Of a stretch of 64,000 bases of DNA, positions 1 through 64,000 are shown one piece after another. Source of the DNA: an uncultured cyanobacterium. GTDB taxonomy: Bacteria > Cyanobacteriota > Cyanobacteriia > Cyanobacteriales > Cyanobacteriaceae. The notes beneath the pieces are model-generated. The model worked only from the letters and a program-made list of their open reading frames with translations. It was not told where the DNA came from and ran no database searches. Position 1 is the stretch's first letter; every line of letters starts with the position of its first letter. Made by a program: the position numbers and the translations under genes. Where the stretch lies: the NCBI GenBank assembly GCA_963710605.1, contig CAVQBA010000004.1:128001-192000 (forward strand), in the 5' to 3' direction.

Positions 1-1246
1 GGTTTGCTGTTCCTTGAACATAGACTAAACCATCTACTTCAGGTGCAAAACGGGGAGATCGACCAATCAATTCTCCTGTCATGGGGTTTTCTTGCTCAAT
101 TAATACGGGTACTACTTGACCAACTTGAGCTTGATTTCTAGCTGCTGCGATCGGTTGTTGTAATTCCATTAACTGATTTCGACGGATTTGCTTAATTTCC
201 TCAGGAATCTGATCGCTTAAATTATAAGCTTTCGTACCTTCTTCGGGAGAAAAAGTAAACACACCCACATGATCAAATTGATGTCTTTTTACAAATTGTA
301 ACAAATGTTGGAAATGTTTTTCACTTTCTCCGGGAAATCCGACAATAAAAGTTGTCCTCATCACTGTATTAGGTAAGGCTTCTTTGATTCGATAAATAAT
401 TTCATCGTTCACTTTTCCTTGCCATGGACGGTTCATACTTTTTAATATCTCAGGGTGAGAGTGTTGTAATGGTAAATCAAGATAAGGTAAAACATTAGGA
501 GTTTCTCTTATTGCTTTGATTACTTTATCTGTCAAACCTGTCGGATAAGCGTAATGAATTCTAATCCAAGGGATATCTACTTCACCTAAAGCGGATAAAA
601 GTTCGGCTAATTTTGGCTCTCCATAAATATCAACACCATAATTAGTGGTGATTTGTGAGATTAAAACTAACTCTTTTACTCCTTGGCTTGCTAATTGATG
701 AGCTTCAGATACGATCGATTCTATTGTTCGTGAGCGTTGATTTCCTCGTAAATGAGGTATAATGCAAAACGCACAACGATAGTCACAACCTTCAGCTACT
801 CTCAAATAAGCAATACCTTGATTTGTAGTACGATAACGAGGTATATTCTCGTCAGCAATAAAAGTAGGTTGACTCGAAACTGCTTTAACAGTCTCTCCTT
901 GCTCTACTCGTTCAATAATATCAACTATATTTTGATAATCTCCTGTCCCGACAAGGGCAACGGCTTCGGGTAATTCTGTTAATAATTCTTCTTGAAAATG
1001 CTGTGCCATGCAACCAGCGATAATGATTTTTTTCTGGTTTTCAGCTAATTCGACTAAAGTTCTTACAGATTCTTGCCTAGCTTCGGCAATAAAACTACAA
1101 GTATTAACTATTACATAATCGGCTAATTCTTCGGTGTTGTCTATACCATACCCTGATTGTGCTAATAATCCCAGCATATGTTCAGAGTCTATGCGATTTT
1201 TTTCACAGCCTAAATGCGAAACGGCGATCGTTGGCTTTATGCCCAT
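1..1246 (-). CDS. rimO: Ribosomal protein S12 methylthiotransferase (3' end runs off window)
   Basis: Manual translation from ATG at 1246 gives [32 protein letters not shown], the radical SAM motif [10 protein letters not shown] and a C-terminal TRAM region ([12 protein letters not shown]). Absent from the ORF track because it is truncated. Confidence 0.95.
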
Positions 1247-1321
1247 ATCTTAAGTGAGATTGTTTATATTTTATATAAGTATCAATAATTTCCAACAGCT
1301 ATATCATCATAACAGGTTTTT

Positions 1322-1363
1322 ATGAACAATGAACAATGAACAATGAACAATGAACAATGAACA
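1322..1363. repeat. Heptamer STRR (ATGAACA)x6
   Basis: Six perfect tandem copies; typical cyanobacterial short tandem repeat. Confidence 0.95.
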
Positions 1364-1409
1364 GTTAAAAGCTCTAAACTTCTTCTTCCTCCTTCATCCC
1401 TCATCTTTG

Positions 1410-1440
1410 ATTCCCTATTCCCTATTCCCTATTCCCTATT
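1410..1440. repeat. Heptamer STRR (ATTCCCT)x4
   Basis: Tandem copies read directly; same unit as 27423-27457 on the other strand. Confidence 0.9.
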
Positions 1441-1524
1441 ACTCATTCATTTAGGAACTTTAATTAATTAACATCTGTCTAAAGTAATAACTAGAAAATT
1501 AAAACCTAATTTCTTTTATCTGCC

Positions 1525-1695
1525 ATGTTTAAAAACAAAAAAAATAGTCAATTTAGTTTCTGGCGTAATTGTCTGTTTACTTATATTTTAGTTGGTATTT
1601 CTGCTGGGGCGATCGCTGATATTCATCAAAGTTTTCATTTAGATAATCTATCTAATCAAGCTAGTAATTATTACAGAGTAATTTCAATTGATTAA
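1525..1695 (+). CDS. Small hypothetical protein (56 aa), basic N-terminus and short hydrophobic stretch
   Basis: MFKNKKNSQFSFWRNCLFTYILVGISAGAIADIHQSFHLDNLSNQASNYYRVISID*; too short for the ORF track. Confidence 0.35.
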   Translation: MFKNKKNSQFSFWRNCLFTYILVGISAGAIADIHQSFHLDNLSNQASNYYRVISID

Positions 1696-1777
1696 TCACA
1701 AATTTTAGTTACTGATTTTTTTTCAAATTGAATAATATACAATAAAACAGATAACCAAAAATAGAAGATATTGATTA

Positions 1778-2581
1778 ATGTTTTATTATGCTGGTGAACT
1801 TAAACAAACAGATAAGATTGAGTTAGATATTAATGACTCCACATGGCTTTATGGTGCAACCATTTTTACCACCATGAGAGTCTATAATTTTGATTTAGAA
1901 AATCCCTTAACTAATTGGCAACAACATTTAAATAGACTTAAATTAAGTGTTAATCAATTAGATTGGCAACCTCCAAATTGGCAATTAATAAGAACAGAAA
2001 TCAAAGATTTATTACAATATTTTCCTATTATTAGAATTACTCTTTTTCCCGATGGTAAAGAATTGATTATAGGTAGAAAATTACCATCAAATTTATCACA
2101 AAAGCAAGAAAAAGGAGTTAAGGGTTTAATTTGTCTCGATCGATCATTACAAAGAAGTTTACCTCAACATAAAACAGGTAATTATCTTACTCCTTGGTTA
2201 GGTTTACAACAAGCACAAAAAATCGGTTATCAAGAAGCAATTTTAACTAATGCGGATGGTGATTGGTTAGAAACTAGTACTGGCAATCTTTGGGGTTATA
2301 GTAGCCAAGAAAAAGTGTGGTGTACACCTGATTTATCAGTCGGTATCTTATCTGGTATTGCTCGCAATATGATTATTGAAAATGCTAATTTCCCTGTGAT
2401 AACTAATTATTGGACACCAGAATTTATAGCTAATTTAGAAGCGATCGCTTACAGTAACAGTGTTGTCGAAATAGTTCCTTTTAACACAATTAAAATAGGT
2501 GATACTTATTTATCATACGATGCTCATCATACCGCCTATTCTTTACTGACAAACATATTCAAACCAATAGACTACGATTAA
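1778..2581 (+). CDS. Aminotransferase class IV (4-amino-4-deoxychorismate lyase-like)
   Basis: LYGATIFTTMR, HLNRL, HKTGNY (PLP lysine), ETSTGN, GILSGIAR. Confidence 0.88.
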   Translation: MFYYAGELKQTDKIELDINDSTWLYGATIFTTMRVYNFDLENPLTNWQQHLNRLKLSVNQLDWQPPNWQLIRTEIKDLLQYFPIIRITLFPDGKELIIGRKLPSNLSQKQEKGVKGLICLDRSLQRSLPQHKTGNYLTPWLGLQQAQKIGYQEAILTNADGDWLETSTGNLWGYSSQEKVWCTPDLSVGILSGIARNMIIENANFPVITNYWTPEFIANLEAIAYSNSVVEIVPFNTIKIGDTYLSYDAHHTAYSLLTNIFKPIDYD

Positions 2582-2656
2582 TCATAACTTACCGAAAAAT
2601 TCAGTTAAAAAGTTAGAAATATCTCATGTTATTTTTAAAATCTTTACAAGTTTACT

Positions 2657-4375
2657 CTATTTATCAAGCATAAAAGCAAAGCCAAAGGTATCGTTATTGT
2701 CTGTAGGTGAATGTTTAGCATCAGTAGCAATATTTCCTTGAAATAAAGGAATTTTGTCGATAAAAACTACTTTAGGTAACTGACTAGTTTCTGGTTGTGA
2801 TGGCAAATAATTTTTGGAAACAAAAATAGCACCTCCTTTACCCAAACCCGGGTTAACACCCTTTCCAGCTAATGCCATATTGCCTGTAAAATTAGTGTTT
2901 TCTAGAGATAAAGTGCCAGACTTAACGAAAATAGCACCTCCTAAACCTGCCCCACTACCACTGAATTCAGCCCCACCATTTCCTGCACCAAAACCGCCAA
3001 TACCTGGTTTTCCTTTTATACCTGCTACAGCACCACTGCCACCAAAACCGCCACTACCACCTCCGCCACCGAAGCCACCATCACCACCATTACCACCGTC
3101 TCCACCATCACCACATAATATTAATTCATTAGCCAATTTATCAGCTTGTGATTCAGTTTCAGATTTTTTCTTTTTATCTAATTTTTTAGCTTTCAAATTA
3201 TTACTATTCTTGGTAGTTTCTGATTGATTTAAAACTCCATCTAAAGTATTATCAAATAATAAATCAGTTTCTGTTATTTCTCCTTCATCACCGTAACTAT
3301 TATTAGAGTCAGAAGAATTTATTGCGGTACAGAGATTGCCACCATTACCACCGTTACCGGCATTCCCAAAACCACCAAAACCGCCACCGCCACCGAAACT
3401 AATATTACCAATCGCACCTGTACCATCAATATTACCAAAAGAACCAAAACGACCTATACCGCCATTACCGCCATCACCGCCATTACCACCATTACCACCA
3501 TCACTCCCGCCGTTACCGCCATTACCACCGTTACCAGCATTCCCAAAACCACCAAAACCGCCACCACCACCAAAGGCAATGACACCAATACCACTTACTC
3601 CAACCCCATCAACTCCTGCAATTGCACCTCTATTAGCAATGTATTCACCACCATCATTTTTAATATTAAGGCTATCAAGATTCATTTTTTCTAAATCATT
3701 TCCGCCAATACCAATACCGCTGACTCTGGTAATTGCACCTCGGTTAACATAAAATTTTCCGTCTTTATGATTAATGCTATCAACCGAATTGATTGGTAAA
3801 GTGTTTGTAAGATTATCGCCTTCTCCTCCAACTGCTTGATTATTAGTAAAAATAACATTTTTAAGTTTAACGTTTCCTCCTTCCATTAATAAACCACCAC
3901 CAATACCTGCATCTGCACCAGCACCTTTTTCTCCATTTTTTCCTTGTGCTAATCCATTGATAATTTGTAAATCGCTGATTAAAATATTTCCTCTTTTAAT
4001 CTGAAAAATACGATGATGATTATTGCCATCAATAAAGGTTTTTGGATTACCTTTAATAATCAAATCTGTCTTAATTGTCGGTAAAGTTTGATTTAACTGA
4101 ATTGCCCCTGTAATTTGACTTAAATCGATCGTTACAGGTTTTTGAGCCATATTTGCTTGATTGATTGCCCATCTTAAAGTACCTTGTTTATTTGTATCTA
4201 AATTAGACGTAACATTTATACTTGTTGCTATGTATCGATTGCTAACATCATTTAAAATTACCGCATAAGTGTTTTTTGAACTACACAAAACAAAAAGCAA
4301 AAAAACACTTACAAAAATAGTTAATTTCTTAATAAATAATTTAGCTTTGTTCAATAAAAAATTTAAGATTGGCAT
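2657..4375 (-). CDS. Secreted glycine-rich (GGN/GGF repeat) beta-helix-like surface protein
   Basis: Signal-peptide-like N-terminus, GTLRWAINQAN motif, FGGGGGFGGFGNAGNGGNGG repeats, GLGGAIFV strands. Confidence 0.8.
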   Translation of the reverse strand: MPILNFLLNKAKLFIKKLTIFVSVFLLFVLCSSKNTYAVILNDVSNRYIATSINVTSNLDTNKQGTLRWAINQANMAQKPVTIDLSQITGAIQLNQTLPTIKTDLIIKGNPKTFIDGNNHHRIFQIKRGNILISDLQIINGLAQGKNGEKGAGADAGIGGGLLMEGGNVKLKNVIFTNNQAVGGEGDNLTNTLPINSVDSINHKDGKFYVNRGAITRVSGIGIGGNDLEKMNLDSLNIKNDGGEYIANRGAIAGVDGVGVSGIGVIAFGGGGGFGGFGNAGNGGNGGNGGSDGGNGGNGGDGGNGGIGRFGSFGNIDGTGAIGNISFGGGGGFGGFGNAGNGGNGGNLCTAINSSDSNNSYGDEGEITETDLLFDNTLDGVLNQSETTKNSNNLKAKKLDKKKKSETESQADKLANELILCGDGGDGGNGGDGGFGGGGGSGGFGGSGAVAGIKGKPGIGGFGAGNGGAEFSGSGAGLGGAIFVKSGTLSLENTNFTGNMALAGKGVNPGLGKGGAIFVSKNYLPSQPETSQLPKVVFIDKIPLFQGNIATDAKHSPTDNNDTFGFAFMLDK

Positions 4376-4805
4376 ATTATCAGCTGATGTTAGGTAAAAT
4401 AGAATTAATTACTAAAAGGAAGTATTAATGATTGTAGTTAGGATTTCAATTTAATCCATTGATTCTGGATAGGATTGCGATTGTCACTTGCAGACTCAAC
4501 TTTTGAATTGTGATAAGTCATGATTAAAATCATGTCCATGAAATTAACGTCTGTTTTGGTTAAGACTGTTTTAGCTTAGAAAGACACTTTCGAGCTTATC
4601 TATAACTCAGGTTAAATTATCAAACCGAATACTTAATGCTAGGTACTGAATAAAATACTCCTAAAACAAATTAAAGATTATAAAGTAAACCTCAAACCAA
4701 TCAGGGTTATTAGCGTTTTATCGTCAGGGAGATGCCCAGCCCGATCTTTTTATCTTAATTTTGTACGGTAGTAGTATTTTAAACAATAGTACATAGGCTT
4801 TATTT

Positions 4806-4820
4806 AGTATACTGTATACT
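4806..4820. promoter_or_regulatory. Putative GntR operator (GTATAC-T-GTATAC) overlapping a minus-strand -10 (TATACT)
   Basis: AGTATACTGTATACT; the motif recurs upstream of other purine-locus genes. Confidence 0.65.
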
Positions 4821-4839
4821 AAACATCTGAATAAAAAAT

Positions 4840-4959
4840 TATAGCAGTTAAAGAATTAATTAGGACAGTAATGTATGTGAATTTTCTCTTTGTAAGGAGT
4901 GATTCACTAGAGGTTTAGCCAGTAATAAAAATATCCTAATTTACCCGTTACTTTCTATA
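4840..4959. mobile_element. Degenerate MITE-like element
   Basis: Imperfect ~28 bp terminal inverted repeats TATAGCAG...AATTAGGACA / TATCCTAATT...CTATA. Confidence 0.45.
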
Positions 4960-5079
4960 TTTCACACTAATTTGATTAACTTTTTTTAAAAAATTTAGAA
5001 ATGGAACTTTTCGCATAATTAGCTAGAATTTAACAGATGAATGAGCAATTAACCTGAGTCAGATTAATTTAATTTACTA

Positions 5080-6525
5080 TTAACCAAAATTCACAGTAGT
5101 CATAAAGGCGAATCTTGCCACAAACACTACACTCAAAACCCAAGTAGCAATAGAAACTTGATTTGCTTTACCTTGAAAAGTTTTAATTAGAGGATAGGCA
5201 ATAAAACCAATAGACAAGCCCTCGGCAATAGAAAAAGACAGAGGAATCATAAAGATAACTAAAAAAGCAGGAATTGCTTCTCCCAAATCGCCCCAGTTGA
5301 TACTTAAAGCATTAGACATCATCAAAACACCGACGATTACTAAAGCAGGAGTCGTTGCGTAAGCAGGAATTGCTTGTAAAAGAGGAATAAAGAAAATAGA
5401 TAAAGCAAATAAAACGGCTGCTGTTGCGGCAGTAAAACCCGTTCTACCTCCTTCGGCAATACCTGAAGCTGATTCGACGTAAGTTGTAACACTACAGTTA
5501 CCTAAAAGTGCACCGAAAGTAGTTCCGACTGCATCAGATAACAAGGCTTTGTTTGCTCTAGGTAATTCACCATTTTCGTCAATATATCCTGCTTTCATTC
5601 CTACCCCTGTTAAAGTTCCAATTGTGTCAAACATATCGACAAATAAGAAGACAAACAGAGCGGCAATGAAATTAAATAAATTTGCACTATTGAGTCCAGC
5701 TAAACCTCTGATAGATTCTCCGAATAAGTTCGCAGGAAAAGGTGGAAAATCTACTATTCCTTCAGGTGGGGGTGTGACTTGGACAATCCAACCCAAAATA
5801 GCAGTTGCTAAAACACCCCAAAGTAAACCACCTTTGATATTTCTGACGACAAAAGCAGAAGTTAATAAAATTCCGACACAAGCTAAGATGGTATTAGGTT
5901 CGGTGAAGCTACCAAAAGAAGTTTTAGTTGCTGGATTAGCCACAATTAATCCCGCACCTCCTGTCTCGACACTACCTCCTAAACCAAGGTAGGCAATAAA
6001 CAATCCGATTCCCGCCCCTGTTGCACTTTTAATACAGGTGGGTATAGCAGTAATAATTTGCCGACGAATATCTGTCAAAGTAAGTGAGATAAAAATCAAT
6101 CCTTCCACAAATACACAAGCAAGGGCTAATCGCCAGTCGATTCCTAAACCAATTACCACGGAAAAAGCGAAAAAAGCATTTAAACCCATACCTGGGGCTA
6201 AGCAAAAAAGATAATTAGCATACAATGCCATAGTCATAGTTGCGATCGCAGCAGATATACCTGTTGTAACAACTAACTCAGAAAATAAATCTCCACTTTC
6301 ATTTAAGAAAATTGCATTAGACAAAATAATCGGATTGACGATTAAGACATAAGCCATCGTCATGAAAGTTGTTACCCCTGCCAAAATTTCAGTCCGAAAA
6401 CCTGTTTTATATTCAGCAAATTTGAAGTAGTTAGCGATTTTACCTTGCCAACCGGTATATTGAATTGCACGATTGTCCGACATTTGAGATTGCTCAATTT
6501 CTACATCTTTTAAGTCGTCACTCAT
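5080..6525 (-). CDS. NCS2/AzgA-family purine (guanine/hypoxanthine) permease
   Basis: EILAGVTTFMTMAY, APGMGLNAFF, DMFDTIGTL, YVESASGIAEGGRTG. Confidence 0.93.
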   Translation of the reverse strand: MSDDLKDVEIEQSQMSDNRAIQYTGWQGKIANYFKFAEYKTGFRTEILAGVTTFMTMAYVLIVNPIILSNAIFLNESGDLFSELVVTTGISAAIATMTMALYANYLFCLAPGMGLNAFFAFSVVIGLGIDWRLALACVFVEGLIFISLTLTDIRRQIITAIPTCIKSATGAGIGLFIAYLGLGGSVETGGAGLIVANPATKTSFGSFTEPNTILACVGILLTSAFVVRNIKGGLLWGVLATAILGWIVQVTPPPEGIVDFPPFPANLFGESIRGLAGLNSANLFNFIAALFVFLFVDMFDTIGTLTGVGMKAGYIDENGELPRANKALLSDAVGTTFGALLGNCSVTTYVESASGIAEGGRTGFTAATAAVLFALSIFFIPLLQAIPAYATTPALVIVGVLMMSNALSINWGDLGEAIPAFLVIFMIPLSFSIAEGLSIGFIAYPLIKTFQGKANQVSIATWVLSVVFVARFAFMTTVNFG

Positions 6526-6645
6526 TAAAATGTTTCTCCCTATCGTTGTTAATTTTTAATAGTTTATAAGTGTTGTCAGTTAAGATATGTACTTCAAAAC
6601 AAATTTTATCTTAACGCTACGTTAAACCTTTCAAGTTAAATATTT

Positions 6646-6661
6646 TGTAACCATTTTGACA
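6646..6661 (-). promoter_or_regulatory. Putative NtcA site of the permease promoter
   Basis: Minus strand TGTC-AAAATGGT-TACA (GT-N10-AC), followed 22 nt later by TAACGT (TAN3T), the NtcA-activated promoter spacing. Confidence 0.5.
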
Positions 6662-6885
6662 ATTTTTCTGAGAAAGAAGACTTATTTTTTAATAGATGAG
6701 AATGAGCTTTATTTAACCATAACTAATCAATTTTTTCAGGCTAAAAAATAATTAATAGATAATTAATTAACTTTATTGTATTGCCGTAAAATTATAGTTT
6801 TTAAAATACTAACTAACTAATAAACAAGAGTTGGTAATAGTTTTTTATCCTTATTCTTATCTATGTAACAAAAATAAATATAATA

Positions 6886-8199
6886 ATGACTATTAAAGGT
6901 TTTAGAGGTTCTTTTCTTGATTTTATTGATGATCCTTTTTTAATAAAAGAGAGTGATTGTGTCAGATATATAGAAGATGGTTTACTAATTGTTGAAAACG
7001 GTTTAGTTAAAGATTTTGGTAAGTATGAAGATTTGCAAACTAAGTATTCTGAAATAGAAATAACAACTTATTTCCACAAAGTTATTATGCCCGGTTTTAT
7101 CGATACTCATATTCATTATCCACAAACTGGAATGATTGGTGCTTATGGAGAGCAGTTACTAGAATGGCTAAATAAATACACTTTTCCTACCGAAAAAAAA
7201 TTTAAAAATCCTGAGTTTGCGACACAGATGTCATCTCTTTTTTTAGATGAGTTGTTAAAAAATGGTACAACCACAGCTTTAGTCTTTTGTGCAGTTTTTC
7301 CTGAATCGGTAGATGCTTTTTTTACTGAAGCAAAAAAAAGAAATTTAAGGATGATTGCGGGTAAAGTAATGATGAATCGTAATGCTCCAGACTTTTTGTT
7401 AGATACTGCTAAAACGTCTTACGAAGAAACAAAACAATTAATTGAAAAATGGCATAAGAAAGAACGGTTATTATATGCTGTGACACCACGTTTTGCTATT
7501 ACTTCAACTGATGAACAATTACAATTTGCAGGTCAACTTTTACAAGAGTATCCAGATGTTTATTTACATACTCATTTATCAGAAAATGTCGATGAAGTAA
7601 GTTTTGTCGCTGAGCTATTTCCTGAATCTCAAGGTTATTTAGATGTATATGATAAAGCAGGATTAGTAAAAGATAAATCAGTTTTTGCTCATGGAGTACA
7701 ATTAACTGATGCAGAATTTGAAGTACTTTCTAAAGCAAAATCAGCTATTTCTTTTTGTCCTACTTCTAACTTATTTTTGGGTAGTGGATTGTTTAAACTA
7801 AATAAGGCAAAATCCAAGGATACTCCTGTCAAAGTAGGATTGGGTACAGATGTTGGTGCAGGAACAAGTTTTTCTTTATTACAAACTGCAAATGAAGCCT
7901 ATAAAGTTGTACAACTACAAAAAGAAAAATTATCGTCTTTTCAAGCTCTATTCTTAGCTACATTAGGAGGAGCAAAAGCATTATCTTTAGAAGATAAAAT
8001 TGGTAATTTTGATATAGGAAAAGAAGCTGATTTTATTGTCTTAAATCCCCAAGCTACGCCGATAATGAAATTACGAAATCAAAATTTACCAGCAAAAACT
8101 TTAACGGAAATTGCTGATCTAACTTTTGCGATGATTATTATGGGAGACGATCGAACTGTTGAAGCAACTTATATTATGGGAGACGATCGAACTGTTTAG
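6886..8199 (+). CDS. guaD: Guanine deaminase
   Basis: PGFIDTHIHYPQ, YAVTPRFA, HTHLSEN, CPTSNLFLGSG, GTDVGAG. Confidence 0.96.
   Translation: MTIKGFRGSFLDFIDDPFLIKESDCVRYIEDGLLIVENGLVKDFGKYEDLQTKYSEIEITTYFHKVIMPGFIDTHIHYPQTGMIGAYGEQLLEWLNKYTFPTEKKFKNPEFATQMSSLFLDELLKNGTTTALVFCAVFPESVDAFFTEAKKRNLRMIAGKVMMNRNAPDFLLDTAKTSYEETKQLIEKWHKKERLLYAVTPRFAITSTDEQLQFAGQLLQEYPDVYLHTHLSENVDEVSFVAELFPESQGYLDVYDKAGLVKDKSVFAHGVQLTDAEFEVLSKAKSAISFCPTSNLFLGSGLFKLNKAKSKDTPVKVGLGTDVGAGTSFSLLQTANEAYKVVQLQKEKLSSFQALFLATLGGAKALSLEDKIGNFDIGKEADFIVLNPQATPIMKLRNQNLPAKTLTEIADLTFAMIIMGDDRTVEATYIMGDDRTV
8136..8196 (+). repeat. 25 bp direct repeat at the guaD 3' end
   Basis: TATTATGGGAGACGATCGAACTGTT at 8136-8160 and 8172-8196, giving IMGDDRTV twice. 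Confidence 0.9.
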
Positions 8200-8327
8200 T
8201 ATGACAATTAATAATTAAGAATACTATTCAATTAACTTGTCAAAAACTTTTTTTCGTTACAATTATTCAAAAACTTTTTTAATATATTTAATGTTTTAAG
8301 CCCCTAAGGTTTAGTCGAAGAAATATA

Positions 8328-8362
8328 AAAAACTGTATACAGTATCCAAGTATACAGTTTTT
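8328..8362. promoter_or_regulatory. Putative GntR operator, extended palindrome upstream of the porin
   Basis: AAAAACTGTATAC-AGTATCCAA-GTATACAGTTTTT, a perfect 13 bp inverted repeat. Confidence 0.7.
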
Positions 8363-8710
8363 GTGACAATAAGAATTAAGATTTAAAAAAGAATAATCAA
8401 ATTTAGTAATTATTTTATTCCCCTCTAAAACAGTAAATATAGTGTTGAGATAGCTTACAAAAAAAAGCATTACAAAGTTCGATCAATTTAAACAGTTGAT
8501 TGACAAAATAATCGACAGTAACGGCTAAAAGTATCATCTTTTAGTCGATCGTTTTGTGAAAGGCTATTTGGTTAGTTATCTATGTGGAAAACTGTTTTAT
8601 CTATATATAAAGATAGTTTTTAGTAACCATAGGGAGGTTGAGCAATTACCAAATTTAGATTAACTTGACAATTTCCTAAATAAAAAATAAAAATTTTGGT
8701 GTGAGTTAGG

Positions 8711-10468
8711 ATGACAATTTTAAATAAGATCAAGTGGTTAGTAGTTCCTTCTATTTTAGGAATAGCACAATTAGGTTCGATCGTTAATGAAGCTAAGGCT
8801 GAGACTGCTTCTATATCGGGAAATGTTCCTTCAGTATCAAATCTTAGTGACAATAGTGCCGTCGATCAAGAACTATCGAGTAATTCGATGTCTCAACTCA
8901 ATAGTGTATCTTCTCTAAGAGATGTTTCTCCTACAGATTGGGCTTATGAAGCACTAAGAAGTTTAGTCGAAAGATACGGTTGTATTGTTGGCTATCCCGA
9001 TCGTACTTTTCGAGGTAATCGAGCTTTAAGTCGTTATGAATTTGCCGCAGGATTAAACGCTTGTATGCAGCAGATGGAACGTTTGATTGCAGGTAGCGAA
9101 TCGGTATTAAAAGAAGATGTAGCTACACTCCAACGATTAGCTCAATAATTTGAAGCTGAGTTAGCCGTGCTAGGTGAAAGAGTTGATAACTTAGAAGGCA
9201 GAGTTGCTTTTCTAGAAGATAATCAATTTTCCACCACCACCAAGCTAAGTGCACTCACTAGTTTTTATTTAAGTGGTGCTTGGGCGCCCGGTGACATAAG
9301 AGCAGAGGGAGTGAATATTTTTGCTCCTCGTCGAGGTCAAAATAATGCTCCTGATAGTCGAGTCATTACAGATGATCCTAATGTTACTCTTAGTTATCTG
9401 ACTTGGATTAATTTTGATACTTCTTTTACTGGTAGAGATAATCTTAGAGTTCAATTTGCCGCAGGAAATGGAAACGCCCCGGCTAATCAATTTCTTTCTG
9501 CTGGTTTTTTTAATTCTTCTGGTACTCCATTTATGTTGCAGTCAGCTGGTGATCCAAATGACGTAATAATTAGAGAGTTGTATTATACTTTTCCTGCTGG
9601 TGATAACATAAATATAGCAGTAGGTCCACGGATTCAAGTTTATCGTTTTTTTGATAATAATCGTTATACTTTTTTCCTTAATGGAGCTGAAAGTTTTAAC
9701 TCTAGTGGTTCAACACAGTTTAATTCCATCGATCGAGGTTCTGGAGTCGTTGTAGATTGGAAAATTAACGATATTTTTAAACTTACAGCAGGGTATGTAG
9801 GTAATAACACTGAATTTTTACCAGAGATAATCGGTTCTTCTGCTTCAGACCCCAACAGAGGTTTGTTTGGTGGAACTTACAACATAATGGCTGAATTAGG
9901 TATTTCTCCGACTGATAATCTCAATTTCCGATTTTTATATAATCGTTCTCGTTTAGAAGCGAATCCTTTCAACGGGTATGTTGGTGGTGCTATTGGTGAA
10001 CCTATACCCTATGGTTTCGCCGATGATGGTAATGGTGGTGCTTTAAGACACGCTTTTGCTGATACCTATCTTTTTAACTTTGATTGGGCTGTTTCCAATA
10101 AATTTGGAGTGTTCGGTCGATATAGTTGGGGTAGTACTAGCTTAACACCTAGAGATAGTAGTAAAAGTAAAGGACGGATTGATTCTCAATCTTTACAATT
10201 AGGTTTTGCTCTGCTTGATTTAGGTAAAGAAGGAGCAAGGGCTACTTTTTCTTATCTCATTCCTTTCTCTATAGTAGATGGTAGAGAATTCCTGATTTCA
10301 GGAGGAGGAGACGGCGGAGTACAGTATGAGTTTGAAGCTAATTATTTTTATCCTCTTACTAATAATATTGCGATTGTTCCTTCATTTTATGTGATTTCAA
10401 GAGCAAATAATTTCACCTCAAATGAACCAATTTATGTGACCAATCTAAGGACTCAATTTAGTTTCTAG
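8711..10468 (+). pseudogene. Cyanobacterial SLH-domain/OprB-type outer-membrane porin with one in-frame TAA at 9146-9148 (possibly a sequencing error)
   Basis: DVSPTDWAYEAL...CIVGYPDRTFRGNRALSRYEFAAGL, then AQ*FEAEL in the same frame, FSTTTKL and C-terminal LRTQFSF. Confidence 0.88.
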
Positions 10469-10531
10469 CAATCATAGCCAAGAATGAGATGCTTAAGACT
10501 AATAGATTCCCCTAACCCCCTTTTTCCTAGG

Positions 10532-10697
10532 TAGGGCTGTTTCATGTCTTATTTTTGTAATTTCTACAATGCCAGAAATAGCAGTAAATTTAGCCGTTTT
10601 AATGCGACTAAATCGCTCGATTCGAGTAGTAATAGCTTCTAGCTATTTATTGTGAGCAGATAGCTATTTTCTTCTTCCTTTGAATGAAACAGCCCTG
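10532..10697. mobile_element. MITE with 13 bp terminal inverted repeats (ISAs1-like ends)
   Basis: AGGGCTGTTTCAT (10533-10545) ... ATGAAACAGCCCT (10684-10696); no ORF; next to a CCCCTAACCCCC repeat. Confidence 0.7.
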
Positions 10698-10817
10698 CCT
10701 TTATTAAGTGGGAAATATCACAAATATAATGTTTTAAGTAACTCGTTTCTTGCTATATCTTCGGAAAATTAGCTTTAATTCTTCTATTTAATTAACTTTT
10801 ATGAGTAAAATTTGAAA

Positions 10818-11819
10818 ATGAAAACTTCAGAAATATCTAAATCCCCACTGATTTTAGTTGCTCCTTTTTTCTTTTTAGCAACGGCAATGGTGGTAATGAA
10901 GTCACTGATTCCTGATACAACACCATTATTTCTGGCTTCTTTTCGCTTGATTCCCGCTGGGCTTTTAATCATTTTGTTAGCCGTTATCTTAAAAATTCCT
11001 CAACCCAAAGGCTGGAAAGCATGGCTCTGGATTTTACTTTTTGCACTCATTGATGGAGCAATGTTCCAAAGTTTTCTAACTACAGGGTTAGTCCACACAG
11101 GTGCTGGAGTAGGTGCTGTCTTAATTGATGCCCAACCTTTAGTAGTAGCTATATTAGCAAGGTTAATCTTCCGTGAAAAAATAGGTATATGGGGATGGAT
11201 AGGCTTAACAATTGGTTTAGTTGGTATTTGTTTGTGTGGTTTACCAACTTTATGGATTGAAAATTTCTTACAAGGTAATGGTATTCCTTTTGCGAATGGT
11301 AGTTTTTCTTTGGAAAATATTTTACAAAGTGGTGAGTTGTTGATGCTTTTAGCGGCATTATCGATGTCTTTTGGGACTATTATCATCAGAGTAGTACAAA
11401 AATATGTAGATCCAGTTGTAGCAACAGGATGGCATCTATTTTTAGGCGGAATCCCTGTTTTGATATTATCTTTTCTGTGGGAATCAAATCAATGGCAAAA
11501 TCTTTCAGGGCAAGAATGGTTAGGAATAAGTTACGCCACAGTATTTGGTACGGCTGTCACTTATGGACTATTCTTTTTTCTAGCGGCTAATGGAAATTTA
11601 ACTAGTGTTAGTGCTTTAATCTTTTTGACACCAGTTTTTGCACTATTATTTAGTACTATTTTTTTACAAGAAGAATTAACTAAATATCAATGGATAGGAG
11701 TATCGATTGCTTTGTTTAGTATTCTTATTGTTAATCAAAGAACTCAAATCGAAGAATATATTGCTAAATCTTTCTCTAAATCAGAAGAGGCAACAGTGAA
11801 ATCAGAAAAATCGAGTTAA
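10818..11819 (+). CDS. DMT/EamA family transporter
   Basis: About 10 TM segments, APFFFLATAMV, two EamA repeats. ATG at 10818; upstream TTG at 10812. Confidence 0.9.
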   Translation: MKTSEISKSPLILVAPFFFLATAMVVMKSLIPDTTPLFLASFRLIPAGLLIILLAVILKIPQPKGWKAWLWILLFALIDGAMFQSFLTTGLVHTGAGVGAVLIDAQPLVVAILARLIFREKIGIWGWIGLTIGLVGICLCGLPTLWIENFLQGNGIPFANGSFSLENILQSGELLMLLAALSMSFGTIIIRVVQKYVDPVVATGWHLFLGGIPVLILSFLWESNQWQNLSGQEWLGISYATVFGTAVTYGLFFFLAANGNLTSVSALIFLTPVFALLFSTIFLQEELTKYQWIGVSIALFSILIVNQRTQIEEYIAKSFSKSEEATVKSEKSS

Positions 11820-12061
11820 GCGTAAGGTTATTTCTGGTCAAAAATATACCAATGGTGCTTTACTACTTATACTTAAGATTTGTAAAAATTATAATTATAA
11901 TTGAGACGATTTGATGATATTTTCTTTCAGTTTAATTTATTAAACGTTATCTGTTAGCCTTGCCAATTCATACCCAAGGCGGGTTTTATCTTCTTATTTG
12001 CACTGTTTTTATACTGTCTCAAATTTAACCTAAACAACTATACTTATAAGTTTTTTTAAAA

Positions 12062-12152
12062 ACCCCCCTCTCCTCGCAGGAGCGGTCAGACCCCGCGTCG
12101 GCGTAAGACGCAAGGGAACGCTGACCAAGACAGAGGGGTTGGGGGTGAGGTT
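12062..12152. repeat. Palindromic small dispersed repeat interrupted by a 49 bp structured insert
   Basis: CCCTCTCCTCGCAGGAG|insert 12083-12131|AGAGGGGTTGGGGGTGAGG; an uninterrupted relative lies near 60525-60560. Confidence 0.75.
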
Positions 12153-12198
12153 AAATTAAAGGTAAGAAGACAACCCTTGTAAAGTTTGCACCAATTAA

Positions 12199-13452
12199 CT
12201 AGGCTCGATCGAGTTCGAGAAAAGTCTGCAACAAGACATTAGCACCTTGAGTACATTGCTCAGGGGTTGTATATTCATCAACCGAATGACTAATTCCTGC
12301 TTCACTAGGCACAAAAATCATTCCCATATCAGCAAAACGCCCTATTTCTTGAGCATCATGCCCTGCACGACTAGGTAAGTGGGTATAACTTAACTCCATT
12401 TGAGTACATACTTGAGCGATAATATCCATAACTAAAGGTTTTGCCAGGGTAGGCAGAATATGCAATGTGGTGGACATTCTGATTTGGGTATTAGTTTTAA
12501 TCGCTATTCGATCGAACTCATTTTTCATTTCTTGCATCAAAAAATCGAGGTGATTTTGAGATAAATCTCTTAAATCGATCGATAAATTAACTTTCTCGGG
12601 TACTGTATTGACAGTATTAGGAGAAACCTCTAAGTATCCAACTGTTGCCACTTGCTCACCTTCAATTTCTGTTGCTAAACGATTTACTGCAACTACAACA
12701 TGAGATGCCGCCACCAGAGCATCTTTACGACAATCCATCTTCGTTGTACCAGCGTGGTTAGCACGTCCTTTAACTTCTACTGCAAAACGATATTGCCCTA
12801 CAACACCTTGAACTACACCAATTTGTTTATTTTCGTCTTCTAAAATTCCTCCTTGTTCAACGTGCAATTCAACAAAAGTAGCAATTTCTGCTGATTGCCG
12901 ATATGCTTCTTTAATCTTTGACCAATCTCCGCCAATTAGTTCTAAACAATTTTCGATCGATCGCCCATCTTTACGTCGGTAAATTTCTGATTCATCAACA
13001 ACATTACCTGCCATTGCTTTAGAGCCGATTACACTAGATTCTTCATCAGTAAAAACGATAACTTCGATCGGATGATTAAGCCTCATCTTATTTTCACAAA
13101 GAGTGCGAACAACTTCAATTCCGGCTAATACTCCTAAAGTTCCATCAAATTTACCTGCAATACAAACAGTGTCAATATGAGAACCTGTTGCTAAAGCACC
13201 TTTATTGGGATTCGTACCTCTATAAGTACCAATGATATTACCCGCCGCATCAATACGGACGGACATACCCGCTTCTTTCATCCACGATTGTACTAATTGA
13301 CGAGCTAGTAAATCTTCGGGGCTAAATGCTACCCGACTGACTCCACCGTTAGTTAGTTTGCCTATTTCAGCTAATTGAGCAATAGAACGGTTAAGACGTT
13401 CTCCATTAATTCTGAGACTCGAAATGTTTTTGGTAATAGTAGGAACAGACAT
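12199..13452 (-). CDS. M20 Zn-dependent amidohydrolase (allantoate amidohydrolase / N-carbamoylase family)
   Basis: GSHIDTV, FDGTLGV, FTDEE, ELHVEQG, ANHAGT, AGHDAQ, GISH..DE. Confidence 0.92.
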   Translation of the reverse strand: MSVPTITKNISSLRINGERLNRSIAQLAEIGKLTNGGVSRVAFSPEDLLARQLVQSWMKEAGMSVRIDAAGNIIGTYRGTNPNKGALATGSHIDTVCIAGKFDGTLGVLAGIEVVRTLCENKMRLNHPIEVIVFTDEESSVIGSKAMAGNVVDESEIYRRKDGRSIENCLELIGGDWSKIKEAYRQSAEIATFVELHVEQGGILEDENKQIGVVQGVVGQYRFAVEVKGRANHAGTTKMDCRKDALVAASHVVVAVNRLATEIEGEQVATVGYLEVSPNTVNTVPEKVNLSIDLRDLSQNHLDFLMQEMKNEFDRIAIKTNTQIRMSTTLHILPTLAKPLVMDIIAQVCTQMELSYTHLPSRAGHDAQEIGRFADMGMIFVPSEAGISHSVDEYTTPEQCTQGANVLLQTFLELDRA

Positions 13453-13553
13453 AATTATTTTTCTAGATACAATTTACACTCGCCTGTTAAATCAAGATTA
13501 TAGAGGGTGATTTTTACTTTTACTTCTGCTAACTAGACATTTGATTAGTTAAT

Positions 13554-13625
13554 GCTTTCCTTCGCCAGAATAAATCCACAAGGATTTCGATTTTACTCTC
13601 ACGGTATGCCCTACCACCGAAAGAT
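13554..13625 (-). ncRNA. TPP-riboswitch-like structured RNA (variant) in the amidohydrolase leader
   Basis: UCUUUCG-GU-GGUA(GGGCA)UACC-G-UGAGAGUAAAAU-CGAAAU-CCU-UG-UGGAUUUAUUCUG-GCGA-AGG-AAAGC. GGUG, UGAGA, CCU/AGG and GCG occur in TPP-aptamer order. Manual match only. Confidence 0.5.
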
Positions 13626-14032
13626 TTAGAACTTTATTATTTAATTTTTTGCTGACTTTACAATTCAATGCTATAACCTGCTATACCGATCGCCATTAAA
13701 TTCTCTAGAGGCGATATTTGTCCAGAAATATTCAGGTTAGAGAAGTCGCTTTCTTAAATATGTTACGTATATTACTGCTACTTCAATTTAGCATATTTAT
13801 CCTAAAAATTAGTGCATTGGTCCTGCCATAATAACTTTAGCGATTGCATCTGTGACTGCTTGAGAATCTTCTTGTTTTAATTGTTGATACCATTTTTTTT
13901 ATGACTTTTTAATAAATTACTTCTACGAAACTATATTTTGAATGAAATAAATGACTAGACAAAATTAATTATAGATTGTATTTTCTGTTCAAATTGATAA
14001 TAATAATGATACGATAAAGAGTCTAAAGCCTT

Positions 14033-14121
14033 TGTACAGATACAATTTATTCTGTTTATGTACTTAAACCCAAGATTTTCAATTTGCCATTATTATCGTC
14101 AGTTGACTATGTACTGTATGC
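14033..14121. promoter_or_regulatory. Two degenerate operator boxes upstream of gntR (possible autoregulation)
   Basis: TGTACAGATACA (14033-14044) and TATGTACTGTATGC (14108-14121). Confidence 0.5.
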
Positions 14122-14192
14122 CAAAAAACTGGGAAATGATTGTATCAACACAGATCATTTTTAATAAATAGACAAGAAGGAGAATAATAATT

Positions 14193-14888
14193 TTGACTAT
14201 ATCATCCCATTTTGTACAACGAAATCAATCTTTACAAGAACAAACCTATCAAGCAATCCGTACTGCTATTTTGACGGGGGAACTTGCTCCTGGAGAACGT
14301 TTAGTAGAAACTAAACTATCCAAAAAGTTACAAGTTAGTAGAACTCCGATTAGAGAAGCATTACATCAATTAAAACAGCAAGATTTAGTTGTTTCCCGCA
14401 GAAATAATATTTTACAAGTGGCAGAATTTTCGATACAAGATGCTATTCAATTATATGATTGCCGTCTAGCTTTAGAAAAATTATCAGTCACTCAAGCTTG
14501 TAGTCAAATAAGTTCTAAGCAATTAAAAAAACTCGAGCAAATATTAAATCAATCGGCAAAATTGAGTAAAGCATCTTCTTCGCCATTAAAAGATTTTCAA
14601 ATGCTTGATTTAGATTGTCGTTTTCACCGCTTATTAGCAGAAAGTTCGGGAAATTTATGGTTAGGATCGCTGTTAGACCAAGTTTTCGATAAAATGACTT
14701 TAATTCGAGTACATACTTTACAACAAAATAGCCAAGTGCTTAATATCAATAGTGAACATCAACAAATCTATGATTCTCTTGCAAAAGGTAATCTTGAGCA
14801 AGCCTCGATCGCTATTACTACACACTTAAGCTCAGCTAAAACTAGAGTCATTACGCAGATGCAACAACAAAAAATGCAAAAGCCATAA
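14193..14888 (+). CDS. GntR-family regulator (FadR/VanR subfamily, FCD domain)
   Basis: wHTH PGERLVE...VSRTPIREAL; FCD motifs DCRFH, SGN, EH. Confidence 0.93.
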   Translation: MTISSHFVQRNQSLQEQTYQAIRTAILTGELAPGERLVETKLSKKLQVSRTPIREALHQLKQQDLVVSRRNNILQVAEFSIQDAIQLYDCRLALEKLSVTQACSQISSKQLKKLEQILNQSAKLSKASSSPLKDFQMLDLDCRFHRLLAESSGNLWLGSLLDQVFDKMTLIRVHTLQQNSQVLNINSEHQQIYDSLAKGNLEQASIAITTHLSSAKTRVITQMQQQKMQKP

Positions 14889-15060
14889 CTAGGCATTCAG
14901 ACGATCGACTTACTTTATTAATACAGGTTTTACACAAATTGTTTTGTATTTTTATGTTTAACTACTATTATTAGAAGTCGATCGCATTTATACACATCAT
15001 TTGAAATTCTCGTAACTTTCAATAATCTTAACTCATGCTCATTGCTCAATAGTAAGTTTG

Positions 15061-16104
15061 TCAATTATTGACAAGATGAGAAAGCTGTTGACTATCAAAA
15101 TCTACTTCCTTTTGATGTTGCTTAATCAAAGAAGCTATTTTTTGACGAATCAAAATACCCGGCTTATCGGTTATCATATGTTGCTCTTTACTATTTTTCA
15201 TAGATAAAGGTACATCGTAATCAGTACTCTCTAAGATAAGTTTATCTTCTAAAGTTACAGCTCGATTGAAAGCTATCACATCTTCAGTAGCTGTATCAGC
15301 TTCAGTATCGTTACGCAAACAAAACTGTACCATTTGCGAGACACCATCACTAATCGGAGTCATAGTATTAACAATAATATGTACTAAACCGTTAGCATAA
15401 TTAATTCTCAATTTGACAGTGAAAGGGGCAAACCAATAACCATCAATACTACGATCGGTTTGAGTATCCTCCATTTTGAGATTTTGTTGTTGCTGCTCAT
15501 TATTTGTTACTCCCAAAACACTTTTATAATAAAGTCCCCATTCGAGATCTTCAAATTCCATTACATTAGGAGTCAAATGTTCATCACTACCAAAAGTATT
15601 AGTATGAACAAAAGCAGGATGTGCCATATCTAACTCATTTTCCATCACTCGTAATCCCGCACAATTCCAAGTTTCGTAAAATTCGGGGATTAAGCGGTAA
15701 TTTGAATCATCAGCTTCGGTAATAGTTGGTATTTCGGTTAATGGCTCTTCTAATGATACCCAAGCATAACCATAACGCTCAACACAATAATAAGATTTCA
15801 CCTTATAACTATCAGAAATAGCTTTTTCTGGAGCTTGAGGCACACAGACGCATTTACCATCTTTATCGAATTGCCAACCGTGATAACTACAGGCTAAATT
15901 ACCATCAACAATTTTTCCTAATGACAATTTAGCAGTCCGATGACAACATCTATCTTCAACGGCACAAGGCTCTTTTTTTGAATTTAACCAAAGCACAATC
16001 GGTTGTTCTAATAGCACAAAAGATTGAGGTTTTTCTTGGAGATTTGCTATCGGCATTACAGGATACCAAAAACGTTTGAAAAGTGGTTCTTGAGTGACTA
16101 ACAT
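15061..16104 (-). CDS. Rieske non-heme iron oxygenase alpha subunit (HpxD-like purine hydroxylase candidate)
   Basis: Rieske ligands RCCHR...CSYHGW; mononuclear Fe motif ENELDMAHPAFVH. Function inferred from the purine context. Confidence 0.88.
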   Translation of the reverse strand: MLVTQEPLFKRFWYPVMPIANLQEKPQSFVLLEQPIVLWLNSKKEPCAVEDRCCHRTAKLSLGKIVDGNLACSYHGWQFDKDGKCVCVPQAPEKAISDSYKVKSYYCVERYGYAWVSLEEPLTEIPTITEADDSNYRLIPEFYETWNCAGLRVMENELDMAHPAFVHTNTFGSDEHLTPNVMEFEDLEWGLYYKSVLGVTNNEQQQQNLKMEDTQTDRSIDGYWFAPFTVKLRINYANGLVHIIVNTMTPISDGVSQMVQFCLRNDTEADTATEDVIAFNRAVTLEDKLILESTDYDVPLSMKNSKEQHMITDKPGILIRQKIASLIKQHQKEVDFDSQQLSHLVNN

Positions 16105-16216
16105 AATATTTAGATATAAAAATTTAGATTAAAATTTAATTACTATTTTGGTTGAAATACTAAGTAAGCTCAGAATTTAATACCGTAGCCTATAATAAAG
16201 TTATTTTGTTTTAACT

Positions 16217-16579
16217 TTAACTACCTCGATAAGTACTATAAGACCAAGGCGAAGCTAGTAAAGGGACATGATAATGAGCGTTTATATCCGCTATCCCAAA
16301 ACGTAGAGGAATAGAGTCTAAAAATAATGGTAATGGTAAATTATCTATATGTGCAGTGAAATAACTTCCCATGAAAAAAACTAATTCATAAACACCAGTT
16401 TTTAGATTATTTTCTTCTAATAAAGGTTCGTCGGTACGTCCATCTTGATTAGTTTTAATCGTTTTAATTAAAGTCTTCTCTTTTGAGTTTTCTTCTATGT
16501 ACCATAATTCAATGGAAACATTCTCAGCAGGACAACCTCTAGCAGTATCTAAAACATGAGTTGTTAATTTTCCAGACAT
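16217..16579 (-). CDS. uraH: 5-hydroxyisourate hydrolase (transthyretin-like)
   Basis: LTTHVLD, DGR, HYHVPLL and C-terminal YRGS. Confidence 0.96.
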   Translation of the reverse strand: MSGKLTTHVLDTARGCPAENVSIELWYIEENSKEKTLIKTIKTNQDGRTDEPLLEENNLKTGVYELVFFMGSYFTAHIDNLPLPLFLDSIPLRFGIADINAHYHVPLLASPWSYSTYRGS

Positions 16580-16707
16580 TTATCAATTTTCCTTTCCATC
16601 ATTTAATGTTTTCTTTTGAGTTTATCAAACACTTTAATGTAGTAATATACACTCTCAATTGGTTTAAACTTTACTTTAATTTCTTTTATATTTAGCTTAA
16701 AAACTAT

Positions 16708-16722
16708 TGTATACTGTATACC
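16708..16722. promoter_or_regulatory. Putative GntR operator upstream of uraH and the Rieske gene
   Basis: TGTATACTGTATACC, overlapping a minus-strand TACAAT. Confidence 0.7.
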
Positions 16723-17251
16723 ATTAATTATAAATAAATAAAAGTGTTAGATGATACCAAAGACTAAAAAAGAAGAAAAAAACTGGCTCAACACAATATT
16801 TATTAATTACTCATAAATAATCCCAATAGTCCTTTCACTTTTTTCAAGATTATTACGAATATATTTTGAGACTTAATTTGATCTAATTTAATTACCGCAA
16901 TATACAACTATGAGTTGAAACTATCAAAAAATTATCATCGAATTTAAACTCAATTTTTTGGGTGGTGATTGTTTTGATTTAAAAAAAGGAAAAGCTATCA
17001 TTTTTCAATATATCTTTACAGATTAAATCCCCATACGATCGATTTACAAATAAGATTGTGCTTCTAATTTTAGAATACCGTCTAATAATTCAAAACAAAA
17101 TTTTTTAAATTTATCGACGGATGTTTGCACAAAAATAAAAATCCGTTCATTACGTTTTCAATCTACTTTAGTTAACGTATTAACAGTAGTAGATCGAAAA
17201 CAATCTGAAGCTTAAAAAGAATTGAAATAAATGTTTTAAGCAATCAGTTCA

Positions 17252-17602
17252 CTAAGATTTTTGATTATTTTTATTTTGCTCAGATTGAAACTTAGTTTGT
17301 TGATCTTCTTGAAAAACTTGATTGTTTTTATTTTGCTCAGATTGAAACTGAGCTTGCTGTTTTGGAGTTTGCTGAGAAGTCTGAGTTTGTTGTGATTCTT
17401 GTTGTTGATATTCTTGATCTACACCAAGGTACTGTGGCTGAATATTATTTTTTTGTTGTAAAGATTGTTGATCTTGCTGAGTGTACGGATTAGTTTGGTT
17501 ATTAGCCGAATAATCATAATCTGCGGCATTAGCAGGGGTAACAATTAATGTTGTTACTGTAAATAAAAAAGCGATCGACGCTAAAACAAATTTACGAATC
17601 AT
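17252..17602 (-). CDS. Secreted Gln-rich low-complexity protein
   Basis: Signal peptide ending ANA; Q-rich; FQSEQNKNNQ occurs twice; GGAGG RBS upstream. Confidence 0.75.
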   Translation of the reverse strand: MIRKFVLASIAFLFTVTTLIVTPANAADYDYSANNQTNPYTQQDQQSLQQKNNIQPQYLGVDQEYQQQESQQTQTSQQTPKQQAQFQSEQNKNNQVFQEDQQTKFQSEQNKNNQKS

Positions 17603-17994
17603 GTGGAAAAAACCTCCTTTATTGTTAACTATTTTTAATGTTGATTTTCTAACTCTTGAAGTTAGTGTTTTTTCAACTTACTCTTACTATAGTATCACTT
17701 TTTAATAGTAAGCAAATAATAGTTTTGTTAGAAAAAATACTACTTGACAAAATGCTTAATAAAGGAGTGATTCTTTGTAGCTGTAAAAACTTAGGAATAA
17801 CTCAAAAAAAAGTGATAATAATTCAAGGTTTTTGACAAAATTTTCGAGACAAAACTAAGTAATTTGTTTAATTTCCTTAAGAGCTTGTTTTGTCTCTTTT
17901 TGTTTACTATTTTGGAGTCTTGAGGTGAAGGCATCTAAAATACAAAAAGCTTTTAGTTCATTTGATTTAATACTGTTAAGGTAATGATTATGGC

Positions 17995-18906
17995 TTAATT
18001 TTTCTCTAAATGATTTTTATACCAATGGTGGGCAATATCAACCCTTTTGCATAACCAAACCGAATCATGTTGTTGAACATAGTCTAAAAATCTTGCAAGT
18101 GCAGTTGCCCTTCCAGCTCTACCCGACAAACGACAATGTAAACCAATACTCATCATTTTAGGAGCAGTTTCACCTTCAGAGTACAACATATCAAAAGCAT
18201 CTCGTAAATAAGCAAAAAATTGATCTCCTGAATTAAAACCCTGAGGAGTGGCAAACCGCATATCATTATTATCAAGGGTATAAGGAATAACTAAATGAGG
18301 TTTTCCGTAATCATGAACCCAATAAGGAAGATCGTCAGCGTAACTATCTGAGTCATAAAGAAAACCACCTTCTTCTACTACTAATTTACGGGTATAAGGA
18401 CTGTTACGCCCTGTGTACCACCCTTGAGGACGACTTCCTGTCATTTGAGTGTGAATAGCGATCGCTTTTTGTAAATGTTTTTGTTCTTCGGCTTCACTAA
18501 AATAACTATAGTCAATCCAGCGATAACCATGACTAGCAATCTCCCAGTTTGCTTCAATCATAGCGGCAACCGCTTCAGGATTACGTTCTAAAGCCATAGC
18601 TATTCCATAAACTGTTACAGGAATATTTCTTTGAGTAAATAAACGATGTAATCGCCAAAAACCCGATCGAGAGCCATATTCATAGCAAGACTCCATATTC
18701 ATGTGTCGTAAACCTTTAAATGGAGTTGCCCCCACAATCTCCGAGAGAAAAGCTTCTGAAGACTCATCCCCATGTAAAACGCAATTTTCTCCTCCTTCTT
18801 CATAATTAATCACGAATTGCACAGCAATACGAGCATCGTTTAACCATTTAGGGTGAGGAGGATTTTGCCCATAACCGATCATGTCTCTGGGATAAGATAA
18901 TGACAT
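17995..18906 (-). CDS. puuE: Allantoinase PuuE (polysaccharide deacetylase fold)
   Basis: YPRDMIGYG, INYEEGGE, YEYGSRSGFWR, IPYTLDNNDMRF, GLHCRL. Confidence 0.95.
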   Translation of the reverse strand: MSLSYPRDMIGYGQNPPHPKWLNDARIAVQFVINYEEGGENCVLHGDESSEAFLSEIVGATPFKGLRHMNMESCYEYGSRSGFWRLHRLFTQRNIPVTVYGIAMALERNPEAVAAMIEANWEIASHGYRWIDYSYFSEAEEQKHLQKAIAIHTQMTGSRPQGWYTGRNSPYTRKLVVEEGGFLYDSDSYADDLPYWVHDYGKPHLVIPYTLDNNDMRFATPQGFNSGDQFFAYLRDAFDMLYSEGETAPKMMSIGLHCRLSGRAGRATALARFLDYVQQHDSVWLCKRVDIAHHWYKNHLEKN

Positions 18907-19200
18907 TAGCTACTAATAACTATTTTTAATTAATTTTTACCTATGTATGGAACAAAAATTTTGAAAACCTGATTATTTCATCATCAACTAAAAATGCTGA
19001 AATTTTTTTAGTCTAAACTTTTACTTAATTTAAAGTTATTTTTTGTCCTGTCGCCGAGAATTTTTACTTTAAATAAAAAAAGATTTACTCAAGTAAAATT
19101 GTAACCGTGAATTTAAATACTGGATTTAGAGTATTTTCAACAATAATTTATTTACCCTTTTTAGTAATTACCTTCCCCAATTTTGTTTTAAATTAGGGGG

Positions 19201-19608
19201 CTATATGTTAGAAGCACTATTTTTTAGTGTTTTTTGATATGCCACCCAGCCACCCAAATTGGAAATATCTGGAAAATTATATTTTTTGATTAACTCTTCT
19301 GGATATAAAAAAGCGGTTAAAGTTTCCCCATCTTGCAAATAAATATCGGCTGGATACATATCGGGGGGTTCATTCTTTGCTAGGTAGTTGAATTGTTCAT
19401 CTGTTAATTCATATACTTCCCCTGGGATGGAAATACCATTATCTTCGCTAATTTCGTATATAGCAGGATGCCAACCGTCTTTCGCCGAGTGAAGACGATA
19501 CCGAGATTCAGTTTGTGCTTCTCTGATAAATTTAGCAGATTGCAAATTTTGATGATCGGGTTGTCCTCTCAAAGCCGAACCACAAATAAAAACACGCTTC
19601 ATAGTCAC
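19201..19608 (-). CDS. Gamma-glutamylcyclotransferase-fold protein resembling the allophanate hydrolase C-terminal domain
   Basis: FICGSALRGQPDHQNL, YRL, IPGEVYEL, EPP, DIS..GGW.AY. Confidence 0.75.
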   Translation of the reverse strand: MTMKRVFICGSALRGQPDHQNLQSAKFIREAQTESRYRLHSAKDGWHPAIYEISEDNGISIPGEVYELTDEQFNYLAKNEPPDMYPADIYLQDGETLTAFLYPEELIKKYNFPDISNLGGWVAYQKTLKNSASNI

Positions 19609-19631
19609 ATTTTATGATTAATTTTTTGATC

Positions 19632-19646
19632 GCATACAGTATACAG
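19632..19646. promoter_or_regulatory. Putative GntR operator overlapping a -10 (TATACT, minus strand)
   Basis: GCATACAGTATACAG, ~25 bp upstream of the start codon. Confidence 0.65.
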
Positions 19647-20029
19647 TTTATCAAGACAAATTAATAATGTAAAGTAAATTTATATTCTAAACAGGGAAAA
19701 AGCATATTCGATCGAAATTATTCCAATCCTTATAATCTTCTTGAGTAAACCTCTAATTATCGAAAATTAAATAGACTTTGTTAACGATGGGTAATATCAA
19801 GTCTATTTTAGCCTTTTTTCAAAATTATCTAATCTTTTTAATTTTATCTGAAGCTTGCTTATATATTTTATGATCTAGTTTTCTGTTGACCTTTCTCTTA
19901 ATAGATAACCCGTAAACACAGGAAAACTATCAAGCAACAAACTGAGGCGAAGCGTCAAAGTTCTAAAGAAAAGAAAAGGCAAAATATTAAAAACCCCGCC
20001 TCTGAAAAAACGGGGTAGTTTATAAATAC

Positions 20030-20251
20030 TTATTTATACTTAACAGATGAATTAGTGCGTGAATTTAAATAATAATTCAAAGGATAATGATTATAGATCT
20101 TAGTTGAATCTTCTTTTCGTGTAACCATTTCTGTTGGTTGATCTTTATCTGTTACCCATTTCCAGTCGTTAATGTCAAAATAAACGTTGGCGAGAAATGT
20201 CTTCGATGATTGACAGACGTTTATTATTTTCGAGCTTAAATTAATAATCAT
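20030..20251 (-). CDS. Small hypothetical protein (73 aa)
   Basis: GGAGG RBS upstream; many differences from the adjacent paralogous copy fall at codon third positions. Confidence 0.65.
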   Translation of the reverse strand: MIINLSSKIINVCQSSKTFLANVYFDINDWKWVTDKDQPTEMVTRKEDSTKIYNHYPLNYYLNSRTNSSVKYK

Positions 20252-20325
20252 ACTATAACCTCCTGTTTTGTATCAATTTATACTTTTTATCTTTTTAATA
20301 TAGCATAGTTTAAAATAAATGTGCA

Positions 20326-20530
20326 TCAATCAGAAGAGTGAGTGCCTGAGTTCAAATAATAATTCAAAGGATAATAATTACAGATCTCGGTTGAATCTTC
20401 TTTTCGTGTAACCATTTCTGCTGGTTGCTCTTTATCTGTTACCCATTTCCAATCGTTAATGTCAAAATAAACATTTGCGAGAAATGTCTTCGATCGATAA
20501 TATCAATTGTGCTATCAACAAGATTATCTC
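20326..20530 (-). pseudogene. Second copy of the 73 aa small protein, frame broken at a CGATCG site
   Basis: SKTFLANVYFDINDWKWVTDKEQPAEMVTRKEDSTEICNYYPLNYYLNSGTHSSD* with no in-frame start. Confidence 0.65.
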
Positions 20531-20804
20531 TAATTTTTAGTTAACCATCAATGTATTATCAACTCTTTATTAATAAAACATTGGTGGTTACTCAGGTTTT
20601 AATTACAATACTACTTATTCCAATAGTAGAAGTGCTTTTGTTGGGAACAACTTCACCGCTTTTTTTGAGGTGGAGTATTTAGACAAAAAGTCCATTTTTA
20701 TAACTGACTCAACAGTCATCTAGCCCTTCGCAGTTAATTGATAGATTGTATTTTTTTAAATAGTTGGTACTATTTATCGCTTATTGACGATGGATTTTTC
20801 ACTG

Positions 20805-21746
20805 TTAAGGGTGTGTAATTTGTTCTAATCGATCGATTTCGTCTTGAGTTAATCGCCATCCTAAAGCACCTGCATTTTCTTTTACCTGACGAGCATTTTT
20901 TGCCCCTGGGATAGGAATGACATTGTTTTGGCAAATTAACCAATTTAAGGCAACTTGAGCAGGAGTTTTTTGATAATTTTCGCCGATAGTAGTTAATAAA
21001 TTAATTACAGGAGTAATTTTATTTAAACCTTTATCTTTAAAACGTGAATCTAATTTTCTTGCCCCTTCTGGAGAAAGTTGGTCACTATTATTATATTTCC
21101 CTGTTAGTAATCCTTGGGCTAACGGGCTATAAGCGAGTAAAGTTACTCCTAGTTTTTTCGCCATTTGGGTAATACCCTTATTTTCAATTTTTCTGGTAAG
21201 TAAAGAATATTTAACTTGATTTACCGCTAAAGGTATATTTTTTTTCGCCAATATCTCCGAGGCTTTTTTCATATCTTCTGCTGAATAATTACTCACCCCA
21301 ATCGCTCCTATTCTACCTTTAATAACTTCCTCAGCGAGGGCATTCATTAAAGTTTCTTGACTCATCAGCATAAACGGCCAATGAACTTGATATAAAGGAA
21401 TATGATCAACTTGTAGTCTATTTAAACTTTGGGTAATGGCATCACTAACTGATTGCTTTTGTAAACGCCAAGGAAGAGGTGCAAATTTAGTCGCAATGGT
21501 AATTGGTTCATTTTTTTCGGCTTTGAATTGCCCAATCAATTTTTCTGATTCTCCATTACCGTAAACTTCGGCGGTATCAAACAAAGTTATTCCTGCTTCT
21601 ACTGCGGTATCAAAGGCTGTTTTAACGTCATTACGATCGTAATCTTTACCATAACTCCAAAAAAACGAATCTCCCCATGCCCACGTGCCGATTCCTAATG
21701 GCGGTACTTCGATCGCTGTTTTACCTAAACTAATTGTATCTGTCAT
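20805..21746 (-). CDS. Aldo/keto reductase
   Basis: GIGTWAWG, FDTAEVYG, IATKF, YQVHWP, IGVSNY, AYSPL, PIPG. Confidence 0.93.
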   Translation of the reverse strand: MTDTISLGKTAIEVPPLGIGTWAWGDSFFWSYGKDYDRNDVKTAFDTAVEAGITLFDTAEVYGNGESEKLIGQFKAEKNEPITIATKFAPLPWRLQKQSVSDAITQSLNRLQVDHIPLYQVHWPFMLMSQETLMNALAEEVIKGRIGAIGVSNYSAEDMKKASEILAKKNIPLAVNQVKYSLLTRKIENKGITQMAKKLGVTLLAYSPLAQGLLTGKYNNSDQLSPEGARKLDSRFKDKGLNKITPVINLLTTIGENYQKTPAQVALNWLICQNNVIPIPGAKNARQVKENAGALGWRLTQDEIDRLEQITHP

Positions 21747-22314
21747 TATTCAACTTCTTTATAATTACTTGTTTCTTCTATTATGAACTTTTGTAACTAA
21801 ACTCTGCTGATAATATTTATTGACTAACAAACTAGCTCATTGAAATAAAAACTGACCAAAAAAGTTAATCAAATTCTAGCTCTGTTTATTGAAGAATATG
21901 TAGTATCAATCACAAATAATTTGTTTGTTGTCAATATTTAGGTACTTGAGATTGATAAAATAAACAGACTGCTCAATGATAAAATATGAAGAAAATATTA
22001 AGTTGTGTACGTTACCATAAAATTTGGTTTGCTACATAGTTGCGTAATTAAAAAAGAGGAAAACAAATAAGTAAATATCAGGTAAAATAATTTGTGTTTG
22101 CTGATTTAAAAATTTTTTTCAATCTATTATAATTAATAAAAATAATTTGAGGTTATCAATTTTAATTTATAAATAGGGTTGAAATTACTCATGACAATTT
22201 AATTGTCAAAATAAATGGTGATGGTATTCACCTTAATAAATTATCAACAAAAAGTAAAATAAATCTAAGAGATTATTTGAGCTTTATCTAGAGTTCCTTA
22301 AAACAAAAAAATTA

Positions 22315-24474
22315 ATGAATAAAAAAACTACTTTGCTAGCAATTCCTACTATTTTAATAGTTATTATCGGTGTAGTTGGGGCAACTGTTTTAAGTCCTAA
22401 ATTAATGACGATTTTAGAAGAAACTTTAGTACCAATACAAACTAAAAAGCCCGAATACAGATTAGATGCACCTTCGGAAGTTTTACCTTTAGCTGATGTC
22501 TCCCCTCAACAAAGAAGAGCTAAACTAGAGACGATCGCTAATCAAGAAGAATCTAGTTTAGATCAAGCACGTGCTAAATATTTACTTGGTTCAGATCTTT
22601 TAAGAGAAGAATTTGATGGTGCAAAAGCTTTAGATTATCTTAAACACTTAGACAAACAATATCCGATTCTCGCTCCATACGTATTGCTAAGAGAAGGTAG
22701 AGCATATGAATTGAATAATAACATTGAAAAAGCAAAAGAAGTATGGCAACAGTTAATCTCAGAACACCCTGATTCTTTAGTTACAGTTGATGCTTATTAT
22801 AAGTTAGGTACATATGATGACAAATATTGGGCAGAAGCGATCGATCGTTTTCCTCAACATCCTCGTAGTCAAAGTATGGCACGTGCATTACTAGAAAAAG
22901 ATCCTAACCAAAAAAGTTTGCTTTTATTATTGGCAAAATATGATTTATCTGCTGAAACTAAACCAATATTAGATCGATTAATCAGTGACTATAAAGATCA
23001 ATTACAACCAGAAGAATGGGATAGTATTGCTAACAATTATTGGCAAAATGGTTATTACGCTCAAGCCGCTACAGCTTACGAAAGAGGCACTTCTAATCCA
23101 GAAAATTTGTATCGTTTAGCCAGAAGTTTTCAAGTTGCTAAAGCCCCAACTAAAGCCAAAGCAGGTTTCCTTAATCTAGAAAAAACTTATCCTGAAGCGA
23201 CACAAACAGGATTAGCATTAAGAAGACTAGCGAATTTATCTACAGGTGACGAAGCCTTAGTTTATTTGAATAAAGTTGATGACAAATATCCAACTGATGC
23301 ACCCGAAGCACAACGGGAGAAAATCAAGTTATTGACTAATTTAGGTCGATATAACGAAGCTAATGAAGCTCAAAATTTACTTCTACAAAAATATACAGAC
23401 AGTGATGAAGCCGCAGATTATCGCTGGGATGTTGCGAGTAAACACGCCAATGTCGGAAATTATGTAGCGGCATGGCAATGGGCAGGAGAAATTACCACGA
23501 ATAATCCTGATAGTAGCGTTGCCCCCAAAGCTGGTTTTTGGGTTGGTAAATGGGCAGAAAAAATGGGGCAACCTGAAGAAGCGAAGAATTTTTATCAATT
23601 TGTTTTAAATAATCATCCTCATTCTTATTATGCGTGGCGATCGGCTGTTAGACTTGGTAAAGATGTTGGTGATTTTGGTAGTTTACGTAATTTAGACTTA
23701 AAAGTAGAAACTCCTATAAATCGTCCGATTCCTCCTGCTGGCTCAAATACATTTAAAGAGTTGTTTTTGTTAGGGGAAGATACAGATGCGATCGATCTTT
23801 TTGCGGCTGAAGTGTCAAACAAAGAAAATCCCAGCGTATCAGAGCAATTTACCCAAGGATTGTTAAAACAAACTCAAGGAAAATATCTACAAAGTATTAA
23901 TTTGATTTGGAGTTTGAGTAAAAGAAATTCCCCAGAAGATTTAAGAGAATGGCAAATTTTAAGAGAAAGTCCAGAATATTGGTATGCCTTGTTTCCTTTT
24001 CCTTATAAGGATGAAGTAGTTGAATGGTCAGAAAAAAGAAACCTCAATCCTTTTTTAGTTATCTCTTTAATGCGTCAAGAATCAAGATTTCAAAAAGAAA
24101 TTAAATCTCCTGTCGGAGCAACAGGTTTAATGCAAGTAATGCCCGATACAGGAAAATGGATTGCACCCCAAATTGATTTGGAAGAATATTCTCTGACTAA
24201 TCCTGATGATAGTATCAATTTAGGTACATGGTATTTAGACTATACTCATGAAACCTATAATGGTAACTCGATGTTAGCGATCGCTAGTTATAATGCGGGG
24301 CCTGGTAATGTGAGTAACTGGCTTGACAGGTATAGTCTTAATGATGTCGATGAATTTGTCGCTAATATTCCTTTTAATGAAACCAAAAATTATGTTGAAA
24401 CTGTTTTCGCTAATTACTGGAATTATGTACTTTTATACAGTCCTGAAATCAAAGATGAAACAACTCAAGAGTAA
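22315..24474 (+). CDS. Soluble lytic transglycosylase with TPR-like repeats
   Basis: RQESRF, GATGLMQVMP, YNAGPG, ETKNYV; N-terminal anchor. Confidence 0.93.
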   Translation: MNKKTTLLAIPTILIVIIGVVGATVLSPKLMTILEETLVPIQTKKPEYRLDAPSEVLPLADVSPQQRRAKLETIANQEESSLDQARAKYLLGSDLLREEFDGAKALDYLKHLDKQYPILAPYVLLREGRAYELNNNIEKAKEVWQQLISEHPDSLVTVDAYYKLGTYDDKYWAEAIDRFPQHPRSQSMARALLEKDPNQKSLLLLLAKYDLSAETKPILDRLISDYKDQLQPEEWDSIANNYWQNGYYAQAATAYERGTSNPENLYRLARSFQVAKAPTKAKAGFLNLEKTYPEATQTGLALRRLANLSTGDEALVYLNKVDDKYPTDAPEAQREKIKLLTNLGRYNEANEAQNLLLQKYTDSDEAADYRWDVASKHANVGNYVAAWQWAGEITTNNPDSSVAPKAGFWVGKWAEKMGQPEEAKNFYQFVLNNHPHSYYAWRSAVRLGKDVGDFGSLRNLDLKVETPINRPIPPAGSNTFKELFLLGEDTDAIDLFAAEVSNKENPSVSEQFTQGLLKQTQGKYLQSINLIWSLSKRNSPEDLREWQILRESPEYWYALFPFPYKDEVVEWSEKRNLNPFLVISLMRQESRFQKEIKSPVGATGLMQVMPDTGKWIAPQIDLEEYSLTNPDDSINLGTWYLDYTHETYNGNSMLAIASYNAGPGNVSNWLDRYSLNDVDEFVANIPFNETKNYVETVFANYWNYVLLYSPEIKDETTQE

Positions 24475-24554
24475 ATTTAGAAAAATAATGAGTTACGCAG
24501 ATAACGTACTCATAATTTTTTATTTTTTTTAAATTGTTAGTCTTACTTAAAACG

Positions 24555-25316
24555 CTATGATTTTTTAGCTGATTTTTTTTTGAAATAGCCACCCAAACCA
24601 AAAGCAAGTAAACTACCTCCGATTGTTAATGGTTCGGGAACAGGTTCATAACTAATATCGCCTATACCAATCCCGTGACTACTTGGATTTTCTCTTACTA
24701 AAGCAGGGTCTTGGCTAAACACCAATTCAAAACTATCAATAGGACTAGCAAAACTAACATCTATGTTTCCATCATCACTATCATTACCTACGTTTTGAAC
24801 TCCATTGAGACTATCACCAACTTGAACTACACTACCAGATGTGAATCCTTGTCCACTATAGTTTGCAGTTAATGGATTCCCATTAAGAAAACCCGTAACA
24901 GTTATTAAGTCATTCCAACTGTTACTAGTTGAAGCACTACTTCCTGAAATGTCAATATCATAAATTCTAAAAGAAACATTTTGAACAGGAACGCCATAAT
25001 TAAAAGCGGTAGTCATGGTGACAGAATCGTTCTCATTGCCTGGATCGTACTGGAGGCGAAGAGTTTCGTTAGTGGCTGAACTTCCATTAAGCACAATAGT
25101 GTCATCAGGTGTACCTGCGACAAATGTTCCACCATTAAAACTATAACTAAAATCAACGCTTCCATCACCTACATTGAAACTTTCGTTTAAGCTTCCAGTT
25201 GTGTAGTCAACCGAATCCCAGTCTAAAGTTAAACCAGCGGCTCTGACAGCCCCTGGTACTAAAACAGATGTTGATACAGCCGTCAGTACGGCTAAAAGGC
25301 ATTTAGTTTTCTTCAT
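24555..25316 (-). CDS. PEP-CTERM sorting domain protein
   Basis: Signal peptide; C-terminal VPEP + TM + KKK. Confidence 0.9.
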   Translation of the reverse strand: MKKTKCLLAVLTAVSTSVLVPGAVRAAGLTLDWDSVDYTTGSLNESFNVGDGSVDFSYSFNGGTFVAGTPDDTIVLNGSSATNETLRLQYDPGNENDSVTMTTAFNYGVPVQNVSFRIYDIDISGSSASTSNSWNDLITVTGFLNGNPLTANYSGQGFTSGSVVQVGDSLNGVQNVGNDSDDGNIDVSFASPIDSFELVFSQDPALVRENPSSHGIGIGDISYEPVPEPLTIGGSLLAFGLGGYFKKKSAKKS

Positions 25317-25557
25317 AGTAGTTTTCCTCTTTGTTTTCTCTTTAAAATATTTTTTTTAATTGTACTCTATTAGTAATTAGAACACAATATTGATGGTCAT
25401 GAATTATTGATTTTTAAACCGTTTATAAATTGGTCAATAATCCGCAATCAATATTTTTTGAAGAGAGTTTCTACCCATGTGTAGTCCAAAAGGCAAAAGG
25501 CAAAGAGAGTGAAAGTGCCAAGAGTGAACACAGAAGAGAGAAGAGTTAAAAGAGGCA

Positions 25558-25648
25558 ATTATTAATTATTAATTATTAATTATTAATTCTTAATTATTAA
25601 TTCTTAATTCTTATTCATCCTTCATCCTTCATCTCTCATCCCTCATCC
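25558..25648. repeat. Heptamer STRRs (ATTAATT / TTCATCC types)
   Basis: Tandem imperfect heptamers downstream of tldD. Confidence 0.8.
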
Positions 25649-27085
25649 TTATCCTGCACCAAATACTTGAATATCTTTGAAAGCACAGACAGGAGAAGCG
25701 TGTCCCACTTTAATAGCTTGATTAGGTTCACCTTTACCACAACAAGGTGTACCATAACATTCACGAGTGGAATCGTCACCGACGGCAAACAAACTATGCC
25801 AAAAAGGACGAGTTACGCCTCGGTAATTGGGATTACGTAGTGTTTTAGTTAATTTACCATTTTCAATCAAACGAGCATATTCACAACCAAACTGGAATTT
25901 ATTACGGTAGTCATCGATCGACCACGATCGATTAGCCTGCATATAAACACCATGCTCAATATTACTAATAATCTGCTCAAAGCTACTATCTCCTGATTCT
26001 AAGTTTAAATTAGCCATCCGATCGATCGGCGGACGATTCCAAGAAGAAGAGCGAAAATTAGCAACGCCGTCTATTTTTGCCCTTGCCTGACTTTCCGCAC
26101 TACCTAAACCTCTAACTAAAATACCATCTTTAATTAAATATTCTTTTTCGGCTTTTACCCCAGCATCATCATAACCATAACTTGCTAGTTCTCCTTCTAC
26201 GGTAGGATCGAAAGTAATATTCATTATCTTTGAGCCATAAGCCAAATTACCAAAATCGCTTAAGTTTACAAAACTACTACCTGCATAGTTACGCTCATCA
26301 CCTAAAATACGATCGATTTCTAACGGATGCCCAATACTTTCATGAATTTGTAACATCATTTGATCGGGAGCAAGGACAAGATTAGTTGTCATCTCAGGGC
26401 ATTCTTGGGCAGACAATAACTCTAATGCTTCCTCACCAATTTGAATCGATCGATTTAACGTCGTTTCAGGATCAATAAATTCTTTTCCACCTTGATAATA
26501 TCTAGCTACCATGCCATTGTCAGTCCGCTTTTGCACTACATTACCATCAGAAGCCGTAGCGGAGTAATCTGTAGCTACTAAAGAGAAAAACTGTTCTATA
26601 TCTGCTCCATTACTACTCACAAAACGATGACGAATATCACTAATTTGAGCCATCGCACTCGTTCTAATAATTTTATCGTTGACTTTTAAATTACGACAAA
26701 TTTGCATCAGTAAATCATTTAAATCTAAGGCGGTTAATAACTGTGTCGATTCACCTACAAGAGATTGATATTTACCAGTGGTGGCAGGACGAATTTGGGT
26801 ATCAAAACGATATACTCCCCATTTACTCGCTTTTTGAGCTTGCTGATAAGCAATATCAACTGCTTGTTGAATACTCGGTTGATTAAGCTGATTGGTGGCA
26901 CAGTAGCCTATTTGTCCATTTACCATCACTTCTACCATCACTCCATCAGTTATCGATCGATGATTACGTTGAGGATTACTATCTCTAAACATTCTTGTCG
27001 TTGTCGTTTGACTGACTTGTCTTAATCCAATCCAATCAGCTTTACTATCTAGGTTTTGCAAGGTTTTTGCTAAATCGAATTTCAT
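25649..27085 (-). CDS. tldD: TldD/PmbA family metalloprotease
   Basis: HESIGHPLE, RMAN, CGKGEPNQ...VGH. ATG at 27085 preferred as start. Confidence 0.88.
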   Translation of the reverse strand: MKFDLAKTLQNLDSKADWIGLRQVSQTTTTRMFRDSNPQRNHRSITDGVMVEVMVNGQIGYCATNQLNQPSIQQAVDIAYQQAQKASKWGVYRFDTQIRPATTGKYQSLVGESTQLLTALDLNDLLMQICRNLKVNDKIIRTSAMAQISDIRHRFVSSNGADIEQFFSLVATDYSATASDGNVVQKRTDNGMVARYYQGGKEFIDPETTLNRSIQIGEEALELLSAQECPEMTTNLVLAPDQMMLQIHESIGHPLEIDRILGDERNYAGSSFVNLSDFGNLAYGSKIMNITFDPTVEGELASYGYDDAGVKAEKEYLIKDGILVRGLGSAESQARAKIDGVANFRSSSWNRPPIDRMANLNLESGDSSFEQIISNIEHGVYMQANRSWSIDDYRNKFQFGCEYARLIENGKLTKTLRNPNYRGVTRPFWHSLFAVGDDSTRECYGTPCCGKGEPNQAIKVGHASPVCAFKDIQVFGAG

Positions 27086-27422
27086 TTTAAGCTCTAGTTT
27101 ATTTCTCACTATCGGTTATTTTATCCGTCTTCAAAGTATTGATTGTGTCGTCTTAATTACAATAAAACATTGTTTAACTTGTAATCATCAGTTTTGGTCA
27201 GTTTAGTTTAACATTCTCTTAAATGGAGTTGCTCACTAGTAACGCAACATTAATAATTATTCATTATTCATTACCTAATATATATTTTAGAATTGAAGTA
27301 AATACATTAAAAATCATCATCTCTTATGACTAACGATCAATTCATCATGTTAATTGTTTTATTAATACCCGGACTATTACTTTCATTTTTAGTCATGATT
27401 TCCTTTGCTAAAGGAGGATAAA

Positions 27423-27457
27423 GAATAGGGAATAGGGAATAGGGAATAGGGAATAGG
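27423..27457. repeat. Heptamer STRR (GAATAGG)x5
   Basis: Tandem copies read directly. Confidence 0.9.
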
Positions 27458-28278
27458 GATGAAAAATTATTAATTATCTCTTACTTTAACTATTTTTTGA
27501 ATTAAAACACGATTAATCGATCGACAACTATTAATTACAAACCGATCGATTAGTTTTTTAAAGGTTAGTTTAACTTTGTTTTCTTGTCTATGTATTTTTA
27601 CTGATTTTTTTTCTTTACTTAAATTATTCGTGAGAAATACGAGCGTGACAAATTTAAATCTAATTCGCTTTTTTTTAATTAGGTTAGTTTTCTTTTGTCA
27701 GGTTTTTACATCTAGTTAGCAACAGATACTTAAGTATTTAATAAATCAAAAAATATCCCAAATCAAACTTAACAAATACTCAAATCTTTATTTTTTGTGC
27801 TGACAAGTTAGATTATATCTACTTTTTTTTGGTTTGATTGCTATAAAAATATAAGTTTTTTTTAATTGTTGTTAATTAATCAAATTAGCTTATTTTTGAG
27901 CTTAAGTGTTAATACTTAAATAAATAAAACTATTTTATTGCTTTTTCTATTAAATAAAAATTATTATTTTTTCTCACTTTTAATGTTTGTATTTCTTTGA
28001 ACTTTAATTTAGTAATATTAAGTAAATAAAAATATTAAGAAATGTATCTAGTACAAATCATCTTCACAAAAAATACACAATTATACTTAATACTAATTAA
28101 TAGTAAAAATGGTATAATTACAATCTATTAAATAAAAAATAATAGATACTTTGGTTTTCCATTATTGTCGGGTGATGTGTTCGTTTTTACCAAATTAAGA
28201 CTCAGATGAAGAAAAGTATTCAATTGAGTTATTAAAAGTTCTGTTTATTCTTGAAAATTAAAAAATTATTTTTAAAAA

Positions 28279-28641
28279 ATGAAAAAAATATTAGTTGTAG
28301 ATGACATGAAAAGCGAATTAGATCTTTTAAATGAATATCTAACTCAAAGTGGCTTTGATGTAGTGACAGCAAATAATGGTAAAGAAGCATTGGAAAAAGC
28401 AAGTAATAATCAGTTTGATCTAATTGTCACTGACTGGATGATGCCCCAGATGGGAGGGTTAGATCTTTGTCGTCAATTAAGAAAAAAACCCGAAACAGCC
28501 AATATTCCTGTGATAGCCTGTACTGCTAAAGATAAAGATGTGGATAAAATGTGGGCAAAAAAACAAGGTGTAAAAAAATATTTAGTTAAGCCTTGTACTA
28601 AAGAAGAATTAATTAGTACTGTCAAAGAAGTTATCGGCTAA
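28279..28641 (+). CDS. CheY-like single-domain response regulator (PilH/PixH type)
   Basis: VVDD, DWMMP, W...QG...YLVKP. Confidence 0.92.
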   Translation: MKKILVVDDMKSELDLLNEYLTQSGFDVVTANNGKEALEKASNNQFDLIVTDWMMPQMGGLDLCRQLRKKPETANIPVIACTAKDKDVDKMWAKKQGVKKYLVKPCTKEELISTVKEVIG

Positions 28642-28645
28642 AACA

Positions 28646-29185
28646 ATGTCAACAGATATTTCTAATTTCGATCGATTACAAGGACTTTTACCTGAATTAT
28701 TTCAATCAAATCAATCCACAGGAAAGTCTTATCTTCAAGCTCAATTAACTAACCAAACGCCAGTTTTACTCTCGATGGAATCAGTTCAAGAATCTTTGTT
28801 AGTCAAGGATAGAGAAATTACTTTGATTCCTAATATGCCGACTTATTTTTTGGGTTTAATCAACTCGCGCGATCGAGTTTTTGGTTTAATCGATTTACCC
28901 AAATTGTTAGGTTTATCTAATCAAACTAGTACGAGACGAAGAGTTTATCATACGATCGTTATTCGAGTTAACGATATCTCAGTTTCTGAACAAGAATTAT
29001 TAGTCGGTTTTGTTTTTTTTGAAATACAAAGTATTACTCGTATTATACCTAGTCAACTGAATCTAGCTCAAGACAGACTATCCCAAGTTTTAAAGCCTTA
29101 CGTTCAATACTGCGTCCAAGAACAAGAAAATTTGATTCCTGTATTAGATATTAATGCAATTATCAACAATATTATCACTTCGTAA
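28646..29185 (+). CDS. cheW: CheW-like adaptor
   Basis: ITLIPNMP...GLINSRDRV...IDL; operon context. Confidence 0.88.
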   Translation: MSTDISNFDRLQGLLPELFQSNQSTGKSYLQAQLTNQTPVLLSMESVQESLLVKDREITLIPNMPTYFLGLINSRDRVFGLIDLPKLLGLSNQTSTRRRVYHTIVIRVNDISVSEQELLVGFVFFEIQSITRIIPSQLNLAQDRLSQVLKPYVQYCVQEQENLIPVLDINAIINNIITS

Positions 29186-29197
29186 AAGGTAAAGATT

Positions 29198-31699
29198 ATG
29201 ACTACTCAAAAACAAATTATTGATTCTTCATCTAGTATTTCTTCTCCATCAAATCAAGTATTAACTCCCAAAGTAGTTAACAACAATGTAGTGGTGGAAA
29301 CCAAACAAGTAAAAAAAAGAGGTTTAAATCTTAGAAATAAATTATTATTAACCATTTTACCGACAGTTTTAATTCCTCTAGGTATTGCTAGTGCGATCGG
29401 AATCACATTTGTCAAAAACGAAGCCGCCTTACAACAGCAAGAAGAACTTGAAAACGGTATTATCATCGCTAGTTCGGTTACTCAAAGATTCTTAGAAAAA
29501 GGAGCTCAACTTAATCAGTTATTAGCAAGGAACAATTTTATTATCCGAGAGTTACAAGTAGATACCCAAAAAGCCGAAGTAGAAGGATTAACTCGAAAAT
29601 CAATCCCCGAACTAGAAAAACAATTTAGCCGTACCAAATTACTCAATCCCGACACAGACATCAACAGCTATCTCAAGATTATTGCTGAAAGTAATCAATT
29701 AGCTGAGATTATCCTCACTGAAAGTAATGGTTTTAATGTCGGTTATAGCTCTCGTACTTCAGACTTTGTTCAAAGTGACGAGCAATGGTGGCAAATAGGT
29801 GCTGAAGAAGGAAAAAGTATTTTAGAGCCAAAAATTGATGAATCCACACAACAAGTAATCTTAGAGCTAGTTAATTCGATTAAAAATCCTGATACCGGTA
29901 AATTATTAGGCGTAACTAAAATTGGGGTTTCAGTCGATAGTCTCAAGCAAAACATACGAGAAGAGATAGTCGGATTTAAAGAATCTCAACAACTACAAAT
30001 TATTGATAGCCAGACTGCAAAAGTTTTGAGTACCGTAAATACAGAGGAACAAACACAGACAAATAACGAAATACAAATCGAAGAAATTGTAGGTGGTGAA
30101 ACAATCGGACAGGCTGCCAAAATTTTAAGTCAGAATGTTAATGCTCTTTCGACAAACAATTCCGAATCTTCAGTAACTATACCAGAAGAAATAATTACTG
30201 AAATAGAACAAAATATAAGTGCTTTAGAAGGAGTTTCTCAAGTCGAATTTGAAGCAGATGATAAAGAGACATTGGATCAAGCTTCACAAATTCGTAACAT
30301 ACTTCATTTTGAATACAATGATAAGTTTTTTGAGTTGAAAGTAGTTCCTAATACCACTTTAGTCATCTCCTCTTCTATTGATGTAGCCCAAGCCGCAACA
30401 GCAGGAAACAATCTAGCTAGAATTTTACAGATTTCAGGTGTTATTTTAGGACTTATCGCTATCGGTGTTATTTTTTGGTTAGCACAAAATCTATCTCAAC
30501 CCTTAGCTAAATTATCGTCTAAAGTTGAACAAGCAGGAACAGGAGATTTAGATGTTCAAGCAGATTTAGAAGGTACATCAGAAACGATTGTCTTAGGTGA
30601 TAACTTTAACAAACTAGTTACTCAACTTAAAGGTTCGATTGACGAACAAAAATTAATTGCCCAAACGCAAAAAGACGAAAAAGAACAATTAGAATTAGGA
30701 ATTTACCAGTTACTTGAAGAAATACAAGATGCGGCGGATGGAGATTTAACCGTTAGAGCAAGTTTAGATTCGATGGAAATGAGTACTGTTGCCGATTTAT
30801 TCAATGCGGTTATTGATAGTTTACAAGATATTGCAATTCAGGTAAAAGACTCTAGTAAACAAGTAACAACATCTTTGAACGAAAACGAAGTCTCGATTCA
30901 AATGTTAGCTAATCAAGCGATCGAAGAGGCACAAGACACCCGTGATACCTTAGAGGAAATTGAAAAAATGGGTATATCGATCGAACAAGTAGCCAATAAC
31001 GCAAATGAAGCGGCTAATTTGGTTAATTCTGCTTATCAAGAAACCCAAGAAGGTACTAACGTAATGGACGAAACTGTAAATAGTATTCTAAATTTACGAA
31101 CAACAGTCGGAGAAACCGCTAAAAAAATGAAACGATTAGGAGAATCATCTCAAAAGATTTCTCAAGTAGTCTCCTTAATCGAAGAAATTGCCTTAAAAAC
31201 CAACTTACTCGCTATTAACGCAAGTGTTGAAGCTAGTCGTGCAGGAGAACAAGGTCAAGGTTTTACCGTTGTAGCCGAACAAGTAGGGGCGTTAGCTTCT
31301 CAATCAGCAACTGCAACTAAAGAAATTGCCAAAATTGTTGCCGCCATTCAAGCAGAAACAAAAGAAGTGAGCCAAGCTATGGAATTAGGTACAACACAGG
31401 TAGTTGATAGTACCCATTTAGTAGAATCAACCAAACAAAGATTAGTACAAGTGTTAGAACGTTATGGTAGTATCAACGAATTAATGAAACAAATTTCTCA
31501 ATCGACAGTTTCTCAAACAGATACTTCTCAATTAGTTACTAACTTGATGCAATTAATTGCTGAAAAATCAGAACAACGATTACAAGATTCGGTGGCAATT
31601 GCTAAATCTATTCAATCAACAAACCAAGTTGCTCAAAAACTAGAATCAGCAGTTGAACAATTTGAAGTCGAAAAACAATTAACAAGTAATAATGCTTAA
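29198..31699 (+). CDS. Methyl-accepting chemotaxis protein (Cache-like periplasmic domain, HAMP, no GAF)
   Basis: Two TM segments, [33 protein letters not shown]. Confidence 0.92.
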
Positions 31700-31852
31700 T
31701 TATTAATAAGTGATAAGTCACTAGTTTCTAATCATAAATAGTTAATCTAATCTTGTAATTTAATTTACTAATAAAAAATCAAAGTTTTAATCTCTGCTTC
31801 GATTTTTTATACTTAATTTTTACTCAATACTTGCTTAGCAAGGATTTATTTC

Positions 31853-31920
31853 GTCTTGGTGGACATCCCCGTTTTAGTCAGCCTTCGGTGTCTTACGCAT
31901 TACTAGCGGGCTTCTGTCCG
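31853..31920 (-). mobile_element. Structured mini-element related to the 12083-12131 insert (IS605/IS607-end-like)
   Basis: Minus strand CGGACAGAAGCCCGC...GCGTAAGAC...GGGGATGTCCACCAAGAC. Confidence 0.5.
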
Positions 31921-31940
31921 TAATTATCAATTCTAGAAAA

Positions 31941-34900
31941 ATGGATCAAGAACAAAAAATACGCCTTAATTTTCTCGATGAAGCACAAGATTGTTTAGAT
32001 GAAATAGAATCAGTCTTAATTGGTTTGTCTTCTGGATTAGCTGATACCGAACAGTTAGATTTAGCCCTAAGGGCATCTCATTCGGTTAAAGGCGGTGCAG
32101 GGATGATGGGTTTTATTCCCCTGAGTAATATGGCTCATCGAATAGAAGACTTTTTTAAAATTTTACGGGTTCGTTATCATTCCACGCAAATTGCAACACA
32201 AGTCGAAACTTTATTACTCAAAAGTTTAGATAGCTTAAGACAAGTTAGTGAATTACATCGTCAGGGTGAAGACATTTCACAAGAGTGGCTAGATAGTAAT
32301 GTTAATCCCATTTTTATTTCTTTGGTTGAACATTTAGGAGAAGTTCGAGACGAAGATGAAAATCAGTTATTAGGTGATAATGAAGACGATGATTCTCTGC
32401 TTTTTTTGGTAGAAGAAGGTATGGAAACTATTGTTGATGAATTTGAACAAAAACACCATCAACTTCAAAACATCGAACTAGCTGAAGAATTAATGATGAC
32501 GGCTGAAAAACTTCTGACTTTAGCTCGTATGGCAGATTTAGAACCTTTAATTCAATTATGCGAATCTATTCAAGAGCAAACTAAAATTGCTAGTGCCGAA
32601 TTTTTACCTTCTTTGAGTCAACAATGTTTGAGTCTATGGCAACGATCGCATGGCTTAATAGTCAGGGGTAGTTTAGACAAACTTCCGTGGGACTTGGAGG
32701 GGTTTGAAACATCTGAGGTTGAGCAAAATTGGGATAGCGAACTTGAGCAAGTAAACCTGACAACTGAATTAGAAATATCAGATATTGATATTGATCCTTT
32801 GTTAGAAGAGCAGTTGAATCATTTAGAAGAATTTACTCAGTTGAATGAGATAGAGATACCAAAAGAAGATTTAGCTGATTTTTCCCCGATCGAATTTGAG
32901 CCTGATTTATTAACTGATACCTCTTGGCAAAATGAAGATTTATTAGATTTACAAGCAGTTTTTGCTCAAGAAAATACTTTAGATGAAGAAACTATCAAAA
33001 AAGTAGTTACCCTTGAAGAATCTGTTAAAGATGTCTTTACTCCTGAAAAAGTCGTACCTGAAACTGTAATCGGTAAAATAGAGCCGAATAAAGTTAGTAA
33101 AACAATTAGGGTATCTGTTGAGCAGTTTCAGCAATTTAATGGTCTTTTTAGCCAATTAGTTTTAGAACGTAATCGAATTAACTTACGTTTAGAGCAACTC
33201 AAACGTTATACTACTTTAATGCGATCGCGTATGGATCGTTTGGAGTTATCTAACAATCAATTAAAAAACTGGTACGATAAAGCTTCGGTTGAAGGGATTT
33301 TATCGAATCAAACTATTAATAATAATTATTCTCTTCCTCTTCCTCTTTCTCTTCCTCTTGCTCAAAATTTAGTCGTATCTAATCCTAGCTTAGTTGTATC
33401 ACCTGAAAAAGGACGATTTGATGCTTTAGAAATGGATCGTTATAGCGATTTGCATTTAATATCTCAAGATCAAATAGAAACGATCGTGCAATTGCAAGAA
33501 GTAAGTACAGATATTGAAACTAGTTTACAAGAAATTAATCAGGTAGTACAAGAACTAAACCAAACTTCTCGTGCATTACAAGGTAATATTACTAGAACTC
33601 AAATGATTTCTTTTGCTGAAATAGTCAAACCTTTCCCTCGTTTGATTAGAGAGCTTAGTATGAGTTTTGACAAACAAGTTAACCTCAAAATTGAAGGTAC
33701 AGCCACATTACTCGATCGAGCAATTATTGAAACTTTAAATGCACCTTTAATGCACTTAATGCGTAATGCTTTTGATCATGGAATCGAAGATACAGCTACT
33801 CGTATTGCTAACAACAAATGGCCAGAGGGAACAATTACTCTGAATGCTGTTAACCGAGGTACACAAACTATTTTAACTATCAGTGACGATGGTGCTGGAA
33901 TTAATTTAGATAAAATAGCTGTTCAAATCAAAAAAATGGGGATTAGTGATGAGCAAATTAGTCAAATGTCACAATCTCAAATGCTTGATTATATTTTCCA
34001 ACCTGGATTTACTACCACCGATAAAGTAACTAAAATTTCGGGTAGAGGAGTAGGAATGGATGTAGTTAAAACTAGCATCAAAGAAGTTCGTGGAGACATT
34101 AGTATCGACACTAAAGCCAATCAAGGAACAACTTTCACCATTAAAGTTCCTTATACTCTTTCTATTTTACGGGTAATGTTAGTTGAAAGAATAGGCATGA
34201 TATTTGCTGTTCCTGTAAATAGTATTCGACAGGTTTTTCATTTAGAAGAAGAACATTTATCTACTTCTAATTTACCAGAGATTACTTGGCAAGATAAAAC
34301 AATTCCTCTGGTACAGATGGAAAAAAGCTTAACTTTTAATCGAGCTTACAAATCTTTTGAAATGGATGAAAATCCGATTATTGACAAACCGATGGCTTTA
34401 ATCGTCGGGGAACAAAATAATTGTTTAGGTGGTTTAAGAATCAATCGTTTTTGGGGCGAGCAAGAAGTTAGTGTCCGTCCGATTGATAGTATTATACCTT
34501 TACCTAAAGGATTTGTTAGTTCTATAATTCTTGGAGACGGTAGAGTAGTGCCTGTAATCAATCCAATCCAAATTTTGGAAACGTGCTTACAACAGCAACA
34601 GAATACTCATACTGAAAATGAAATTGACGGCAAGTTAACCAAAAATAATCTTTTAAATCTAGAAAATACAGTAATTGTTGAACAAACTAATAAAATTTTA
34701 ATTGTTGATGATTCAATTAATGTACGTCGTTATCTAGCATTAACTTTAGAAAAAGCAGGTTATGAAGTCGAACAAGCAAAAGATGGACAAGAAGCAGTAG
34801 ATAAAATATTGTCAGGGCTTTTAGTTCAAGCTATTATTTGTGATATCGAAATGCCGAGACTAGACGGTTATGGAGTTTTAGAAGAGATTAAAGGTAAATC

Positions 34901-35054
34901 AGAATTTGCTTCTCTTCCGATTGCGATGCTAACTTCTCGTAGTAATGAAAAACATCGTAAACTAGCAATGAATTTGGGTGCTGAGGCTTATTTTTCTAAA
35001 CCTTATGACGAACAAGATTTACTTGAAACAATAGAGCAACTAATCAACAAGTAA
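31941..35054 (+). CDS. cheA: Hybrid CheA histidine kinase / receiver
   Basis: Hpt HSVKGGA, HLMRNAFDHG, DDGAG, SGRGVGMDVV, CheW domain, C-terminal REC. Confidence 0.94.
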   Translation: MDQEQKIRLNFLDEAQDCLDEIESVLIGLSSGLADTEQLDLALRASHSVKGGAGMMGFIPLSNMAHRIEDFFKILRVRYHSTQIATQVETLLLKSLDSLRQVSELHRQGEDISQEWLDSNVNPIFISLVEHLGEVRDEDENQLLGDNEDDDSLLFLVEEGMETIVDEFEQKHHQLQNIELAEELMMTAEKLLTLARMADLEPLIQLCESIQEQTKIASAEFLPSLSQQCLSLWQRSHGLIVRGSLDKLPWDLEGFETSEVEQNWDSELEQVNLTTELEISDIDIDPLLEEQLNHLEEFTQLNEIEIPKEDLADFSPIEFEPDLLTDTSWQNEDLLDLQAVFAQENTLDEETIKKVVTLEESVKDVFTPEKVVPETVIGKIEPNKVSKTIRVSVEQFQQFNGLFSQLVLERNRINLRLEQLKRYTTLMRSRMDRLELSNNQLKNWYDKASVEGILSNQTINNNYSLPLPLSLPLAQNLVVSNPSLVVSPEKGRFDALEMDRYSDLHLISQDQIETIVQLQEVSTDIETSLQEINQVVQELNQTSRALQGNITRTQMISFAEIVKPFPRLIRELSMSFDKQVNLKIEGTATLLDRAIIETLNAPLMHLMRNAFDHGIEDTATRIANNKWPEGTITLNAVNRGTQTILTISDDGAGINLDKIAVQIKKMGISDEQISQMSQSQMLDYIFQPGFTTTDKVTKISGRGVGMDVVKTSIKEVRGDISIDTKANQGTTFTIKVPYTLSILRVMLVERIGMIFAVPVNSIRQVFHLEEEHLSTSNLPEITWQDKTIPLVQMEKSLTFNRAYKSFEMDENPIIDKPMALIVGEQNNCLGGLRINRFWGEQEVSVRPIDSIIPLPKGFVSSIILGDGRVVPVINPIQILETCLQQQQNTHTENEIDGKLTKNNLLNLENTVIVEQTNKILIVDDSINVRRYLALTLEKAGYEVEQAKDGQEAVDKILSGLLVQAIICDIEMPRLDGYGVLEEIKGKSEFASLPIAMLTSRSNEKHRKLAMNLGAEAYFSKPYDEQDLLETIEQLINK

Positions 35055-35147
35055 TAAATCTAGTTATCCAGAATTAACTACCAACTAAATTACTCTGATT
35101 GCTTAGAGTGGTTATTAAAGCATAACTAGATCTAAAATACTTATCTA

Positions 35148-36500
35148 ATGATCAACTATTCACAAAAATATGACATGAGTGAACAAAATTTTCAACCAAT
35201 TAAAATTATTCAACACTTAGCTAAAAAAAATAGTAGTGGTAATTTATTAGTTAAAGCAAATTCTGTAAGTTGGGTAATCGGTTTATTTCGAGGAAAGTTA
35301 CAATACGCTTATTACTCTTTACAGTCTTTTAGAACTATTAAAAATATTTTACAACGTTACAATTTTAGTAGTACAGCTAAAACGATTCTCCAAAAAGGAA
35401 AAAATATTTTACAACAAAGTCACAAATCGGTTTTTTCTTTGGTTAATCAATTAGCGAAAGAAAATCTTTTAACTAATAATCAAAAACATATTCTGTATCA
35501 AGAAATAACTAAAGAGGCAATCGAATTTTTTTCTTGGTTAACTCAAGCAAAGTATCAATGGAAATCTTCGTCTGATAGTTTATCTTCGGATAATATTACC
35601 AATAATGTTCTGATTGGTGATGTTAGCTCTGTTTTCAAATTTCTGGAAAATAAATTACAAGTCTGGCAAAAATTTAGTTCGTTGGTTACTTCTCCCTATC
35701 AACGTTTGGTTTTTCCTAATCATAGTCTCTTAAAACAAAAGATTCCCAATGGTACTCTTGCCCCTGAACTATTAGTTAAATTAGCTAAAGCCATGAATGG
35801 AAGTACAATTAGCGAAATAGCAATCGCTTTAAAGCAAAATGAGTCAAGAGTTATACAACTTCTACTACCTTATCTTAAATACAAAACGATCGTTTTACAA
35901 CCACCTTCATCTCCTTTCGATAAATTACCAACAATTCCTTTACCTAGTGCTAATGTAACTAAAATTTCTTCCCCTACTTTTAACAAAGTATCTAAATCAG
36001 CTAATCCAATTAATAACTCTTCTGTTGTTACTACACCCATAACGATCGCCCCCGAAAACACAACTACGATCGCCGAACCTGCTGTGGTTGAACAACTAGA
36101 AGAAAAATCGACTGATTTTGTTGAAAATAAGTCAAAGGTTTATAAAATAGTTTCTATTGATGATAGTCCGGCAATGTTAGATGTAATTCGTAATTATTTG
36201 GGAACAGAAAAATATGAGGTTTGCACTTTAGAAAATGCCATGTTATCTTTAGGACCTATATTTGACATGAAACCTGATTTGATTTTAATGGATTTTTCAA
36301 TGCCTAAAATTAATGGTAATAAACTATGTCGGATTTTGAGAAAAAGTCATCTATTAGCTAAAACACCAATCATTATGGTTAGTGGTAGTTTGAAAATGAA
36401 TGATCAACAAAAACTTCAAGATAGTGGAATTACTGATTATTTGGCTAAACCTTTTACAAGAGAAAATTTACTTAATATCGTTGAAAAATACCTGAGATAA
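35148..36500 (+). CDS. PatA-family response regulator
   Basis: PATAN-like N-terminus, P/T-rich linker, C-terminal REC (IDDS, D...MP, KP). Confidence 0.85.
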   Translation: MINYSQKYDMSEQNFQPIKIIQHLAKKNSSGNLLVKANSVSWVIGLFRGKLQYAYYSLQSFRTIKNILQRYNFSSTAKTILQKGKNILQQSHKSVFSLVNQLAKENLLTNNQKHILYQEITKEAIEFFSWLTQAKYQWKSSSDSLSSDNITNNVLIGDVSSVFKFLENKLQVWQKFSSLVTSPYQRLVFPNHSLLKQKIPNGTLAPELLVKLAKAMNGSTISEIAIALKQNESRVIQLLLPYLKYKTIVLQPPSSPFDKLPTIPLPSANVTKISSPTFNKVSKSANPINNSSVVTTPITIAPENTTTIAEPAVVEQLEEKSTDFVENKSKVYKIVSIDDSPAMLDVIRNYLGTEKYEVCTLENAMLSLGPIFDMKPDLILMDFSMPKINGNKLCRILRKSHLLAKTPIIMVSGSLKMNDQQKLQDSGITDYLAKPFTRENLLNIVEKYLR

Positions 36501-36589
36501 TTGATAATTGACAATTGATAATTGACAATTAATACTTGCTACTCCTTACTCATTACTCATTACTCCTTACTCAAAAAAACTGTTCCCTA

Positions 36590-39011
36590 TTATTTTAAAT
36601 AAGCAATCGTTACACCGCTACCTCCTTCATTTTGAGGAGCTAGTTCATGGCTACTAATTAGAGGATGAGATTTTAAAAACTGATGAACGCCTTCTCGTAA
36701 ACTACCTGTACCTTTACCATGAATAATCCATAATGTCCCAATTTCGATCGCATTATCGATCGCTTTTTCTAAGATGGGTTCAGCTAAATGTACCCGTTTA
36801 CCACGTATATCGACTGTATTTTGTGATGTACGTACTTTAATCGGTGATTGTTTAGTAACTGTTTTAGTCTGATTATGATTAGATTTGCTAGTTTTAGTAG
36901 TTGTATTGGAAGTTTTAGAAGTTTGTTCTTTTTCCCATCTTTTGCCATCTAAAGATTCAAGAATCATTAAAAGAAATCACCATTTTCATTAAACCAAAAC
37001 GAGCATTAACTTTTTTAGCGTTTTCATCTACATCTAAAACTTCGGCTGTTTGCCCAACACTTAGTATTCTGACTTTTTCTCCTACCTTCGGTTTATAGTT
37101 AACTTTTTGTTTAGCTTTTTGAATGGGGGTAACAAATCGATCGTTAATTTTAGTTAAGGTTTGGGTAGCTTCATGAGCATCTTGTGCTGTTGGATCACCT
37201 TTTTTTTGTAACTCCTTTATTACCTGAGCAATTTGACTTTTAGCATCTAAAAGCATTTTTTGTACTGCATCTTCTTGCTCTTTTTTTAAGTCTCTTTCTC
37301 GCTCTTGTAAAGATGTTGCTTTATCTTCTACTTGTCGATAAAATTGCTCTGTTTTTTTGAGTAATTCTTCAGCTTGTTGATGTTTGTCTTCTTGCTCTCT
37401 TCTTTGGTTTTCTAACGCTGAAATTAATTCGTTGATATCTTCAGAATAACCACCTACTAAATGTTGAGCCGATTCAATCACTTGTTCAGGTAACCCCAGT
37501 CTTTTAGCAATTGTAATCGCATTAGAACGCCCCGGTATCCCCCATAATAATCTATAGGTAGGTTGTAAGCTTACATCATTAAATTCAACAGAAGCATTCT
37601 CAAAACGATCATCACTGTATTTTAAACTTTTCAACTCTCCATAATGGGTAGTCGCAATAGTCAATAAATTATTAGCCGCTAAATTTTGTAAAATAGCGAT
37701 CGCAATTGCTGTACCTTCATTAGGATCTGTACCTGCACCTACTTCATCAAGTAGCACTAAAGATTTTCCTGATTTGATTTGTTCAAAAATACGGACAATC
37801 CGACAAATATGTCCGGAAAATGTTGACAAACTTTGTTCTAAAGACTGTTCATCACCTATATCGGCTAAGATACTATCAAACCAAGGTAAACGAGGAACTT
37901 CATTAGTCGGGATAAATAAACCAACTTTAGCCATCAAAGCCGCAATCCCGATCGTTTTCAATGTTACTGTTTTACCCCCAGTATTTGGTCCTGTTATCGC
38001 CACTACTTTAATTTGAGAATCGATTAAAACATCGATTGGTACTACCGAATTACCATCTTCGTGTTTTTCTTGCCAGATTAACAACGGATGTTTGAGTTGC
38101 TTTAACCTAATATTTTCACCAGCCACAAAATCAACCAATTCAGGGGCATAACCTTCAAACCAGACACTATAACGAGCTTTGGCTGTAGCTAAATCTAAAG
38201 CTGTAGCAACAGCTAAAAGTAACTCTAATTCAGTTTCATTTTCGGCAACTTTTTCACTCAGTTGACGTAATATTTTTTCTTCTTCTCTTTTTTCTTGATT
38301 ACGACTAGTCTGTAACTGATTACCCAAATTAATAATTTCTTTAGGTTCGATATATAATGTTGAACCTGTACTTGAGCTATCGTGAACTATTCCTTTTATT
38401 TGCCCACTACAAACTGATTTAACAGGCAAGACAAAACGATCGTTTCTTTGAGTAATTACAGTTTCTTGTAAAGCATTACCTTGACGCTGAACGATTGATT
38501 GTAACGTTTGTTGGATTTTTATTCGTAGAGATTTTAGTTTTTGCCGAATACTTGATAGTTGAGGGCTAGCTCTTTCGGTAACTTCACCACGATCATCAAT
38601 ACAATAATGTATTTCTTTTTCTAATTCAGGAAAAGTTTTAATTTCACTACAGATTTGTTGTAAAGTTACTAACTCTTCTTTATCTTCAATTATTCTTCTT
38701 AATTTTCTTACCCCAGCTAAGGTAGTCGCCAAATTTAGCAATTCTTCACCTTGCAAAAAACCACCAATACCCGCTCTTTGGATCGATTCTCCTACATCAT
38801 GAATTCCTGCAAAAGACCAATTACAATTCACATCTGTTTCTAACTGGCAAATTTCTTGGGTTTGAGCTAAAAGATCTTTACTTTCAGTTATTGTAGCAGG
38901 AATAGTTAAATTTCTCGATGCGATCGCCCCTAGCTTAGTGGATGCAAAAGTGGCAAGATGTTGACATAACCTTTGCCATTCTAATAAATTGAGAGTTTCT
39001 TGTTCAATCAA
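36590..39011 (-). CDS. mutS2: Endonuclease MutS2, +1 frameshift near 36963 (probable sequencing error)
   Basis: TGPNTGGKT, DEVGAGTDP, TTHY; Smr domain (IIHGKGTG) in a second frame. Deleting one T from GATTC restores NDLESLDG. Confidence 0.93.
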
Positions 39012-39066
39012 AGCCTAATTATCGTCATCTACATACTGTTTTAATCTTCTCTAGTATATCAATTAA

Positions 39067-39420
39067 CTAAGAAAGTAAGGTATGTTCATAATTAGGTACT
39101 TGACTATCTGCCGATTTGATTTGATACTTAACCAAATTTGCTAATTCTTCTAACTGGTTAATTGCTTCTGCCCCTTCTAATTTCATCAATTCTCAATCGT
39201 CTTGCATCTCAGTCCAAGTAATACCATAATCAGAAACTAAGAAACGAATCAAATGATTATCACCTAAACTGACCATAAATGATGCACTATTCATTTGCGT
39301 TCCACAAGTGTAACAAGAAGCGATATAACCTCTTTTCTCTAGAACGATCGCTAATGCCTGTAGATTCATCACTAAATCTTTGACAAATTCTTGATATTGT
39401 TGTGCTAACCGAATAAACAT
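39067..39420 (-). CDS. DUF1815-family protein with in-frame TGA at 39193-39195
   Basis: The frame continues past the stop: WTEMQDD*ELMKLEGAEAINQLEELANL. Confidence 0.8.
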
Positions 39421-39810
39421 TTATACCTCCTTATGCACGTTACCTAATGGTTTAGACAATTCTTAATATTTTTTTAAGATTTTACCCTTAAATTATATGC
39501 TATCTTCAGATAAAAGTACAAAATTTATTTTCTGGTTTATCTTCACTTCTTACAAGGATAACCTAATTAATTAGAAAAGACATCCGCAATTATTTTTGGG
39601 TTAGTTATAGATAACACAATACCTAAAAAAAAGTCAACACGAAAACTAAAGTTACGGTATCTTCAATAGTAGTGTGCTGGCTAGTTACATCATGACTAAA
39701 TGAATTTATTAAAGCCAAAAAATAACGACAATATGATGACTAGCTGAGCGTGCTGTTTTGCTAATTGAAACATATTGCCGTAGTATTTAGTTTAAATTAT
39801 CGATTGATTA

Positions 39811-40312
39811 CTAACTGTCGTATCCTAAATCGAAAGTAATTTCACGAACACCAGGAATAGCTTTAATTGTTTCAACTAAATCTTTAGCTGCTTTCTTATT
39901 ACTAGTTTGTCCTGAAAGTCTGACTGAGCCACTAGCAACACCAACAACAATATCATCGCCGGCAGAAGACTGAACAGTTGCAGTTAAGCTTTCATCATCT
40001 ATAGTCTGCGCATTTGAACCCATTCGTTCAGGATATTCTAGAACCTGAATAATGATTACCACTAGGACTAGTTTTAAGCTCTTCTTCAAATTGTTTATTA
40101 TCCGCAGAAATAGCTGAATCTTTAGCCGCTAAAGCACCAAAGGTCACATCAGTAGTAGTCAAGGCAATAGCACTGTTAGAGTATCCCAACAAAATTATTC
40201 CTAACAACAAAGCTGTTAACTTGCTTAAAGAATTTCTTTTTTCTATCTTGAGGTAGGTAGTTACAGCTATACCTAAGATAGAGAGTGATACTAGTAATAT
40301 TGTAAGATCCAT
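39811..40312 (-). CDS. BON-domain membrane protein, frameshifted near 40043
   Basis: The 40028-40312 and 39811-40089 ORFs join (GNHYSG/LEYPERMG); BON-like VASGSVRLSG...IPGVREI. Confidence 0.7.
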
Positions 40313-40947
40313 TCGTGTGATTCTCCTTTTTTACAATTTTTTATTTGATTTTTTGAGAGTAGTTGTTTCTAACCACTGAACTACATCCTATAGAGTTCTA
40401 ATGGTTATTTACATCTTCCTCAAGATAGATTTTATTAGGTAAATACTCCTTAACGATAAAATCTTAATAATTAGAAATAATTGAGCGAAGTTATCATTTT
40501 CAATAATCATTTATCTGTTGATTAATAAAAATTAGATAATCTACTATTTTGAGTCCTGTTGATTAAACTATCTATTAGATAAACATGATCTGATACTTTA
40601 GCGATCGAGCTTTTTTTGATTAAAAGGAATCGTTATGTTACCTAAATTTCTGATTGAAAAGTCACTTTAAATAATTATCTGTATCAATAAAGTTATTCAT
40701 AAATAATTAATCATAATAAAAAAAATGATATTATCTAACTATTACTTAGTTTTTAACTACGGTAATTAAAATTAAAATTAAAATAATTAAATCTGGTTAT
40801 TTACACTATAAAAATTAGGTTGAACAATATTTATCCACATCAAAGTTATCTTCTTAAAAATATGTCTTTAGTTAGAGTACATTGGCTATCAATATCTAAT
40901 ATGATTAGAGACAGATAAGCACACATCTGAAAACATATAAATAATTT

Positions 40948-42012
40948 ATGAATAACTTAAGATACAAAAGAGCAGTGGGTCTATACAGAACCCGTGCCGA
41001 AGCCGAGAAAGTCATTCAAGCTCTTAAGAATGATGGCTACAATATGGATAGAGTATCTGTAATAGCTAAAGATAATGATAAGGTAGCAGGACATGCAACC
41101 ACCCAAACCAAAGACGTTGGTAACGAAGCTGATAAAGGTGCCGCTACAGGTGCATTAGCGGGTGGTACTCTAGGTGGTATTACAGGTTTACTCGTCGGAC
41201 TAGGACTTTTAGCTATTCCTGGTGTAGGTCCTATTTTATTAGCTGGTGCAGAAGCAACTACTATCGCTACAACTCTAGCTGGTGCCGGTATTGGTGCCGC
41301 AGCAGGTGGATTAGTTGGTGCTTTAATTGGTTTAGGTATTCCTGAAGAGAAAGCTAAGATTTACAGTGATGGTGTTTCTAACAACCAATTTTTGGTAATG
41401 GTAACAGGTACAGAAGCTGAAATTAACAAAATTAGCTCAATCATGCGTAATTATAACGTCAGTGATTTTGATATCTATGATGCCGCACCTCCAACAACAG
41501 CAACAACAGCAACAACAACAACAAATACTACTATGAATAACTACAATCCTGAATTACCTAAAACTACTAATATCGATCGTGATGTAACCACTACAGATCA
41601 AGAAAACATCAAACTTTACGAAGAACGTTTAGTAGTCGATAAGCAAAATCAAAAAGTAGGTGAAGCTACTATCGGTAAAAGAGTAGAAACCGAAACCGCA
41701 TCAGTTAATGTACCTGTCAGAAAAGAACGTCTTGTAATTGAGCGTAAAGATGTAGTAGATGGAACACCTGTAAATCCAAACACTGTTGACTTTGATGAGA
41801 ATAAAGTAGCGCGTGTTGAAATTTATGAAGAAACTGCTAACGTAAGCAAAGAAGCTTATGTACGTGAAGAAGTTGGTATCCGTAAAGAAGTAGAACAAGG
41901 TACTGTCCAAGCAAACGAAACTGTACACCGTGAAGAATTAGTTGTTGAAACTGACGAAACTGCGACTAGAAAAGTAAATCCTAACACACCAAACAACAGA
42001 AATTTGAGATAG
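40948..42012 (+). CDS. General stress protein (17M-like) fused to a YsnF/AvaK (DUF2382) domain
   Basis: GA..GG.LG...LAIPGVGP hairpin; LYEERLVVDK and REEV repeats. Confidence 0.85.
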   Translation: MNNLRYKRAVGLYRTRAEAEKVIQALKNDGYNMDRVSVIAKDNDKVAGHATTQTKDVGNEADKGAATGALAGGTLGGITGLLVGLGLLAIPGVGPILLAGAEATTIATTLAGAGIGAAAGGLVGALIGLGIPEEKAKIYSDGVSNNQFLVMVTGTEAEINKISSIMRNYNVSDFDIYDAAPPTTATTATTTTNTTMNNYNPELPKTTNIDRDVTTTDQENIKLYEERLVVDKQNQKVGEATIGKRVETETASVNVPVRKERLVIERKDVVDGTPVNPNTVDFDENKVARVEIYEETANVSKEAYVREEVGIRKEVEQGTVQANETVHREELVVETDETATRKVNPNTPNNRNLR

Positions 42013-42243
42013 TATCATCTCGATTTTATCTTAATAGGTAATGAGTAAAATTATTATTAAATATTTTGCTTATTACCTGAACATAAAATATATAGTTACC
42101 AGAATTCTTTTTTTTTGAATTGAAAAATCAAATATTATCTTAGTTTAAAAGGTAAGTATCTTCAATTGAAAAAAAGTTTTAACTGGCTAATTTTAAAATA
42201 AAGTTATCAATACAAATAATAGTTAATAAAATAGAATCTAAAC

Positions 42244-42708
42244 ATGAATAAGAACAAATTAATCACATTAATATTAGGTAGTACTTTACTTTTTGGTGCA
42301 GTAGGTTGCGATAATGCTCGCACTAGTGTTGATGCACCTGAAACTGTCGATGGAGATGTTTCAGTAGATAATCCGGGTAATGTAGATGAAACTTTAGAAG
42401 ATGCAAACAAGGAAGTCCGTCAAGATCAATTAGATTCTGATATCCGTGCTAGAGAACAACGTAATGATATAGCTGGCGATCAAACTGAGAGAACCGATTC
42501 TGATCTTGAAAGTGAAGTTAGGGCAAAACTAGAAGCTAACATTCCTCGTGCTAAATTAACGATCGAAGCCGAAGAAGGTAATGTTATGATTGTCGGTGCT
42601 GTACCTAGTCAAAAAGAATACGATACTATTGAACCTTTAGCTAAAGAAATTCTAGGTGTTGAAACTGTAAATATGGATGTACAAGTTATTCCTCCAACAC
42701 AGTCGTAG
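42244..42708 (+). CDS. BON-domain lipoprotein
   Basis: Lipobox AVGC; DSDIRAREQR; BON domain. Confidence 0.85.
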   Translation: MNKNKLITLILGSTLLFGAVGCDNARTSVDAPETVDGDVSVDNPGNVDETLEDANKEVRQDQLDSDIRAREQRNDIAGDQTERTDSDLESEVRAKLEANIPRAKLTIEAEEGNVMIVGAVPSQKEYDTIEPLAKEILGVETVNMDVQVIPPTQS

Positions 42709-42764
42709 TTAATTTAATTTAATTTAATTTAATTTTTCTCTTTTCTCTCTACTCTCTAACAAGA

Positions 42765-42816
42765 TAAAAGCGATCGTTATTTGTGATTTAATTCATTAAG
42801 TAACGATCGTTTTTTA
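42765..42816 (+). terminator. Probable intrinsic terminator
   Basis: AAAGCGATCGTTA...TAACGATCGTTTTTT hairpin followed by a T-run. Confidence 0.5.
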
Positions 42817-42893
42817 TTTGAGTTTATTTTAACCGTAGAGAACATACATATACATAGAGGTCAATCAGAATTGAGAATTACCTCTACCTGTCT

Positions 42894-42922
42894 GTAGAGA
42901 CGTAGCACTGCTACGTCCGTAC
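42894..42922. repeat. GTAG-type REP-like palindrome
   Basis: GTAGAGACGTAGCACTGCTACGTCCGTAC. Confidence 0.7.
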
Positions 42923-43199
42923 TAGGCTTGAAATAATGAATTAATTATTTTCTTATTTTCCTTTTTGATAATTAAACACTACAAAAGTTCACTGTTTAAA
43001 AAGAATTAAAATTAGGTAACATCGATCGAGTTTACTTAATCTTTCACCGCTAAAAAAAATCTTTCCAAATATTTTTACTTACTTAAAAGAAATGATTAGA
43101 AAGACTAATTGAATAAATTGTTTAGTGAAGGTATCTCATCAGCCATAATTACCGTTCGATATCTTCACTAATAGTTACAGATAAAACAAACTTTATTGA

Positions 43200-44849
43200 T
43201 TAAAACTTAATTGCGACATCAGACAACACAGGTGTAGTAGTAGTTTGAGCTACCTCAACATAAGATTGTCTCATTTCGTTATTAATCGCTACCGTTTTTA
43301 CATCATAAAGATTAGTCGCTAATTTAGGATAAAAACCAATCCCGACGATTAAGAAGAGAAAACACAAAGCAATAAAAACTTCTCTTGGTTTAGCATCATT
43401 ATAAACAGCCTCAGTTGGTAAAATACAATTTGTACCAAAACAAACAGCCGCATCATTAGTTGTAATTGGATTATCTTCTTCAGAAGTACCGATAAGACAT
43501 AAATCAGCTTTATTATTACCATAAAATAGTTGTCTTAACATTGACAGTAAATAAATCGGAGTAATAATCAAACCGACAGCACTAAGTATCACCATAAAAG
43601 TACGGAAATTAGAATCATAAATGTCGCTATTACTAAAACCAACAAAAACACTTAATTCACTAATAAAACCACTCATCCCTGGTAAAGCTAACGAAGCCAT
43701 TGCCCCGGCAGTAAACAGTGCAAATACTTTCGGCATTGCTTTACCGACATTACCCATTTCATCCAAAAACATTGTATGCGATCGATCGTAGGTAACACCA
43801 GCTAAAAAGAATAATAAAGCCGCAATCAAACCATGAGACAACATTTGTAACATCGCCCCACTAACTCCTAAATCAGAAAAAGAAGCAATACCTATTAGTA
43901 CAAATCCCATATGCGAGACTGAAGAATAAGCCAAACGCCTTTTCATATTAGTTTGAGCAAAAGAAGCAAAACCACCATAAACGATATTGACAACTCCAAG
44001 AATAACTAATACAGGAGCAAAATAAACATGAGCATCAGCGAGTAAACCCATATTTAGACGAATTAAACCATAACCACCCATTTTCAATAAAACGCCTGCC
44101 AAAATCATCGAGACAGGAGAAGATGCTTCACCATGGGCATCAGGCAACCATGTATGTAGAGGAAATATAGCTAACTTAACACCAAAAGCAATCAGCAATC
44201 CAGCGTAAAGAAACAATTCTAACCCAATCGGATATTCTCTTAAACCTAAAATGGCGATATCAAAAGTAACGCCTTCGTTACCATAAAGTGCCAAACCTAA
44301 ACCAGCAACTAAAATGAAGATAGAAGCCGCCGCTGTATATAACAAAAATTTAGTAGCGGCATAACGTCTTTTTTCGCCACCCCAAATCGAGACTAGTAAA
44401 TAAACGGGAACTAATTCTAATTCCCACATGATGAATAATAATAATAAATCTTGAGCGACAAATACACCTATTTGTGCTGAATATAATAATAATAATAAAC
44501 AATAAAATAAACGGGGTTTTCGATCGACTTGCCATGCAGAGAAAATAGACAAAGTCGTCACAAAACCAGCCAGTAAAACCAAAGGCATTGAGATACCATC
44601 AACAGATACAGCCCAACTTAACCCTAAAGGTTCAATCCAAGTATATTTTTCAACTAACTGAAAATTAGTATTACTAACATCAAAATTCTGGGAGAAAACG
44701 TAGCACATCAAGAAAAAATCAATCAAACCTACTGATAAAGCATACCATCTCAATGTTTTGCCTTCTTTATCCGGTATTATAGGAATCATTAGTGCCGCCA
44801 CTAGTGGGAAGACAATTATTGCGGTAAGCCAAGGAAATTGTTCCGCCAT
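43200..44849 (-). CDS. ndhD: NAD(P)H-quinone oxidoreductase subunit 4 (NdhD, D2-like)
   Basis: [34 protein letters not shown] insert. Confidence 0.95.
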
Positions 44850-45151
44850 AACTTTTAATTATTTTAATATTTGTTCTTATGATTAATTATCATACTATGT
44901 TTTGTTAACTTTTATTAACGTTTTGGTCATTTTCTACTGTTTAAAGATACTTATATTAGCTATAGCGATCGATCAAATTTAAAACCGCAAAAAATAGAGT
45001 AATAATTGTTAACCAAACCTTGAAACTGCTCCCTCAGAATATTTACTAACCTTTAGTGGAGCTTGAAAGTACCTTTTTTTTGATCAGATTAATTAGGATT
45101 GATTTTTTTAACTATTAACTATAGATAAAAGTAAATTTCAACTGAAATTAG

Positions 45152-46225
45152 TTAATCATCCATTTGCCAAGGCTCAGTTAGATTCCCCTCATCCAAGATT
45201 TTTTTCGGACGTAAAATTAATAATAATTGTCCGACAATTTTTTGTTCAGGCTCATTAGCAAACCAATCAAATTTGAGTTGGTTATCTTGCTCAACTAAAA
45301 AATAATGATTATTATCCCATTGTGTCGCTGTTAAATCAACAACAACCAACAACTCCTCTGACTTATTATTAGTTTCTTTAGGTAAATCTGTACTTTCACA
45401 GATAATAACTACTGGTTTTTCAGCTTGCAAAACAACTTGCCAAGTAGGAATACTAACTACTGAATGATTATCAGGAATAGTCGTTATGCCAAAAGGCTCA
45501 ACGGTAGATAAAACAGGTATATTTTGTAAACTTTCTGTACTAAGAGGAAAACTCCCTACTACAGGTAAAATACAAGGCAACTGCTCATCACTTTCAAAAC
45601 GATAAATTGGTAATAAAGGAGCATATTGAATTGGTGTTGCACTCATTTGAGTTAACAATTGTTCAATTTTTTGTCTGGCGGTAGCAGAATAAACATATTT
45701 TAAACCTTGAGCAATTAAACGTGCTTTATCAGCTAAATCTTTTTTTGGTTTCGCCAATTTCCAATATTGATATGCCACCGCATCACCAGGATGAATAGTA
45801 AAACCCGTTGGTGGTTGAGACATACGAGAAAAAACTTTAATCGCTTTAGCTACTTCTTTTGCACCATCCACATCTAATTGTTTTTCTTTAGCTAAAACAG
45901 CTCCAGAAAGTCTTTCTTCGTGATTTAATACTCTTAATTCATATAATACATCAGTACGAGGACCTTGATAATAAGTAAGTGTATTCTCATCGGCTTTTTG
46001 TTGCACCAAACTTTCATAGACTTGACTGGCGACTATGACTAAATTTTGTTGACTACGTTGTAATCCTGTGGTTTCAAAAATTTCGTCAGGATGTACTCCT
46101 GCTTGTTGCAATTTATAGCAAGCTTTACCCCAATCAACCCAACATCCTTGTTTTTTTAATAATGACTCGGTTAATTCTTCTTTTTCTACGGCACTTAGGG
46201 CATAATTATCGGTATTTTCTGTCAT
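45152..46225 (-). CDS. raf1: RuBisCO accumulation factor 1
   Basis: WVDWG..C..L, IFETTG...QN..IVASQVY, LYELR.L, LRPKKILDE, WQMDD. Confidence 0.92.
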   Translation of the reverse strand: MTENTDNYALSAVEKEELTESLLKKQGCWVDWGKACYKLQQAGVHPDEIFETTGLQRSQQNLVIVASQVYESLVQQKADENTLTYYQGPRTDVLYELRVLNHEERLSGAVLAKEKQLDVDGAKEVAKAIKVFSRMSQPPTGFTIHPGDAVAYQYWKLAKPKKDLADKARLIAQGLKYVYSATARQKIEQLLTQMSATPIQYAPLLPIYRFESDEQLPCILPVVGSFPLSTESLQNIPVLSTVEPFGITTIPDNHSVVSIPTWQVVLQAEKPVVIICESTDLPKETNNKSEELLVVVDLTATQWDNNHYFLVEQDNQLKFDWFANEPEQKIVGQLLLILRPKKILDEGNLTEPWQMDD

Positions 46226-46282
46226 CTTTTCTTGTTAATTGCTTTTAATGATGATTAATCAACCAAAGATATTATACCGAAT

Positions 46283-46489
46283 TTACAAATCATCTTCGGA
46301 TAATTGAGCTATTTTCATAATTGATTTGAGAGTACCTATTTTTAAATCTTGATTGCGATGTACGGGAATAGAAATAATTTTATCTCGATCGTCTTTTTGA
46401 TAAATATAATGACTTCCTGTAATTTTTTTGAGTATCCAACCTTTTGTCTCTACTATTTTACAAAGTTTTTTGCCTGAAACCGACTTCAT
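46283..46489 (-). CDS. hicA: HicA mRNase toxin
   Basis: GW...GSH...PVH..DLKIGTL. Confidence 0.92.
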   Translation of the reverse strand: MKSVSGKKLCKIVETKGWILKKITGSHYIYQKDDRDKIISIPVHRNQDLKIGTLKSIMKIAQLSEDDL

Positions 46490-46689
46490 ACTGCTATCTC
46501 TACTACTTTAGAATTAGCTTCAATTTTGGTTGATTCATTCGCTACTTCTAACCATCCTTGAATTGCATCCTGAAGATTTTTGACAACCTCTTCCATCGTA
46601 TCTCCTTCGGTGATACAACCTTCCAATGCTGGTACTTCAGCCCAATAACCACCTTCCTCTGCTGGATGAATAATTGCTTTTATTTTCAT
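46486..46689 (-). CDS. hicB: HicB antitoxin
   Basis: EEGGYWAEVPAL.GC.T.G.T.EE; ATGA overlap with hicA. Confidence 0.92.
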   Translation of the reverse strand: MKIKAIIHPAEEGGYWAEVPALEGCITEGDTMEEVVKNLQDAIQGWLEVANESTKIEANSKVVEIAV

Positions 46690-46900
46690 GAATTTAAAAT
46701 TAGATGATTAATAATTGAAGACAATAAAGTATATGTTTATTATTTTACTTTAAATCAAATTAGGAATTTAATACTAACATTTATGATTTTTGACGTTGAA
46801 TACGATCGTATTGTTGTAGTTGGTATAAATAAGTAACGTTTATTGACTATGATTTTAGTAAGATTATATTTATATTTTGAGTTCAATTGTCAAATTAAAA

Positions 46901-47383
46901 ATGAAAAATAAAAATTTCAACATACAAATCAAATTAATTTTACTACTACTTTTTTTACTTTTAACAAAAAAAAGTATTGCTCAAAATACAATCACTAACA
47001 GTACGACAAGTCATAATTGTAATGTATCCAATGGTGTTGTTTCTGGATCTTGTAAACTCAAAACTGAAGATTTAATTGTTTCTGGATACGTGGAAGAAAA
47101 TAATGTTATTCCAAATATAACTGTGATGAATAATGGAATTCTTGTTTTCCAAGGAGTTTGTTTAGGTAATATAAATGTTCATAAAGGTGGACATTTGATC
47201 TTAAAAGGAAGCGTAGGAGGAGTAGTCACGAATGAAGGAGGTTTAGTTGAAATAAGAGGTATAGCACCTAATGTTTATGCAAAACAAGGAGAAACGATTA
47301 TTTATGGAATTGTTGATAATTTATTAGGTGATGGAAAAGTGATTAGAAAAAAAGGTGCAACGATATCAGGAATAGGATATTAA
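46901..47383 (+). CDS. Hypothetical secreted protein with beta-solenoid-like repeats
   Basis: Signal peptide; repeated short V/I-x-G strands. Confidence 0.65.
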   Translation: MKNKNFNIQIKLILLLLFLLLTKKSIAQNTITNSTTSHNCNVSNGVVSGSCKLKTEDLIVSGYVEENNVIPNITVMNNGILVFQGVCLGNINVHKGGHLILKGSVGGVVTNEGGLVEIRGIAPNVYAKQGETIIYGIVDNLLGDGKVIRKKGATISGIGY

Positions 47384-47618
47384 AAATTCGATCGTCTTTT
47401 AATATACTCGATCGTGAGAACCAATTACTGATAACAGAATCTCTTTTTCTTCTGATTCCAAAATTTCTAAAATTTTATCCTCAAAACTAACTTTTAGTTG
47501 ACATTAACGATCGATTTTATATTGTTGCTATAACTTATGATAGGTTAATTAAGCCAAAAAGCAGTAGTTATTAACTATAACCTAAAAGCGAAACCCAGTA
47601 AATTTTAGCTCAATTAAT

Positions 47619-47690
47619 GATGGGTTACGGCACTCGTTATTAACGAAGAGTGCTTGAGTTATTTATGAATAAATGCCTAACCCATCCTAC
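47619..47690. repeat. REP doublet (REPIN-like)
   Basis: GATGGGTTACGGCA ... TGCCTAACCCATCCTAC inverted arms. Confidence 0.65.
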
Positions 47691-47761
47691 GACTAATAAC
47701 GATCGATAATTCTCAATTAATATTCGTTTACAATAGTTAATGGGAAATTGGGTTAAGTAAT

Positions 47762-49294
47762 ATGACAACGAAAACAGAAATAGTAATTATCGGTAGTGGT
47801 TTAGGTGGTTTATGTTGTGGAGCAATCCTCGCACGTTACGGGTATGACGTAATTATTTGCGAGAGTCATAATATTGCAGGTGGTGCAGCTCATGGTTTCG
47901 CTTATCAAGGTTTTAAATTTGATTCTGGACCATCTTTGTATTCTGGGTTATCCTATTCTCCTTCTAGTAATCCGTTACGTCAAGTACTAGATATTATAGA
48001 AGAAGATATTGAATGGAAAAATTATAATAGTTGGGGTTGTTGGTTGCCTGAAGGTTATTTTGATGTGGCTGTGGGTGCAGATAAATTTTATGAGTTGTTA
48101 GTTAATTTGAGAGGAAAAGAAGCCGGTAATCAATGGCGTAAGTTACAACAAGTGATGTTACCTTTAGGAAAAGCATCAATGGCGATACCTGTTAAGGCGG
48201 TTAGATATGATTGGGCGGCACTACTAACATTACCTCCTTTTGCTTTATCGATGCTTCCTTACGCTTTTAGTGCTAGTCAGTTAACTGGTAGTTTCGGTGA
48301 AATTATGGATGAGGTTGTTACTGATAAATTTGTTCGTAATTGGCTTGATTTATTATGTTTTATGTTATCTGGTTTACCTGCCCACGGCACTTCGGCGGCG
48401 GAAATGGCTTTTATGTTTGCTGAATGGTATCGCCCTGATGTAGTTTTAGATTATCCTGTAGGTACGACTGAATCGATCGTCAATGCTTTAGTCAAAGGTT
48501 TAACTAAATATGGTGGTGAGTTGCGTTTATCTACTCATGTGGAAGAAATTATCACTAAAAATAATGAGGCGGTAGGTGTAAGACTACGCAACGGCGAAGA
48601 AATTAGAGCTTCAAAAGCAGTAGTTTCTAATGCTTCTATTTGGGATACAGTTAAAATTATTCCCGATGGCGTTTTACCTAGTAAATATAGCACCGAAGTA
48701 GAGAATACACCGATGAATGATAGTTTTATGCACCTTCATTTAGGTATTGATGGTAAGGATATTCCTGCTGATTTACCTTGTCATCATATGATTGTTAATG
48801 ATTGGGATGCCGGAGTTACTGCCGAGCAAAATGTGGTGGCGGTATCAATTCCTTCTTTACTTGATGGTACTGTTGCACCTGAAGGAAAACACGGCATTCA
48901 TGTTTATACACCTGCAACTGAGCCTTATTCTTTATGGGCAAATCTTAAACGTAATACTCCTGAATATGAGGCTATGAAGGAAAAACGCTCACAGGTAATG
49001 TGGGAAGCATTAGAGAGATTTATTCCTGATATTAAGAGTCGTTGTGAAGTAACTTTAGTGGGTACACCTTTAACTCATGAGCGGTATTTAAGAAGATATA
49101 AAGGTACTTATGGGGCGGCGTGGAAAGCAGGTGAAGCGTTGTTTCCGACTTCTAATACTCCGATCGATAATTTATATTGTTGCGGTGATTCTACTTTTCC
49201 CGGTATTGGTGTACCAGCAGTGGCGGCTAGTGGTTTTATTACAGCGAATACGGTGGCAAGTGTAGATAAGCAACTGAAGTTATTATGGTCGTAG
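47762..49294 (+). CDS. Phytoene desaturase/CrtH-like FAD oxidoreductase
   Basis: IIGSGLGG, FDSGPS, GTPLTH, GDSTFPGIGVPAV. Confidence 0.88.
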   Translation: MTTKTEIVIIGSGLGGLCCGAILARYGYDVIICESHNIAGGAAHGFAYQGFKFDSGPSLYSGLSYSPSSNPLRQVLDIIEEDIEWKNYNSWGCWLPEGYFDVAVGADKFYELLVNLRGKEAGNQWRKLQQVMLPLGKASMAIPVKAVRYDWAALLTLPPFALSMLPYAFSASQLTGSFGEIMDEVVTDKFVRNWLDLLCFMLSGLPAHGTSAAEMAFMFAEWYRPDVVLDYPVGTTESIVNALVKGLTKYGGELRLSTHVEEIITKNNEAVGVRLRNGEEIRASKAVVSNASIWDTVKIIPDGVLPSKYSTEVENTPMNDSFMHLHLGIDGKDIPADLPCHHMIVNDWDAGVTAEQNVVAVSIPSLLDGTVAPEGKHGIHVYTPATEPYSLWANLKRNTPEYEAMKEKRSQVMWEALERFIPDIKSRCEVTLVGTPLTHERYLRRYKGTYGAAWKAGEALFPTSNTPIDNLYCCGDSTFPGIGVPAVAASGFITANTVASVDKQLKLLWS

Positions 49295-49465
49295 TCTTTG
49301 AAATTTAGAGGTGTTTGAGCAGTAACCTTTGTTCCCTTCTTTATTTCAAAAAGGAGGGGTTTGAATCTTGTAATTTACCTGAGAGGTTACGTTATCACTG
49401 TTTAGTTATGCCAAATTAGTTGTTTATTAGTTTAAAACGTTTAGATAATGTAGGTGAATCAGCTA

Positions 49466-49855
49466 TTATTTAACCGCTATACATTCAATTTCTACTAATA
49501 CATCTTTTGGTAATCTTGATACTTCCACACAAGCACGAGCGGGAGGTTGCTCAGCAAAATATTGAGCATAGATTTCATTCATAGCTGTAAAATCAGTCAA
49601 ATCTTTGAGAAAAACACTTGTTTTGACAATATTAGACCAATCTAAACCAGCTTCAGTTAAAACAGCTTCTATATTACTCATAACTTGCTTAGTTTGAGCT
49701 ACAACATCATTTTCGCCTTCGATTTTACCTGTACTAGGATTTAAGGCTATTTGTCCTGCTAAAAAGACCAATTCACCTTGAGATGCGATCGCTTGACTAT
49801 ATGGACCAACAGGTGCAGGTGCTCGATCGGTATAAATTACTCTTTTACTTACCAT
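49466..49855 (-). CDS. ridA: RidA-family enamine/imine deaminase
   Basis: APVGPYSQA, GQI, PPAR..VEV..LP, VEIE. Confidence 0.92.
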   Translation of the reverse strand: MVSKRVIYTDRAPAPVGPYSQAIASQGELVFLAGQIALNPSTGKIEGENDVVAQTKQVMSNIEAVLTEAGLDWSNIVKTSVFLKDLTDFTAMNEIYAQYFAEQPPARACVEVSRLPKDVLVEIECIAVK

Positions 49856-49949
49856 TCCAAAAACTTTTTAGTTCACTAATAAAAATAAACAACAAAAACC
49901 AACTGTCATCAAGAGTGACAACAGTTGTCAAAATATCATAAAAATATGA

Positions 49950-50249
<300 letters not shown>

Positions 50250-51579
50250 TTAACCGCAGTATATAATCTCAACAGCACTTTACGATATATAACTTTAAAC
50301 TCTGTAACAATTGACGATCGTCCATTGAGAGTTAACAATGTGATGACTATTTAAAAAACATAGTAATTAATTAAGAATTGAGAATTAAAAACCGAAGTCT
50401 ATCTTCTAATTTTTTCGGTGTCCAGTCAAAAATTTTTTTAATGAAGCGGCTTGTACTGTGATAGTTATAGTTAATCTAGTTACTAACGTTGTTGAAACTA
50501 CGATTTCTATTGTGCTGAGTTTAACTGAGCATTATTATTAGAACAACTTGAGTTTTGAAAAATCGGTTTGAACAACAACTTACGTAAACCGTTAATCTGC
50601 TTTATCCTGTCTAATAACAGATTCAAGTTACTCTATTTCAAATATGTGTTAATTATAGATATTTTTCAGTTAAAATCCCATTCTGATTTCCCAAGCTTAA
50701 TTAAAAATGAGATCGCTAACAAGTGATGATTAGTTAAACTGAGCCACAAATTGTTTAGAAGTGCTTTTTTTGGTATAATCTTGTTCATAACTAATACTAA
50801 GCGAGTATAGTTAAGAGAATAAAAGTATTGCTAATCGATTTTGATAAAACCGTGGTGAGATCGTATAGATAGATTGCCCGTAATTGTCCATCAAGATACA
50901 AAGAAAATTGTATTGGAGAAAAGTAAAAAGAGTGTAATTTAGTTATAGTTCGTTAAGAGCAAGACTAGTTTTTAAGTGTCAAAAGGCGATCGATCATTAA
51001 CAGATTAATATAGTTCAGTGAGAAAATAACACTGTTATTAAAATGTAACGATCCACAAGTAAGATTTATCAAAATACAGATTAATTAGAGATTAATAATT
51101 ATTTATTATCACAGGAAACGATCGATCATTATAAATGTTATCAAGTTTAAACCTAAAAATACATGAAAAAAAACTTCAGGAAAAACAGACAAAAGGTAAT
51201 TAGAATTGCTTCTATCCTGAATCCCATAAGTTGGGGAAAAGAATAAATATTAAGACTAAATTAGTAGATAAAAATTAGCAAAAAAAGAATTAAGATCGAG
51301 AAAATACAGACTAAAAAAATTAATATAAGACTGCTTTTAAAAATAATCTTTTCAAATACTTAATTTAAATAAACATCCGTAAATTAAGTAATAATATCGT
51401 GATAATCTTCTTTTATATAAAAATTATTTTAGGTTATTTGCAGTTAATATGTGCCTGAATTTAGCGTGTAATTTCTCCATCTAAATTAAATTTTTGGCTA
51501 CAAAAAAATGAATCTTATCTTTAAATATACAAACATTAAAGATTAACAACATCGTTAGACAATTTTTTGAGGTAAATGA

Positions 51580-53706
51580 ATGCCAAAACAAATAATAATC
51601 GCAGAAAAAAATCATATCGCCGCCGTATTTGAGCAAAATCAAATACAAGAATTAGTCGTTGCTACGGGAAATCAACAAGTAGGAGACATTTACTTAGGCA
51701 CAGTCGAAAATGTCATTTCAGGTATAGATGCCGCCTTTGTAAATATTGGTGATGCTGAGAAAAATGGCTTTATCCATATCACTGATTTAGGTCCGTTAAG
51801 ACGCAGAAGGAGTGCTGGTGCAATTACCGAATTGTTATCACCACAACAGCCTGTATTAGTTCAAGTGATGAAAGAACCAACAGGTTCAAAAGGTCCTCGC
51901 CTAACAGGTAATATCAGTCTTCCTGGACGTTATTTAGTTCTGATGCCTTATGGTAAAGGAGTTAGTTTATCTCGCCGAATAAAAAATGACAATGAGCGTA
52001 ACCGTTTACGAGCATTAGCTATTTTACTCAAACCCTCAGGAATGGGTTTATTAGTACGTACCGAAGCTGATGGTAAAGCAGAAGAAGCAATTATTGAAGA
52101 TTTAGAATTTTTACACAAACAATGGGAAAAGATTCAACAAGAAGCTAATTCTTTACGTCCACCTTCATTATTAAATCGTGATGATGATTTTATTCAAAGA
52201 GTCTTACGAGATATGTTCACCGACGAAGTGAATCGAATCGTGGTTGATTCAACTGAAGGGGTCAAAAATATTAAGAAACATTTAAGTAATTGGGGAGGAG
52301 GGCGACAACCTAATGGTGTTCAAATAGACAAACATCAAGAACCAACCCCGATTTTAGATACGTTTCGGATTAATATTGCTATTAAAGAAGCACTAAAACC
52401 GAGAGTAGAACTACCTTCAGGTGGTTATATCATCATTGAACCAACAGAAGCATTAACGGTGATAGATGTCAACTCAGGCTCTTTCACTCACTCAGCAACA
52501 TCAAGAGAAACAGTTTTATGGACAAATTACGAAGCGGCGATCGAAATTGCTCGTCAATTAAAGTTACGTAATATTGGTGGCGTGATTGTGGTTGATTTTA
52601 TTGATATGGACACTCGTGCAGATAAAATCAAATTATTAGAGCAGTTTAATCGTGTTTTACAAAGTGATAAAGCCCGTCCTCAAGTTGCTCAGTTATCTGA
52701 GTTAGGTTTAGTTGAGCTAACTCGTAAACGTCAAGGTAAAAACATTTATGAGTTGTTTGCTCAAATTTGTCCTCATTGCTTAGGTTTAGGTTTAGTAACT
52801 CAAATTACAGGTCATAATAATGAAGCAGAAAACATAGTCGTTAGTGCTTCTACCGCTCCGACTTTAGTGTCTAAAGCACCCGAAAAAATTAATCTAGACG
52901 AAAAATTTGCCAATATTAATAACGAGTATAATGTTGAAGATTTAACCCAAGACGATGAAGATAACATAGATCAAATAGATCAGAAAAAAAATAATAACCG
53001 CCGTCGTCGTCAAAATGGTTTGAAAGAAGAACCAATCTTAGTTAATAACAACGGTAATGGAAATAATGTAAATATCAATAATAATAATAATGAGATTGAA
53101 GTAAAACAAGAACGCAAAGAGCGTACTTTATTATCTCGTTCTTTACGAAGAGATGATAGTCAATGGGAAAAAGTCGTTGTGGAAATGACCGAGACAGAAC
53201 AAGATGTTTATGCTTTTATGGGTATTTCTCCATTGCTTCATTTGGAAACAGAAGTCAAAGATCCAAAATCTGTGTTAATTTATGTTCAATTACCAGAAGA
53301 AGGTAAAGCTAATCTTGAAGATGAGGAAGAGACAGATGCAATTTTGTCGGTAAATCCTGACTCTTCTAATATTGATGAAGAACAGACTGTTGAGCCTGAT
53401 ATTGAGTCTGATATTGAGTCTGATATTGAGCCTGGTATTGAGGTTGAGCTATCATCAAGTTTTGAAGAAGAAGACAAAGTTGAAGAGGAGGCTAAGCTGA
53501 CTATAGTAGAAGAAGATCAGCTAGAATTTGTTTCTGAGCAAGATACGATTGATGAGAATAAAGAAGTAACTGAAGAAACTCCAACCAAGACACAGATTCC
53601 TGATAAGTCTGAAACCATAGCTGAAGCGGCTATAAAAGAGGCTTTAGAGGGCGATCGACCTGTAGTACGGAGTCGTCGTCGTCGTCGTACTTCTGCTTCT
53701 TCTTAG
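51580..53706 (+). CDS. rne: Ribonuclease E
   Basis: S1 domain, IDVNSG, DFIDM, CPHC, acidic C-terminus ending RRRRRTSA. Confidence 0.96.
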   Translation: MPKQIIIAEKNHIAAVFEQNQIQELVVATGNQQVGDIYLGTVENVISGIDAAFVNIGDAEKNGFIHITDLGPLRRRRSAGAITELLSPQQPVLVQVMKEPTGSKGPRLTGNISLPGRYLVLMPYGKGVSLSRRIKNDNERNRLRALAILLKPSGMGLLVRTEADGKAEEAIIEDLEFLHKQWEKIQQEANSLRPPSLLNRDDDFIQRVLRDMFTDEVNRIVVDSTEGVKNIKKHLSNWGGGRQPNGVQIDKHQEPTPILDTFRINIAIKEALKPRVELPSGGYIIIEPTEALTVIDVNSGSFTHSATSRETVLWTNYEAAIEIARQLKLRNIGGVIVVDFIDMDTRADKIKLLEQFNRVLQSDKARPQVAQLSELGLVELTRKRQGKNIYELFAQICPHCLGLGLVTQITGHNNEAENIVVSASTAPTLVSKAPEKINLDEKFANINNEYNVEDLTQDDEDNIDQIDQKKNNNRRRRQNGLKEEPILVNNNGNGNNVNINNNNNEIEVKQERKERTLLSRSLRRDDSQWEKVVVEMTETEQDVYAFMGISPLLHLETEVKDPKSVLIYVQLPEEGKANLEDEEETDAILSVNPDSSNIDEEQTVEPDIESDIESDIEPGIEVELSSSFEEEDKVEEEAKLTIVEEDQLEFVSEQDTIDENKEVTEETPTKTQIPDKSETIAEAAIKEALEGDRPVVRSRRRRRTSASS

Positions 53707-53893
53707 ACTTATTTGAACCACTCTTAACCCCTTCCTAGTAAGAAGGGGTATTTGATAATCAATATCTATAAAATAATTTTTTGATTAGCTACTATATTTT
53801 AATCAGTTGGAAATAGCGATCGTAATATTACCTAAATAGATTTATTTTTTTGATAGTGTAAAAGAATTGTTAGATAATTAATTATTTATTGTT

Positions 53894-54559
53894 TTGTCTC
53901 AATCCTCTAGTTTACCGATTGATTTTATTCTTGAAGACTATCTTGATAATACTTCGGCTTTAATTGCAGGAGTAGATGAAGTAGGTAGAGGCTGTTTATT
54001 TGGTAGTGTAGTTGCTTGTGTTGTTGTTGTTAAATTATCACAAGTAAAAAGTTTGACTGAAATGGGTGTTGGTGATAGCAAAAAATTGAGTGCTAAAAAA
54101 AGAGCGAATTTAGTACCTCAAATAGAGAATTTTGTCGTCGATTGGCAAATAGCAGAAGTTGATAGCAAAACCATCGATCAAATTAATATTCTTCAAGCTT
54201 CTTTATTGGCGATGACAAAAGCGATTGATAGTCTATCTGTTTCTCCCAATTTATGTTTAATTGATGGCAATATGTTGTTGCCAAATATTTCTTACCGACA
54301 AATTGCCTTAGTAAAAGGAGATTTACGATCGCCAATTATTGGTGCGGCAAGTATTCTAGCTAAGGTGTGGCGTGATCAACAAATGAGCGATTATCATCAA
54401 CAATACCCGATGTATGATTTAGCTAAAAACAAAGGTTATGGTACTAAAAAACACACTGAAGCGATCGAGAAGTATGGGTTAACTCCTCAACACCGTCGAT
54501 CGTTTTCTCCGTGCAAAAATTATTTATCGAAGCAAACAGAATTATATTTTAATCGTTAA
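53894..54559 (+). CDS. rnhB: Ribonuclease HII
   Basis: GVDEVGRG, DSKKL, IDG, KGD, AASILAKV, HRRSF; follows rne. Confidence 0.95.
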   Translation: MSQSSSLPIDFILEDYLDNTSALIAGVDEVGRGCLFGSVVACVVVVKLSQVKSLTEMGVGDSKKLSAKKRANLVPQIENFVVDWQIAEVDSKTIDQINILQASLLAMTKAIDSLSVSPNLCLIDGNMLLPNISYRQIALVKGDLRSPIIGAASILAKVWRDQQMSDYHQQYPMYDLAKNKGYGTKKHTEAIEKYGLTPQHRRSFSPCKNYLSKQTELYFNR

Positions 54560-54847
54560 GAGAAATTAACAGATAAACATCGATCGATTTAAATTTTTTT
54601 GCGTATATTATTTTCAGTTGTCTTAGTTTAAATCGTTTTTACAGTTATTGCTGAATCTAATATTTAGTTTTTTAGATTATATTTTGCTTATTCTAAAGCT
54701 GATTATTTATTCCCCATAACCTTGTTTTGCTACTTGTTTAAAAATAAAATTTTTCGTAACGATATTTAATAACGCTTTTAAGCGTATCTTGAACCCAAAA
54801 AAGATAACAAACACAAACGAACTCATTAATATTTTAACTTTAGATTT

Positions 54848-55010
54848 TATAGTCATTTCAATTAAGATTAAGACAGTAAGAAGAATACTGAAACCAAAGT
54901 ATTAAACCCGCCTTGAACTGTCGTGCAAGGCTAATATTCTGTTCGTTTAATAAATTAAACTGAAATTTAGATTCATCACTAGTGTCTCATTTTTATTTGA
55001 AACAACTATA
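54848..55010. mobile_element. MITE-like element (TATAG ends)
   Basis: Left end TATAGTCATTTCAATTAAGATTAAGACA vs reverse-complemented right end TATAGTTGTTTCAAATAAAAATGAGACA. Confidence 0.65.
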
Positions 55011-55139
55011 TAAGTAGTAACGCAAAATTAATTGTGTATTTTGATTATGCTTTGACAACCATAAAACCTCAACTGAATCAAGGGTGCAAACCTTGCACCC
55101 CTACAAATAAATATACAAACAATTTTGTACAGGTACTTA
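55011..55139. mobile_element. Second MITE-like element containing a REP-like palindrome
   Basis: TAAGTA...CAAAATT inverted ends; internal GGGTGCAAACCTTGCACCCCTAC. Confidence 0.55.
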
Positions 55140-55233
55140 TTTTATTTAAAAGTATATTTATCATATAATTGATAGATATCTAGTTTTTATAGATTTTCTT
55201 AAAATTAAAAAGTAAAAGAGGTAATAAATAACT

Positions 55234-55794
55234 ATGAAAAACTCTTCAAAGATAGGAAATTTTACTGTTTCTACACTGAAAAATTTATTTATTTTGAGTA
55301 CTAGTATTTTGTCTTTTAGCATACCTTTACAATTTAAAAACTCCGATGTTTTAGCTCAAAACGCTCAGGCATTTATTTATGATCCTCCTTCTAATGTAAA
55401 ATTTACTCCCAATGGGCGAATTCAATGTACTATCAAATTCACCACTTATATTACTACCTACGGTTATAACAACGGTTGGTACATTACTGATGTATGCGGC
55501 GAAACGGGCTATATTCATCAAAGTCAAATAACTTTTCCAAATTCTTCCCAAAATTCATCATCATCATCACAGGACGTGGATTGTTGGGTAACGAACATTC
55601 AAACTGGACAATTAGCAGTACGTAGTAGTCCTGGAGGAGCATCTATTGCCGGACTTAATAATAACAATACAGTGCAATATATAAAAGGAGATATACCTTG
55701 GTATTATATCAGAGTTATACAAGGTCCTAATAGTCAAGTTAGTGGGAAAACAGGATGGGTAAATGCTAATTATTTAGAGTGTTATTGGAATTAA
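55234..55794 (+). CDS. Secreted protein with two SH3b-like domains
   Basis: DPPSNV..P.G...GWY...GYIH.SQ and LAVRSSP...GWVNANYL. Confidence 0.8.
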   Translation: MKNSSKIGNFTVSTLKNLFILSTSILSFSIPLQFKNSDVLAQNAQAFIYDPPSNVKFTPNGRIQCTIKFTTYITTYGYNNGWYITDVCGETGYIHQSQITFPNSSQNSSSSSQDVDCWVTNIQTGQLAVRSSPGGASIAGLNNNNTVQYIKGDIPWYYIRVIQGPNSQVSGKTGWVNANYLECYWN

Positions 55795-56039
55795 TATCGA
55801 TCGACAGTTATACGATTAAAGTGAAATAGGATTAAGACTGTTAAATATTTTGGGTTGTCAGAAAAATTTTGATTAAATCTACAATTAAAATATGACTCGG
55901 AAGTAACTAAAGATAAATTACGAAGACAAGCTTAAAAAAGAAATACAACCTCGAAAAATACGATCGATCGCTAGAATGAATAATATATTGTCTAACATTA
56001 TTGTGACTGGTAATAAATTAATAATTCTGATTAAACAAG

Positions 56040-56207
56040 ATGAAATATGAAATTAAATTAATTCAAAGTGAGGAAGGATACGCAGTATGTTGTCCTCAAC
56101 TTAAAGGATGTTGGAGTGAGGGAAAAACAAAACCTGAAGCGATTGAAAATATCAAAGATGCAATTCAAGAATATTTACAAGCTAAAAAAGAAGATGAAAG
56201 CATTTGA
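56040..56207 (+). CDS. HicB-like antitoxin (55 aa, no adjacent hicA)
   Basis: Manual translation: MKYEIKLIQSEEGYAVCCPQLKGCWSEGKTKPEAIENIKDAIQEYL... Confidence 0.8.
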   Translation: MKYEIKLIQSEEGYAVCCPQLKGCWSEGKTKPEAIENIKDAIQEYLQAKKEDESI

Positions 56208-56439
56208 AACAACAGCAAAAGTAAATAAAAATGGTCAATTATTATTAAACGAGCCTTTAAATATTGATGAAGATAGCGAAGTAAAAGTAATTGTTTTAGT
56301 CTCAGAAAAATCTGAATACGAGCCTGATGATACACCAGTAGAAGAAATAAAAGCAAGTTTAAGAGTAGCTTTGCAAGAAGTAAAAGAAGGAAAAACTCAA
56401 CCTATCTCACAGTTATGGAAGGGAGTTAATGTTGAATAA
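56194..56439 (+). CDS. Putative antitoxin, followed only by a short toxin-like remnant
   Basis: MKAFE...GQL.L.EPL...ALQEVKEGKT.P.SQLW; ATG 56194 is the likelier start than 56068. Confidence 0.65.
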   Translation: MKAFETTAKVNKNGQLLLNEPLNIDEDSEVKVIVLVSEKSEYEPDDTPVEEIKASLRVALQEVKEGKTQPISQLWKGVNVE

Positions 56440-56484
56440 TACTTCTTTTTTTCCTATTCACAAATGAATTTAAGAAAAATGTTT

Positions 56485-56682
56485 TTACTTAGAATGGCGT
56501 TTAACAAAATCCAAGTATTGATTTAAATCTTCTGGAGATTCTAAAGGTGGCATTTCCACCCAGTTTCCTTCTTCATGTAATTTATCTACATAAGCATAAA
56601 ATGCTTCTCGATCGTCTCGATGTGTCATAAAATAATTATGTAATTGCTGACGATTCATATTTTTAAAATTAGGTTTATTCAT
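56485..56682 (-). CDS. DUF6887-like protein
   Basis: KPNF..M...QL..Y...HRDD.EAFYAY.D. Confidence 0.7.
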   Translation of the reverse strand: MNKPNFKNMNRQQLHNYFMTHRDDREAFYAYVDKLHEEGNWVEMPPLESPEDLNQYLDFVKRHSK

Positions 56683-56855
56683 TGGATATATCTCCACTTT
56701 CCATTGGGATAGATTTCAATAATATTTTCATCTCCTGCTAGGAGAAAAATATTACCTGTTCGATCGTCAAGACGAACTATATTAATTGGTAAATAAAGTT
56801 TGGTAAACCAACAGCATAATATATAACACTGGGTTTTTTGCTGTAACGTTGGAAT
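56679..56855 (-). CDS. DUF6888-like protein (non-ATG start presumed)
   Basis: PTLQQ...LYLPINIVRLDDRTGNIFLLAGDENIIEIYPNGKWRY; ATGA overlap with the DUF6887-like gene. Confidence 0.65.
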   Translation of the reverse strand: MPTLQQKTQCYILCCWFTKLYLPINIVRLDDRTGNIFLLAGDENIIEIYPNGKWRYIQ

Positions 56856-56948
56856 AATATTTCTCTTTTTCTCATTTTTAATTATAGGATTGTGAGTAAA
56901 AAATTGGCGAATACGATCGTTTAAATTTTGATGTTAATACTAACTCTC

Positions 56949-57173
56949 TCATACATCCTCATTTAGTGTTGCATCTAACTCACTAAGGATAAAATCAAAC
57001 GATTGCGATCGTAATTTACCTTGATGAAATAAAGCAATATTTTTTTTGGCATCTTCTGCTATTTCTTGACGGCTATTTTCTATTAGTTGATTTTTGACAA
57101 TTTCAATTAACATTTCTCTTTGTTCGATAGGAAGTTTATTTACCGTTAAAAGTGCTTCTTCTAATGTAGTCAT
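56949..57173 (-). CDS. Hypothetical antitoxin-like protein
   Basis: L...V.KLP.EQ.EML.EI...R.EIA..A; TA island context. Confidence 0.6.
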   Translation of the reverse strand: MTTLEEALLTVNKLPIEQREMLIEIVKNQLIENSRQEIAEDAKKNIALFHQGKLRSQSFDFILSELDATLNEDV

Positions 57174-57236
57174 AGTATTTTAATCTAACTAGTTTTTTAT
57201 TTTTAGGATAGTATTATTAACAAAAGATGATACTTA

Positions 57237-57518
57237 TTAAGAAACTACTTCTATTTTTACTTCCATACCAGCTTTTGCTAACATATTTAATAATTTATCT
57301 ACACTAAAACAAGAAATATTACCATTGATTAAGTTGCTTATTTGAGATTGAGTTTCTTTAAAAAACACAGAAGCTTGTTTTTCAGTCCAACCTCAATCGA
57401 GAATAAAAGAACGTAACTCTAACATTAAATCTGCTTTGATTTTAAGATTCATTGCTTCATCAGGTGAAAAACCCAAATCTACAAAGACATTTTCATTACC
57501 AAAAGTTATTTCTGTCAT
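57237..57518 (-). CDS. HigA-type XRE antitoxin with in-frame TGA at 57393-57395
   Basis: MTEITFGNENVFVDLGF...KADLM...ILD*GWTEKQAS...ISNLING....FSVDKLLNML. Confidence 0.8.
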
Positions 57519-57522
57519 ATTT

Positions 57523-57864
57523 TTATAGTTGCAATTCTTTTCTTATTTTAATCATTTGCTGATAGCGTTTTTTTCCTAATTCAATATCTTTTTTTGATGT
57601 TTTTTGAGTCTTTTTTCCAAAAGCATGAAGAATATAAACTGCTTCAGGAAATCTAGCAACATAAAAAACACGATAAGTATCTCCTGTCCAAATTCTAATT
57701 TCTTGTGTACCTTTACCAATAATGGATATTGATTTGAAATGGGTAGGTTTTTCTCCTTTTTGAATTGCTCTTAGTTCAAAACCTGCTTTACGTCTAGCTT
57801 CTTCAGAAAAATTACGTATATCTTCTTTTGATGTGCCAACCCAATGGATTGGTTTATCTTTCAT
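57523..57864 (-). CDS. HigB/RelE-family toxin (Gp49-like)
   Basis: W.GTS..D...F...AR..AG.EL...Q.G, EIRI, YRV.YVA.F.EA.Y.LHAF.KKTQKT. Confidence 0.9.
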   Translation of the reverse strand: MKDKPIHWVGTSKEDIRNFSEEARRKAGFELRAIQKGEKPTHFKSISIIGKGTQEIRIWTGDTYRVFYVARFPEAVYILHAFGKKTQKTSKKDIELGKKRYQQMIKIRKELQL

Positions 57865-58063
57865 TATTTTGTTTTTTAATCTGCTTGTGGTTACAATTTA
57901 GTTAGAGTCATAAATTTAAGATACCACTAAGCGATCGTGATTCTTATCTCTAAACACAGAAAAAATAGTTGAAATCGCAATTAGACATCGATCGTACTAT
58001 CTGAAAAAATATTTCTGATTATTCTTAATAACGTTTATGTTTATGTTATTTATATTATTGTTA

Positions 58064-58987
58064 TTAAAGCTCAGTATATATAGCAATTGGATCTATTACT
58101 ATTTCATTAGGCATTTTGCCACTAAATGATTCTTCAATATTTGCTAATATCTCTATCATATTAATAATAGCTTGTTTCGGTGTTTCTGCTTCAAATTCTT
58201 GATCTACAGTGAAGTTGCTTGTATTTATTGTTTTCTCCGAGGATTGAGTAATAATACCAAAAATAACTAATTCTTTTTCTGTTTTTCTAGAATATTTTCT
58301 AATTAAAATATCTTCATTTTCTCGCAAATAATCTCGCTTTAAAAGGGAAGAGAATGAAACCTTATCAACGTCTTGTCGTATTTCTAATTGATTTTGATAT
58401 CCATATTGAATTAATGAAGATAAGCTTTCCAAGATAGTTTCATTGTAGTGAAGACCATTTTTTTTAGCCTTTATTATAAGAGGATCATTTTTACCATTTG
58501 CCTTATTTGTTTTCCCCTGAAATCCTTTTTGCTTAGTATCTATAATTATTTTTTCGCAAAGTTGAGGATTTTGTATACAAGTAATGGCTTTTCCAAAAGA
58601 ATTAAAATTTTTTATTAAGTGATCCATTTTGTCAATATCATTAAAAGTAGCTTTAGCACTAACTTTGATAAAAGATTTCTTTTCTTCAAAATCTTTTTCT
58701 GAAATATTTGTTTTTGAATTAACTACCAAAACTTTTTCTTGCCCAATTAATTTTTCTTCAAATAATGAGTATGAATAATCATGAAGATATCTTTTTTCAG
58801 TTTTACTATTACTAGAATTTATTACATCTGCAACAATTCTACCACTCCCAATTTCTCCTTTTTGCGATTCAGATTTTTCTTCTTCTTTTTCATTTTTATT
58901 TAAAATATAGTCAGTAATCCCTTCAAAAATTTGAGATGATAATGAATACATTTTTGGTTCGTCCAAATATATTAAATTTTTTATCAT
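58064..58987 (-). CDS. Hypothetical protein (DUF6414-like)
   Basis: N-terminal IYLDE..MYSLSSQ and C-terminal PIAIY.E resemble this family; recalled, not searched. Confidence 0.6.
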   Translation of the reverse strand: MIKNLIYLDEPKMYSLSSQIFEGITDYILNKNEKEEEKSESQKGEIGSGRIVADVINSSNSKTEKRYLHDYSYSLFEEKLIGQEKVLVVNSKTNISEKDFEEKKSFIKVSAKATFNDIDKMDHLIKNFNSFGKAITCIQNPQLCEKIIIDTKQKGFQGKTNKANGKNDPLIIKAKKNGLHYNETILESLSSLIQYGYQNQLEIRQDVDKVSFSSLLKRDYLRENEDILIRKYSRKTEKELVIFGIITQSSEKTINTSNFTVDQEFEAETPKQAIINMIEILANIEESFSGKMPNEIVIDPIAIYTEL

Positions 58988-59115
58988 TTTTTATTTCTTC
59001 TTCTATTTAAATATTCTTGATAATATTTTTTTCTAGTATCGTAAATTGACCAAACAAAAACACTAATACCAATAATAACGAATAAAGATGTAGTTATCAC
59101 AATAATTGTGTTCAT
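58984..59115 (-). CDS. Single-TM microprotein (43 aa)
   Basis: MNTIIVITTSLFVIIGISVFVWSIYDTRKKYYQEYLNRRRNKK*; ATGA overlaps with both neighbours. Confidence 0.75.
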   Translation of the reverse strand: MNTIIVITTSLFVIIGISVFVWSIYDTRKKYYQEYLNRRRNKK

Positions 59116-59528
59116 TTTCTTTCCTCATCAGTTGGTAAAAGTGAAATTCTATAGTAAATTGAAAAGCTAAGAAGAAGCGATACAAATGATGAGATTAAAC
59201 AGCAACAATCTAGATTTCTTGAATTAATTATAGAATTTACGTTTTCACTCAGTAATACTAAACAAAATAAAGCACTATAAAAAATTATAAAAGCTAATGA
59301 TATACCATTTTGTATTGTTTTCCAAGAAAAGTCTCTTGATTGAATGTGTTCAATTTCATTAATATTTGAAATATGTAATACTAAACCAAAAGTAATAAAA
59401 TCAGAAGCATTGATCAAACTAACAGTATCGTTTACTGTAACAAAATATATTATTAGTCTTAACAAAATAGGAATTAAACCAACAAGTACAGTGTAAATTA
59501 ACCATTTTATTATTTTGTTTTTTTTCAT
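59112..59528 (-). CDS. Hypothetical ~4-TM membrane protein
   Basis: Four hydrophobic segments; GLVLHIS.INE.EH motif. Confidence 0.75.
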   Translation of the reverse strand: MKKNKIIKWLIYTVLVGLIPILLRLIIYFVTVNDTVSLINASDFITFGLVLHISNINEIEHIQSRDFSWKTIQNGISLAFIIFYSALFCLVLLSENVNSIINSRNLDCCCLISSFVSLLLSFSIYYRISLLPTDEERK

Positions 59529-59599
59529 TTGGGACTACTTTAAACTTTACTTTTTGGCATATTAGATATTTACAGCAAATGCACCATAAAATATACTTA

Positions 59600-62420
59600 T
59601 TAATCCTCTAAAATAATATTTTCACGATGAGCTTTAACTAGACTCAACTCTTCACTACTAACCTGTTCTAACATATAACATAACCTGTCGGGCGACAATA
59701 AAGAACCATCATTTTTAGCACTACCTGTATAAGTAATATTTACCTCACTTAACGCTTCATCACCTTTACTTAATAAAGAAACAGAACGTAAATTAGGTCG
59801 AATATTAATCATTTTCGTGCTACCACGTCGATGTCTTTTTATTCGGTTTCATTTTCTTCTCAAACATAATCTCATCAGTATTAATAACATCATCTATCCA
59901 TGACTGCCATTGAGAAGGAGTAAACGTATTTTCACCCGCCGAAATAGTTACGGTATATTCAGCAGTATCTAGAATTTGAGTTGCTTTCTGAGATTTGAGA
60001 GGTAATTCTTTGACTTCATAAATAGGTAAATCAGCAGGTATTTGAGCTTTTAATTTTTCGGTAAACTCATCTAAATTCATCCGAGTATGATTTTCAAATT
60101 CGACAATTTCGCCACTACTAGTCATACCTAATGATAAAGCTAAAGCGATCGAAATCTTTGGTTCATGGATGAAAACCACCTGTATAAGTAATCGGAATAC
60201 CCGCACGTCGAACAGCTCGATCGAACAAACGTGCTAAATCTAAATGACTCAGTAAAGCCATATCTCCTTGTTTACCAAACCAAACCCGAATTTTTTGAGC
60301 CTTTTCTTGATTCGGTTTAAAATCGCCCACATAATCGGGTATAGGCGGAGGAGTAACTACAATATTATGACCAAAAGCAGGTTCGCAAACACCACAACTA
60401 CTACAACCATCAAAAGCACAATCGGGCACAGTTGCCTCTTGTAACGCTCTTTCTAAATCGTCTTTTAACCATTGTTTATCAATACCTGTATCTAAATGAT
60501 CCCACGGTAACTTTATATCGTCTAACCTCACCCCTACCCTCTCCTTAGTAAGGAGAGGGAGTTCATTTGTAGAAGAATGATTAGCCTCAGCAGACTCCTC
60601 AAGTTTCCCTCCTTTCAAGGGGGGATTAAGGGGGGTTTGTGTTTCTCCTTCCAAGGGGGGTTGGGGGATTCTTCTATGGCTTGATTAAGGGGTTGGGGGG
60701 TTTGTTCGTCATTAGGGGTTTGTGGTTCAAAAATATTCCATTCACCACTCTCGACTAAACGGTATTTCCAAGTCAATCCTGCTTCATCGATCGCTGTCGC
60801 CCACGCACCATAAGCCTTATCTATACTTTCCCACCAAGAATCCATCCCCGCACCTAATTCCCATGCCCGACGCACTACAGAAGCTAAACGTCTGTCTCCA
60901 CGCCCGACAAAATCTTCGATCGCTGAGATACGCACATCAGTATAATTAACTTTAGTACCACGGATGTTGTAAAATTGCTCTCTCAATAAATCTTGTTTAC
61001 GCAAAAATTCCGAAGTTGAAACCGAATGCCATTGAAAAGGAGTATGAGGTTTAGGAGTAAAGTTTGAGATAGTGATATTAAAATTCAGACTTTTATTACT
61101 CAAATGATTACATTCTTGTCTTAACCACTTCACCGTCTCCGCAATACCGATAACATCTTCATCAGTTTCCCCTGGTAAACCAATCATAAAATAAAGTTTG
61201 ACTTGCTTCCAACCTTCTTTTACTGCGGTTTGGATACCTCTTAATAACTCTTCATTGGTTAAACCTTTGTTGATAATATCTCGCATTCTTTGCGTACCAG
61301 CTTCGGGGGCAAATGTCAACCCTGTTTTACGTGTACCGCCGATAATATTAGCAATATTTTCATCAAATCGATTGACTCTTTGACTCGGTAAAGATAAAGA
61401 TATATTTTCCCCTTGCAGACGATTTTTAATTTCAATCCCTACCGCAGGTAAAGATAGATAATCCGAGCAACTCAAAGATAATAAGGAAAACTCATTAAAA
61501 CCTGTTTCCTTCATTCCTTCAACGATACTTTCAACCACATCTTCAGGTTCGACATCACGGGCAGGACGAGTCAACATTCCTGGTTGACAAAAACGACATC
61601 CTCTGGTACAGCCTCTTCTAATTTCGACAGTTAAGCGATCGTGTACTGTTTCTACATAAGGCACTAAACCGATCGAATATGCAGGAATAGGTGTGGCAAC
61701 TCGACGCAAGATTCTTTTTGGCACATCATCACGATTACGTTTAACACTGCCATCGGATTGCATATCGTAAAATTGCGGTACGTAAACACCCGGCACTTGA
61801 GCCAAATCTAAGAGTAATTCTTCTCTGCTTAAACCATCTTTTTTACCTTCTTCAATCACAAAACCAATTTCGGGTAACAATTCCTCTCCATCACCCATGA
61901 CAACAAAATCAAAAAAGTCGGCATAAGGCTCAGGATTTGAGGTTGCTGTTTGCCCACCTGCAAAAATAAAAGGATAGTCAGTATTATTTCTTTCTCGCCA
62001 TGTTAAAGGAATATCAGCTATACTGAGCATTTCTAAGATATTAGTTGCCCCTAACTCGTAACTCAAGCTAAAACCTAAAATATCAAATTCTTTAACGTCT
62101 CGTTTTGATTCAAGGGCGAACAAGGGGGTATTTGTTTCCCTCATCTTTTGAGCTAAATCTGGTGCTGGTAAATACGATCGATCGCATAATTGATGGGGTT
62201 GAGCATTTAAGATGTTGTAAAGAATTATATGCCCTAAATTTGACGCACCCACTTCATACACTTCAGGATAAGTTAATACCCATCTGACGTTAGCCGATTC
62301 CCAAGGTTTATTTTTTGCTCCTAATTCATTGCCCAAATAACGGGCAGGTTTCATTATCTCTGGTGTGATTAGTTTGTCAGTTGCGATCAGAGCTTCGCTC
62401 TGCCATTTCATGCTCGTCAT
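59600..62420 (-). CDS. TIGR03960-type B12-binding radical SAM protein fused to a TIGR03936/DUF2344 domain; three apparent frameshifts (~60655, ~60165, ~59840)
   Basis: PARYLGNE, RGCTRGCRFC, LPWDH, LSHLDL.R...RA.RR, GGFHP.P.ISIA.AL; four track ORFs join into one gene. Confidence 0.88.
60525..60722. repeat. Cluster of palindromic small dispersed repeats inside the radical SAM coding linker
   Basis: CCTCACCCCTACCCTCTCCTTAGTAAGGAGAGGG; CCCTCCTTTCAAGGGGGGATTAAGGGGG; GGGGTTGGGGG units. Confidence 0.8.
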
Positions 62421-62601
62421 ACTTATTCTTAGCTTGAGATAAAAGTTACTATCAGACTTTCTATTATAAGCTTTTGGACATAGATTAGATAGCTTGAATT
62501 TTGTTTAACATTATTGCTTATCATTGTTAAGGTTATTAAGTTCTATAGTTGATTTAATAAAGATGAATATAGTCACCACAATGTTTAAGATCAAACTAAA
62601 A

Positions 62602-63447
62602 TTAAACAGTAAGCTCAGAAAACTGTAAAAGTTTTGGTACTTGAAACTTATTCTCGCACTTAGGACAAACTCCTTTACCTAACATATATCTAACTTTTTG
62701 AGCAACAGAATCAAACCCTTTATCTTTTGAAATTTGATATAACGATCGAGGAATACCGGTTAAAAATTCTACTTTTATTGGTTCGATTATAGTTCGTTTT
62801 TTAGTTTTTAGTTTTTTAGGATAATGTAATGATTTGATATTTAGATTATCGTCTGTTTCAATTTCTATTTGAGCGATCGCACAATCATTATCATCAGCAC
62901 CAATTTCTATTTCGGTATTACAAGCAGTACAATATCCAATATATCCCCAAGATGAAAGTGCAAAGTATTCAAAAATATTTTGCCATAAGACATAACCATT
63001 AAGAACAATTAAATTTGAGAGAAGATAAGTAAAATCAGTATCTGATAAATTTGGCAATTGTAAACATTCCTTATTTAAGCGTAAAAGAGTTGTAATTTCT
63101 TCTAGATAGTGATTACGCATTGGTGAATCTAAATCGATACGAGTTTTGGTAGTAGGATTTGTATTATCTTTTCCTGGACGAGCTAAATTCTCTATATCTT
63201 CTCCACTAATAATAGAGACAGCTAAACTTAGGATTAACAATCTTTCATCGGGTTGCCATTGTTCTGCTATTTTAACTAAATAGGGTAAAGCAACAAAACT
63301 AGCTTCACACACTGAGCCTTGATGACATAATCTATCCCATAATTCGTATAAAACTTCTGAATCTTGAGTAGTTTCTAATTCTTTCAACAATTCGGGAATA
63401 TCTTCTGCTGAACCGAATATATCGTTAATATTTGACCAATCTATCAT
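62602..63447 (-). CDS. Hypothetical helical-repeat protein with two CxxC motifs
   Basis: W......GSAEDIP.LL, LCHQGSV..AS..ALP.L; CTAC and CPKC. ATG 63447 preferred as start. Confidence 0.7.
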   Translation of the reverse strand: MIDWSNINDIFGSAEDIPELLKELETTQDSEVLYELWDRLCHQGSVCEASFVALPYLVKIAEQWQPDERLLILSLAVSIISGEDIENLARPGKDNTNPTTKTRIDLDSPMRNHYLEEITTLLRLNKECLQLPNLSDTDFTYLLSNLIVLNGYVLWQNIFEYFALSSWGYIGYCTACNTEIEIGADDNDCAIAQIEIETDDNLNIKSLHYPKKLKTKKRTIIEPIKVEFLTGIPRSLYQISKDKGFDSVAQKVRYMLGKGVCPKCENKFQVPKLLQFSELTV

Positions 63448-63530
63448 TCTCTTAATCCATTGTATAATAATCTTTAAAGTATGATAAACCAAGAAAAGAT
63501 ATAATATTTAGGATAAAATGTCTTGACTAA

Positions 63531-64000
63531 TTAATTAACGATCGTCAAATAACAAGTAGGAACACGATCGACTAACCAAACATTATTTGCTGATAAATAA
63601 AACTCAAATCCATCTTCAGTCATCTGACCAGTATTTATTTCTAATAGTAACAATTTACCATGTCTTTGTCCTACCTTTTTCGCCATTTGTTTATCTGCCG
63701 ATAAATGTACGTGATGACGATTCATCTTCAATAATCCCCGATCGAAAATTGCATCCTGAAATCTGGTAGCCGTACCATGATAAAGAATATCTGGAGGGGT
63801 TGTCGGTGTTAAATTTAACTCAATCGGAATAGAATGTCCTTGATTGGCCCTGATTCTGTTGGTTTTTTGGCAAATAGTAAATCTTTGTTTATCATTGGTA
63901 GATACGATCGATTCTAATTCAGGACGACTTATATTAACTCCTTTTGAAGCACATCCTGTTAGTAATTTATCGATCGATACCCAACCTTCTTCATCTAATT
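63531..64000 (-). CDS. kptA: RNA 2'-phosphotransferase (5' end outside window)
   Basis: One open frame: LDEEGWV, NDKQRF, IRANQGHS, LYHGT, RHHVHLS, VGQRHG, NNVWL. Confidence 0.93.
   Translation of the reverse strand, partial: LDEEGWVSIDKLLTGCASKGVNISRPELESIVSTNDKQRFTICQKTNRIRANQGHSIPIELNLTPTTPPDILYHGTATRFQDAIFDRGLLKMNRHHVHLSADKQMAKKVGQRHGKLLLLEINTGQMTEDGFEFYLSANNVWLVDRVPTCYLTIVN

Follow-up and report, generated by a model that had tools for sequence, protein, structure and literature searches.

The locus considered here raises the question of how a cyanobacterium could draw nitrogen from guanine and xanthine with a Rieske oxygenase gene, and no gene for xanthine dehydrogenase, among its purine genes. 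The window (the whole stretch of 64,000 nt that was analysed) holds a conserved cyanobacterial cluster for the scavenging of purine nitrogen and, on balance, we favour the reading that its Rieske protein represents a second family of xanthine hydroxylases, which has no reductase of its own and is fed by ferredoxin.

An earlier note on this DNA described a cluster made of a porin, an NCS2 permease, guaD, a Rieske oxygenase, uraH, puuE and an M20 amidohydrolase, and every one of these genes was recovered at its place (Table 1). The porin, the permease and guaD form an uptake and deamination module, recognised directly or by curated family scores, and uraH, puuE and the allantoate amidohydrolase are late-pathway genes. 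uraH precedes the Rieske gene by 112 nt in the same orientation, and the GntR/FCD regulator gene, which is divergent to this pair, is kept across related clusters. The EamA transporter recurs among these clusters and the porin is common to them; in the window, the translation of the porin ORF is broken by a single in-frame TAA (9146-9148), which points either to a pseudogene or to an error in the assembly. The AH_C/GGACT protein is kept beside puuE and GntR, and adjoins puuE in L045, L048, L050, L051, L053, L087, L115 and L146. The Gln-rich ORF of 116 aa has neither a Pfam match nor a counterpart in related clusters and may lie outside the system.

Table 1. Features of the purine gene cluster and its surroundings (positions in the window; scores in bits, with curated cut-offs where available).
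Feature	Position	Strand	Evidence
NCS2 (xanthine/uracil permease family) nucleobase transporter	5080-6525	-	PF00860, 139
Imperfect NtcA-like box GTAN8GAC, GTAACCATTTTGAC	6647-6660		one mismatch to GTAN8TAC
guaD, guanine deaminase (guanine to xanthine)	6886-8199	+	NF006679, 654 (cut-off 351); TIGR02967, 593 (also above cut-off)
Perfect GTAN8TAC box	8342-8355		guaD-porin gap; porin ATG 356 nt downstream
SLH + OprB/SomB-type outer-membrane porin	8711-10468	+	NF033921, 153 + 162 (two ORFs)
EamA/DMT transporter	10812-11819	+	PF00892, 161
Allantoate amidohydrolase (M20 family)	12199-13452	-	NF006771, 439 (cut-off 399)
GntR/FCD transcription regulator	14193-14888	+	PF00392 + PF07729
Rieske + VanA_C non-haem-iron oxygenase (clade A, see text)	15061-16104	-	PF00355, 77; PF19112, 65.5
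uraH, 5-hydroxyisourate hydrolase	16217-16579	-	TIGR02962, 128 (cut-off 87)
Gln-rich ORF of 116 aa, signal-peptide-like start	17252-17602	-	no family match
puuE, PuuE-type allantoinase	17995-18906	-	TIGR03212, 541 (cut-off 425)
Free-standing AH_C/GGACT-fold protein (allophanate-hydrolase C-terminal domain)	19201-19608	-	PF21986, 98.6

The earlier note also reported that xdh, uricase/hpxO and a Rieske reductase are missing from the window, and Pfam scans of 15 ORFs of at least 80 aa between 2.6 and 24.5 kb and of 30 non-overlapping ORFs of at least 90 aa elsewhere agree; uraD was absent from these ORFs too, and no sxt genes were found near the Rieske gene. The search of the whole genome that it had proposed gave a more nuanced picture. 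In the 3.93 Mb assembly, the completeness of which is only 84.9% (a figure that bears on each absence from it), six-frame translation gave zero matches to the XDH-type Moco domain PF02738 (MoCoBD_1), and neither uricase nor PuuD was found; the same PF02738 search was positive in 6 of 14 named genomes used as a control. Purine-nitrogen scavenging without xanthine dehydrogenase is thus upheld. The premise that urate oxidase is missing fails genome-wide: contig C6 carries a second locus with pbuX, hpxO, uraD and an 8-oxoguanine-deaminase-like gene, in which hpxO (NF033623, 602 bits against a curated equivalog cut-off of 500) sits between pbuX and uraD, and the deaminase-like gene (NF006055, 646 bits against 532) follows uraD. 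guaD, hpxO, uraH, uraD and puuE are all present in this genome, and the view of the Rieske oxygenase as its only visible candidate for xanthine oxidation is supported. The genome also encodes two TauD-family proteins, neither of them near a purine cluster, so an enzyme resembling XanA is possible there.

In the pathway that we infer, GuaD would convert guanine into xanthine, and the Rieske enzyme, standing in for xanthine dehydrogenase and likely drawing its electrons from the general ferredoxin of the cell, would oxidise xanthine, and perhaps hypoxanthine, to urate. HpxO would then form 5-hydroxyisourate, UraH followed by UraD would lead to allantoin, PuuE would open allantoin to allantoate, and the amidohydrolase would release ureidoglycine and NH3. 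The place of the Rieske enzyme at the xanthine step is predicted from gene neighbourhood and phyletic complementarity. In xanthine dehydrogenase, water is the source of the oxygen and NAD+ or ferredoxin receives the electrons; a Rieske monooxygenase uses O2 and two electrons instead.

In sequence, the Rieske protein fits the purine-type group. It has the Rieske + VanA_C architecture with the ligands of a Rieske [2Fe-2S] cluster and a mononuclear 2-His-1-carboxylate iron site, and its CxH...CxxH and DxxHxxxxH motifs and Asp ligand are intact (CCHR...CSYH, DMAHPAFVH and LEDK, which align with HpxD and NdmA). Its best solved relatives, NdmA, SxtDIOX, SxtT and NdmB, all act on purine-like heterocycles, and NdmA is the nearest (E 1.6e-37, residues 8-332 aligned). 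The homology to HpxD implied by the earlier note did not hold up, as identity to the Klebsiella and Pantoea HpxD is 29% (121-122 bits), no closer than to Ndm-like N-demethylases (29-30%, 148 bits). The phylogeny against HpxD that the same note had called for places the protein in a clade of its own (clade A, support 100/100), outside the HpxD clade (100/99) and weakly beside the Ndm-like proteins (91/83, branch 0.98). At the two sites where two NdmA PDB sequences differ, which we take to be specificity-determining, clade A has D/N and T, where N and F are found in HpxD and in one of the two Ndm-like sequences, which suggests that the pocket is not HpxD-like. Judged by its sequence, the protein is no HpxD orthologue and forms a separate clade of the NdmA/HpxD/SxtT-like purine-type Rieske group.

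Comparison with known systems sharpens this picture. The Moco-independent xanthine hydroxylase HpxDE of Klebsiella and Pantoea, made of the Rieske protein HpxD and the PDR/VanB-type reductase HpxE, shares with the window protein the Rieske + VanA_C architecture (~345 aa), the company of hpxO, uraH/hpxT, uraD/hpxQ and a purine permease gene (as in the K. pneumoniae record L078), and the predicted role in xanthine oxidation without Moco; clade membership, the residues at the two NdmA positions and the missing hpxE-like gene set the two apart. The methylxanthine N-demethylases NdmA and NdmB (PDB 6ICK and 6ICL) share the ligand motifs and act on purines; however, identity is ~30%, the reaction predicted for the window protein is a C-hydroxylation rather than an N-demethylation, and the clusters contain neither NdmD/NdmE-type partners nor the formaldehyde-handling genes that accompany an Ndm-type oxygenase and its NdmD-type reductase in L076. 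SxtT, GxtA and SxtDIOX (PDB 6WN3 and 6WNC) are likewise cyanobacterial VanA_C-type Rieske oxygenases, working on a purine-derived tricyclic scaffold, and Sxt enzymes rank second and third among the solved relatives (E 2.4e-32 and 2.1e-30). They tailor a secondary metabolite, saxitoxin, rather than serve catabolism, and the cyanobacterial HpxD orthologues are closer to them (E 1.6e-41) than the window protein is. Two further enzymes share the predicted step but have folds unrelated to that of the Rieske enzyme: xanthine dehydrogenase XdhAB, which also differs in its cofactors (Moco/FAD/2Fe-2S), and the fungal alpha-ketoglutarate-dependent xanthine hydroxylase XanA of the TauD family, which is also Moco-independent.

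The supply of electrons further separates clade A from HpxDE. In L077 and L078, hpxE follows hpxD. No HpxE/VanB-type reductase was found in the window or in the 3.93 Mb assembly, where tblastn queries with the HpxE proteins of Klebsiella and Pantoea and with an NdmD-like protein returned only ferredoxin-domain matches (39-47 bits) and the only two PF00175 matches lie in frames of 389 and 1469 aa. Reductase and ferredoxin genes were also absent from 68 other ORFs of seven related clusters, and the scanned ORFs of 80 aa or more that lie up to 4 kb from five HpxD-type loci likewise include no reductase. The lack of a dedicated reductase in the genome and in related clusters fits supply by the general ferredoxin.

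The window purine genes are clustered far beyond chance. In 8 of 19 cyanobacterial loci of a first sample, the orthologous Rieske gene is flanked by the same genes; among named loci with a Rieske identity of at least 59%, this holds for 22 of 36. Orthologues with 62-71% identity lie inside strings such as pbuX-hpxO-uraH-Rieske-uraD-deaminase, and in nine loci (L044, L045, L047, L050, L051, L053, L085, L086 and L088) the Rieske gene shares one string with hpxO, which in relatives adjoins the uraH-Rieske pair directly. The Rieske gene is associated with hpxO, uraH, uraD and genes for purine permeases, and this linkage is seen in several families of cyanobacteria (f1, f3, f7, f9, f16 and f17) and in such named genera as Kamptonema, Waterburya, Xenococcus and Pseudanabaena. 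The gene order in L105 and L152 is GntR-NCS2-Rieske-EamA-guaD. In L065, L066, L067 and L071, where NCS2 permease orthologues (61-65% identity) adjoin guaD, the order is NCS2-guaD-HpxD, and a true HpxD, with 48-52% identity (301-347 bits) to the Klebsiella and Pantoea proteins, occupies the slot that the clade-A gene fills in L105 and L152.

The distribution of the three candidate enzymes across genomes points in the same direction. In a sample of 301 genomes of the phylum, HpxO exceeded its curated cut-off in all 28 uraH-positive genomes of the class, 11 of which encode a clade-A protein; none of these 11 has a PF02738 match or an HpxD orthologue, whereas XdhB above cut-off and/or an HpxD orthologue occurs in 12 of the other 17 urate degraders. 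A second set of 32 named clade-A genomes gave the same result (XdhB above cut-off 0/32, HpxD orthologue 0/32, HpxO above cut-off 30/32). Taken together, none of the 43 clade-A genomes has XdhB above cut-off or a true HpxD, and XdhB is above cut-off in 7 of the 17 urate degraders without clade A. Related genomes are no independent samples. The exclusivity is imperfect: G302 has an XdhB-like gene (751 bits, below the cut-off of 849.5) and G310, G311, G314 and G317 encode a Moco protein of 917-935 aa (~290 bits). Five of the 17 urate degraders outside clade A (G002, G011, G095, G101 and G172) have none of the three enzymes, so other xanthine oxidisers or the uptake of urate only are possible there. 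Of the 11 clade-A genomes in the first sample, 7 showed no TauD-family gene. In two clade-A genomes, G056 and G292, neither guaD nor 8-oxoguanine deaminase exceeds its cut-off, hence the substrate there is more likely to be xanthine or hypoxanthine than guanine. It is close to an even call, tilting slightly towards doubt, whether clade A as a whole is a second, separately recruited family of Mo-free purine C8-hydroxylases that displaced XDH and HpxD in scattered cyanobacteria and takes its electrons straight from photosynthetic ferredoxin. On that reading, these organisms would salvage nitrogen from guanine and xanthine in a light-coupled, NtcA-controlled way, with no requirement for Moco or for a dedicated reductase.

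Other roles for the Rieske enzyme have to be weighed against xanthine oxidation. Its position directly behind uraH, in a window without a urate oxidase gene, had suggested a new type of urate oxidase forming 5-hydroxyisourate. However, hpxO and uraD stand together on contig C6, HpxO is found throughout the uraH-positive genomes of the class and in nearly all named clade-A genomes, and relatives carry hpxO within the Rieske string itself; because HpxO is present wherever the Rieske gene stands in a purine cluster, urate oxidation is already covered there. A role of the protein as a replacement urate oxidase is therefore not supported, and the idea of a new urate oxidase type is now exceedingly improbable. 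A function on an unrelated aromatic substrate, for which the position in purine clusters would be irrelevant, would explain why no purine neighbour lies within the flank examined at 14 of the 36 named loci and at 7 single-copy and 3 tandem-pair loci of the 19, and why, in the first sample, three of 14 clade-A genomes (G278, G144 and G272) have neither uraH nor HpxO above cut-off. This is quite unlikely given the linkage repeated in several families and named genera, the presence of HpxO elsewhere in 10 of 11 such "solitary" genomes of the second set, and the complementarity with XDH and HpxD, which speaks against coincidence.

Two readings that keep a purine substrate are somewhat less improbable, and both are still unlikely. 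The enzyme could hydroxylate guanine at C8 to 8-oxoguanine, from which the clustered deaminase-like amidohydrolase would form urate, bypassing xanthine. The deaminase-like gene on contig C6 fits this route, as do the deaminase genes that adjoin Rieske or uraD in L044, L045, L048, L051, L087, L088, L097 and L099 and the deaminases above cut-off in 8 of the 11 first-sample clade-A genomes, five of these eight being without guaD. But the deaminase also occurs outside clade A, in 10 of the 17 other urate degraders, including XDH-type genomes; it is missing in 3 of the 11, two of which (G056 and G292) are those also lacking guaD, and the canonical guaD of the window yields xanthine, which still needs an oxidase. 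With about the same small probability, the enzyme might belong to the Ndm-like N-demethylases or be a different tailoring oxygenase, and make modified purines catabolisable, e.g., methylated guanine or xanthine from nucleic-acid turnover, with urate arising mainly by uptake. NdmA as best solved relative and the weak grouping of clade A with Ndm-like proteins argue for it, the pbuX-type permease beside hpxO could import xanthine or urate, and related tandem pairs have an NMT1 ABC transporter, an amidohydrolase and a 2OG oxygenase as neighbours in other clusters of an N-heterocycle type. Under this reading, nevertheless, 43 genomes that have guaD and/or HpxO-UraH-UraD would possess no xanthine-oxidising enzyme, and, unlike the Ndm locus of Paraburkholderia caffeinilytica, the clusters lack genes for an NdmD-type reductase, glutathione S-transferase and formaldehyde detoxification. 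Xanthine oxidation by the Rieske enzyme remains the favoured reading.

Finally, the control of purine uptake by nitrogen status had been proposed from an NtcA-like site at 6646. The corresponding box lies 121 nt upstream of the permease start and is by itself not above chance, since sites with one mismatch are as frequent in the window (310) as in shuffled sequences (306 +/- 15); perfect sites numbered 14, against 12.8 +/- 3.6. In relatives, though, perfect boxes are enriched, occurring in 36 of 153 upstream regions of cluster genes against 10.4 +/- 3.0 after shuffling, and 8 of 10 related loci carry such a box ahead of the porin gene.

The genes named in the earlier note were all recovered in the window by an ORF listing and Pfam/NCBIfam scans (see the table), and the purine-nitrogen cluster that they form is genuine and conserved. 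Among the other ORFs (non-overlapping, at least 90 aa), a Pfam scan identified chemotaxis-like, MutS2, Raf1, NdhD and RNase E genes, among others; as had been claimed, xdh, uricase, hpxO, uraD and a reductase gene are lacking in the window, the G+C content of which is about 33%. The protein with the AH_C/GGACT fold (the allophanate-hydrolase C-terminal domain) is a neighbour of puuE, and mostly also of the GntR regulator gene, in purine clusters of cyanobacteria, and its position beside puuE is conserved in the compared loci L045, L048, L050, L051, L053, L087, L115 and L146.

Purine-catabolic genes of the window and of contig C6 (locus L013), and HpxD orthologue genes of other cyanobacterial loci
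Feature	Position	Strand	Basis
NCS2 permease	5080-6525	-	ORF listing, Pfam/NCBIfam scans
guaD	6886-8199	+	654 bits (cut-off 351)
SomB/OprB porin	8711-10468	+	ORF listing, Pfam/NCBIfam scans
EamA transporter	10812-11819	+	ORF listing, Pfam/NCBIfam scans
Allantoate amidohydrolase	12199-13452	-	439 bits (cut-off 399)
GntR/FCD regulator	14193-14888	+	ORF listing, Pfam/NCBIfam scans
Rieske + VanA_C oxygenase	15061-16104	-	ORF listing, Pfam/NCBIfam scans
uraH	16217-16579	-	ORF listing, Pfam/NCBIfam scans
puuE	17995-18906	-	ORF listing, Pfam/NCBIfam scans
Free-standing AH_C/GGACT protein	19201-19608	-	ORF listing, Pfam/NCBIfam scans
pbuX xanthine permease	C6 (L013)		TIGR03173, 424.5 bits (cut-off 414.15)
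hpxO	C6 (L013)		NF033623, 602 bits (cut-off 500)
uraD	C6 (L013)		TIGR03164, 189 bits (cut-off 96)
8-oxoguanine-deaminase-like amidohydrolase	C6 (L013)		NF006055, 646 bits (cut-off 532)
HpxD orthologue genes	L065:9467-10519, L066:9466-10500, L067:9444-10496, L071:9531-10577		48-52% identity to Klebsiella HpxD

The whole assembly (3.93 Mb in 7 contigs, completeness score 84.9%) was searched by comparing its six-frame translation with protein families. No uricase (PF01014), XDH-type Moco domain (PF02738; XDH, xanthine dehydrogenase) or PuuD (PF06181) was found in it. Its single OHCU decarboxylase is encoded on contig C6 with an FAD monooxygenase directly upstream, in a stretch of four same-strand genes, pbuX, hpxO, uraD and an 8-oxoguanine-deaminase-like amidohydrolase. 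They are followed by a gamma-glutamyltransferase-family gene (L013:6750-8402), the product of which may resemble the Klebsiella HpxW oxamate amidohydrolase. Neither ureidoglycine aminohydrolase (TIGR03214) nor ureidoglycolate lyase (PF04115) was found in the whole genome, hence the steps past allantoate amidohydrolase are unaccounted for.

Of the two canonical enzymes that would, elsewhere in the genome, speak against the earlier note's reading, xdh is absent, but a urate oxidase is present, hpxO and uraD lying on C6. HpxO also scores over the cut-off in each of the 28 genomes of the same class that carry uraH in a 301-genome sample of the phylum, and a test of 32 genomes gave no uricase. The Rieske enzyme consistently travels with HpxO, often in one operon-like string, and is therefore not a substitute for it. 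The proposal that it constitutes a new type of urate oxidase is thus refuted by hpxO, and urate hydroxylation is a highly improbable activity for it. The genome has no missing urate oxidase, and a false lead is removed.

The Rieske protein is named by no NCBIfam model, is annotated at source only as 'aromatic ring-hydroxylating dioxygenase subunit alpha' and falls in the ESM Atlas only into generic 'Rieske/VanA_C' clusters. Its closest solved structures are NdmA (E 1.6e-37), SxtDIOX, SxtT and NdmB. Named reference proteins were taken from PLSDB records, namely a 1-Mb record of Klebsiella pneumoniae (hpxT-hpxQ-hpxP, hpxO and hpxD-hpxE), a record of Pantoea dispersa ('hpxD: molybdenum cofactor-independent xanthine hydroxylase subunit HpxD', then a PDR/VanB oxidoreductase), an Acinetobacter plasmid (Rieske-LysR-Rieske-hpxO) and an Ndm-like cluster of Paraburkholderia caffeinilytica. 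Statements on HpxDE follow PMC7373994, PMC13751858 and PMC4562309, the PGAP product names of the PLSDB records and general background. BLASTP gave the window protein 29% identity to HpxD of Klebsiella and Pantoea (122 and 121 bits, respectively) and 30% to an Ndm-like protein (148 bits). A second Rieske type, also cyanobacterial, matches it weakly (33-36%) yet shares 45-52% identity with HpxD (301-347 bits), and directly adjoins guaD and an NCS2 permease of the window type in L065, L066, L067 and L071 (67-69% and 61-65% identical to the window proteins, respectively).

A maximum-likelihood tree of 42 sequences, computed without a single very long row (O_G298b), groups this second type with the Klebsiella, Pantoea and Acinetobacter proteins in an HpxD clade (100/99). 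Genuine HpxD orthologues hence exist in other cyanobacteria. The window protein belongs to a different clade (100/100) on a branch of 0.98, the weakly supported sister (91/83) of the Ndm-like pair, and is therefore not an HpxD orthologue, contrary to what the comparison with Klebsiella HpxDE in the earlier note had implied. The type that it represents, hereafter clade A, belongs to an uncharacterised sister lineage of purine-type Rieske oxygenases. In Klebsiella and Pantoea, hpxD is followed by a reductase gene (hpxE, PDR/VanB), whereas the window gene has no such partner; hpxE was likewise found beside none of the cyanobacterial HpxD orthologues (0/5 loci, ORFs scanned within 4 kb). The mobilizable Acinetobacter sp. 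NCu2D-2 plasmid NZ_CP015595.1 (L075) has an island of purine-catabolic genes in which two Rieske genes of the HpxD clade are accompanied by LysR, hpxO, alc, ureidoglycolate lyase, uraH, uraD, a BMP-type ABC transporter and deaminases. In the 19 kb examined, hpxE is not annotated; about 47 Acinetobacter plasmid records match.

A search of the 301 sampled genomes with the Rieske protein returned 20 genomes, its own included, with a homologue of at least 50% identity, and the ORFs in 20 kb (shorter at contig ends) around the 19 foreign homologues were compared with the purine proteins of the genome. The Rieske gene lies amid purine genes in eight of these loci (L044, L045, L047, L048, L049, L050, L051 and L053; 62-70% identity), for example in the strings pbuX-hpxO-uraH-Rieske-uraD-deaminase (L044) and hpxO-uraH-Rieske-uraD (L047). 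It is solitary in 7/19, forms a tandem pair with a distant amidohydrolase and a GntR regulator in 3/19, and meets a contig end in L046. A related-locus search gave a second, non-overlapping set of 79 named loci from taxa including Xenococcaceae, Kamptonema, Waterburya, Xenococcus sp. PCC 7305, Spirulina, Pseudanabaena and Leptolyngbya. Purine genes flank the Rieske gene in 22 of the 36 named loci with a Rieske identity of at least 59%. In L105 and L152 the order is GntR-NCS2-Rieske-EamA-guaD, clade A occupying the slot held elsewhere by HpxD. No purine neighbours were detected, by BLAST against the reference set of this analysis, for a Variovorax chromid homologue (44% identity) or for alphaproteobacterial homologues (47-50%).

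In two clusters, uraH and the Rieske gene are separated by an inserted gene for a DUF1993 protein (L044:8893-9405 and L048:10828-11355). Clade-related Rieske genes (50-54% identity) form tandem pairs at L060:8984-11082, L061:8959-11051, L062:8929-11343 and L146:8938-11026. In L060-L062 they are accompanied by GntR/FCD (3/3), an amidohydrolase (2/3), an NMT1-type ABC transporter (2/3) and a 2OG oxygenase (1/3), and such loci resemble a cluster for the catabolism of some other N-heterocycle. A tandem pair of Pseudanabaena frigida lies about 4 kb from the porin, the nearest gene of a full purine cluster.

The distribution of clade A was compared with those of HpxD and of XdhB, the Moco-binding XDH subunit, in counts that take in the 301 sampled genomes and 33 named ones; they are given with no test statistic because related genomes are not independent. 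The first comparison covered the 28 genomes of the same class with uraH and HpxO, 30 uraH-bearing genomes of other classes being left out. Clade A, a 94/86 clade of 14 rows in the tree, is present in 11 of them (the genome under study, G056, G158, G196, G200, G212, G266, G280, G290, G292 and G298), none of which has a PF02738 match or an HpxD orthologue. The 17 other urate degraders have XdhB over the cut-off in seven cases and an HpxD orthologue in eight, with at least one of them in 12; in G029 and G248 a few kb separate the XdhB gene from uraH or hpxO. XdhB also occurs in 3/8 sampled genomes with an HpxD orthologue. A second set of 32 clade-A genomes gave neither XdhB over the cut-off nor an HpxD orthologue (0/32 each), and HpxO in 30/32. 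Exceptions are an XdhB-like gene of G302 at 751 bits, under the 849.5 cut-off; a Moco protein of 917-935 aa at about 290 bits in G310, G311, G314 and G317; five non-A urate degraders with none of the three candidates (G002, G011, G095, G101 and G172); and three clade-A genomes with neither uraH nor HpxO over the cut-off (G144, G272 and G278). Urate-degrading cyanobacteria hence fall into three largely exclusive solutions of the xanthine step, XdhB, HpxD orthologues without hpxE, and clade A, and by its distribution clade A is an alternative to XDH and HpxD alike. In this sharper form the molybdenum-independent route proposed in the earlier note survives, albeit with an enzyme other than HpxD. 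A Moco-free lifestyle was rejected as its reason: with MoaC and MoeA present in the genome, a lack of Moco does not impose the route.

The clade-A enzyme is probably a xanthine hydroxylase, GuaD converting guanine to xanthine, which the Rieske enzyme would oxidise to urate. It could alternatively hydroxylate guanine at position 8, 8-oxoguanine then being converted to urate, a route suggested by the clustering of the 8-oxoguanine-deaminase-like gene. However, this deaminase is not specific to clade A (over the cut-off in 8/11 clade-A against 10/17 other genomes), and G056 and G292 lack both it and guaD. Moreover, guaD is retained in the genome studied and its product, xanthine, needs an oxidase, which makes the guanine route unlikely. 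On these grounds xanthine, with or without hypoxanthine, is preferred over guanine as the substrate.

The catalytic motifs of the clade-A protein are intact. At the two positions at which the NdmA PDB sequences differ from each other, presumably specificity-determining ones, the clade-A residues are D (N in the window protein) and T, as against N and F in HpxD and in one of the two Ndm-like sequences. As judged from these residues, the pocket gives no positive support for xanthine as substrate. A role in purine tailoring or demethylation appears improbable, and action on an unrelated substrate quite remote. A XanA-type alternative was rejected, the TauD family not being found in 7/11 clade-A genomes.

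With Klebsiella and Pantoea HpxE and NdmD-like queries, tblastn returned only ferredoxin-domain matches in the genome (39-47 bits), none in the window, and PF00175 occurs only twice, in frames of 389 aa and 1469 aa. Neither a reductase nor a ferredoxin gene was found among 68 further ORFs of seven clade-A clusters, or among the scanned neighbours of solitary, tandem and HpxD-type loci. As no dedicated reductase was found, we infer, as the economical solution, that general ferredoxin supplies the electrons. This fits the general ferredoxin supply known for plant and cyanobacterial Rieske oxygenases.

Purines are a widespread source of dissolved organic nitrogen and, to our knowledge, xanthine oxidation in cyanobacteria is poorly charted; a full-text literature search returned no description of a cyanobacterial Rieske enzyme in purine catabolism. 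If the prediction is true, clade A would be a third bacterial enzyme family for the conversion of xanthine to urate, and a catabolic Rieske oxygenase served by a general photosynthetic electron carrier. The gene would gain a specific annotation in place of its generic label, and the gap between guaD and hpxO in metabolic models could be corrected.

Concerning regulation, the NtcA-like site noted previously (6647-6660) has one mismatch and a frequency at chance level, and does not support a link to nitrogen status. Perfect GTAN8TAC boxes were counted in 153 upstream regions of cluster genes from 28 related loci and in 500 shuffles. They occur in 36/153 regions against 10.4 +/- 3.0 in the shuffles, none of which reached 36. 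Boxes precede the porin gene in 8/10 loci and the Rieske gene in 13/25 upstream regions, nine of the latter boxes, which belong to the Waterburya/Xenococcus group (L093, L095, L097, L099, L101, L116, L119, L120 and L122), being placed 72-74 nt upstream of the ORF, with GTA and TAC arms kept and variable spacers. Nitrogen control of the system in relatives is plausible from these motifs. In the window, a perfect box at 8342-8355 precedes the porin ATG by 356 nt. Riboswitch control, for example by the xanthine/urate NMT1 motif of PMC7373994, was rejected, no Rfam family reaching its gathering score anywhere in the window. A consensus scan of 14800-19800 gave 22 promoter-like sites (22.1 expected) and one terminator-like site (1.9 expected). 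A doubled palindromic hexamer, GTATAC-A-GTATAC (16709-16721, minus strand), lies about 130 nt upstream of uraH in a long AT-rich spacer and is a possible operator site of the GntR/FCD regulator.

Several reading frames are interrupted. One in-frame TAA (9146-9148), due either to nonsense mutation or to faulty assembly, divides the porin gene into two ORFs of one frame, 145 and 433 aa long. The DUF2344 gene (59820-60654), which adjoins its radical-SAM partner, is split into two overlapping ORFs, and the sole PF00384 molybdopterin oxidoreductase of the genome, narB-like, is split into ORFs of 364 and 415 aa (contig C2:77561-81100, L082). Together with the completeness score, these three cases suggest assembly errors or ongoing gene decay. 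The clade-A gene of G200 (L053:9511-10560) has one TGA reported inside the search match, and that at L113:9953-11013, in a complete genome, is broken into three ORFs; both may reflect gene decay.
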